Source of the DNA: Bolinopsis microptera
Taxonomy: Eukaryota
DNA: 64,000 nucleotides
Reading direction: 5' to 3'
NCBI RefSeq assembly: GCF_026151205.1
Contig: NC_087073.1
Coordinates: 10,138,636 to 10,202,635, forward strand
Shown here: positions 1 to 64,000 of the stretch, one piece after another
How positions within the stretch are numbered: the first letter of the stretch is position 1
Layout: the number at the start of each line of letters is the position of its first letter
Made by a program: the position numbers and the translations under genes
The notes under the pieces: generated by a model
What the model saw: only the letters and a program-made list of their open reading frames with translations
The model's database searches: none
What the model was told of the DNA's origin: nothing

Positions 1-674
1 TTAGTATTTATTTTTGGTGACTGTATCACCCAGTTTTAACATTTGATAATTGTACAGTTTATTGACGACACATTGACTGAATGTTATTTTATATTCTAAT
101 CTATATTCTAGATATTTTATTTATTTTTCAACAGAGGACAACTTCCTGTTTTTTTCTTCTATATTAGTTACTCATATATCTTGTACAGACTGTTTTACAA
201 GGACATTGACAGACGATACTCACATTAGGCATTCATTATTGCATCTAAATTATTTCACTTGCATTAGGTTTAGAAATTTATTCTCTGGTTAACAGATTTC
301 AAATGTTTAATTAATTTGTAGTATGACAGTAAGGTATATAAGAAGTTATTTAATTGTGCTTGGACTATTATATTGACTATTGAGGTTTAATGATGATATG
401 GAATTTGAATTTTATATAAATTTACACTATGTGGTTGGGGCATTTTGCATAGTAAATATGGTTACTACTCCTATATATCATATTGTTTGATTGGTATTCG
501 ATTTCTGATTATTTCCCTAGGAATATGATTATTATATCTCAATTTGGCTTTAGGTAGGGTGCCCCGCTAAATGAACTGGATTCTTCCAGGAAGCATCCCG
601 TGCACAGAGCTTGGTCTACATATATATTAAATTATTAACCATTCATTCTGTATGTGCACGAAAATTTATTTCAA
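1..674 (+). mobile_element. 3' UTR/tail segment of a non-LTR retrotransposon copy, same family as the LINE at 54643-59814; cut by the window start
   Basis: 1-674 is about 95% identical to the reverse complement of 54664-55325. The partner copy ends in a 21-nt poly(A) (T21 on + at 54643-54663). This copy ends in an A-rich stub (aatcaaaaagc). Read directly from the sequence. Confidence 0.5.
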
Positions 675-1059
675 TCAAAAAGCATTCATATGTTATAACT
701 AATTGCTTGATTTTGCACCAAGTTGACGTGCACCGACCAAAATTTAGCGATGAATCCAGAAAATATAACTTTAATAGGTTGTAGGTAAATTGTTCTGTTT
801 AATATGTTTTAGGAATGTACAGTATTTACTATAAAAGTTTGTCGTCGTATAAACTAATTTTGTTATGAATTTTGTTGTGACTTTTTTGTATCGAATTTTT
901 GGATAAAGTTGATTAATTAAAAATAAATTAATGTACACAAATTTTGCCTTAGATATATGTTTTTTACGTTTTGAATTTTTGACACTTGTTTTTAGATCAT
1001 GAATACGATGTAGTCACATTGAAACGTTGAGTAAACTCCTTTCCCTAATAAGAGCATTT

Positions 1060-1760
1060 TCACTTGTCGCAACAACCGGGATAAAGATAATTTTACACAG
1101 AATACATATAAAGCTTTAATAAGACCTTATCTAGAGTATTGACTATTGTGTCCAATTGTGGAATCCAGTTGTGGCTCATGGAAGTTGGGGGATTGTTTTG
1201 GAGCTGGAGAGCGTCCAGAGGCGGTTTACCCGTCTTATTGATGAGGTGGGTACTCTTCCTTGCAGCCGTAGACTGGAAATTCTCAATTTGACAACGCTGG
1301 CAGAGCGGCGAATACATGGGGACCTTATTGAAGCTTTTAAGGTTATTAATGGTTTTACCGATTACGGGTCAGATTTGTTTAAAGTGAGCAGATCTGGTCT
1401 TAATCTTGTATCATCCAACAGATGTTGTAAGAGTATGGCAAAGATTAGGAAAGTTCATTTCTTCCAGAGCGAGTTATTCCTTACTGGAACAAACTCCCTC
1501 CAGATGTTAAGAACTCAGTGACTGTTTTAGGTTTTAAGATTAAATTAGAAGGGTTTAAGAAAGATATGATTTCCAAGGATATTTCTAATGATTCACATTT
1601 TCGGAATGTTTCAAACGAAGTATTAGGGAGAATTGAAGGACCTAGCTATGCATATGTTAGTAATAAAGAGAATCATAATGATTATCTTTATTTCCACCCT
1701 TTTGTAGCAAAAAAGCGATTTGTAAATCTTCATTCCACTGGGAAGTATGAATAGGGTTGT
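1060..1760 (+). mobile_element. Degraded 3' end of a CR1/L2/Jockey-superfamily LINE (ORF2 C-terminal tail), pseudogenised
   Basis: ORF 1156-1521 encodes LESVQRRFTRLI...RRLEILNLTTLAERRIHGDLIEAFKVINGF, the conserved post-RT tail of CR1/L2-type ORF2. Just upstream, out of frame, is YKALIRPYLEY followed by a stop, the preceding conserved motif. So the element is frameshifted. Confidence 0.55.
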
Positions 1761-2039
1761 CTTTTGGGGATGCTTTTTGAATTTATTTGAAAAATTTTTA
1801 ATAAAGTTACATAGTTAATAATTTATTAATTTTGGTGGTAAGATATTTATATTTTTCCATATAGTGATTTGATACTTTATAGACATGTGTGATGATGTTA
1901 TGTCATAATTTTTTCCATTTCACCCTTTTGTAAAAAGGCAATAGAGAAAGGTTACGAATGGTCGTTTTTGCAGAAAAACGTGGATTTTGGAGATTGAGGT
2001 AGGTGGGTCAAATATATGTCGTGTTCCTTCCGTTGTACG

Positions 2040-2230
2040 TATGTTACCAAGCAACGAAAAATTTGCGCGCGCGCGAGGATTGCTTGCGGAGATTTGGTGT
2101 ATAGATAGCCTGTGATCTATGAATGCGCGGCGCGACTGTGTTTTAATGTAGACAATGTAATGTATAATATTAGGTTATAAGCCCAATTTGTACGTGGCAC
2201 GCGTAGTGTATTGATGTGTACACAAGTATA
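2040..2230 (+). promoter_or_regulatory. CpG-rich putative promoter region about 600 bp upstream of the first Rab paralog ATG
   Basis: A local cluster of CG dinucleotides (gcgcgcgcgagg, atgcgcggcgcgac, acgtggcacgcgtag) in otherwise AT-rich, CpG-poor sequence. Inference only. Confidence 0.2.
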
Positions 2231-2812
2231 GTTTACCTTTGCTTACAATTTCTTGAATTACAGATGCAAGTTAAGTTCTACAGCAATTGAACTGAATTAC
2301 CCGTATTTAATGCATAATTTATCAATATTATTATCATGAAGATTGAAGTGAGCTGATTGGAGGTTATACTTAAATTTATAGTAAATGTGGAATGGAAATC
2401 TAGCGTCCGCCAAAACGAAACAACGGGCGCAATTCTTGTTACTTTACTTTACTTTACTTTAGACATTTTTCCAAAATTTTGAGGGAAGGGAAGAGGTACT
2501 GGGTAGGGTTAATCAGGGTTTCACTGTGTGAAATTATAACTGATCAGAGTATGCAGTGGATGGAAATCTAGCATTTGCCCCCTGTCGAGAAAACAGGTGC
2601 AATTCTTGTTGATAATACAATTCATCGATGATTATGCTTTAACTTTGTAGTATTTAAACAAAGATATTTTGTATAATTATTGGATAGCAGCAAATTGTGT
2701 AGTGTGTACTGAGTGCTCTGCCAATTGCACCACACGATTTGATTTTGCAGATCAAATTATAAACAGCAGCAATATTTATAGTTCATAATAGACTACAGGA
2801 ACACAGTATGCA

Positions 2813-10559
<7,747 letters not shown>

Positions 10560-11016
10560 TTTTGAGAATTCTCGTTGTGAAGATAAATATTTTCATAGTA
10601 GTGTTTTGTAACCAGTAATAATGTTAAAGTCGAGATTATAAATGAGTTGAGAATGTTTTAAACAATACAGAAATAATATTACAAATACAATGCTCTTCTT
10701 TTTAAAATATAGCTACATATTATTCGAAATTAAGCTCAATCTTTAAACAAGCTTCCAAAAGATCGCTGCTACTATCCTTACAGCGAGATAGATGTTCGTT
10801 ACAAACGGGAAATAGTCTTAAAGACAAAACTTATGAAACTCCGATTTCTTTACATTGCCGAAACGAATGACGCCAATAGTTTCTTTTATCTTTACCCTCA
10901 AATAGGAAATGTCGCTTGCTAAAGGATAGTTATAGACTTGAAGGTTATCAAAAAGAAAAGAAGAAAAGAAAGGAGAGAAAGCAGTAGGCCGGCTCAACAG
11001 TGAGTACAGAAAGGAG

Positions 11017-14000
11017 ATGCCGAACGATTACGATCATTTATTTAAACTGCTGATTATCGGAGACAGTGGTGTAGGGAAAAGCAGTATTCTCCTCAGATTC
11101 TCCGATAATCTCTTCTCGGGTAAGTCTTGTAAACTTCCGCAGGACGGCAGTTATTTCTCAGTTAAATTCGGTGTGAATACTAAGCTGCTTCTAGAAAAAC
11201 AGAAAATTGTATGCTTCTTAGTAAAACATTGTAATGTTAAATATTGAAGTAGCAGTTATAGAATCTATTTACAGGAACATACATCACAACTATTGGAGTA
11301 GATTTCAAGATCAGAACAATTGAAGTAGAGGGAGAGAAGGTCAAACTCCAAATATGGGACACAGCAGGACAGGAACGGTTCAGGTATGTTGAGTATTGGG
11401 TTTACACATTCCTGGGGTATACATTCATAATATTTTAATAGTGTCCCTCGAAATTAACGTTTACATTTGCCCCTAATGTTATCACTGACTTATTTAAGTT
11501 GTAAAGTACCTCAATTTGAGCAGTCTACTAAATATTGTTAAGCAATGTGCTGGTGTGTCTGTACTCTATGCGGCTACATTATTGGTGTATTGGAGTGTAA
11601 GCAGTGTTCTGTGCTCGTAGTTAATAGAGCTGTGGCATTTTCTGTCCATTGTATTGATTTTACAAGATCTTTGGTGCACTGTGCACTGTGCACTGTGCAC
11701 TGTCATTGTTCTGTGAGAAATGTAACAATAAAATTTCATGAGCTGTGATTTATTTTCAAGACATGCGAATGTTTCTAAAATATTTTAAATTTTACGGCTC
11801 AAAGATAACAATCATGTTAATAATTATATAATGATGATATATAAGTCTTTTGATATTATTGGTTCAATGATGTACATTGTTTATCCACTTACTCGATGTA
11901 GATATACGAATGTGTGCTAATAATAACAATTAAGGATAAACAAGGCGATCTTTTTATAATCTAACTTGGTAACACAGATTATCATTTATAGCCTAACCGC
12001 AGCTGCGTGTTGGCAAGGCAGCATTATAATAACGAGATTCACCGTTTCAACTTGATTATTCTAAAATTGTACTTAAGGTTTCCTTTCCAGAAACTAAAAT
12101 CGCCAACCTCATACGCTGTTTTTTAAAACCGTGTAATCTCACCTGTTTGCGTCTATGTAGGTTAAAAGTCAGTATGTGATCGACTAATATCATGCAATCC
12201 GCTAAAACTATGTTCTGCTAAATAGAAAGCTATTATTTTTAGCCTACACAGTATACACTATAGCTGTGTAAAAACATAACCCCTAATACAAGGTAGCTTT
12301 AAGAATGTGATTACTTTTGGAACGATCACATTCTAAAGGCCACCTGGCAACTTTCAATATACTCAACTCTCCTCAGGACGATCACTGCTACCTACTATCG
12401 TGGAACACAAGGAGTGATGGTAGTGTACGACGTTTCTAACCTGGACACGTTCGGTAACGTTCGCCGCTGGCTTCAGGAAATCGAACAGAACTGTGACGAT
12501 GTCGTCAGAATACTTGGTAAGTCACCTCCGGACGGCATAGTTATGTGCATATTTAAAACTTGAGAGTTTTGCTCGCTAATGTAGTGAATGATGCACTGTA
12601 CTCTAGTAGCAGAGTGATGTGATGATGGAAACTGGTGATCTCATGTCTGCTCAACGTAACTGTCTACGTAATGCTCTCGTGATACGAAATATGTACATTA
12701 GCTCCTAATAGTTGCTTAGTTTCACGGAACTGATCGAACTGGTTGAGTGAAGAAAATATTATCATCCTTGTTGAGCTGGCTATTACGTCATGTGGAATCT
12801 AATATTTAGATTTAGTTTCTGAGATCACCGGAAAATAACGCCCTCTTCCCATAAGTTATTTTTATGTAACAGTAGTAATCTATGTGTTATTTCTATGTGT
12901 AATTTGATTGCGGGTATTAGTACTTTATAATGTACTCAGGGGCCGATTTATTCTATCAAAACCACAGATTACCACAGATTACTGCTAAATAGAGTAAGTT
13001 TCAATACTGACTTCAGTTTAACCCTCTTCAGTTGGAAACAAGTGTGATTCTCCAGACAAGAAAGTGTCTACTGACGAGGGGAAAGCTCTTGCTAGTCAAA
13101 TGGACATTCCTTTCTTCGAGACCAGTGCCAAGGATAACCTGAACATTGAAACGGTAATTCATCAATTAGGAAATGTCCATGATCTAATTCGGTGCATTCG
13201 CGAACTTTCTCGTAATATCTAAAACGACAAAAAAGAGCCTGTCAAAATGTATACTCTCTAACAGTCTGTAACTATGGTGTGAAGACGCATCAAGTTTCAG
13301 TATGGTATCTGTGTTCATGCGTGATATCGGGGAGGAACCTGGTACTTACACGACAGCGTGTAACATGACACTCGTAACTGAGACTCACTAGCGTCAAATG
13401 TTTGCTTATAGGAAGTCGTTTTACAGTCGTAATCTCGCATTGTGTGTATCAGGGCTGATACTAAGTGTGATCAGTGAATTAATAACTTCCGTATTTGTAA
13501 GCAGTGGGTATTCCTGCTTAATTGATACGAACAGTGTCGATTATTATACACTGCTGTTCCACTGCCACTACATAGAGATATGATTATAACTAACTAGTAT
13601 AGATACATTATATTACACAATACTACCTATAATTTATCAAATTATCACGGCTTACATAATTTTACAAAAACTGACCTATTTTAGAACTCTACTATAATAA
13701 TATAATAATTTAATAGAGGGAATAGAAAATCTCGTTCTGCAGACGATATGTTCATTACATGTCAGATCCTGTTCACTCATCATTTCAATGATCACGGCTT
13801 ACATATTTGGTTCCTGAAGCTCCAGCTGAGAGTCTTGGTAAAACCAAACGGAATATACCAGGACTTTGTTATCTAATCGCTTTATATACCTGCATCATGA
13901 TATCTAGACCGTGGCTTTAGTTTAGAGTCATTTTTTACTTCCATGCTATTAGAAACTAGAATTCTTAATTACCAACTATCTGGCTAGCAGACTCTCTGCC

Positions 14001-14611
14001 GATGGAACTACTAAATGCGGTCCAGGTCCGCGCGTTACATAGCCTCACAAGTACTAGCAAATTATTGACGTTTTTCTATAAAAAGTTTTAACAATTTCGC
14101 GCGTACACCGCAACACTGGGGATATGATATGATAATATAGCTAGATCGATCGATAGGATCGACAGTTAGTTTTTCTGTCTGGCCGAATAAAATGCATTTA
14201 AGAGCGGCCTGTCGGCAATATTATACATCGTCAGCATTTGAATCGCTCTCAACGAATAAATTCCAGAACACAGTTCTTTAGTTCCTGTATCTAATGAGTT
14301 GTTTTTGTGAATTAATTACAGTTTACTGCATCTTGTAACTAATGGCCTAGTTATCTTATTAATGTGCAAGCCTTTTATCACCTAGTTATCAGGAAATGAC
14401 GACAACTATTTAGCGTTTAATAATCGATGACATTAGATAAATAGTTATAATTACACATTTTGCTCAGGTATTCGACGAAATAACTAAGCTGGTGCTCGCA
14501 ATGAAAAAGAACAAACTTGCGCAGGCTAACCCCGCTATAACTTCAACGGGAAACATAACTGTGAAAAAGGGTGATAGTGGTAAAAAGAAAGGAAAATGCA
14601 GTTGCGGCTAG
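11017..14611 (+). CDS. RAB35: Rab35 small GTPase (205 aa). CDS exons 11017-11119, 11275-11383, 12377-12516, 13032-13153, 14468-14611
   Basis: Spliced protein [205 protein letters not shown]. It is near-identical in pattern to vertebrate Rab35 ([90 protein letters not shown]...RWLHEINQNCDDVCRILVGNK). All splice sites are GT-AG with phases 1,2,1,0. Confidence 0.85.
11655..11700 (+). repeat. Microsatellite (GTGCACT)n, about 5 copies, in Rab35 intron 2
   Basis: ggtgcactgtgcactgtgcactgtgcactgtcattg. Confidence 0.6.
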
Positions 14612-15168
14612 TCTTTTAAGTACCTCTTCTGATAGAACTTTAAACATTTTTGTATGGTTTAATATTGATAAAACTTTATTTTAGTAAAGAGATTAGTTTG
14701 TTTTGATGCCCGTTAGCGGCCTGACTGTACAGAAACATTTCTGAATCGACTGTAAAACTAATTCCGTACCTCTCCTGTGAGTGACACCCAGCACTGCAGA
14801 CATATTAATATTAGGAACGTTCACAGATTACCTATAAACCGGCAATTGCTTTTTTCACCGGTACATTGTATTGAATATTGAGCTGGGATATGGAAAGTCT
14901 TAAAAACTTACAGTCAGATTTTTTAAAAGATACGTTTCATGTGATCAATATGGCATTTTTCTGTTTGCCAATTGCCCGGTTCAAGTTTTATTATTCGACA
15001 TATGTTATGTATGGTTACAACAATGTTAAACCTGGTTAACAGTATTAAAGATTAAACTGGATGATTCTTTAATCTTTTACTTCTTAATTAGCTTGAATCT
15101 AGCTCTTCATTTTTTGATACAGATGTGTATTCCTCATTCCTGTGCATTCCTCATTCCTGACTAGCGGA

Positions 15169-15900
15169 TTAAGGGGGCCGGGGGGGTCTTCATCAAAATT
15201 CTCTCGAAATTGATTTTATAGTTGTTTCTGATAGAGGGGAGTGATATCTATCAGCTGCTTTTGGTCCCATGGAAAAATATTGTTCCTAGCCGAAATTATC
15301 GCTGGTCAAAGGTCAGCGCTCATGTGTAATTGTATTGCGCGAGCGATTTTCAATCGCGCGTCCTGAAAATCGAGTCTAAAAATCTATCTTCTCCTACATT
15401 TTTTGAGCAATCACCCTGAAACTTTTAGGATATGTTCTAGGGATCATTTAGAAGAGAAGTATCGAGCCGAATTTTGAGATAGGCCTCAGAAAATTTTTAA
15501 ATCGATTTTGAAAATCTTGGACCTGGAAAAATCGTCAAAAAATGAGGTCAAAGATTTTCAAAATCGAATTAAAAATTTTCTGAGGCCTATCTCAAAAATC
15601 GGCTCGATACTTCTCTTCTAAATGATCCCTAGAACATATCCTGAAAGTTTCAGGGTGATTGCTCAAAAAATGTAGGAGAAGATAGATTTTTAGACTCGAT
15701 TTTCAGGACGCGCGATTGAAAATCGCTCGCGCAATACAATTACACATGAGCGCTGACCTTTGACCAGCGATAATTTCGGCTAGGAACAATATTTTTCCAT
15801 GGGACCAAAAGCAGCTGATAGATATCACTCCCCTCTATCAGAAACAACTATAAAATCAATTTCGAGAGAATTTTGATGAAGACCCCCCCGGCCCCCTTAA
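15169..15900 (+). repeat. 732-bp near-perfect palindrome (foldback / MITE-like element) with TTAA at both ends
   Basis: ttaagggggccgggggggtcttcatcaaaattctc...gagaattttgatgaagacccccccggcccccttaa. The two arms of ~360 bp are reverse complements with only a few mismatches, centred near 15534. The terminal TTAA matches the piggyBac target-site motif, but this cannot be told apart from arm sequence. Confidence 0.75.
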
Positions 15901-16489
15901 ATGATAGTTACTCTACTGGTCCTGTCGGAATGCGGTCGAAATCAATATATTGCTCATTTTTCTACACCACTTTGAACTGATAAACCCTATACACGAATCC
16001 GAGTTACGACATCTTGTAAGATGAACCTGTTTCATGGGTGCGCGGCGTTCTCATAATTTATCAGAAAAAAGTACGAATGGAAATTAAATTGATTTCGACC
16101 ATATATCGACGGGATGAGAAGCATACTTGTTGCTCCGAATCCTAATATCACATTCCACTTATTGACTGATTCTTTAGGAAGGGTTTTGTCTTGATCATTG
16201 ATTAGTAGGTCTCTTTTGACGTTCGAAGATACCTCTTTATGTAGCTGTGTAACGTTTTTATTGATTTTATACAAACAACAGTGCACACAATATTCGTTTA
16301 TTTCGAAAATGAAGTGTATTGATAGATTTACGATTTTGTCATTATTTTATTTCTTAATTGGATCATCCGTCCTCAGATTTCATTTGAATTATTTGTTATT
16401 CTGATGCCGGCCCTCAAAAGGTTGTGCAATGACTTGCATTACAATGATAATGACATAAAAAACATGACATACAATAATAAGAAACTGCT

Positions 16490-19400
16490 CAAGAGGAAGT
16501 CCACAGCAGAAAGCTTAACAAAACGAAAATTTGTGTGTCAAATATGAAGTTTTTTTAAAACACAAATTTGACAGATTGGATGAAATTTTTGCCCAGAAAC
16601 CAATTAGTCAGTTAATCGATGATGGTATGAAACCAAATTGAAGTACCGGCAGTCAAAATCCCGAATAAAATTGCAAAATCATATTGTTCTAATCTCTGTC
16701 CCATTTTCAGTTTTTGAAGATGAAATTTCCAGGACCCCAATTTTACAGTTGTGACTGATTTTTTCATCCGCAACCAATTAGTAAGTCAACTATAGATGCC
16801 AAATGACACGATTGAGGTGCTGGAAGCTTGATTTCGGTCAGAGGAAGCCCACAGCAGAAAGCTTAACAAAACGAAAAGTTGTATTTTCAAAATGCTGTCC
16901 CATTTTCAAATAGGAAATTTTCTAAACACAAATTTGACAGATTGGTTAAAATTTTTGCCCAGAAACTAATAAGTCAGTTAATCGATGATGGTATGAAACC
17001 AAATTGAAGTACTGGTAGTCAAAATCCCGAATAAAATTGCAAAATCATATTGTCCCAATCTCTGTCCCATTTTCAGTTTTTGAAGATGAAATTTTCAGGA
17101 CCCCAATTTTACAGTTGTGACTGATTTTTTCATCCGCAACCAATTAGTAAGTCAACTATAGATGCCAAATGACACGATTGAGGTGCTGGAAGTTTGATTT
17201 CGGTCAGAGGAAGCCCACAGCAGAAAGATTAACAAAACGAAAAGTTGTATTTTCAAAATGCTGTCCCATATTCAAATAGGAAATTTTCTAAACACAAATT
17301 TGACAGATTGGATGAAATTTTTGCCCAGAAACCAATTAGTCAGTCAATCAATGATGATATGAAACTAAATTGAAGTACTGGGAGTCAAAATCCCGAATAA
17401 AATTGCAAAATCATATTGTCCCAATCTCTGTCCCATTTTCAGTTTTTGAAGATGAAATTTCCAGGACCCCAATTTTACAGTTGTGACTGATTTTTTCATC
17501 CGCAACCAATTAGTAAGTCAACTATAGATGCCAAATGACACGATTGAGGTGCTGGAAGTTAGATTTTGGTCAGAGGAAGCCCACAGCAGAAAGATTAACA
17601 AAACGAAAAGTTGTATTTTCAAAATGCTGTCCCATTTTCAAATAGGAAATTTTCTAAACACAAATTTGACAGATTGGATGAAATTTTTGCCCAGAAACCA
17701 ATTAGTCAGTTAATCGATGATGGTATGAAACCAAATTGAAGTACTGGGAGTCAAAATCCCGAATAAAATTGCAAAATCATATTGTTCTAATATCTGTCCC
17801 ATTTTCAGTTTTTGAAGATGAAATTTCCAGGACCCCAATTTTACAGTTGAGACTGATTTTTTTATCCGCAACCAATTAGTAAGTCAACTATAGATGCCAA
17901 ATGACACGATTGAGGTGCTGGAAGCTTGATTTCGGTCAGAGGAAGCCCACAGCAGAAAGCTTAACAAAACGAAAAGTTGTATTTTCAAAATGCTGTCCCA
18001 TTTTCAAATAGGAAATTTTCTAAACACAAATTTGACAGATTGGTTAAAATTTTTGCCCAGAAACTAATAAGTCAGTTAATCGATGATGGTATGAAACCAA
18101 ATTGAAGTACTGGTAGTCAAAATCCCGAATAAAATTGCAAAATCATATTGTCCCAATCTCTGTCCCATTTTCAGTTTTTGAAGATGAAATTTTCAGGACC
18201 CCAATTTTACAGTTGTGACTGATTTTTTCATCCGCAACCAATTAGTAAGTCAACTATAGATGCCAAATGACACGATTGAGGTGCTGGAAGTTTGATTTCG
18301 GTCAGAGGAAGCCCACAGCAGAAAGATTAACAAAACGAAAAGTTGTATTTTCAAAATGCTGTCCCATATTCAAATAGGAAATTTTCTAAACACAAATTTG
18401 ACAGATTGGATGAAATTTTTGCCCAGAAACCAATTAGTCAGTCAATCAATGATGATATGAAACTAAATTGAAGTACTGGGAGTCAAAATCCCGAATAAAA
18501 TTGCAAAATCATATTGTCCCAATCTCTGTCCCATTTTCAGTTTTTGAAGATGAAATTTCCAGGACCCCAATTTTACAGTTGTGACTGATTTTTTCATCCG
18601 CAACCAATTAGTAAGTCAACTATAGATGCCAAATGACACGATTGAGGTGCTGGAAGTTAGATTTTGGTCAGAGGAAGCCCACAGCAGAAAGATTAACAAA
18701 ACGAAAAGTTGTATTTTCAAAATGCTGTCCCATTTTCAAATAGGAAATTTTCTAAACACAAATTTGACAGATTGGATGAAATTTTTGCCCAGAAACCAAT
18801 TAGTCAGTTAATCGATGATGGTATGAAACCAAATTGAAGTACTGGGAGTTAAAATCCCAAATAAAATTACAAAATCATATTGTCCCAATCTCTGTCCCAT
18901 TTTCAGTTTTTGAAGATGAAATTTCCAGGACCCCAATTTTACAGTTGTGACTGATTTTTTCATCCGCAACCAATTAGTAAGTCAACTATAGATGCCAAAT
19001 GACACGATTGAGGTGCTGGAAGCTTGATTTCGGTCAGAGGAAGCCCACAGCAGAAAGCTTAACAAAACGAAAAGTTGTATTTTCAAAATGCTGTCCCATT
19101 TTCAAATAGGAAATTTTCTAAACACAAATTTGACAGATTGGTTAAAATTTTTGCCCAGAAACTAATAAGTCAGTTAATCGATGATGGTATGAAACCAAAT
19201 TGAAGTACTGGTAGTCAAAATCCCGAATAAAATTGCAAAATCATATTGTCCCAATCTCTGTCCCATTTTCAGTTTTTGAAGATGAAATTTTCAGGACCCC
19301 AATTTTACAGTTGTGACTGATTTTTTCATCCGCAACCAATTAGTAAGTCAACTATAGATGCCAAATGACACGATTGAGGTGCTGGAAGTTTTGATTTCGG

Positions 19401-22400
19401 TCAGAGGAAGCCCACAGCAGAAAGATTAACAAAACGAAAAGTTGTATTTTCAAAATGCTGTCCCATATTCAAATAGGAAATTTTCTAAACACAAATTTGA
19501 CAGATTGGATGAAATTTTTGCCCAGAAACCAATTAGTCAGTCAATCAATGATGATATGAAACTAAATTGAAGTACTGGGAGTCAAAATCCCGAATAAAAT
19601 TGCAAAATCATATTGTCCCAATCTCTGTCCCATTTTCAGTTTTTGAAGATGAAATTTCCAGGACCCCAATTTTACAGTTGTGACTGATTTTTTCATCCGC
19701 AACCAATTAGTAAGTCAACTATAGATGCCAAATGACACGATTGAGGTGCTGGAAGTTAGATTTTGGTCAGAGGAAGCCCACAGCAGAAAGATTAACAAAA
19801 CGAAAAGTTGTATTTTCAAAATGCTGTCCCATTTTCAAATAGGAAATTTTCTAAACACAAATTTGACAGATTGGATGAAATTTTTGCCCAGAAACCAATT
19901 AGTCAGTTAATCGATGATGGTATGAAACCAAATTGAAGTACTGGGAGTTAAAATCCCAAATAAAATTACAAAATCATATTGTCCCAATCTCTGTCCCATT
20001 TTCAGTTTTTGAAGATGAAATTTCCAGGACCCCAATTTTACAGTTGTGACTGATTTTTTCATCCGCAACCTATTAGTAAGTCAACTATAGATGCCAAATG
20101 ACACGATTGAGGTGCTGGAAGTTTGATTTCGGTCAGAGGAAGCCCACAGCAGAAAGATTAACAAAACGAAAAGTTGTATTTTCAAATGCTGTCCCATTTT
20201 CAAATAGGAAATTTCTAAACAAAAATTTGACAGATTGGTTAAAATTTTTACCCAGAAACCAATAAGTCAGTTAATCGATGATGGTATGAAACCAAATTGA
20301 AGTACTGGTAGTCAAAATCCCGAATAAAATTGCAAAATCATATTGTCCCAATCTCTGTCCCATTTTCAGTTTTTGAAGATGAAATTTCCAGGACCCAAAT
20401 TTTACAGTTGTGACTGATTTTTTCATCCGCAACCAATTAGTAAGTCAACTATAGATGCCAAATGACACGATTGAGGTGCTGGAAGTTTGATTTCGGTCAG
20501 AGGAAGCCCACAGCAGAAAGATTAACAAAACGAAAAGTTGTATTTTCAAAATGCTGTCCCATTTTCAAATAGGAAATTTTCTAAACACAAATTTGACAGA
20601 TTGGATGAAATTTTTGCCCAGAAACCAATTAGTCAGTTAATCGATGATGGTATGAAACTAAATTGAAGTACTGGGAGTCAAAATCCTGAATAAAATTGCA
20701 AAATCATATTGTCCCAATCTCTGTCCCATTTTCAGTTTTTGAAGATGAAATTTCCAGGACCCCAATTTTACAGTTGTGACTGATTTTTTCATCCGCAACC
20801 AATTAGTAAGTCAATTATAGATGCCAAATGACACGATTGAGGTGCTGGAAGTTAGATTTCGGTCAGAGGAAGCCCACAGCAGAAAGATTAACAAAACGAA
20901 AAGTTGTATTTTCAAAATGCTGTCCCATTTTCAAATAGGAAATTTTCTAAACACAAATTTGACAGATTGATTAAAATTTTTGCCCTGAAACCAATTAGTC
21001 AGTTAATCGATGATGGTATGAAACCAAATTGAAGTACTGGTAGTCAAAATTCCGATAAAATTGCAAAATCATATTGTCCCAATCTCTGTCCCCATTTTCA
21101 GTTTTTGAAGATGAAATTTCCAGGACCCAAAATTTACAGTTGTGACTGATTTTTTCATCTGCAACCAATTAGTAAGTCAACTCTAGATGCCAAATGACAC
21201 GATTGAGGTGCTGGAAGTTTGATTTCGGTCAGAGGAAGCCCACAGCAGAAAGATTAACAAAACGAAAAGTTGTATTTTCAAAATGCTGTCCCATTTTCAA
21301 ATAGGAAATTTTCTAAACACAATTTGACAGATTGGATGAAATTTTTGCCCAGAAACCAATTAGTCAGTTAATCGATGATGGTATGAAACCAAATTGAAGT
21401 AATGGCAGTCAAAATCCCGAATAAAATTGCAAAATCATATTGACCCAATCTCTGTCCCATTTTCAGTTTTTGAAGATGAAATTTCCAGGACCCAAATTTT
21501 ACAGTTGTGACTGATTTTTTCATCTGCAACCAATTAGTAAGTCAACTCTAGATGCCAAATGACACGATTGAGGTGCTGGAAGTTAGATTTCGGTCAGAGG
21601 AAGCCCACAGCAGAAAGATTAACAAAACGAAAAGTTGTATTTTCAAAATGCTGTCCCATTTTCAAATAGGAAATTTTCTAAACACAAATTTGACAGATTG
21701 GATGAAATTTTTGCCCAGAAACCAATTAGTCAGTTAATCGATGATGGTATGAAACCAAATTGAAGTACTGGCAGTCAAAATCCCGAATAAAATTGCAAAA
21801 TCATATTGACCCAATCTCTGTCCCATTTTCAGTTTTTGAAGATGAAATTTCCAGGACCCCAATTTTACAGTTGTGACTGATTTTTTCATCCGCAACCTAT
21901 TAGTAAGTCAACTATAGATGCCAAATGACACGATTGAGGTGCTGGAAGTTTGATTTCGGTCAGAGGAAGCCCACAGCAGAAAGATTAACAAAACGAAAAG
22001 TTGTATTTTCAAAATGCTGTCCCATTTTCAAATAGGAAATTTTCTAAACACAAATTTGACAGATTGGTTAAAATTTTTACCCAGAAACCAATAAGTCAGT
22101 TAATCGATGATGGTATGAAACCAAATTGAAGTACTGGTAGTCAAAATCCCGAATAAATTGCAAAATCATATTGTCCCAATCTCTGTCCCATTTTCAGTTT
22201 TTGAAGATGAAATTTCCAGGACCCAAATTTTAAAGTTGTGACTGATTTTTTCATCCGCAACCAATTAGTAAGTCAACTATAGATGCCAAATGACACGATT
22301 GAGGTGCTGGAAGTTTGATTTCGGTCAGAAGAAGCCCACAGCAGAAAGATTAACAAAACGAAAAGTTGTATTTTCAAAATGCTGTCCCATTTTCAAATAT

Positions 22401-25400
22401 GAAATTTTCTAAACACAAATTTGACAGATTGGATGAAATTTTTGCCCAGAAACCAATTAGTCAGTTAATCGATGATGGTATGAAACCAAATTGAAGTACT
22501 GGCAGTCAAAATCCCGAATAAAATTGCAAAATCATATTGACCCAATCTCTGTCCCATTTTCAGTTTTTGAAGATGAAATTTCCAGGACCCAAATTTTACA
22601 GTTGTGACTGATTTTTTCATCCGCAACCAATTAGTAAGTCAACTATAGATGCCAAATGACACGATTGAGGTGCTGGAAGTTTGATTTCGGTCAGAGGAAG
22701 CCCACAGCAGAAAGATTAACAAAACGAAAAGTTGTATTTTCAAAATGCTGTCCCATTTTCAAATAGGATATTTTCTAAACACAAATTTGACAGATTGGAT
22801 GAAATTTTTGCCCAGAAACCAATTAGTCAGTTAACCGATTATGGTATGAAACCAAATTGAAGTACTGGGAGTCAAAATCCCGAATAAAATTGCAAAATCA
22901 TATTGACCCAATCTCTGTCCCATTTTCAGTTTTTGAAGATGAAATTTCCAGGACCCAAATTTACAGTTGTGACTGATTTTTTTCATCTGCAACCAATTAG
23001 TAAGTCAACTCTAGATGCCAAATGACACGATTGAGGTGCTGGAAGTTAGATTTCGGTCAGAGGAACTCAGGAAGCCCACAGCAGAAAGATTAACAAAACG
23101 AAAAGTTGTATTTTCAAAATGCTGTCCCATTTTCAAATAGGAAATTTTCTAAACACAAATTTGACAGATTGGATGAAATTTTTGCCCAGAAACCAATTAG
23201 TCAGTAATCGATGATGGTATGAAACCAAATTGAAGTACTGGCAGTCAAAATCCCGAATAAAATTGCAAAATCATATTGACCCAATCTCTGTCCCATTTCA
23301 GTTTTTGAAGATGAAATTTCCAGGACCCAAATTTTACAGTTTGTGACTGATTTTTTCATCTGCAACCAATTAGTAAGTCAACTATAGATGCCAAATGACA
23401 CGATTGAGGTTTTGGAAGTTTGATTTCGGTCAGAGGAAGCCCACAGCAGAAAGATTAACAAAACGAAAAGTTGTATTTTCAAAATGCTGTCCCATTTTCA
23501 AATAGGATATTTTCTAAACACAAATTTGACAGATTGGATGAAATTTTTGCCAGAAAACCAATTAGTCAGTTACCGATTATGGTATGAAACCAAATTGAAG
23601 TACTGGAGTCAAAATCCCGAATAAAATTGCAAAATCATATTGACCCAATCTCTGTCCCATTTTCAGTTTTTGAAGATGAAATTTCCAGGACCCAAATTTT
23701 ACAGTTGTGACTTATTTTTTTCATCCGCAACCAATTAGTAAGTTCAACTTATAGATGCCAAATGACACGATGAGGTGCTGGAAGTTTGATTTCGGTCAGA
23801 GGAAGCCCACAGCAGAAAGATTAACAAAACGAAAATTTGTATTTTCAAAATGGATGTCCCATTTTCAAATATGAAATTTTCTAAAACACAATTTGACAGA
23901 TTGGATGAAATTTTTGCCCAAAACCAATAGTCAGTTTAAACCGATTTGGTATGAAACCAAATTGAAGTACTGGGGAGTCAAAATCCCGAATAAAATTGCA
24001 AAATCATATTGACCCCAATCTCTGTCCCATTTTCAGTTTTTGAAGATGAAATTTCCAGGACCCAAATTTTAACAGTTTGTGACTTATTTTTTCATCCGCA
24101 ACCAATTAGTAAGTCAACTATAGATGCCAAATGACACGATTGAGGTGCTTGGAAGTTTGATTTCGGTCAGAAGAAGCCCACAGCAGAAAGATTAACAAAA
24201 CGGAACAAGTTGTATTTTCAAAATGCTGTCCCATTTTCAAATATGAAATTTTCTAAACACAAATTTGACAGATTGGAGAAATTTGCCCAGAAACCAATTA
24301 GTCAGTTATCGATGATGGTATGAAACCAAATTGAAGTACTGCAGTCAAAATCCCGAATAAAATTGCAAAATCATATTGACGCCAATCTCTGTCCCATTTC
24401 AGTTTTGAAGATGAAATTTTCCAGGACCCAAATTTTACAGTGTGACTGATTTTTTCATCCGCAACCAATTAGTAAGTCAACTATAGATAACAAATGACAC
24501 GATTGAGGTGCTGGAAGTTAGATTTCGGTCAGAGGAAGCCCACAGCAGAAAGATTAACAAAACGAAAAGTTGTATTTTCAAATGCTGTCCCATTTTTCAA
24601 ATATGAAATTTCTAAACACAAATTTGACAGATTGGGATGAAATTTTGCCCAGAAACCAATTTAGTCAGTTAATCGATGATGGTATGAAACCAAATTGAAG
24701 TACTGGCAGTCAAAATCCCCGAATAAAATTGCAAAATCATATTGACCCAATTTTTTTTCCCATTTTTTTTTTTTGAAGAAAAATTTTCCCCGGGAAACCC
24801 AAAATTTTTTTAACATTTTTGGACTTTTTTTCATCCGAAACCCAATTAAAAAGTCAACTAAAATTTGAAAAAGACACATTGAGGTGCTGGAAGTTAGTTT
24901 TGGGTAAAGGGGAACTCGGGAAACCCCCCACAGAAAGAAAGATTAAAAAAACGAAAATTTGTATTTAAAAAATTCTGTCCCATTTCCCAAATAGAAATTT
25001 TTTCAAACACAAATTTTTGACAGATTGGAAAAAAATTTTTTGCCCAGAAACCCCAATTTAGTCATTAATCGTTGAGGAAATGAAACCAAATTAAAAGTAT
25101 TTGGCAGTCAAAATCCCGAAAAAAATTTCAAAAACATTTTGACCCAATCTTTTTCCCCCCTTTTTCCCTTATTTGAAAATTAAAATTTTTCCACCCCCCA
25201 AATTTTTTTCCATTTGTGACGATTTTTTAAATCTGCAACCAATTAGAAAGCCCAACCAAAGATCCCAAAATGACACATTTGGGGTGCGGGGAATTTTAAG
25301 ATTTGGGTCAAGGAAGCCCACAGCAGAAAAAATTAAAAAAACCCAAAAATTTTGTTTTAATTAAAAATTCGTCCCTTTTTCAAAAAGGAAATTTCTAAAC

Positions 25401-28400
25401 AAAAAATTTTGACAATTGGTTTGAAAATTTTGCCCAAAAACCATTAGTCTTTTTAAAATCGGATGGTAAAAAACCCAAAATTTGAAGAAACTGGCATTTC
25501 AAAATCCCAAAAAAATTTTGCAAAAAAAATTGACCCAATCCTGCCCCCATTTTCAGTTTTTGAAAAAGGGAAAATTTCCGGGCCCCCAAAATTTTTACAG
25601 TTTTGACTGATTTTTTTCATCTGAAAACCAAATTTAGTAAGTAAACCTAAGATCCCAAATACACGATTGGGGTTTTTGGAATTTTTGTTTTCGGTCAGAG
25701 GAACCCCCCAGCAAAAGATTAACAAAACGAAAAGTTGTTATTTTAAAAAACTGCCCCCTTTTTAAAAAAATAAAATTTTTCTAAACAAAAAATTTGACAA
25801 ATTGGGAAATAAAAATTTTTCCCCGGGAAACCAATTAGCTTTTTTAATCGATGATGGAAGGAAACCAAATTTAAGTAAGGAAATTCAAAACCCCCAATAA
25901 AATGAAAAATAAAATTTTAAAACCCAATCTCTGTCCCATTTTCAGTTTTTGAAGATGAAATTCCAGGACCCAAATTTTACAGTTGTGACTGATTTTTTCA
26001 TCCGCAACCAATTAGTAAGTCAACTCTAGATGCCAAATGATACGATTGAGGTGCTGGAAGTTAGATTTCGGTCAGAGGAACTCAGAGAAGCCCACAGCAG
26101 AAAGATAACAAAACGAAAAGTTGTATTTCAAAATGCTGTCCCATTTTCAAATAGGAAATTTTCTAAACACAAATTTGACAGATTGGATGAAATTTTGCCC
26201 AGAAACCAATTAGTCAGTTAATCGATGATGGTATGAAACCAATTGAAGTACTGGCAGTCAAAATCCCGAATAAAATTGCAAAATCATATTGACCCAATCT
26301 CTGTCCCATTTTCAGTTTTTGAAGAGAAATTTCCAGGACCCAAATTTTACAGTTTGACTGATTTTTTCATCTGCAACCAATTAGTAAGTCAACTATAGAT
26401 GCCAAATGACACGATTGAGGTTTTGAAGTTTGAATTTCGGTCAGAGGAAGCCCACAGCAGAAAGATTAACAAAACGAAAAGTTGTATTTTCAAAATGCTG
26501 TCCCATTTTCAAATAGGATATTTTCTAACACAAATATGACAGATTGGATGAAATTTTGCCCAGAAACCAATAGTCAGTTAACGATGATGGTATGAAACCA
26601 AATTGAAGTACTGGCAGTCAAAATCCCGAATAAAATTGCAAAATCATATTGACCCAATCTCTGTCCCATTTTCAGTTTTTGAAGATGAAATTTCCAGGAC
26701 CCAAATTTTACATTGTGACTGATTTATTCATCCGCAAAACCAATTAGTAAGTCAACTCTAGATGCCAAATGACACGATTGAGGTGCTGGAAGTTAGATTT
26801 CGGTCAGAGGAAGCCCACAGCAGAAAGATTAACAAAACAAAAGTTGTATTTTCAAAATGCTGTCCCATTTCAAATATGAAATTTTTCTAAACACAAATTT
26901 GACAGATTGGATGAAATTTTTGCCCAGAAACCATTAGTCAGTTAATCGATGATGGTATGAAACCAATTTGAAGTACTGGCAGTCAAAATCCCGAAAAAAA
27001 TTGCAAAATCATATTGACCCAATCTCTGTCCCATTTTCAGTTTTGAAGATGAAATTCCAGGACCCAAATTTTACAGTTGTGACTGATTTTTTCATCCGCA
27101 ACCAATTAGTAAGTCAACATCTAGATGCCAAATGACACGATTGAGGTGCTGGAAGTTAGATTTCGGTCAGAGGAAGCCCACAGCAGAAAGATTAACAAAA
27201 CGAAAAGTTGTATTTTTCAAAATGCTGTCCCATTTTCAAATAGGAAATTTTCTAAACACAAAATTGACAGATTGGATGAAATTTTTGTCCAGAAACCAAT
27301 TAGTCCAGTTAATCGATGATGGTATGAAACCAATTTGAAGTACTGGCAGTCAAAATCCCGAATAAAATTGCAAAATCATATTGACCCAATCTCTGTCCCA
27401 TTTTCATTTTTTGAAGATGAAATTTCCAGGACCCAAATTTTACAGTTTGACTGTTTTTTTTTCATCTGCAACCAATTATTAAGTCAACTATAGATGCCAA
27501 ATGACACGATTGAGGGTTTTGGAAGTTAGATTTCAGTCAGAGGAAGCCCACAGCCGAAAGATTAACAAACGAAAAGTTGTATTTTCAAAATGCTGTCCCC
27601 ATTTTCAAATAGGATATTTTCTAAACACAAATTTGACAGATGGATAAATTTTTTGCCCAGAAACCAATAGTCAGTTAATCGATGATGGTATGAAACAAAT
27701 TAGAAAGTACTGGGAGTTAAAATCCCGAATAAATTGCAAAATCATATTGTCCCAATCTCTGTCCCATATTCAGATTTTTGAAGATGAAATTTCCAGGACC
27801 CAAATTTTACAGTTGTGACTGATTTTTTCATCCGCAACCAAATAGTTAGTCAACTATACATGCCAAATGATACGATTGAGGTGCTGGAAGTTTGATTTCG
27901 GTCAGAGGAAGCCCACAGCAAAAAGATTAACAAAACGAAAAGTTGTATTTTCAAAATGCTGTATTTTCAAATAGGAAATTTTCTAAACACAAATTTGACA
28001 GACTGGATGAAATTTTTGCCCAGAAACCAATTAGTCAGTAATCGATGATGGTATGAAACCAAATTGAAGTACTGGGAGTCAAAATCCCGAATAAAATTGC
28101 AAAATCATATTGTTCTAATCTCTGTCCCATTTTCAGTTTTTGAAGATGAAATTTGCAGGACCCCAATTTTACAGTTGTGACTGATTTTTTCATCCGCAAC
28201 CAATTAGTAAGTCAACTATAGATGCCAAATGACACGATTGAGGTGCTGGAAGTTTTGATTTCGGTCAGAGGAAGCCCACAGCAGAAAGCTTAACAAACGA
28301 AAAAGTTGTATTTCAAAATGCTGTCCCATTTTCAAATATGAAATTTTCTTAACACAATTTGACAGATTGGATGAAATTTTTGCCCAGAAACCATTTAGTC

Positions 28401-31400
28401 AGTAATCGATGATGGTTTGAAACCAATTTGAAGTACTGGGAGTCAAAATCCCGAATAAATTGCAAAATCATATTGTTCTAATCTCTGTCCCATTTTCAGT
28501 TTTTGAAGATGAAATTTGCAGGACCCCAATTTTACAGTGTGACTGATTTTTTCATCCGCAACCAATTAGTAAGTCAACTATAGATGCCAAATGACACGAT
28601 TGAGGAGCTGGAAGTTTGATTTCGGTCAGAGGAAGCCCACAGCAGAAAGCTTAACAAAACGAAAAGTAGTATTATCAAAATGCTGTCCCATTTTCAAATA
28701 TGAAATTTTCTAACACTAATTTGACAGATTGGAAGAAATTTTTGCCCAGAAACCAATCAGTCAGTTAATCGATGATGGTATGAAACCAAATTGAAGTACT
28801 GGGAGTCAAAATCCCGAATAAAATTGCAAATCATATTGTCCCAATCTCTGTCCCATTTTCAGTTTTTGAAGATGAAATTTCCAGGACCCAAATTTTACAG
28901 TTGTGACTGATTTTTTCATCCGTAACCAATTAGTAAGTCAACTATAGATGCCAAATAATACGATTGAGGTGCTGGAAGTTTGATTTCGGTCAGAGGAAGC
29001 CCACAGCAGAAGCTTAACAAAACGAAAAGTTGTATTTTCAAAATGCTGTCCCATTTCAAATATGAAATTTTCTAAACACAAATTTGACAGATTGGATGAT
29101 ATTTTTGCCCAGAAACCAATTAGTCAGTTAATCGATGATGGTAGAAACCAAATTGAAGTACTGGGAGTCAAAATCATGAAAAAAATTGCAAAATTCATAT
29201 TGTCCCATCTCTGTCCCTTTTCAGTTTTTGAAGATGAAATTACCAGGACCCAAATTTTACAGTTGTGACTGATTTTTTCATCCGCAGCCAATTATTAAGT
29301 CAACTATAGATGCCAAATAATACGATTGAGGTGCTGGAAGTTTGATTTCGGTCAGAGGAAGCCCACAGCAGAAAGTTTTAACAAAACCAAAAGTTGTATT
29401 TATCAAAATGCTCTCGTCCATTTCAAATATGAAATTTCTTAACTCAAATTTGACAGATTGGTTAAAATTTTTGCTAGAAACCAATTAGTCAGTTAATTGA
29501 TGATGGTATGAAACCAAATTGAAGTACTGGGAGTCAAAATCATGAATAAAATTGCAAAATCATATTGACCCAATCTCATGTCCCATTTTCAGATTTTGAA
29601 GATGAAATTTCCAGGACCCAAATTTTACAGTTGTGACTGATTTTTTCATCCGCAACCAATTAGTAAGATCAACTATAGATAAGATGCCAAATGACACGAT
29701 TGAGGTGCTGGAAGTTTGATTTCGGTCAGAGGAAGCCCACAGCAGAAAGCTTAACAAAACGAAAAGTTGTATTTTCAAATGTCTGTCCCATTTTCAAATA
29801 TGAAAGTTTTCTTAACACAAATTTGACAGATTGGATGAAATTTTTGCCCAGAAACCAATTAGACAGTAATCGATGATGGTATGAAACCAAATTGAAGTAC
29901 AGGGAGTCAAAATCCCGAATAAAATTGCAAAATCATATGTTCTATCTCTGTCCCATTTCAGTTTTTGAAGATGAAATTTCCAGGACCCAAATTTTAGTTG
30001 TGACTGATTTTTCATCCGCAGCCAATTAGTAATTCAACTATAGATGCCAAATGACACGATTGAGGTGCTGGAAGTTTGATTTCGGTCAGAGGAAGCCCAC
30101 AGCAGAAAGCTTAACAAAACGAAAAGTTGTATTTTCAAAATGCTGTCCAATTTCAAATAGGAAATTTTCTAAACACAAATTTGACAGATTGGATGAAATT
30201 TTGCCCAGAAACCAATTAGTCAGTTAATCGATGATGGTATGAAACCAAATTGAAGTACTGGGAGTCAAAATCTCGAATAAAATTGCAAAATCATATCCAT
30301 ATTGTTCTAATCTCTGTCCCATTTTCAGTTTTTGAAGATGAAATTTCCAGGACCCCAATTTTACAGATGAGACTGATTTTTTCATCCGCAACCAATTAGT
30401 AATGTAGTAATTGACGGATGTTACTCGTCTAAATTTCTTCGAAGTAGCGCGCGCCGGGCCAGATCATTAACAATGGTCAAATGTAGTAAGTCAACTATAG
30501 ATGCCAAATGACACGATTGAGGTGCTGGAAGCTTGATTTCGGTCAGAGGAAGCCCACAGCAGAAAGCTTAACAAAACGAAAAGTTGTATTTTCTTGTATC
30601 ACGTGGTGACCCCCACGGTCGCTTCACTGTAGGCGCTTCGACGCTACAGGGGGAGCCGCGCACTCGTGCGCGGCGGGTCATACAACGTAATGACAATGGA
30701 CAAGTATTTTCAAAATGCTGTCCCATTTTCAAATATGACATTTTCTAAACACAAATTTGACAGATTGGATGATATTTTTGCCCAGAAACCAATTAGTCCA
30801 GTAATCGATGATGGTATGAAACCAAATTGAAGTACTGGAGTCCAAAATCATGAATAAAATTGCAAAATCATATTGACCAATTTCTGTCCCATTTTCAGAT
30901 TTGAAGATGAAATTTCCAGGACCCAAATTTTACAGTTGTGACTGATTATTTCATCCGCAATCAATTAGTAAGTCAACTATAGATAAGATGCCAAATGACA
31001 CGATGAGGTGCTGGAAGTTTGATTTCGGTCAGAGAAGCCCACAGCAAAAAGATTAACAAAACGAAAAGTTGTATTTTCAAAATGCTGTCCCATTTTCAAA
31101 TAGGAAATTTCTAGACACAAATTTGACAGATTGGATGAAATTTTTGCCCAGAAACCAATTAGGTCAGTTAATCGAAACCAAATTGAAGTACAGGGAGTCA
31201 AAATCCCAAATAAAATTGCAAAATCATATTCATATTGTTCTAATGTAATCTCTGTCCCATTTCAGTTTTTGAAGATAAATTTCCAGGACCCAATTTTACA
31301 GATGAGACTGATTTTTCATCCGCAACCAATTAGTAAGTCAACTATATATGCCAAATGATACGATCGAGGTGCTGGAAGTTTGATTTCGGTCAGAGGAAGC

Positions 31401-34400
31401 CCACCAGCAGAAAGATTAACAAAACGAAAAGTTGTATTTTCAAAATGCTGTCCCATTTTCAAATATGAAATTTTCTTAACACCAATTTGACAGATTGGAT
31501 GAAATTTTTGTCCAAAACCAATTAGTCAGTTAATCGATGATGGTATGAACCAAATTGAAGTACCTGGCAGTCAAAATCCCGAATAAAATTGCAAAATCAT
31601 ATTGACCCAATCTCTGTCCCATTTTCAGTTTTGAAGATGAAATTTCCAGGACCCCAATTTTACAGATGAACTGATTTTTTCATCCACACCAATTAGTAAG
31701 TCAACTAAAGATGCCAAATGACACGATTGAGGTGCTGGAAGCTTGATTTCGGTCAGAGGAAGCCCACAGCAGAAAGCTTAACAAACGAAAAGTGTATTTT
31801 CTTGTATCACGTGGTGACCCCCACGGTCGCTTCACTGTAGCGTCCTTCGACGCTACAGGGGGGGCCCGCCACTTCGTGCGCGGCGGTCATACAACGTATG
31901 ACAATGGACAAGTATTTTCAAAATGCTGTCCCATATTCAAATAGAAATTTTCTAAACACAAATTGACAGATTGGATGATATTTTTGCCCAGAAACCATTA
32001 GTCAGTTAATCGATGATGGTATGAAACCAAATTGAAGTACTGGTAGTCAAAATCATGAATAAAAATTGCAAAATCATATTGACCCAATCTCTGTCCCATT
32101 TCAGATTTTGAAGATGAAATTTCCAGACCCAAATTTTTACAGTTGTGACTGATTTTTTCATCCGCAATCAATTAGTAAGTCAACTATAGATAAGATGCCA
32201 AATGACACGATTGAGGTGCTGGAAGTATGATTTCGGTCAGAGGAAGCCCACAGCAAAAAAGATTACCAAAACGAAAAGTTGATTTTCAAAATGCTGTCCC
32301 ATTTTCAAATAGGAATTATCTAACACAAATTTGACAGATTGGATGAAATTTTTGCCCAGAAACCATTAGTCAGTTAATCGAAAACCAAATTGAAGTACTG
32401 GGAATCAAAATCCCAAATAAAATTGCAAAATCATATTCATATTGTTCTATGTAATCTCTGTCCCATTTTCAGTTTTTGAAGATGAAATTTACAGGACCCA
32501 AATTTTACAGATGAGACTGATTTTTTCATCCGCAACCAATTAGTAAGTCAACTATCGATGCCAAATGATACGATCGAGTGCTGGAAGTTTGATTCGGTCA
32601 GAGGAAGCCCACAAGCAGAAAGCATAACAAAACGAAAAGTTGTATTTTCAAAATGCTGTCCCATTTTCAAATATGAAATTTTCTTAACACAAATTTGACA
32701 GATTGGATGAAATTTTTGCCCAGAAACCAAATTAAGTCAGTAATCGCTGATGGTATGAAACCAAATTGAAGTACTGGCAGTCAAAATCCCGAATAAAATT
32801 GCAAAATCATATTGACCCAATCTCTGTCCCATTTCAGTTTTTGAAGATGAAATTTCCAGGACCCCAATTTTACAGATGAGACTGATTTTTTCATCCACAA
32901 CCAATTAGTAAGTCAACTATAGATGCCAATGACACGATTGAGGTGCTGGAAGCTTGATTTCGGTCAGAGGGAAGCCCACAGCAGAAAGCTTAACAAAACG
33001 AAAAGTTGTATTTTCAAAATGCTGTCCCATTTTCAAATATGAAAGTTTCTTAACACAAATTTGACAGATTGGATGAAATTTTTGTCCAGAAACCAATTAG
33101 TCAGTTAATCGATGATGGTATGAAACCAAATTGAAGTACTGGCAGTCAAAATCCCGAATAAAATTGCAAATCATATTGACCCAATCTCTGTCCCATTTTC
33201 AGTTTTTGAAGATGAAATTTCCAGGACCCCAATTTTACAGATGAGACTGATTTTTTCATCCACAACCATTAGTAAGTCAACTATAGATGCCAAATGACAC
33301 GATTGAGGTGCTGGAAGCTTGATTTCGGTCAGAGGAAGCCCACAGCAGAAAGCTTAACAAAACGAAAAGTTGTATTTTCTTGTATCACGTGGTGACCCCC
33401 ACGGTCGCTTCACTGTAGCGTCTTCGACGCTACAGGGGGGGGCCGCGCACTTCGTGCGCGGCGGGTCATACAACGTATGACAATGGACAAGTATTTTCAA
33501 AATGCTGTCCCATTTTCAAATATGAAATTTTCTAAACACAAATTTGACAGATTGGATGATATTTTTGCCCGGAAACCAATTAGTCAGTTAATCGATGATG
33601 TATGAAACCAAATTGAAGTACTGGGAGTCAAAATCATGAATAAAATTGCAAATCATATTGACCCAATCTCTGTCCCATTTTCAGATTTTGAAGATGAAAT
33701 TTCCAGGACCCAAATTTTACAGTTGTGACTGATTTTTTCATCCGCAATCAATTAGTAAGTCAACTATAGATAAGATGCCAAATGACACGATTGAGGTGCT
33801 GGAAGTTTGATTTCGGTCAGAGGAAGCCCACAGCAAAAAGATTAACAAAACGAAAAGTTGTATTTTCAAAATGCTGTCCCATTTTCAAATAGGAAATTTC
33901 TAAACACAAATTTGACAAATTGGATGAAATTTTTGCCCAGAAACAATTAGTCAGTTAATCGAAACCAAATTGAAGTACTGGAGTCAAAATCCCAAATAAA
34001 ATTGCAAAATCATATTCATATTGTTCTAATGTAATCTCTGTCCATTTTCAGTTTTTGAAGATGAAATTTCCAGGACCCAAATTTTACAGATGAGACTGAT
34101 TTTTTTCATCCGCAACCAATTAGTAAGTCAACTATAGATGCCAAATGATACGATCGAGGTGCTGGAAGTTTGATTTCGGTCAGAGGAAGCCCACAGCAGA
34201 AAGCTTAACAAAACGAAAAGTTGTATTTTCAAAATGCTGTCCCATTTTCAAATATGAAATTTTCTTAACACAAATTTGACAGATTGGATGAAATTTTTGC
34301 CCAGAAACCAATTAGTCAGTTAATCGATGATGGTATGAAACCAAATTGAAGTACTGGCAGTCAAAATCCCGAATAAAATTGCAAAATCATATTGACCCAA

Positions 34401-37400
34401 TCTCTGTCCCATTTTCAGTTTTTGAAGATGAAATTTCCAGGACCCCAATTTACAGATGAGACTGATTTTTTCATCACAACCATTAGTAAGTCAACTATAG
34501 ATGCCAAATGACACGATTGAGGTGCTGGAAGCTTGATTTCGGTCAGAGGAAGCCCACAGCAGAAAGCTTAACAAAACGAAAAGTTGTATTTCTTGTATCA
34601 CGTGGTGACCCCCACGGTCGCTTCACTGTAGCGTCTTCGACGCTACAGGGGGGGCCGCGCACTTCGTGCGCGGCGGGTCATACAACGTATGACAATGGAC
34701 AAGTAGTTTCAAAATGCTGTCCCATTTTCAAATATGAAATTTTCTAAACACAAATTTGACAGATTGGATGATATTTTGCCCAGAAACCAATTAGTCAGTT
34801 AATCGATGATGGTATGAAACCAAATTGAAGTACTGGAGTCAAAATCATGAATAAAATTGCAAATCATATTGACCCAATCTCTGTCCCATTTTCAGATTTG
34901 AAGATGAAATTTCCAGGACCCAAATTTTACAGTTGTGACTGATTTTTTTCATCCGCAATCAATTAGTAAGTCAACTATAGATAAGATGCCAAATGACACG
35001 ATTGAGGTGCTGGAAGTTTGATTTCGGTCAGAGGAAGCCCACAGCAAAAAGATTAACAAAACGAAAAGTTGTATTTTCAAAATGCTGTCCCATTTTCAAT
35101 AGGAAATTTCTAAACACAAATTGACAGATTGGATGAAATTTTTGCCCAGAAACCAATTAGTCAGTTAATCGAAAACCAAATTGAAGTACTGGGAGTCAAA
35201 ATCCCAAATAAAATTGCAAAATCATATTCATATTGTTCTAATGTAATCTCTGTCCCATTTTCAGTTTTTGAAGATGAAATTTTCCAGGACCCAAATTTTA
35301 CAGATGAGACTGATTTTTTCATCCGCAACCAATTAGTAAGTCAACTATAAATGCCAAATGATACGATCGAGGTGCTGGAAGTTTGATTTCGGTCAGAGGA
35401 AGCCCACAGCAGAAAGCTTAACAAAACGAAAAGTTGTATTTTCAAAATGCTGTCCCATTTTCAAATATGAAATTTTCTTAACACAAATTTGACAGATTGG
35501 ATGAAATTTTTGTCCAGAAACCAATTAGTCAGTTAATCGATGATGGTATGAAACCAAATTGAAGTACTGGCAGTCAAAATCCCGAATAAAATTGCAAAAT
35601 CATATTGACCCAATCTCTGTCCCATTTTCAGTTTTTGAAGATGAAATTTCCAGGACCCCAATTTTACAGATGAGACTGATTTTTTCATCCACAACCAATT
35701 AGTAAGTCAACTATAGATGCCAAATGACACGATTGAGGTGCTGGAAGCTTGATTTCGGTCAGAGGAAGCCCACAGCAGAAAGCTTAACAAAACGAAAAGT
35801 TGTATTTTCTTGTATCACGTGGTGACCCCCACGGTCGCTTCACTGTAGCGTCTTCGACGCTACAGGGGGGGCCGCGCACTTCGTGCGCGGCGGGTCATAC
35901 AACGTATGACAATGGACAAGTATTTTCAAAATGCTGTCCCATTTTCAAATATGAAATTTTCTAAACACAAATTTGACAGATTGGATGATATTTTTGCCCG
36001 GAAACCAATTAGTCAGTTAATCGATGATGGTATGAAACCAAATTGAAGTACTGGGAGTCAAAATCATGAATAAAATTGCAAAATCATATTGACCCAATCT
36101 CTGTCCCATTTTCAGATTTTGAAGATGAAATTTCCAGGACCCAAATTTTACAGTTGTGACTGATTTTTTCATCCGCAATCAATTAGTAAGTCAACTATAG
36201 ATAAGATGCCAAATGACACGATTGAGGTGCTGGAAGTTTGATTTCGGTCAGAGGAAGCCCACAGCAAAAAGATTAACAAAACGAAAAGTTGTATTTTCAA
36301 AATGCTGTCCCATTTTCAAATAGGAAATTTCTAAACACAAATTTGACAAATTGGATGAAATTTTTGCCCAGAAACCAATTAGTCAGTTAATCGAAACCAA
36401 ATTGAAGTACTGGGAGTCAAAATCCCAAATAAAATTGCAAAATCATATTCATATTGTTCTAATGTAATCTCTGTCCCATTTTCAGTTTTTGAAGATGAAA
36501 TTTCCAGGACCCAAATTTTACAGATGAGACTGATTTTTTCATCCGCAACCAATTAGTAAGTCAACTATAGATGCCAAATGATACGATCGAGGTGCTGGAA
36601 GTTTGATTTCGGTCAGAGGAAGCCCACAGCAGAAAGCTTAACAAAACGAAAAGTTGTATTTTCAAAATGCTGTCCCATTTTCAAATATGAAATTTTCTTA
36701 ACACAAATTTGACAGATTGGATGAAATTTTTGCCCAGAAACCAATTAGTCAGTTAATCGATGATGGTATGAAACCAAATTGAAGTACTGGCAGTCAAAAT
36801 CCCGAATAAAATTGCAAAATCATATTGACCCAATCTCTGTCCCATTTTCAGTTTTTGAAGATGAAATTTCCAGGACCCCAATTTTACAGATGAGACTGAT
36901 TTTTTCATCCACAACCAATTAGTAAGTCAACTATAGATGCCAAATGACACGATTGAGGTGCTGGAAGCTTGATTTCGGTCAGAGGAAGCCCACAGCAGAA
37001 AGCTTAACAAAACGAAAAGTTGTATTTTCTTGTATCACGTGGTGACCCCCACGGTCGCTTCACTGTAGCGTCTTCGACGCTACAGGGGGGGCCGCGCACT
37101 TCGTGCGCGGCGGGTCATACAACGTATGACAATGGACAAGTATTTTCAAAATGCTGTCCCATTTTCAAATATGAAATTTTCTAAACACAAATTTGACAGA
37201 TTGGATGATATTTTTGCCCAGAAACCAATTAGTCAGTTAATCGATGATGGTATGAAACCAAATTGAAGTACTGGGAGTCAAAATCATGAATAAAATTGCA
37301 AAATCATATTGACCCAATCTCTGTCCCATTTTCAGATTTTGAAGATGAAATTTCCAGGACCCAAATTTTACAGTTGTGACTGATTTTTTCATCCGCAATC

Positions 37401-39830
37401 AATTAGTAAGTCAACTATAGATAAGATGCCAAATGACACGATTGAGGTGCTGGAAGTTTGATTTCGGTCAGAGGAAGCCCACAGCAAAAAGATTAACAAA
37501 ACGAAAAGTTGTATTTTCAAAATGCTGTCCCATTTTCAAATAGGAAATTTCTAAACACAAATTTGACAGATTGGATGAAATTTTTGCCCAGAAACCAATT
37601 AGTCAGTTAATCGAAACCAAATTGAAGTACTGGGAGTCAAAATCCCAAATAAAATTGCAAAATCATATTCATATTGTTCTAATGTAATCTCTGTCCCATT
37701 TTCAGTTTTTGAAGATGAAATTTCCAGGACCCAAATTTTACAGATGAGACTGATTTTTTCATCCGCAACCAATTAGTAAGTCAACTATAAATGCCAAATG
37801 ATACGATCGAGGTGCTGGAAGTTTGATTTCGGTCAGAGGAAGCCCACAGCAGAAAGCTTAACAAAACGAAAAGTTGTATTTTCAAAATGCTGTCCCATTT
37901 TCAAATATGAAATTTTCTTAACACAAATTTGACAGATTGGATGAAATTTTTGCCCAGAAACCAATTAGTCAGTTAATCGATGATGGTATGAAACCAAATT
38001 GAAGTACTGGCAGTCAAAATCCCGAATAAAATTGCAAAATCATATTGACCCAATCTCTGTCCCATTTTCAGTTTTTGAAGATGAAATTTCCAGGACCCCA
38101 ATTTTACAGATGAGACTGATTTTTTCATCCACAACCAATTAGTAAGTCAACTATAGATGCCAAATGACACGATTGAGGTGCTGGAAGCTTGATTTCGGTC
38201 AGAGGAAGCCCACAGCAGAAAGCTTAACAAAACGAAAAGTTGTATTTTCTTGTATCACGTGGTGACCCCCACGGTCGCTTCACTGTAGCGTCTTCGACGC
38301 TACAGGGGGGGGCCGCGCACTTCGTGCGCGGCGGGTCATACAACGTATGACAATGGACAAGTATTTTCAAAATGCTGTCCCATTTTCAAATATGAAATTT
38401 TCTAAACACAAATTTGACAGATTGGATGATATTTTTGCCCAGAAACCAATTAGTCAGTTAATCGATGATGGTATGAAACCAAATTGAAGTACTGGGAGTC
38501 AAAATCATGAATAAAATTGCAAAATCATATTGACCCAATCTCTGTCCCATTTTCAGATTTTGAAGATGAAATTTCCAGGACCCAAATTTTACAGTTGTGA
38601 CTGATTTTTTCATCCGCAATCAATTAGTAAGTCAACTATAGATAAGATGCCAAATGACACGATTGAGGTGCTGGAAGTTTGATTTCGGTCAGAGGATTAG
38701 AGGAAGCCCACAGCAAAAAGATTAACAAAACGAAAAGTTGTATTTTCAAAATGCTGTCCCATTTTCAAATAGGAAATTTCTAAACACAAATTTGACAGAT
38801 TGGATGAAATTTTTGCCCAGAAACCAATTAGTCAGTTAATCGAAACCAAATTGAAGTACTGGGAGTCAAAATCCCAAATAAAATTGCAAAATCATATTCA
38901 TATTGTTCTAATGTAATCTCTGTCCCATTTTCAGTTTTTGAAGATGAAATTTCCAGGACCCAAATTTTACAGATGAGACTGATTTTTTCATCCGCAACCA
39001 ATTAGTAAGTCAACTATAGATGCCAAATGATACGATCGAGGTGCTGGAAGTTTGATTTCGGTCAGAGGAAGCCCACAGCAGAAAGCTTAACAAAACGAAA
39101 AGTTGTATTTTCAAAATGCTGTCCCATTTTCAAATATGAAATTTTCTTAACACAAATTTGACAGATTGGATGAAATTTTTGCCCAGAAACCAATTAGTCA
39201 GTTAATCGATGATGGTATGAAACCAAATTGAAGTACTGGCAGTCAAAATCCCGAATAAAATTGCAAAATCATATTGACCCAATCTCTGTCCCATTTTCAG
39301 TTTTTGAAGATGAAATTTCCAGGACCCCAATTTTACAGATGAGACTGATTTTTTCATCCACAACCAATTAGTAAGTCAACTATAGATGCCAAATGACACG
39401 ATTGAGGTGCTGGAAGCTTGATTTCGGTCAGAGGAAGCCCACAGCAGAAAGCTTAACAAAACGAAAAGTTGTATTTTCAAAATGCTGTCCCATTTTCAAA
39501 TATGAAATTTTCTTAACACAAATTTGTCAGATTGGATGAAATTTTTGCCCAGAAACCAATAAGTCAGTTAATCGATGATGGTATGAAACCAAATTGAGCG
39601 ACTGGGAGTCAAAATCCCGAATAAAATCATATCACATATTGTCCCAATCTGTCTCATTTCAGTTTTTGAAGATTAAATTTGCAGGACCCAAATTTCACAG
39701 TTGTGACCGATTTTTCATCCGCAACCAATTAGTAAGTCAACTATATATATGCCAAATGACACGATTGAGGACTGGACGTTTGATTTCGGTCAGAAGAGGC
39801 TCACAGCAAAATAAGCTTAAAATATGCCAG
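16490..39830 (+). repeat. Satellite DNA array: ~366-bp monomer, about 63 copies, ~23.3 kb, organised in higher-order repeats
   Basis: Monomer ...gatgccaaatgacacgattgaggtgctggaag[ct]ttgatttcggtcagaggaagcccacagcagaaag[ac]ttaacaaaacgaaaagttgtattttcaaaatgctgtcccattttcaaatagg... 16.5-23 kb is a 3-monomer HOR (period 1098-1099 bp; identical ORFs recur at 17528, 18626 and 19725). 23-27.5 kb is a degraded zone. 30.4-39.5 kb is a ~1218-bp HOR that includes a GC-rich insert and one shortened monomer. The repeated 61-aa ORFs (MPNDTIEVLEVRF...) come from the monomer sequence and are probably not coding. Confidence 0.92.
33379..33492 (+). other. GC-rich ~115-bp module of consecutive hairpins inside satellite HOR units. 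Other copies at 30593-30705, 31801-31912, 34592-34704, 35809-35920, 37029-37140, 38249-38362
   Basis: cttgtatcacgtggtgacccccacggtcgcttcaCTGTAGCGTCttcGACGCTACAGggggggGCCGCGCACttcGTGCGCGGCgGTCATAcaacgTATGACaatggacaag. It contains a 10-bp stem with ttc loop, a 9-bp stem with ttc loop, and a 6-bp stem with 5-nt loop, plus a CACGTG E-box palindrome. GC content is far above the AT-rich monomer. Confidence 0.8.
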
Positions 39831-40025
39831 ATTAAAGCGCTTTTTATAATAACACTGACTGTATGAACCAATTATGTCATGTGGGGTGGGATGATCCAGA
39901 ATCAGTGTTTCAAAATTCTTAGATTCAAGTTGGTGTCTACAGTCGGAAATATCTCGAAATTAGATCGTCGTGATTCAGCAAGACCCGTTTATTAACGCCT
40001 TGGTCCATAAGACGGTTCCCGCTTT

Positions 40026-40050
40026 TTATTGATATATAATTTATTCGCTT
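40026..40050 (-). terminator. Tandem AATAAA polyadenylation signals (minus strand), about 370 nt downstream of the SAFB-like stop codon
   Basis: + strand gctttttattgatatataatttattcgc reads aataaa twice on the minus strand. Confidence 0.3.
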
Positions 40051-40416
40051 GCATTTGCAAATACATATATGCGGTGAAAGGTTTACAAATAAAAACAGCC
40101 ATTAAATTTAAGATTCGTTTGTGACACATTGTTAAATACAAAGAAATATTATGTAGCAATTCGAATTTTGTTACGTTATCAATATCATGAAAAATAAAAG
40201 CAGCGCGCATCAAACCCAAGCTTTGAAGGGAATGCAAATAACATAGCATAAAAATTGCAACTTATTTTCGAAATTCACATACTGTTCGATAACCTCTATT
40301 CCATATTCTGGTCTTATCAATTGTTTCAAAAACATTCAAGTTCAGTTTGGATCGGAGTCACGTTCTTGAGAACAGTGGGTTATAACGTTTGGGGATTCCA
40401 TAGATTTGTTTACGCT

Positions 40417-43400
40417 TCATCGTCGGAATTGATTGTTAGGATTGTTCAGGAAAGGAGGTGCGCCAGCGTTAAATGGCGGTGGAGCCCATTGAAGAGGTGG
40501 TCCGTTTGGTTGGGTAAAGTTTATAGCAGCCGGAACGTTCCCAAATTGCTGGGCGGGGCCAGGAGGAGGTTGACTGAATGGCATCGGTGGCGGCTGCATC
40601 ATCGGGTTGGTTTTGTAAGTTTGAACCTGTTGAACCTGTTGCTGAACTTTCTGGTAAGTGTTAGGGCCCGGAGCTTGTGGAGGCTGTGGAACATTCCCAT
40701 AAGTGCTTGGTTTTGTGTTGACCATCTCCTTAACACCTTGCAACGATTTCAATAGATCGTTTATTTGGTTAGATTGCTGTCCAGTACTCGGCCTTGCCTC
40801 GCTCCTAGCACTACTATAGGTGTCAGATCTAGAAGGTCGGGATGAAGAAGAAGAAGAAGATGAGGGGTTATAGTTGGAGCTTGTGTGACCATCCCGGGAG
40901 GAACTATGGCTGGAGGAACTGTGTCCGTGAGAAGAACTGTGACCAGGGTTGTGAGAGGAAGTGTGAGCAGATCCGTGACTAGTTCCATGCGAGGAGCTGC
41001 CATATGATGAGCCGTGTGATGAGCTCATGTGGGAAGGGCCTCCATGGGAAGAGCTGGGGTGACTCGAGCTGGGGTGACTCGAGCTGGGGTGACTCGAGCT
41101 GGGGTGACTCGAGCTGGGGTGGCTGGAGCTGGGGTGGCTGGAGCTGGGGTGGCTCGAGCTACCGTGAGTTGAGCGAGGCCTATCATGAGAGGATCGAGAG
41201 TAGGAGTCTCGAGATGAGCTGCGTTGAGAGGTATACTCCTGTACAGGAGCTGTGGGAGGCTGTTTGTGGGACACCATCAGAGGATTGAAAGAAGGCAGGC
41301 TAGGAGCTGAAGAATATTTCGGGAAAGTCTGTAATTGTGGTGGCGCTAACGAAGGGGGAGCTGGTCTCGGTTGATTTGTTATCAAATTCGTTATTTGTCC
41401 ATTAGCTTTCATCTTCTCGAGATTTTCCTTTATCTTCGCTGCGTTGGAAGCATTTTGTGCTTCAATGAGAGCCGCCTTGTTGGTAGCTTTGGAAGACATT
41501 GTTTTCACAGTGTTTTGAAGTTGCTTCACAAGAGCTGATTTCAGATCAGCTGCAAGTTTTTCAGTGAGCGATTCTCCAAGCATACCTCCCAAATTCTGAA
41601 CATTTCCTTGCATAAGAGCCTTGATAGCGGCTTCTTGTTTCGCAGTTTGCTCTCTCAACATCTTCAGCTCCATTTCTTTTCCAGGGGAGCCTGCTGTAAC
41701 CTTCCGTTCAGTAGATCGTGACTTAGGTCTCCTCCTTTCCCTGGAATGTGACCTCCGTGCTCGTTTAGGAGATCTTGAGTTTCTCCTTCGATCTGGTCTC
41801 CTCGGAGATCGTCTGGGAGAACGTCTGTTTCCTAGAGAATGGCGAGAAGGTGGTGACCTGCGAGGAGAGGGACGTTTGTGAAGAGGTGAACGTTTGGGAG
41901 GACTGGGTCGTTTAGGCGAGCGGGGCTTAGGAGAGGTCCTTCTGACGGTCCGTTCAGTGATCGGTTTAACTGGAGATTTGGACTTCCGCCTTGGGGACCG
42001 GCTCTTACGTCGGGTGGTAGGACTACTTCGTCTTCGAGGAGATCTAGATTTTCTTCTTGGAGACCTGGATTTTCTTCGGGGTGATCGAGTACGTCTCCTA
42101 GGTCGTTCAGGTCGGTCAGGTCTTCTTGCAGGGCTTGTTCTTACAGAAGTTGATGGTCCCCCTGTTGAGGGTCCTGGTCCTTTCCTGGTAGCGGAACGTG
42201 AGCGAGTTCGTCTTCTGCGATCTGAAGACCTTCTCTTTAAATCGTCAGACTTAATATTTACAGATATCGTCCCCGAACCGGATACGACTCTCCTGTCCCT
42301 GTCACCAGCCCTTTCTTTGTCTGAAAATTGGAGTTTTCAATGGATAAATAGCCATTACACCACTCAATCTTGTTAACGAGTAGAATTTGATAAGGGCAGC
42401 AGCTCTGATATTTTCATTCTTGGTGATTATTGTGGATAGAAGTCATATTTTAATCTAATTTTAATCCCTTTAATAATTGGGAATAATTTACCTGATCTAG
42501 GTTTGCTTTTGTCCTCGGGTGAAGTGTGACGGGGTCTGATGCCAGCTGGTCGACTGCTAGGTTTCAGTTGCTGCTGTCTCATCTTACGCAACACTGCGTT
42601 ATCTTTCTTGGGCTGGTGGAATATCAAAGTAAGTTGCATGTCTAAGATAAGATGAGAAAAAAATCTTACTGAGACTCAGCATATCTCATATGAACGTAAT
42701 TCAATGTTCATGCTTGATTTTGTGAGAAAAACAGTTAAACTTATTTTTCATAAAATCTATCGACGAATAAATATCTCTACTATAATTCAGAGAATTATTT
42801 CTGTAGGATGTATGTACGACCGCCCACGTGCAAATTCGGTAAAAAGCAAAAGGTTGCAAAGTAACCATGGTAACGACCAAAAAGGGTTGTTACACGCACG
42901 TGCACGTGCAAAGATTGTTAGAACGGCATTTTTATCGGTTTTGTTGATATTACGCTGTGTTTAGTGCGAGCAACATTTTAATCGGCTGTATCTTCGGTTG
43001 TGTAGGATATTTTTGATTAAACTTACTAACAAAAAATACTATTAGCCCAGACTATATCAATGGACGGGAGGATTAAAGTACTTTCATACACACCAGCATG
43101 CTCATTGATGGCTTAAAATGAAGCTAAGACATACTCCTATCAGATCCACCATAAGTTAGATACCATAATAATCATTAAATGTGTCTAAAATGAGGAAGCT
43201 TTGACAAGTGCGAGTGGTTTTGGCAAATTTTGGTATAAAATGGGCCCTGAGATCATATTTTTCTCATTAAAATCACATATATCACGAATATTTATGTGTG
43301 TTGGGTGTATCCTCATTGGTATCAACCATTTCAATCATCTAGAGCAGCTTTCCTGATTCTTTATCTCATGAAAATGGGCAAAAAAGCTCATAAATAGTCC

Positions 43401-46400
43401 AAAATCGGTCATTTTCGCCGCTTTAATAACCTCATTCCTGGCACCCAGAACACTTTGGGTACTCAAAACATGATTTTTCGGATACCTCAGACCCCTAACT
43501 AGCACATGGAGCCAGAAAGAACAGCATGTAGGGACTTCTAAATTTTCATGGTTGAGAACCCAATGTCACACTATTCGTTCATTAATCCTGCTTTCACTGT
43601 TCCCTGTGACCACGGGTTTTCTAGTACATTATAAAGTAACACATTTAAGTTGTGACTCACTCTTGACGTTACAATCTCTTTGTTATGGAGCTTATAACCA
43701 TTCAGTTTCTGAATCGCTACCCCGGCTTCACTCTCTTGGGACATCGTGACGAGACCGAAACATTTAGCTTCTTTAGCGTTGGGATTCATCACAACTTTCG
43801 CACTCATCACCTGCAAAGTACGCCGATCAAAAAGAAGCTCACAAGACGTCAATATCTAATAATACCAGACAAAACAATATCACTAAATAATTTTACTGAT
43901 ATGTAACACCATTGGTCATATAATTATAACAAGCAAATAATTTATCATGAATGGTAAATTATGCGGACAGAAGCAACAATTTACCTTTCCGTAGAGTCCG
44001 AAACAGGTTTTGAGATCAAGAGCACGAGTTTGTTTAGTAAGGTTGCTGACCCATATCATCTTCATAATATCCGGATGTCTGAAATGAAACAATTTGAACA
44101 AAAGGGCAGGGAATTGTTATTTTTAAACTAGCCATCCGCAAAGAGCATACAGCTTTTATTTCTAAATGATATTTACAGTCAATCATTGCGGACGGCTACA
44201 ATGATATATCCGTAAGAAGTTCTTAAAATGTTTTCTCAAATAAAAATCACGGTAACAAGATGAATGATTAACAGTGCATTCGCGATTAAAACTACAGACT
44301 ACTTTATTAATAAACAGCTCAAGTAATAGTCGAGTAAATTGCTGCTCATTAAACGAAATTTTGACTTTCACCCAAACCAATTAGTAGAACTGCATCAGAG
44401 TTAGTTGAGCGTATCCGGGGCAAAAACCAACTGCAGCCAAGATATAGAGCGATCGATCAAATTTTAACACAAATCAAAATTACCCTTCTTCCTCCTTTTC
44501 GTCAGAAGGCTTATCCTCCTTTTTTGTAGCATCCCCTGGAGCTTCCTCGGCTTTAGCTTCTGCCGGCACAGACTCCTCAGCTGTCTCCTTGGTACCAGTT
44601 TCCACGATGGCAATCTCAGACTCCTCTATCTGGAATGAGATCATCTCCTCCTTGTTGTCGTCACCATCTCCGTAGTCCAGCTCGTCACCACCAGCCTTCG
44701 TCGTTCAGAAGAGAGCTATCCGGTTCTGTGGTGCCATCTTTACTGGCTTCTTTAGTATCAACATCAAAATTTTGATTGTCCTGTACAGCAGCAGGATCAA
44801 CGTCAGAGACTAAGGAGCCTTCAGCTGAGGGAGCTTCAGTCACCACCACTGCTGCATCCACAGCTTCAGTGACGGTTTCAGTCTGTTCAGCCTTTGGATC
44901 TTCAGATTTTAAGTCGGTCGTGACACTGTCAACTTTTTCTGGAGCATCCTCAGCTGAAGTCTCCTCAGCTACTGGATCTGACTCGGTAGCTCCACTCTGA
45001 CCAGGTTCGTCTACCATTTCTTCCTTAGGAGGTTCCTCCGATTCTTGGGCTTCCTCTTGTTCGATAGATTTAGTTTCTGAGAAATAGAAGCTTCAACATT
45101 TAATTCAAGAACTTAATCTTGAACACCAAATACGTTACCTGTTCCGTTTTACCGGCAAGTTGAATTACGTCAGTCAAAATAGGTTCGTTCGTGTCGTCTC
45201 ACTCTATCTAGTTGATATATCCATCTACGCTTGAAGTAGGAAGCAACCAAATAGTCCAAGTGCAAGTTGCCCAACTCGTAGTCCAGCAACATTTTTGACA
45301 TTATACACACTTTGTAGTGGTTTGTCATAAACCCGGCGGCCGGCAACATACGGTGAGATGTCATTTACAATTGGTAAACAAATAGACGTTCTCCAGATAT
45401 ATAATTTAGGGAGTTACAACGAATACATTTTCCTTATTAAATCAGTTTAAAGTTTTGTTAACTTTCATCAAGTCTACAATTTCTTATGACTATAACAAAT
45501 AGGCGATTATTCTGTGGCTAAATCCCCCAAATTACCGATATTTCAAAACAGTAAAAGGAGGGACCACCTCATTGGAGAAAAAAAAGTATACAAAACCGTC
45601 AATAGAATGTTTAATTGGACAGCCAACATTTTAATAGTTTGAACAAAGCTCAGATGTTCAAAAACAGGGTATAGTCGAACGGCTTAGTTGATTGTCACTT
45701 TTGCGAACGGTAAACCAATAACTGTATTGAACAACAGACATCGTAAATCAAGAGCTACCAGAATTGATTATTTTCATTGCATATATATGAACAAACAGGG
45801 GAATTACGATGAATGTAGACCGGAAACAACAGAGTTACCTAAGGTATTAGCTTGAAAGCAACACGAGGTTCTCTTAATGTTAAGCCATCATAACACACAG
45901 TACATACCCGGTTGTTAACAGTTATTTAGTTCTCTATTCTATCAACAAGGCAAGGTGGCCATTGTAAACAGATAAAGCCCATTTCAGACAAATAAAGGGA
46001 CTTCTCAATAATCAAAAAAATTAAAAAGGAAACAAAACGACGCGAATTTCTCCAAATAGTGGAAGTTAGAATAACATACCTTGTGTATCGTCGTCCTCAG
46101 GATCGTCCAGATCTCCAATAACGGTATCCACAATGTTTTCCAGGCCTTCTATGTTCTCCTCCCACTCATCAAGACCATCATCAACAGTGGTTTCTACCTC
46201 TTCAGTCTGGCTGGTGGTTTCCTCATCTTGTATCGCCTGAACATTAGAAGTTGAACATCAAAGAGTTGTTTATATAATGGTGCGACTATTTTACACAATA
46301 ATAAACAGTCTTGTAAAATCAAATATTAATTTTATTCGATTGAGCGTCTCTGCTTCATCAGAAGGAAATCCAGACTTAGGCAAGGACAACTTTTTAAAAG

Positions 46401-55789: not shown

Positions 55790-57520
55790 GGTTCTTTTGC
55801 GATAGTCAAAACGCGACAACTAGCGCTGGATGGCGACAACTAGCGCTATCCAGCGCTAGTTGTCGCCATCCAGCGCTAGTTGTCGCTATCCAGCGCTGGA
55901 TAACGCTGGCCAGCGCAAAATATATATCTTCGATAATTGTCGCTATCCAGCGCTAGTTGTCGCCATCCAGCGCTAGTTGTCGCCATCCAGCGCTAGTTGT
56001 CGCTATCCAGCGCTAGTTGTCGCTGGCTATGCGACACTGTCGCACGCGATAGTTTGCGATGGCCAGCGCAACTGGCCATCGCAGAAAACAGTTCGATAAC
56101 TAGCGCTGGCCAGCGCTGGATAGCGACAACTAGCACTGGATGGCGACAACTAGCGCTGGCCAGCGCTAGTTGTCGCTATCCAGCGCTAGCCAGCGCTGGC
56201 CAGCGCTATCCAGCGCTAACCAGCGCAAAATATCAATTTTTGATAAATTTTCGATAAATGTTCGATAAATGTCGCGACAAATAGCGCTGGATAGCGACAA
56301 CTAGCGCTGGCCAGCGCTAAGCGATAGCCAGCGCTGGCCATTGATATCCAGCGCAAAATTTTTGCGCTATTACTCGTCAGCTAGCGCTAGCCAGCGCTAA
56401 CCAGCGCTAGCCAGCGCTAGCTGACGAGTAATATCGCAACTATATTGCGCTGGCCAGCGCTGGCTGACAAGTAATACTAATATCGAGCGTGCTAAATCAC
56501 TCTACAGTAGTTCTTCGAGATTGTTCTAAAAGGGCCCCCGATGGTTGTAACCAACTTCAATCGATGTATTTTCGGACGCTAATTCCGAATCAAACCCCAT
56601 GGGCCCATGACATATAATAGTGTTAAAATGCTCTCCTGACGAGATATTGGCGAAAAACTGTACATGTATCGATCACGTGATATGACCGTATAAGGAAGTT
56701 AGTCTAATTTCTCGTTATTGTTAGGGTTTCAGCATATGTTTTTGTTAAGGATTGGGTTAGGGTTAGGGTTAGGGTTGGGATCAGATTAGAGGGTCAGGGT
56801 TTCGAAAAGTCGTTCAGAACCAGCTAGAGTCAGAGAATGGGTTAAAAAAGTCACGTGACAGTCGAGTGTAAAGTGATTAATCATCATCCGAGTAATATCG
56901 CAAGTATATGATTTTGATACATTGCGCTGGCTAGCGCTGGCTAGCGCTGGCTAGCGCTGGATAGCGAAAACTAGCGCTGGCCAGCGCTGGCTAGCGCTGG
57001 ATAGCGACAACTAGCGCTGGCCAGCGCTGGCTAGCGCTGGATAGCGACAACTAGCGCTGGCTAGCGCTGGCCAGCGCTAGCTGACGAGTAATAGCGCAAA
57101 CATTTTGCGCTGGATATCGATGGCCAGCGCTGGCCAGCGCTGGCTATCGCTTAGCGCTGGCCAGCGCTAGTTGTCGCTATCCAGCGCTAGTTGTCGCTAT
57201 CCAGCGCTAGTTATCGAACTGTTTTCTGCGATGGCCAGTTGCGCTGGCCATCGCAAACTATCGCGTGCGACAGTGTCGCATAGCCAGCGACAACTAGCGC
57301 TGGATAGCGACAACTAGCGCTGGATGGCGACAACTAGCGCTGGATGGCGACAACTAGCGCTGGATAGCGACAATTATCGAAGATATATATTTTGCGCTGG
57401 CCAGCGTTATCCAGCGCTGGATAGAGACAACTAGCGCTGGATGGCGACAACTAGCGCTGGATAGCGCTAGTTGTCGCCATCCAGCGCTAGTTGTCGCGTT
57501 TTGACTATCGCAAAAGAACC
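55790..57520 (+). mobile_element. 1731-bp foldback-type non-autonomous DNA transposon with ~650-bp inverted arms built from 20-bp tandem subrepeats, flanked by 8-bp target-site duplication CTACTACC; inserted in the LINE ORF2
   Basis: Termini GGTTCTTTTGCGATAGTCAAAACGCGACAACTAGCGCTGG ... CCAGCGCTAGTTGTCGCGTTTTGACTATCGCAAAAGAACC are perfect reverse complements. The flanks ctactacc (55782-55789) and ctactacc (57521-57528) are direct repeats. The arms are arrays of ccagcgctagttgtcgc[ct]at on the left and its complement on the right. Removing the element and one duplication copy joins LINE ORFs 57505-59814 and 55580-55819 in frame (...SGGSR|SGESCNLY...). Confidence 0.75.
56753..56778 (+). repeat. 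Telomere-like motif (TTAGGG) x3.5 in the unique centre of the foldback element
   Basis: gggttagggttagggttagggttggg. A further ttagggtttc lies at 56721. Confidence 0.6.
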
Positions 57521-59814
57521 CTACTACCTCCTGATATGTAACTAAATTTGTTCATAAAGTTTGTAGGACAATTGTCATGGATGATTCTAAACATATAATT
57601 TGACAGATGGAGTTGTCGTCTAAGATGGAGTGGTAACCATTTCATGTCTCTATAAACATTAAGGCTGCTCTCTGTTTGTGGAACGTTGAGAGCTATTTTG
57701 GCTACCTTTTTGTACAGAGTGTCAAGTTCAGCAAGTTTTGTCTTGCCAGCTCTACAATAGATCGTGTCTAAATAATCGAATTGTGGCAACATAAGTGCAT
57801 TGGCAAACATTTTCCTATATTTAATGGGTAGCAGTGCTTTACTTCTATACATGGCACCAATTCTCTTCATGACCTTCTTAATAATATAATCTACATGGCT
57901 TTTGAAGTTTAATTTACTATCTAGAATGAGGCCAAGATATTTTGTCTCTTTGCACTCCTTGATTGTGAAAGTTACCTCATTACATTCAATGGTTAATTCA
58001 TCATGTTGATCAACAGAATCAAACAATAGGAATTCAGTCTTCTTTTCATTGAGTGATAATTTATTTACACTGAGCCATTTAAAGATTGTCATAAGTTCTA
58101 TTTTCATGTTTATAAATGTGCTTCTGCAGGTTTGATCAAAGAATAGTGCACCATCATCTGCAAATAGAAAGGGCTTAGATAGGTTACAGGCATAAATGAT
58201 GTCATTTATGAAGATACTAAATAATATAGGCCCAATGATGCTTCCTTGTGGTACACCACTCAGAACTTCTAAAAATGAACTTATTTTGCCATTGATCCTA
58301 GTGCATTGATATCTACAAGATAAGAAGTTCTTAAACCAGGTTAAAGCAATGCCACCAATTCCATAATATGCCAATTTTTGAAGCAATATTTCATGATTCA
58401 CTGTGTCAAAGGCCTTCTTAAGATCAAGAAAGATGATTCCTGGTTTATAAGACTTAGATTTACTCATATATATTTCGTCCATCAGATCGTACATCAAATA
58501 AGTTGTGGAGTGATTTTTCCGAAAGCCATATTGATGCCGGATGAAAAGTTTGTTCTCTTCCATGTAATCAGTGAGTTGCTTGCCGACAAAGTATTCTATA
58601 AGTTTTCCTACAAGTGGAAGGATGGATATTGGCCTGTAATTATTAGGATCATCTTTCATTCCTGCCTTATGGATGGGAGTAACTCTAGCTTTTTTACAAA
58701 GGGTTGGTACAACACCTGTATTAAGGCTCAAATTGACAATATGGGTCAGTGGCTCAACTATGTGTGGTACAGCTTGCTTAAGTAAAAATAGAGGCACATC
58801 GTCATATGAGGCCTTGTCATTCTTGAGCGTTTCGACATACATTAGGATATCAGTTTCATTTATTTCTTGGAATCTATCAAATGAGATGTTAGAAGTTCTA
58901 GGAGGTAACAAATCAGTAAAACTAACTCTTTCAATATTGGGGGCCTGATTTTGTAATCTTGATCCAACATTTGCAAAATGAAAGTTAAATAGCTCAGGAT
59001 CATTCTCATTGATAGTTTGACAATTAGTTGTACCAGGGGTCATATTTGATGCCAGTTTGATAGTTTTCCATACCCCTTTAAGATCATTCTTGGCACTTTT
59101 AACTTGTAGATCATCGATTACATTAGCCTTTTTGCAGGTTTTAGCTAATTTATTTCTAATATTTCTCTGAATCTTGTAGCAATCCCAGGCCTCATTACAC
59201 TTTATACATTTGCTACATATACCACATTTATTGCAATTTCCATTGTCTCTCTTATCCTTCTTTTTACGGAATTTCTTTAGAAGAAAATGTGTATGATTAA
59301 TGGCATTTAAAAGTTCAGTAGAAGGTTTATGTATGAACTTTTCATGCCTTTCTATGGTCTTGCAAGGGAAGAAGGTTGCATATGCCTGTTCAATATGATG
59401 ACAAAGGCCAGCAGTGATAGCTTCAACATCTGTACTTTCCAATAGTGGACTGTAATCAGAACAGGTATCTAGATAGTCTAAGAATTGTTTAACATTACGT
59501 TTACAATGATTTCCAGGGGTCGACCGAGGGCAGGATTTTCGACCGAGGCCGAGGCCGAGGAAAATACAGTTAGTTAAGACCGAGGCCGAGGACAACCGAG
59601 GTTTCTTTTTTTGACCGAGGCCGAGGCCGAGGCCGAGGAGTGCAAATTTTGACCGAGGCCGAGGCCGAGGCCGAGGAATTTTGGCAGAAAAATTGTTGGG
59701 AAAAAGGGCATTGTTTATTAGGAAAAGCGCACTGTACCTAATCAGATTGTACTGTGTACTATACTGTGTACTGGTACACACGTTACAATCATTATGAAGG
59801 GGCAAGTTCGCCAA
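57505..59814 (-). CDS. LINE ORF2 fragment (reverse transcriptase domain), 769-aa open frame
   Basis: Palm and fingers motifs are present: PISILPLVGKLIEYFV, GFRKNHST, FLDLKKAFDTVNHEILLQKL, LSGVPQGSIIGPILFSIFINDI, FADDGALFF. The C-terminal tail has HVDYIIKKVMKRIGAMYR...LYKKVAKIALNV, as in CR1/L2-type elements. Confidence 0.8.
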   Translation of the reverse strand: MANLPLHNDCNVCTSTQYSTQYNLIRYSALFLINNALFPNNFSAKIPRPRPRPRSKFALLGLGLGLGQKKKPRLSSASVLTNCIFLGLGLGRKSCPRSTPGNHCKRNVKQFLDYLDTCSDYSPLLESTDVEAITAGLCHHIEQAYATFFPCKTIERHEKFIHKPSTELLNAINHTHFLLKKFRKKKDKRDNGNCNKCGICSKCIKCNEAWDCYKIQRNIRNKLAKTCKKANVIDDLQVKSAKNDLKGVWKTIKLASNMTPGTTNCQTINENDPELFNFHFANVGSRLQNQAPNIERVSFTDLLPPRTSNISFDRFQEINETDILMYVETLKNDKASYDDVPLFLLKQAVPHIVEPLTHIVNLSLNTGVVPTLCKKARVTPIHKAGMKDDPNNYRPISILPLVGKLIEYFVGKQLTDYMEENKLFIRHQYGFRKNHSTTYLMYDLMDEIYMSKSKSYKPGIIFLDLKKAFDTVNHEILLQKLAYYGIGGIALTWFKNFLSCRYQCTRINGKISSFLEVLSGVPQGSIIGPILFSIFINDIIYACNLSKPFLFADDGALFFDQTCRSTFINMKIELMTIFKWLSVNKLSLNEKKTEFLLFDSVDQHDELTIECNEVTFTIKECKETKYLGLILDSKLNFKSHVDYIIKKVMKRIGAMYRSKALLPIKYRKMFANALMLPQFDYLDTIYCRAGKTKLAELDTLYKKVAKIALNVPQTESSLNVYRDMKWLPLHLRRQLHLSNYMFRIIHDNCPTNFMNKFSYISGGSRVLLR
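59521..59690 (+). repeat. (CCGAGG)n / GACCGAGG-rich microsatellite cluster
   Basis: gaccgaggccgaggccgagg blocks with short spacers. Read on the minus strand this gives the PRPRPRS / GLGLGLG segment of the LINE ORF N-terminus, which is artefactual. Confidence 0.7.
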
Positions 59815-60177
59815 GAGTCAGGAGTGGGCATGCCCAGGCAGGATCTGAGTAATTGACAGTGAAATTTGAAATATTCTATCAGAAGCGTGCACGTGGTGAG
59901 ATGGATGGTGTCGGTGCATCAGGTACAACCAAACACTCGGGCTCCGGCAGCCATCTTGTAATCAGTTCATAATTTGTTGTTTTGTCTTCGTAGCTGTTAG
60001 TGTTGCGTCAGTAATTAATTATTGCTATTTGCCCATTTTCTTTATCCCTACAATTACATTTAAGTTTCCTTTTCTAGCAAGTTGTTCAGATTGCAGTGTC
60101 TTAACACATACTGAGTTTAGACTTCAGTGAATCTGGAGAATATTGCACTAGTTACATTTAACATACGTTTACGGGGC

Positions 60178-60420
60178 CCCCTTTCTTGTGTAAAAGTGAC
60201 CGTCACTTTTGATGACACATCTGGCCCTTTTGGGTCACTTTTTTTTAACAACGTCGACTTTTGGTCACTTTTTTTCACGTTGAGGCCGCTTTTTGGTCGT
60301 TTCTGGTCGCCTTTTAAATTTTGGTCGCTTCTGGTCGCTTCTAGTCGCTTCTGGTCGCTTTTTGGTCGCTTCTGGTCACCTTTTAGGGTTTATGTGACAT
60401 GTCGCTTTTACACAAGAAAG
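60178..60420 (+). repeat. Small IR-bounded element (22-bp imperfect inverted termini) enclosing a (TGGTCGCTTC)n decamer array
   Basis: ccctttcttgtgtaaaagtgac ... gtcgcttttacacaagaaagggg has one mismatch. The interior is tggtcgcttctggtcgcttctagtcgcttctggtcgctttttggtcgcttctggtcacc. It may be a MITE or the subterminal repeats of the adjacent hAT element. Confidence 0.4.
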
Positions 60421-60546
60421 GGGTCAAAATATCCAGGGTGCGTTTTGTTTAGACTTGTTAGAAGAATTTTGATGACTAATTGTGCCATCTGGTATCAAAA
60501 TTCACGATAATTAACAAATTCACGTGCCTTAGGCTAAGAAGCTAGG

Positions 60547-63500
60547 ATGTCTCAATCAAAGAGAAGTGTTTCCGGCGTATGGCAATTCTTCTCAGTACCA
60601 GATCCCGGAGCGAATCCACATTTGGCAGAATGCAAGGAGTGCTCTGCTTCGATCAGACGAGGAAAACCAGGTCAATCGGCCAAGGACTACCAGGTTTATA
60701 ATTTTATGTTTTTTAGTAAGTTACTTAAGTACTTAGAGGTATTGCTGGACTAGCGCGACTAATGTGCAGTTTCAACTTTTATTACTAATCTCTCAATTGA
60801 TCGTGTAATTAAGCTGTAATTGATTATGGAACCTAACATAAAATGTATAAACAATGAGTACAACTATAAAAGTAACGATTAACGAATCAATTTTAAGCTC
60901 GAGTTTGAATTTAACTTATCCAGGTAACGAGTTTGTGGGATCATCTAAAACATAAGCATCCCTTAAAACACAAGGAAGCAACTGCCATACGTGATCAACA
61001 GAAGGCAAAAAGACAGAAGTCTCAAGAAGCCGAGGCTGAGCGGAGATCCATGTATCAACTAACAGCAGCTAATCAGCCCACGATTGGACAAGTCTTGAGC
61101 GGCGCTACATTTACGAAAATGACGGCGGAACGTCAGAAAGATCTAGAGAAGTTGCTCTTAAAATGGATGACAGATCAGATGCTTCCCTACACGACTGTTG
61201 AGAATGAGCATTTTCAACATTTTGTTCACGGTTAGAATCATTTTAAACTTTAAATGAAGTTTATTTACTAAACAGTTCTATTCTAGGTTCGAGCTGTGAT
61301 GACTCCAAATTAAAATTCCAATATGTTCGTGATGATACTTTATAAAAGTGACTGCTGTTCAGTATACTAGTGGCAGATTGTTAATAACTCGTAATCATGG
61401 TCATTTGCGAATTGGTTCAGATAATCTGATATCCGACTCATTCAGGTTTGAACAAGAAGTTTTCAATTCCATCAGAAAAGGTGATACGCACAAAACTGTT
61501 TCCAGACTTGTATAACAGAGTACAGTTTAAACTAAAGAGTTTCATCGATGACAACCTGAAAGGAGCTGACTACAGTCTTACCTGTGATGTTTGGTCGTCA
61601 AAAGCTTTGGATTCCTATCTCGGAGTCATTATACACTTTGTAACAAACGATTTCCAAAGAAAAGTAGTTGTTCTACGTTGCCTTCCATATAACCGCGCAC
61701 ATAGCGGTAAGTTCTAGCATTGAATCTAGAAAATTCATTTTATATCTAATCTGTATCAAAGCTAGCTTCGTGAATCGTGATCAAACTCAGCAATGTCTGC
61801 CATTTCTGGCCAATGCTCAGCAGAGCACGCTCATGTTTTATATAGTAGAAAATGTTGACCGTTACTGTTAGCTGGCTGCCTACTGCCCGCAGGGTGTCTA
61901 TTTTCTAACGACTAACATGACAAATTACTTCACGCAGGTGACTCAATCAAGACTAATGTGTCATTTGTTCTGCGCTCGTGGGGTTTGTCGGAAGATAAGC
62001 TGCATTGCGTCATTAGCGACACCGCATTGAACATGAAGAAAGGACTGTCGGCCTGGACTTGGATAGGATGTTTTCTTCACATCCTGAATTTGATTGTGAA
62101 GAATTCAATATTTACACAAAGCGGAGTGCAAAGATTGATCAAGAAGATCAAAAACTTGATCAAGGAGTTCAGAACCCCTACCGGTGAGAGTCAACACATT
62201 TACATAAATTACATTCTTATTATTCAAAATTTTCATTAAAATGTGGCACTGAATTTAAATCATTTTAGCGACTTGCATTTATTATTTTTTAACTATGATA
62301 TATCAAACTATAGACTATACCCGAATGCAGGGAAGCGTCTACTTAACGAGAACCAGATAAAAGATTCAACGCTACTACGACCTGTGGACACGAGGTGGAA
62401 TAGTTATTATATGATGTTTGACGTGTTCCAGAGCAAAAAGGCAGCTATCACCGTAACAGCTCAAAATACGGACTTATCGTTGTCTGCATCACAACAGGTT
62501 AGTTGATAATAGCTCTTTAGACTCATGTCTCAGTCAGCACCATTTCACTCAGAACCATCTCACTCAGAACCAGTCAGAACCAGTCAACAAGTTTAAAAAT
62601 TAATCCTCAGTATACTGCAGTTTGAGTATTGATGATTAAAACTTTTCAGATGACTCCTCACGATTGGGACCTTCTTACCAAGGTTATAGTCCTATTGAAG
62701 CCATTCTTCATCACAACTAAAGCTGCTGAGGGGGACCGAGTTTCTGTTTCGGAGGTCATTCCAAACATTAAAAAACTGGATTACGAGATCAGAAGTATGT
62801 CACTGAGTGGATTAGGAACTCTAAAAGCTACGCTGCTCTCTGAGATGGAACGGTATAGTTTAAAATTTGTTATTTGTATGAACTATGACTTGCCTTACCG
62901 ACTATTATTGAAACTTATTACTCTCTGAATTTTTAGCAAAACGTACGTAAATTTGAACCTAATGATTAGGGCCAAAGACAACATGCTTCCAAATTTTAAA
63001 TTGAATTAGGGCCGAATGTCTAATTAGCACCTCAGCAACTGTTTGACTTCTTCACCAACATGTAATTTTTCCCTCAGGTACTTCGTAACCAAGTACGATG
63101 TAGAGAAGAAGCCCCAATACTCAATAGCGACTCTTTTAGACCCACGCTTTAAAGCAGCAGCCTTCTCCACGAAAGTCAATGCCGCACTAGCTAAGCAGAT
63201 ACTGATTGACGAGATTTGTACCAGGATTCAGTCTTCACCACCGCAAGTTCCGGTAACTGATGTTTCTGATGACCCTTCAATAGTACAGTCTTCTGGCTCA
63301 ACATGGGCAGCAATCCTGGATAGTACCTCACAGTCTGAAGAAGACGACGAATTCGAAGAAAATAGTGAGAAGATAAGGAGGGAAGCTAACAGATACTTAA
63401 AAGACTCACGAGTTGATTTATCATTTGAACCATTAGTTTACTGGAAAGCTAATAAGCAGAGATATCCGAACCTTGCTGAGTGTTCAAGGAAATATCTATC

Positions 63501-63771
63501 TGCGCCGGCGAGTTCAGCAGCACCAGAAAGATTGTTTTCTACAGCAGGGCACATCCTGAAGTTAAATCGCCTCAGCCTTAAGCCAACAAACTTTGAGGGG
63601 TGCTTGTTTCTCAAAAAGAACATCGGAACATTTGGGGACAACTTCGGCCCCTGTCCAGATGAATTCGAAGCCCCAAATAAAGATGACTGTCCCCCTTCTG
63701 AGCTGTGCACAGACGATTATTCTGATTCAGAGTGCTCAGATATTGTAATTTCATCAGACGATGAATCTTAG
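60547..63771 (+). CDS. hAT-superfamily transposase with N-terminal BED zinc finger and C-terminal hAT dimerisation domain; 7 coding exons, 674 aa, apparently intact. Exons 60547-60693, 60924-61230, 61446-61706, 61938-62183, 62331-62497, 62650-62852, 63078-63771
   Basis: Exon 1 MSQSKRSVSGVWQFFSVPDPGANPHLAECKECSASIRRGKPGQSAKDYQ is a BED finger (C-x2-C...H-x-H continues in exon 2 as VTSLWDHLKHKHP). Middle exons hold hAT core motifs (YSLTCDVWSSKALDSYLGVIIHFV, CFLHILNLIV, VDTRWNSYYMMFDVF). The last exon has LLDPRFK and PLVYWKANKQRYPNLAECSRKYLSAPASSAAPERLFSTAGHILKLNRLSLKPTNFEGCLFLKKN. All six introns are GT-AG with phases 0,1,1,1,0,2 and the total is 2025 nt. The listed ORFs 60933, 61448, 61958, 62243, 62629 and 63043 are the exon frames. 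Confidence 0.75.
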
Positions 63772-63880
63772 ACTATGATATTTTTAGTTTTGTGTCCTGG
63801 TCAATTGGTCGTTTTATTTTCAATTTTACAAATTCGTTTACATTAACCTCTGTAAGTCTAGAAAAATTCCCAAAATTTCA

Positions 63881-64000
63881 ACAAAAATCCTCGGTCAAAT
63901 CCTCGGTAAAATCGTCAAATTTCGCAGAGGCCGAGGAATTTCGAATCTATTTTTGACCGAGGCCGAGGCGAACCGAGGAATTGTCCTCCTGACCGAGGCC
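63881..64000 (+). repeat. Second GACCGAGG-type repeat cluster; starts with inverted copies (cctcggtc) then direct copies
   Basis: cctcggtcaaatcctcggtaaaatcg...tttttgaccgaggccgaggcgaaccgaggaattgtcctcctgaccgaggcc. It runs to the window end. Confidence 0.6.

What the first reader, a model, noticed from the sequence alone, without database searches (positions are those of the whole stretch)
30593..38362. Recurrent 115-bp GC-rich module of consecutive hairpins embedded in the AT-rich satellite
Seven copies at ~1.2-kb spacing are each built of consecutive perfect stem-loops: CTGTAGCGTC-ttc-GACGCTACAG, GCCGCGCAC-ttc-GTGCGCGGC and GTCATA-caacg-TATGAC. They sit next to a CACGTG E-box. The earliest copy (30593) has mismatches in the stems and a shorter loop, while later copies are perfect. 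That suggests the structure, not only the sequence, is being maintained or homogenised. Possible roles are a cruciform, a protein-binding or hairpin-RNA motif, a transposon footprint, or a structured element tied to satellite function.
Basis: seen in the sequence. Interest (0 to 1): 0.65.

Follow-up and report, generated by a model that had tools for sequence, protein, structure and literature searches.

The report
Hairpin-rich insert copied with a satellite
A 110-bp GC-rich piece of foreign DNA made of hairpins inserted once into one unit of an AT-rich tandem repeat and was then copied seven times along with its neighbouring units, so its "perfect" copies reflect recent block duplication rather than preservation of a structure.

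Summary
Seven same-strand copies of a 110-111-bp, 60% GC module lie in a 34% GC, 366-bp satellite. Each contains three perfect hairpins with 3-nt loops and folds far better than shuffles (z -5 to -7).

The interpretation mostly does not hold. Every copy sits at the same monomer position between two copies of an 8-bp direct repeat, GTATTTTC, that ordinary monomers carry once. That indicates one insertion with a target-site duplication. The seven copies arose because the host monomer belongs to a three-monomer higher-order repeat (about 1,220 bp) that was amplified as a block. Module divergence tracks flank divergence in every unit (10.6% vs 11.7% variable columns, p = 0.88). No stem change is compensated. 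A module-free three-monomer repeat at the other end of the array is just as homogeneous.

The insert looks most like a short non-coding mobile element. A second, single-copy 70-bp insert 113 bp upstream shares its TTG start and ACAATGGNCAA end, and has relatives in a sister genome. Its superfamily is unresolved, and no other module copy was found. This is an ordinary composite satellite carrying a new small element: low interest.

The parts
16538..39808 (+). 366-bp AT-rich satellite array (about 63 monomers). The monomer is itself an old dimer of ~166- and ~200-bp halves.
   Evidence: TRF period 366, 37.7 copies at 91% plus further blocks. Monomer segmentation. Halves are 62% identical.
30707..39473 (+). 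Higher-order-repeat domain: units of A, B and C monomers plus the module (~1,220 bp), with one unit carrying an extra empty C monomer.
   Evidence: Monomer identity at lag 3 is 0.94-1.00, against 0.84-0.94 at lags 1-2. Repeat families have spacings of 1208-1221 bp.
30594..30703 (+). Module copy 1 (degenerate: 3 pairs broken in hairpin 1, hairpin 2 loop is TC, extra A in hairpin 3).
31802..31911 (+). Module copy 2 (degenerate: extra C in the loop of hairpin 1, 5' arm of hairpin 2 scrambled).
33380..33490 (+). Module copy 3 (stems perfect; G-run one base longer).
34593..34702 (+). Module copy 4 (identical to the consensus).
35810..35919 (+). Module copy 5 (consensus; the copy used for folding).
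37030..37139 (+). Module copy 6 (consensus).
38250..38360 (+). Module copy 7 (stems perfect; G-run one base longer).
35802..35809 (+). Left copy of the 8-bp target-site duplication GTATTTTC (shown for copy 5; the same at all seven, with single-base errors at copy 4).
35920..35927 (+). Right copy of the 8-bp target-site duplication GTATTTTC. Ordinary monomers read AAAAGTTGTATTTTCAAAATGC, with the 8-mer present once.
35816..35821 (.). CACGTG palindrome inside the module (positions 7-12).
   Evidence: sequence
35843..35865 (.). Hairpin 1: CTGTAGCGTC-TTC-GACGCTACAG (10-bp stem; the loop is GAA on the - strand).
   Evidence: -14.8 kcal/mol alone
35871..35891 (.). Hairpin 2: GCCGCGCAC-TTC-GTGCGCGGC (9-bp stem; the loop is GAA on the - strand).
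   Evidence: -17.2 kcal/mol alone
35894..35910 (.). Hairpin 3: GTCATAC-AAC-GTATGAC (7-bp stem). Its 5' arm can instead pair with the module's 5' end TTGTATCAC (8 of 9).
30411..30480 (+). Second, single-copy 70-bp insert in the monomer that carries module copy 1. It starts TTGACGG and ends AACAATGGTCAA, its ends form a 10/13 inverted repeat, and ATGTAGTAA flanks it on both sides (the empty site has TAGTAA).
32645..33010 (+). C-type monomer without the module (empty site), 97-98% identical to filled C monomers.
39108..39473 (+). C-type monomer without the module (empty site), 98-99% identical to filled C monomers.

Best explanation
A ~110-bp, palindrome-rich, non-coding mobile element of the miniature, non-autonomous kind inserted once into a C-type monomer of the 366-bp satellite and duplicated 8 bp of target (GTATTTTC). 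The A-B-C three-monomer block carrying it was then multiplied by unequal exchange or segmental amplification. This produced a composite ~1.22-kb repeat unit and seven module copies.

The hairpins belong to the inserted element; they may be its terminal or sub-terminal recognition structures. Nothing in the data suggests that the satellite selects for them. The inner units look perfect because they were duplicated most recently, and the edge units (1 and 2) are older or less homogenised.

Shown: one insertion site, the flanking duplication, the higher-order repeat, and equal divergence of module and flanks. Inferred: that the inserted DNA is a transposable element and that the amplification mechanism was unequal exchange.
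For: - Identical site and orientation, with an exact 8-bp flanking duplication, in all seven copies. Ordinary monomers are continuous across the site and carry the 8-mer once.
- The composition is foreign: 60% vs 34% GC. No k-mer links the module to the satellite or to the rest of the window beyond chance.
- The homologous position in the other half of the dimeric monomer has no such block.
- The higher-order repeat is clear: lag-3 identity is 0.94-1.00 against 0.84-0.94 at lags 1-2.
- Module and flank divergence are equal, unit by unit, and there is no covariation.
- A second small insert 113 bp upstream shares the TTG start and the ACAATGGNCAA end. That 11-mer occurs only at these 8 places in 64 kb, against 0.32 expected.
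- The second insert aligns to the module better than all 500 shuffles (score 40 vs 22.6 +/- 4.3). Its own ends form a 10/13 inverted repeat.
- Its two halves match a cluster of short palindromic repeats in a ~90%-identical sister genome at 88% identity.
- Other elements with 8-9-bp duplications are active in this genome: a hAT-type ORF at 63043-63771, and a foldback element with a 9-bp duplication inside a LINE.
Against: - No second, independent copy of the module was found. Nothing turned up in the rest of the window, in ~80 kb from related genomes, or in JGI metagenome, viral or prokaryote collections beyond isolated hairpin matches with unrelated flanks.
- The terminal inverted repeat is weak. 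Only TTGT/ACAA is strictly terminal. The better match, TTGTATCAC with GTCATACAA, is sub-terminal at the 3' side.
- The ends do not fit any superfamily I know of that makes 8-bp duplications. hAT ends begin YARNG, and the hAT target consensus nTnnnnAn is met at position 2 but not position 7.
- The link between the module and the second insert rests on short motifs.
Confidence: 0.6

Rival explanations
1. Retroposed fragment. The module and the 70-bp insert are reverse-transcribed copies of the structured 3' end of a LINE or SINE (or of a small RNA), inserted by target-primed reverse transcription and then amplified with the higher-order repeat.
For: - The two inserts resemble each other most at the 3' end (ACAATGGNCAA) and progressively less toward the 5' end, as 5'-truncated or related retrocopies would.
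- The module ends in about 1.7 copies of a heptamer (ATGACA ATGGACA A).
- (ACAATGG)3 occurs in a related genome (L040).
- The flanking duplications differ in length (8 bp vs 6 or 9 bp), as is typical of this mechanism.
- LINE 3' ends recognised through stem-loops plus short repeats are known from eel UnaL2 (from my own knowledge).
- LINEs are abundant in this genome.
Against: - There is no poly(A) and no clear microsatellite tail.
- No tRNA, 5S or 7SL head was found (ARAGORN; Rfam).
- The one LINE in the window has an unrelated 3' region.
- The 70-bp insert has inverted-repeat ends, and its relatives lie among palindromic DNA-element-like repeats.
Confidence: 0.15
2. Captured filler DNA. A double-strand break in the satellite was repaired with a stray GC-rich fragment or with snap-back templated synthesis. 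The 8-bp repeat comes from a staggered break or from microhomology.
For: - The module is unique to this locus in everything searched.
- Perfect inverted repeats with 3-nt spacers are what snap-back synthesis produces.
- The terminal inverted repeats are weak.
Against: - No part of the module is templated from nearby sequence in either orientation.
- An exact 8-bp duplication directly abutting both ends is typical of transposition.
- A second insert with the same termini nearby, which has relatives in another genome, argues for a family rather than an accident.
Confidence: 0.1
3. Selected structural element. The hairpin module is a cruciform, protein-binding or hairpin-RNA element kept intact because it serves the satellite, or it actively promotes amplification of its own repeat unit.
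For: - Folding is very non-random on both strands.
- On the - strand both long hairpins have a GAA loop closed by C:G, the apex of the very stable DNA mini-hairpin GCGAAGC found at some replication origins (PMC13037366).
- The units that contain the module form the most homogeneous part of the right half of the array.
Against: - The module is no better conserved than neutral flanking satellite.
- Every stem change is disruptive and none is compensated.
- A module-free three-monomer repeat at 16884-20177 is equally homogeneous.
- Empty C monomers persist within the domain.
- About 56 of the ~63 monomers lack the module.
- There is no Rfam family match.
Confidence: 0.07
4. Ancestral segment. The module belonged to the original repeat unit, and all other monomers lost it by deletion between the two GTATTTTC repeats.
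For: Deletion between 8-bp direct repeats is mechanistically easy. Empty C-type monomers that are 97-99% identical to filled ones exist.
Against: - Only 7 of ~63 monomers carry it, and all 7 lie in one higher-order-repeat lineage.
- The composition is foreign.
- The paralogous half-monomer has no counterpart.
- The diverged array edges (16538 and 39808) lack it.
Confidence: 0.04
5. Assembly artefact. The module, or its copy number, was created by mis-assembly or by adapter or chimeric sequence in noisy long reads.
For: The assembly is noisy. There are homopolymer indels throughout, and a badly inflated stretch at about 24770-26100. Some 'mutations' in copies 1 and 2 may be read errors.
Against: The copies are embedded at an identical monomer position with a clean duplication, inside units that differ from one another by their own substitutions. 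There is no convincing resemblance to the sequencing adapters I know.
Confidence: 0.03

Closest known systems
Composite satellite units: a transposable-element insertion carried along when a higher-order repeat is amplified (for example the 'composite elements' of the complete human genome; bioRxiv 10.1101/2021.07.12.451456)
   Same: The tandem unit consists of satellite monomers plus a foreign, TE-like piece. It expanded by unequal crossing-over and concerted evolution, and unit-to-unit identity exceeds monomer-to-monomer identity.
   Different: The foreign piece here is only 110 bp, is unclassified, and consists almost wholly of hairpins. The array is short (seven units).
MITEs (miniature inverted-repeat transposable elements) with 8-bp target duplications, such as hAT-derived MITEs
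   Same: It is short and non-coding, has an exact 8-bp target-site duplication and strong secondary structure, and inserted into AT-rich DNA.
   Different: The strictly terminal inverted repeat is only 4 bp and the ends lack the hAT YARNG signature. Multi-copy dispersal has not been demonstrated.
MITE or Helentron elements that carry satellite-like tandem repeats (clam DTC84, PMC3879986; Drosophila virilis Tetris, PMC4079207; Helentron-associated elements; titles and abstracts seen)
   Same: There is a close physical association between a small structured mobile element and a satellite in an AT-rich genome, apparently that of a marine organism.
   Different: The topology is reversed. Here the element sits inside a pre-existing monomer, with the monomer continuous on both sides, rather than the repeats sitting inside the element. 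Helitron-type insertion makes no target duplication, so the 8-bp duplication excludes it.
Parvovirus-type T- or Y-shaped terminal hairpins (AAV inverted terminal repeat; from my own knowledge)
   Same: Two adjacent ~21-23-nt GC-rich palindromes with 9-10-bp stems and 3-nt loops are bracketed by an outer imperfect stem (TTGTATCACGTGGTGACCC with GGGTCATACAACGTATGACAA).
   Different: The outer stem is weak (about 14 of 19). There are no viral genes nearby and no match in viral contigs. A clean 8-bp target duplication is not how such termini integrate.

Membership tests
Composite higher-order satellite repeat | Units n monomers apart are more similar than neighbouring monomers. | tested here: met
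   Lag-3 identity is 0.94-1.00 against 0.84-0.94 at lags 1 and 2.
Composite higher-order satellite repeat | The foreign segment sits at the same position in each unit and diverges in step with the unit. | tested here: met
   Same site and same duplication in all seven copies. Module vs flank variable columns are 10.6% vs 11.7%, p = 0.88.
MITE / non-autonomous DNA transposon | Short, with no coding capacity. | tested here: met
   110 bp.
MITE / non-autonomous DNA transposon | Target-site duplication of fixed length directly flanking the element. | tested here: met
   GTATTTTC on both sides and once in empty monomers.
MITE / non-autonomous DNA transposon | Terminal inverted repeats. | tested here: inconclusive
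   Only TTGT/ACAA is terminal. The pairing of TTGTATCAC with GTCATACAA (8 of 9) is sub-terminal at the 3' side.
MITE / non-autonomous DNA transposon | Many dispersed copies with different flanks. | not testable with these tools
   No eukaryote genome of this species could be searched. There were no copies in the rest of the window, in ~80 kb of related contigs, or in JGI metagenome contigs.
hAT superfamily | 8-bp duplication with target consensus nTnnnnAn, and ends starting YARNG. | tested here: not met
   The duplication length fits. However, the target GTATTTTC has T rather than A at position 7, and the ends are TTGTAT... / ...GGACAA. The consensus is from my own knowledge.
Helitron / Helentron terminus | Insertion without target duplication (between A-T or T-T); a 3' hairpin followed by CTRR; a 5' TC. 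| tested here: not met
   There is an exact 8-bp duplication. The ends are TTG... and ...GGACAA.
SINE / retroposed small RNA | Pol III-type head (tRNA, 5S or 7SL) or a match to a known RNA family. | tested here: not met
   ARAGORN found nothing. Rfam gave no credible hit on the module (best was mir-981 at 17.8 bits against a gathering score of 51, and it mostly lies in the flank).
SINE / retroposed small RNA | A-rich or short-repeat 3' tail, and a duplication of variable length. | tested here: inconclusive
   The end is ...ATGACAATGGACAA, about 1.7 heptamers. The duplications are 8 bp for the module and 6 or 9 bp for the 70-bp insert.
Conserved structured RNA or DNA element | Base pairs are maintained through compensatory changes, and the element is conserved above the neutral background. 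| tested here: not met
   There were 0 compensatory pairs and 6 pairs broken in some copy. Conservation does not exceed that of the flanks. Power is low, with four distinct sequences from one lineage.
Parvovirus-like terminal hairpin | A fully palindromic outer stem enclosing two small palindromes, with viral genes or viral relatives. | tested here: not met
   The outer stem is imperfect, and there was no match in viral contigs.

The most novel reading that the evidence does not exclude
The module is a self-promoting structural element. Its very stable hairpins have C(GAA)G apexes on the - strand, like those at some single-strand replication origins. They could stall forks or attract a hairpin-specific nuclease, so that the insert itself triggered the local amplification of the three-monomer block that carries it. 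That would be a concrete example of a palindromic insertion seeding a new higher-order repeat.
Probability: 0.06. Interest if true: 0.6.

Novelty: new member of a known kind. Interest (0 to 1): 0.25.

Why it matters
This is a clean, small example of how a satellite acquires a composite higher-order unit. One foreign insertion marks a block, so the order of later duplications can be read from it. Filled and empty C monomers and the graded divergence of units 1 to 7 make that history legible.

The insert and its 70-bp neighbour may define an undescribed family of very small hairpin-rich elements that share TTG...ACAATGGNCAA termini, in a eukaryote that is probably marine and poorly sampled. That would interest people who annotate repeats in that lineage.

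It does not provide evidence for a selected DNA or RNA structure in satellite DNA.

Tried and rejected
- **Known RNA families and tRNA-like genes.** Rfam at gathering and at permissive thresholds, and ARAGORN, found nothing on the module.
- **Bacterial origin.** The 21-mer of hairpin 2 occurs exactly in 34 prokaryote contigs. In each it is only the apex of a longer terminator-like palindrome with unrelated flanks, so this is convergence.
- **Metagenome and viral scans.**
  - Hairpin 1 gave one JGI hit and two viral hits, all isolated 19-23-mers with unrelated flanks.
  - Two further viral patterns gave nothing.
- **Orthologous array in relatives.**
  - Syntenic contigs L001 (~90% identical) and L002 (~75%) were fetched through the neighbouring HECT gene. 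L001 stops about 270 bp short of the array.
  - L002 shows no satellite in the 2.3 kb beyond the last gene.
  - Attempts to walk further failed.
- **Local templating.** No module k-mers match the satellite or the window above chance, in either orientation.
- **Excision footprints.** No duplicated GTATTTTC or TAGTAA was found without an insert.
- **Link to elements in the window.** The ends of the foldback element (GGTTCTTTTGCG...) and the region around the hAT ORF show no similarity to the module ends.
- **Organism identification.** All three protein searches returned only unnamed metagenome proteins. One close LINE copy comes from JGI sample 3300009505, which I believe from memory, unverified, to be marine.

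Full report
**Setting.** The window is eukaryotic nuclear DNA. It holds a 980-aa HECT ubiquitin-ligase ORF, a non-LTR retrotransposon ORF and a hAT-type ORF. The closest relatives of these proteins are unnamed proteins from metagenome assemblies. From 16538 to 39808 runs a 366-bp satellite of 34% GC. Its monomer is an old dimer of ~166- and ~200-bp halves that are 62% identical. The consensus sequence is noisy: homopolymer indels are common, and the stretch at about 24770-26100 is grossly inflated.

**Checking the observation.**
- Seven copies of the GC-rich block exist, all on the + strand. They lie at 30594-30703, 31802-31911, 33380-33490, 34593-34702, 35810-35919, 37030-37139 and 38250-38360. 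A module 14-mer occurs 7 times against 0.02 expected.
- The block is 110-111 bp and 60% GC.
- It contains three hairpins: CTGTAGCGTC-TTC-GACGCTACAG, GCCGCGCAC-TTC-GTGCGCGGC and GTCATAC-AAC-GTATGAC. It also contains a CACGTG palindrome at positions 7-12.
- Either strand folds far better than shuffles, as DNA or as RNA. The z-scores are -5.8, -6.8, -5.2 and -5.4, with 0 of 200 shuffles as stable.
- Copies 1 and 2 both carry stem or loop defects. Copies 3 to 7 have perfect stems.

**One insertion, not seven.**
- I aligned the seven copies with ordinary monomers. The satellite is continuous across the block except for one feature: the 8-mer GTATTTTC occurs on both sides of the block, but only once in empty monomers (AAAAGTTGTATTTTCAAAATGC).
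- This is the signature of a single insertion with an 8-bp target-site duplication.
- The composition is foreign, and no k-mer ties the block to the satellite or to anything else in the window above chance.
- The paralogous site in the other half-monomer has no counterpart. That argues against the block being ancestral.

**How one became seven.**
- Cutting the array into monomers shows that, in the right-hand domain, monomers three apart are 94-100% identical. Neighbours are only 84-94% identical. This is an A-B-C higher-order repeat, and the block sits in the C monomer.
- The unit is about 1,220 bp. One interval of 1,578 bp contains an extra, empty C monomer (32645-33010). The last C monomer (39108-39473) is also empty, and both are 97-99% identical to filled C monomers.
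- The insertion therefore hit one C monomer of an existing or nascent three-monomer repeat, and block amplification carried it along.

**Is the structure maintained?** Three tests say no.
1. *Variation.* Variable alignment columns are 12/113 in the module and 101/864 in the co-amplified flanks (Fisher p = 0.88).
   - Per unit, module and flank differences from the majority sequence rise and fall together. Unit 1 is 5.3% vs 3.1%, unit 2 is 4.4% vs 5.2%, and units 5-6 are 0% vs 0.5-0.6%.
2. *Covariation.* On the three-hairpin structure, 20 of 26 pairs never vary, 6 depart only by broken pairs, and none changes on both sides. Power is low because there are only four distinct sequences from one lineage.
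3. *Control array.* The left end of the array (16884-20177) is a three-monomer repeat that is ~100% identical at lag 3 and has no module. Homogenisation therefore does not need the module.

The "perfection" of the late copies reflects how recently they were duplicated. Part of the "decay" in copies 1 and 2 may be consensus error.

**What the inserted DNA is.**
- It matches no Rfam family and no tRNA-like gene.
- Exact-match scans for hairpin 1 in JGI metagenome contigs and viral contigs gave only isolated hairpin-sized hits with unrelated flanks.
- The 21-mer of hairpin 2 occurs in 34 prokaryote contigs. Each time it is the apex of a longer terminator-like palindrome with different flanks, which is convergence on a stable GC stem rather than homology.
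- The best clue is a second, single-copy insert at 30411-30480, in the monomer that carries module copy 1 and 113 bp upstream of it.
  - It is 70 bp, begins TTGACGG and ends AACAATGGTCAA. Its ends form a 10/13 inverted repeat.
  - It is flanked by ATGTAGTAA on both sides, where empty monomers have TAGTAA.
- The module begins TTGTATC and ends GACAATGGACAA. The shared 11-mer ACAATGGNCAA occurs only at these eight places in the window, against 0.32 expected.
- The two inserts align better than any of 500 shuffles (score 40 vs 22.6 +/- 4.3).
- The halves of the 70-bp insert match, at 88% identity, two sites in contig L042. That contig comes from the same ENA assembly as the ~90%-identical syntenic contig L001. 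The sites lie within a nest of short palindromic repeats.
- A family of very small, GC-richer elements with related termini therefore exists in this lineage, and it has hit this satellite at least twice.
- I rate the module as a member of such a mobile family at about 0.6. The main reservations are that I found no independent module copy, that its strictly terminal inverted repeat is only 4 bp, and that its ends fit no superfamily I know.
- A retroposed LINE or SINE 3' end is the main rival. It would explain the shared 3' motif, the heptamer-like tail and the variable duplication length.

**Structural details.**
- All three hairpins have 3-nt loops closed by C:G. On the - strand the two long ones present C(GAA)G. 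This is the apex of the exceptionally stable DNA mini-hairpin GCGAAGC, although the second stem pair differs (PMC13037366).
- The 5' end TTGTATCAC...TGACCC can pair with GGGTCA...GTCATACAA. The whole block can thus adopt a T- or Y-shape with two arms, reminiscent of parvoviral terminal hairpins. No viral link was found.
- These features fit an element whose ends are recognised as structure. They do not show any function in the satellite.

**Comparison with what is known.**
- Tandem units that combine satellite monomers with a TE-derived piece, and that expand by unequal exchange, are well documented. An example is the composite elements of the complete human genome (bioRxiv 10.1101/2021.07.12.451456).
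- TE-satellite interconversion is a common theme. Examples are hobo tandems in Drosophila (PMC5932611), clam DTC84 and Drosophila virilis Tetris (PMC3879986 and PMC4079207, listed).
- In this case the element lies inside the satellite rather than the other way round.
- Helitron or Helentron origin is excluded by the 8-bp duplication.

**Verdict.** It is a new, unclassified small insert that hitch-hiked in a higher-order satellite repeat. Interest is 0.25. The residual novel reading is that the palindromic insert itself triggered amplification of its block. The evidence does not exclude it, but the equally homogeneous module-free repeat at the other end of the array disfavours it.

Noticed in passing
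window 30411-30480: A single-copy 70-bp insert (47% GC) in the satellite, 113 bp upstream of module copy 1. Its ends are TTGACGG...AACAATGGTCAA (10/13 inverted repeat), and ATGTAGTAA flanks it on both sides. Its halves match contig L042, from the same assembly as the ~90%-identical relative L001, at 3771-3803 and 4147-4181 (88% identity).
   Followed up: partly
window 55790-57519: A 1.73-kb foldback-type element built of inverted arrays of 10/20-bp AGCGCTGG...GCGACAACT repeats, with TIR GGTTCTTTTGCGATAGTCAAAACGCGACAAC. It interrupts the LINE ORF with a 9-bp duplication CCTACTACC. The uninterrupted LINE copy in L041 shows the empty site. The only Rfam hit at gathering score in the window (MIR474, 56097-56200) lies in its repeat arrays and is almost certainly spurious.
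   Followed up: partly
window ~24770-26100: Satellite monomers with strongly inflated homopolymers (for example TTTTTTTTCCCATTTTTTTTTTTT) and lengths of 391, 396 and 762 bp. This looks like a low-quality long-read consensus rather than biology, so single-base differences elsewhere in the array should be treated with caution.
   Followed up: no
window 16884-20177: A separate three-monomer higher-order repeat at the left end of the array, ~100% identical at lag 3, without any inserted module.
   Followed up: yes
window 16538-39808 (any monomer, e.g. 22375-22740): The 366-bp monomer is an ancient head-to-tail dimer of ~166- and ~200-bp halves that are 62% identical.
   Followed up: partly
loci L004-L037 (prokaryote contigs): The exact 21-mer GCCGCGCACTTCGTGCGCGGC recurs in 34 bacterial contigs (many from WOR-3 and Patescibacteria MAGs). 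Each time it forms the tip of a longer terminator-like palindrome with different outer stems. This is a convergent 'favourite' hairpin apex.
   Followed up: partly
L042 3798-3825 and 3944-3987: Inverted telomere-like repeats (TTAGGGTTAGGG ... AACCTTAACCTTAAC) bracket a ~120-bp GC-rich segment, directly after the sequence that matches the 3' half of the 70-bp insert.
   Followed up: no
window 2-677 and 54663-55789: Two copies of the 3' part of the same LINE family (93-94% identical to L041 4816-5990). The family is abundant in unnamed metagenome assemblies.
   Followed up: no
window 60178-60423: A small palindromic element with 23-bp inverted ends (CCCCTTTCTTGTGTAAAAGTGAC) enclosing TGGTCGCTTC tandem repeats. 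It looks like another MITE.
   Followed up: no

What the first reader, a model, noticed from the sequence alone, without database searches (positions are those of the whole stretch)
60547..63771. Apparently intact, intron-containing hAT (BED-finger) transposase gene: active transposon or domesticated host gene
Seven exons with canonical GT-AG junctions and consistent phases join into one 674-aa frame. It carries every hAT landmark: BED finger, the W-x-S DDE-region motifs, LDPRFK, and the PLxWW/ERLFS dimerisation domain. It sits beside dead transposable elements, yet shows no frameshifts or stops. I could not find convincing short TIRs or an 8-bp duplication around it. That is compatible with a domesticated ZBED-like gene, but an autonomous element with unrecognised ends is equally possible. 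A foldback element with an 8-bp duplication, the hAT hallmark, lies 3 kb away and could be mobilised by such an enzyme.
Basis: partly seen in the sequence, partly recalled or inferred. Interest (0 to 1): 0.7.

Follow-up and report, generated by a model that had tools for sequence, protein, structure and literature searches.

The report
Intact hAT transposon in a ctenophore
This is an ordinary but apparently complete cut-and-paste hAT DNA transposon in the comb jelly Bolinopsis microptera, still carrying its own end sequences, and not a host gene derived from one; its only unusual trait is six introns that its relatives lack.

Summary
Seven exons (60547-63771, +) join through six GT-AG introns into a 674-aa frame with no stops. 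Every junction aligns without gaps to intronless homologues. The protein is a hAT transposase: hAT dimerisation domain, a BED finger, all residues invariant among 36 homologues, and a predicted fold matching only Hermes transposase.

Two copies of a related element in another genome have 18-bp inverted ends (CAGTGGTCGACCGGGATC) and 8-bp duplications. The window has the matching end, CAGGGGTCGACCGAGG, once, at 59514. It sits at the outer edge of an array of 15 CCGAGG motifs, 1 kb upstream of the ATG. A matching array begins 113 bp after the stop and runs off the window end, so the 3' end lies just outside.

The window is from Bolinopsis microptera. No protein above about 52% identity exists in a collection that holds this species' RefSeq proteins and ORF calls from a sibling species. 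The sibling's collinear contig diverges at about 54650.

Verdict: a full-length, probably autonomous Ac-like hAT transposon of at least 4.5 kb. It is a new member of a known kind. Domestication is unlikely. Current activity, copy number and transcription are untested. The nearby foldback element has unrelated ends.

The parts
59506..59513 (.). Candidate left copy of the 8-bp target-site duplication (ATGATTTC). The right copy would lie beyond the window.
   Evidence: These are the 8 bases immediately outside the 5' TIR. This is an inference, because the partner copy cannot be seen.
59514..59534 (+). 5' terminal inverted repeat, CAGGGGTCGACCGAGGGCAGG.
   Evidence: It matches the verified TIRs of relatives L001 and L004 (CAGTGGTCGACCGGGATC / CAGAGCTCGACCGGGATC). 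The pattern CAGNGNTCGACCG occurs once in the window on either strand. About 0.18 matches are expected by chance when one mismatch is allowed.
59522..59680 (+). 5' subterminal repeat array with 15 CCGAGG motifs, 5 of them as GACCGAGG. It is the presumed transposase (BED finger) binding region.
   Evidence: Motif map. Only 2 further CCGAGG occur elsewhere in the 64 kb outside the two arrays. L001, L004 and L005 have the same architecture.
59681..60546 (+). 5' non-coding part of the element (promoter / 5' UTR; not resolved).
   Evidence: It lies between the array and the conserved start codon. In relative L005 the array lies about 880 bp upstream of the ATG.
60176..60424 (.). Short inverted-repeat (MITE-like) element nested in the 5' non-coding region. 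Arms are CCCCTTTCTTGTGTAAAAG(T/C)GAC, with internal TGGTCGCTTC tandem repeats.
   Evidence: No clear duplication flanks it.
60547..60693 (+). Exon 1 (start codon and first half of the BED finger, C29 and C32).
60924..61230 (+). Exon 2 (second half of the BED finger, H56 and H61, plus a long helix).
61446..61706 (+). Exon 3 (first catalytic aspartate, D199).
61938..62183 (+). Exon 4 (second catalytic aspartate D266, and the C283-x2-H286 motif).
62331..62497 (+). Exon 5 (T341-R-W343-N-S motif).
62650..62852 (+). Exon 6 (helical insertion domain).
63078..63771 (+). Exon 7 (LDPRFK, hAT dimerisation domain with catalytic E594, acidic tail, TAG stop).
63884..64000 (+). 3' subterminal repeat array (5 CCGAGG forward and 2 reverse), cut off by the window end. 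The 3' TIR is expected shortly beyond 64000.
   Evidence: In L001 and L004 the equivalent array begins at AAAAATCCCGGC and ends about 115 bp later in the 3' TIR.
57529..59513 (-). LINE ORF2 fragment (reverse transcriptase) that abuts the hAT 5' TIR. The frame is open right up to the junction.
   Evidence: Pfam RVT_1 E=1.5e-35. ORF reconstruction.

Best explanation
The gene is the transposase gene of a full-length, structurally intact Ac-like hAT DNA transposon in the ctenophore Bolinopsis microptera. The element starts at 59514 and ends just beyond the window, so it is at least 4.5 kb.

Shown:
- A 674-aa transposase is encoded by seven exons.
- It has a BED zinc finger, a Hermes-like catalytic core with the D199/D266/E594 triad, the C-x2-H and RW motifs, and a hAT dimerisation domain.
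- A 5' terminal inverted repeat is homologous to that of related elements. Those elements demonstrably transposed: two copies at different sites, each with an 8-bp duplication.
- Arrays of CCGAGG motifs lie just inside both ends.

Inferred from what is established for Hermes and Ac:
- The spliced mRNA yields a transposase that oligomerises through its C-terminal domain.
- Its BED fingers bind the subterminal CCGAGG arrays, and the core recognises the CAGGGG termini.
- It cuts the element out through hairpins on the flanking DNA and reinserts it with an 8-bp duplication.

The element most probably inserted into a young LINE copy, whose open reading frame runs up to the junction. Whether this particular copy is still mobile is not known.
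For: - Gene model and junctions.
- Family assignment: Pfam PF05699 at E=7e-20. Hermes chains hit at E~1e-17, with the DDE, CxxH and RW residues aligned. All 15 invariant and 28 near-invariant columns of a 36-sequence alignment are kept. The AlphaFold model has pLDDT 85.5, and its only significant PDB matches are 12 Hermes chains (E down to 6e-18, TM 0.62-0.76).
- Ends in relatives: L001 and L004 have TIRs CAGTGGTCGACCGGGATC / CAGAGCTCGACCGGGATC. Their 8-bp duplications are ATTGCAGA/ATTGCGGA (splitting the YxDD motif of a retrotransposon RT) and ATGCTAAG/ATGCTAAG. The two copies are 97% identical.
- Ends in the window: CAGGGGTCGACCGAGG is unique at 59514, in the right orientation, at the outer edge of the motif array. 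CCGAGG occurs 15 times at 59524-59676 and 5 times (plus 2 reversed) at 63889-63998, against 2 elsewhere. Relative L005 has the same array followed by ATTTTTC..., about 880 bp before its ATG.
- Not a conserved host gene: the best hit in 5.8 billion proteins is about 48-52% identical. The neighbouring HECT gene, by contrast, has 100%, 98%, 90%, 80% and 63% counterparts there. The sibling-species contig L012 is collinear with 40081-54644 and then unrelated for 6.9 kb.
- Youth of the setting: the LINE frame is open for 730 aa from the hAT junction once the foldback insertion is removed.
Against: - The 3' TIR and the second copy of the duplication are outside the window, so the element is not closed.
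- Copy number in the genome could not be measured.
- No RefSeq protein corresponds to this gene, and no transcript-derived protein was found. Transcription and splicing are therefore unconfirmed.
- A MITE-like sequence sits between the 5' array and the ATG and might disturb expression.
- Six introns where all examined relatives have none is unusual for an animal hAT element. It could point to long residence as a gene.
- The sibling comparison reaches only 6.9 kb past the synteny break.
Confidence: 0.75

Rival explanations
1. It is a domesticated (ZBED-like) host gene. On this reading a former hAT transposase is kept for a cellular function such as DNA binding, is expressed from a host promoter, and the end sequences are leftovers.
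For: - The intact frame has six spliceosomal introns of host-like size. Five examined relatives are single-exon over the aligned part.
- Database names of distant homologues are 'ZBED1/ZBED4-like'.
- No second copy or fragment lies in the 64-kb window.
Against: - The 5' TIR and 22 motif copies in the two subterminal arrays are well preserved.
- All catalytic residues are retained.
- No orthologue above about 52% identity exists anywhere, including in a sibling species whose neighbouring gene is 98% identical.
- The gene is absent within 6.9 kb of the synteny break in that sibling.
- The gene lies in a cluster of nested mobile elements.
Confidence: 0.1
2. It is a hAT transposon copy that looks intact but is no longer mobile or expressed. 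It may be silenced, disabled by the nested MITE-like insertion, or missing its 3' end. Its open frame would then simply reflect recent arrival.
For: - No annotated protein or transcript-derived protein matches it.
- A MITE-like sequence lies at 60176-60424 in the 5' non-coding region.
- The 3' end is unseen.
Against: - There are no stops or frameshifts in 2025 nt, and all invariant residues are kept.
- The splice sites are all canonical.
- Both subterminal arrays are present.
Confidence: 0.15

Closest known systems
Hermes transposase / Hermes element (Musca domestica), the structurally solved hAT
   Same: - The fold is shared: Foldseek E=6e-18, TM up to 0.76.
- The DDE triad, the CxxH and RW motifs, the C-terminal dimerisation region with the catalytic Glu, and the N-terminal BED finger are shared.
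- The element end starts with CAG, and there are subterminal short repeats.
   Different: - Identity is only about 18%.
- Hermes is intronless, while this gene has six introns.
- The subterminal motif here is CCGAGG. From memory, that of Hermes is different.
Intronless hAT elements found here in ENA sample ERZ25073829 (L001, L004) and Logan contigs (P0001, P0002)
   Same: - They are the closest relatives, at roughly 41-53% protein identity depending on the alignment.
- The TIR core is shared: CAGNGNTCGACCG.
- Arrays of a G+C-rich hexamer lie inside both ends.
- 8-bp duplications are present.
   Different: - They have no introns.
- The hexamer is CCGGGA or CCGGGG instead of CCGAGG.
- L001 and L004 are internally deleted copies without the BED finger.
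- Their host organisms are unknown.
Ac (maize) and Tol2 (medaka): autonomous hAT elements with introns
   Same: They are autonomous hAT elements whose transposase gene is interrupted by spliceosomal introns. They have CAG-type termini, subterminal transposase-binding repeats and 8-bp duplications. This comparison is from established knowledge and was not tested here.
   Different: From memory, they have fewer introns (4 in Ac, 3 in Tol2). Their sequences are distant.
ZBED1/ZBED4/ZBED6: vertebrate genes domesticated from hAT transposases
   Same: They share the BED finger plus hAT core plus dimerisation domain architecture. Distant homologues of this protein are named after them in databases.
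   Different: From established knowledge, the vertebrate ZBED genes lack transposon ends and are syntenic orthologues across species. Here the ends are present and no orthologue was found.

Membership tests
hAT superfamily transposon | Transposase with an RNase-H-like DDE core interrupted by a helical insertion domain | tested here: met
   D199, D266 and E594 are aligned to the Hermes catalytic positions and invariant in 36 homologues. The predicted fold matches only Hermes chains.
hAT superfamily transposon | C-terminal hAT dimerisation domain (PF05699) | tested here: met
   E=7e-20, 71 bits against a 21.4-bit cut-off, at residues 546-626.
hAT superfamily transposon | N-terminal BED zinc finger | tested here: met
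   C29, C32, H56 and H61 are near-invariant in the alignment. The model is confident there, with a strand-strand-helix arrangement. The Pfam score is below the cut-off (18.3 against 20.6 bits).
hAT superfamily transposon | Short terminal inverted repeats at both ends (typically starting CAG or TAG) | tested here: inconclusive
   The 5' end, CAGGGGTCGACCGAGG at 59514, is homologous to both TIRs of relatives. The 3' end is outside the window, so the inverted pair itself is not seen.
hAT superfamily transposon | 8-bp target-site duplication | not testable with these tools
   Only the left flank (ATGATTTC) is in the window. The feature is met in relatives L001 (7/8) and L004 (8/8).
hAT superfamily transposon | Several copies at different genomic sites | not testable with these tools
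   The B. microptera genome could not be searched. There is no second copy in the window. A metagenome scan for the TIR gave only chance bacterial hits.
Domesticated ZBED-type gene | Loss of transposon ends | tested here: not met
   The 5' TIR and both subterminal arrays are present.
Domesticated ZBED-type gene | Conserved, syntenic orthologues in related species | tested here: not met
   No protein above about 52% identity was found, although the sibling species' ORFs are in the collection. Sibling contig L012 has no counterpart within 6.9 kb of the synteny break. The reach of this test is limited.
Domesticated ZBED-type gene | Purifying selection measured against orthologues | not testable with these tools
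   There are no orthologues. The closest homologues are about 50% identical, so synonymous sites are saturated.

The most novel reading that the evidence does not exclude
All six introns may have been gained inside a still-mobile DNA transposon lineage. Every relative examined is single-exon over the aligned part: two genomic copies, two short contigs, a mollusc copy and an insect copy. The homologous positions in them often read AG|G. This would be a burst of intron gain in a transposase gene, or a transposon caught early on its way to becoming a host gene.
Probability: 0.15. Interest if true: 0.5.

Novelty: new member of a known kind. Interest (0 to 1): 0.25.

Why it matters
On its own this is routine repeat annotation: one more hAT family, here in a ctenophore. 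It has three modest uses.

1. It gives defined ends (CAGGGGTCGACCGAGG plus CCGAGG arrays) and an apparently intact transposase for a B. microptera element. Together these are the two ingredients of a possible endogenous gene-transfer vector in a phylum with few genetic tools.
2. It shows how TIRs missed by eye can be recovered from distant relatives that sit in interrupted genes.
3. The intron-rich gene among intronless relatives is a small, testable case for how introns arise or are lost in mobile elements.

Tried and rejected
- An inverted-repeat search between the upstream region and the 229 bp after the stop found only the short TGACCGAGG motif and no terminal pair. The 3' end is simply not in the window.
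- A generic TIR+TSD scan around the L001 gene gave only noise. The ends were found instead by reading the interrupted reverse-transcriptase frame.
- Looking up the window's HECT protein found no gene on record, so sequence beyond 64000 could not be fetched.
- The metagenome scan for the 16-nt TIR returned 120 loci. All were chance matches, mostly in high-GC bacterial contigs. The two low-GC hits lacked the motif array.
- The introns are not copies of a repeat. No part of 60547-63771 matches elsewhere in the window. The short direct repeats at the junctions are no more than the AG|GT consensus.
- No other copy of the LINE was available to decide between 5' truncation and interruption by the hAT.
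- The literature search found no description of this element.
- The foldback element was considered as a non-autonomous partner and rejected, because its ends are unrelated.

Full report
**Observation.** I rebuilt the model from the sequence. The exons are 60547-60693, 60924-61230, 61446-61706, 61938-62183, 62331-62497, 62650-62852 and 63078-63771. They join into 2025 nt, which is 674 codons plus TAG. All six introns are GT...AG, with phases 0,1,1,1,0,2. Introns are 147-231 bp and poorer in G+C (26-40%) than the exons (43%). The introns carry in-frame stops, so the protein needs splicing.

The strongest support for the model is homology. The spliced protein aligns without a gap at all six junctions to the intronless homologues P0001 and P0002. 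It does the same at junctions 2-6 to P0003.

**What the protein is.**
- Pfam gives Dimer_Tnp_hAT at E=7e-20. zf-BED scores 18.3 bits, just under its cut-off.
- Sequence search of solved structures finds the Hermes transposase at E~1e-17. The catalytic positions are aligned: CDVW/D199, ISD/D266, PERLF/E594, C283-x2-H286 and R342-W343.
- In a 36-sequence alignment of hAT/ZBED-like proteins the window protein keeps every invariant column (D199, D266, C283, T341-S345, D465, P466, W566, E594, F597, R608). It also keeps the near-invariant BED ligands C29, C32, H56 and H61.
- An AlphaFold model (pLDDT 85.5, pTM 0.75) matches only Hermes chains in the PDB. There are 12 hits at E<=0.001, the best 6e-18, with TM 0.62-0.76 on the target.

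The enzyme therefore looks catalytically competent.

**Finding the ends.** The closest homologues are roughly 41-53% identical, depending on the alignment, and I fetched their DNA.

- In L001 (ENA ERZ25073829, a 1-Mb contig) the homologous ORF is fused to a retrotransposon reverse-transcriptase frame. That frame stops at ...GVIAIAD and resumes at IADDMLIH. The hAT element has therefore split the YxDD motif.
- This fixes the L001 termini as CAGTGGTCGACCGGGATC on the left and CAGAGCTCGACCGGGATC on the right (reverse complement). They are flanked by ATTGCAGA / ATTGCGGA.
- A second copy in the same sample (L004) is 97% identical over 2.4 kb. It has the same termini at another site, with a perfect duplication ATGCTAAG.

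The family is thus a bona fide mobile hAT with 18-bp TIRs and 8-bp duplications. Just inside both ends these elements carry arrays of CCGGGA motifs.

**The same architecture in the window.**
- CAGGGGTCGACCGAGG starts at 59514, on the + strand only.
- The pattern CAGNGNTCGACCG occurs once in the window on either strand. About 0.18 matches are expected by chance when one mismatch is allowed.
- It is followed by 15 CCGAGG motifs within 59524-59676.
- A second array, with 5 forward and 2 reversed copies, starts at 63889, after AAAAATCCTCGG. This parallels AAAAATCCCGGC in L001. It runs to the last base of the window.
- Only two other CCGAGG occur elsewhere in the 64 kb outside the two arrays.
- Relative L005 begins with a GGCCGGGG array followed by ATTTTTCTGAAAAATT, about 880 bp before its ATG. 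In the window the array ends in AATTTTGGCAGAAAAATT, 867 bp before the ATG.
- In L001 and L004 the 3' array spans about 115 bp up to the TIR. The window is cut about 115 bp into its 3' array.

The 3' TIR should therefore lie shortly beyond 64000. The element is at least 4.5 kb, and the candidate duplication is ATGATTTC (59506-59513).

**Setting.** The 980-aa single-exon HECT ORF at 48457-51399 (-) is exactly XP_063673803.1 of Bolinopsis microptera. The window is therefore from that ctenophore.

Left of the hAT end lies a LINE ORF2 fragment on the minus strand, with RVT_1 at E=1.5e-35. Its frame is open right up to the TIR.

The foldback element at 55790-57520 has 326-nt arms that are 99% complementary. 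It has a perfect 8-bp duplication, CTACTACC, and it sits inside the same LINE. Removing it and one duplication copy restores a 730-aa open frame from the hAT junction to a natural stop near 55580.

The LINE is thus young, and at least one DNA element has landed in it since. The hAT most probably landed in it as well, but 5' truncation of the LINE at that exact point cannot be excluded within the window.

**Transposon or domesticated gene.** The protein collection holds RefSeq proteins of this species. It also holds ORF calls, down to 33 aa, from a sibling species (ERZ25073835). In that sibling the HECT protein is 98% identical and the DNA about 90% identical. The HECT gene has counterparts at 100, 98, 90, 80 and 63% identity. 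The hAT protein has nothing above about 52%.

The sibling contig L012 is collinear with window 40081-54644. It then has 6.9 kb with no nucleotide or translated similarity to 54645-64000.

Preserved ends, retained catalytic residues, no orthologue and a nest of mobile elements all point to a lineage-specific transposon. I put domestication at about 0.1.

**What remains open.**
- The 3' end, the copy number, transcription and present-day mobility are all untested.
- The absence of any RefSeq model or transcript-derived protein means there is no positive evidence of expression.
- A MITE-like inverted repeat (60176-60424) lies in the 5' non-coding region.

**Mechanism (inferred).** This follows what is established for Hermes and Ac.
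1. The spliced mRNA gives a transposase that oligomerises through the C-terminal domain.
2. Its BED fingers bind the subterminal CCGAGG repeats, and the core engages the CAGGGG termini.
3. The DDE site nicks the DNA and forms hairpins on the flanking DNA.
4. The excised element integrates with an 8-bp staggered cut.

Only the sequence features are shown here. None of the biochemical steps was tested.

**The foldback element.** Its termini (GGTTCTTTTGCG...) and AGCGCTGG-type internal repeats are unrelated to this element's ends. Cross-mobilisation is therefore not supported. From general knowledge, an 8-bp duplication also occurs in other superfamilies.

**The one unusual feature.** All relatives examined are intronless over the aligned part. 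These are L001/L004 (genomic), L002, L005, a Patella copy (L133) and a Choristoneura copy (L134). The positions homologous to the window's introns often read AG|G in them. The introns do not match each other or anything else in the window. Intron gain in this lineage is the parsimonious reading, but the sample is small. From memory, intron-bearing autonomous hATs such as Ac and Tol2 are well known.

**Comparison and verdict.** This is a new member of a known kind: an Ac-like hAT element. The literature searched does not describe it. Interest is low to moderate.

Noticed in passing
window 55790-57520 (duplications at 55782-55789 and 57521-57528); LINE pieces at 55580-55789 and 57529-59513 (-): The foldback element (326-nt arms 99% complementary, internal 10/20-bp AGCGCTGG-type tandem repeats) is inserted inside the LINE ORF2. 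Removing it and one CTACTACC copy restores a 730-aa open frame ending in a typical LINE C-terminus. Part of its interior (56481-56869) has a 78% match at another place in the sibling species (L012 21118-21475).
   Followed up: partly
window 48457-51399 (-): A single-exon 980-aa HECT ubiquitin-ligase ORF is identical to XP_063673803.1 (ubiquitin-protein ligase E3C-like) of Bolinopsis microptera, which identifies the source organism. Relatives at 98, 90, 80 and 63% identity occur in ENA assemblies, JGI sample 3300018948 and Logan assemblies.
   Followed up: yes
window ~54650: Collinearity with two contigs of a sibling species (L007, L012; about 90% nucleotide identity over 40081-54644) ends here. 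Everything from 54650 to 64000 (foldback, LINE, hAT) has no counterpart in the sibling's next 6.9 kb.
   Followed up: partly
window 51675-53025: Two tandem copies of a two-exon segment (51675-51872/51975-52198 and 52421-52620/52808-53025) match the ribosomal L7Ae-family ORFs of related contigs. This looks like a local gene duplication, and the matching pattern in the sibling (L007, L012) suggests it has the same pair.
   Followed up: no
window 60176-60424: A MITE-like element has 23-nt inverted ends (CCCCTTTCTTGTGTAAAAGTGAC) and internal TGGTCGCTTC tandem repeats. It is nested in the hAT 5' non-coding region, with no clear target duplication and no other copy in the window.
   Followed up: partly
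L001 10186-12622 and L004 4009-6425: Two 97%-identical copies of a 2.4-kb internally deleted hAT lack the BED-finger region. One is inserted in the YxDD motif of an LTR-retrotransposon reverse transcriptase. A prokaryote-style gene caller fused the RT and transposase frames into one 'protein' (P0003).
   Followed up: yes
window 62528-62572 (intron 5): A 15-bp tandem repeat (TCTCACTCAGAACCA, 3 copies) lies inside intron 5 of the transposase gene.
   Followed up: no
window 6664-7281 (+) and 40417-41673 (-): An ORF has a Ras-family segment (E=1e-8). A separate 418-aa ORF with no significant Pfam match lies in a stretch that aligns to the sibling (about 89% nucleotide identity over window 40081-42774, where the sibling contigs carry a 393-aa ORF). 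These are probably host genes and show that the region is gene-bearing.
   Followed up: no
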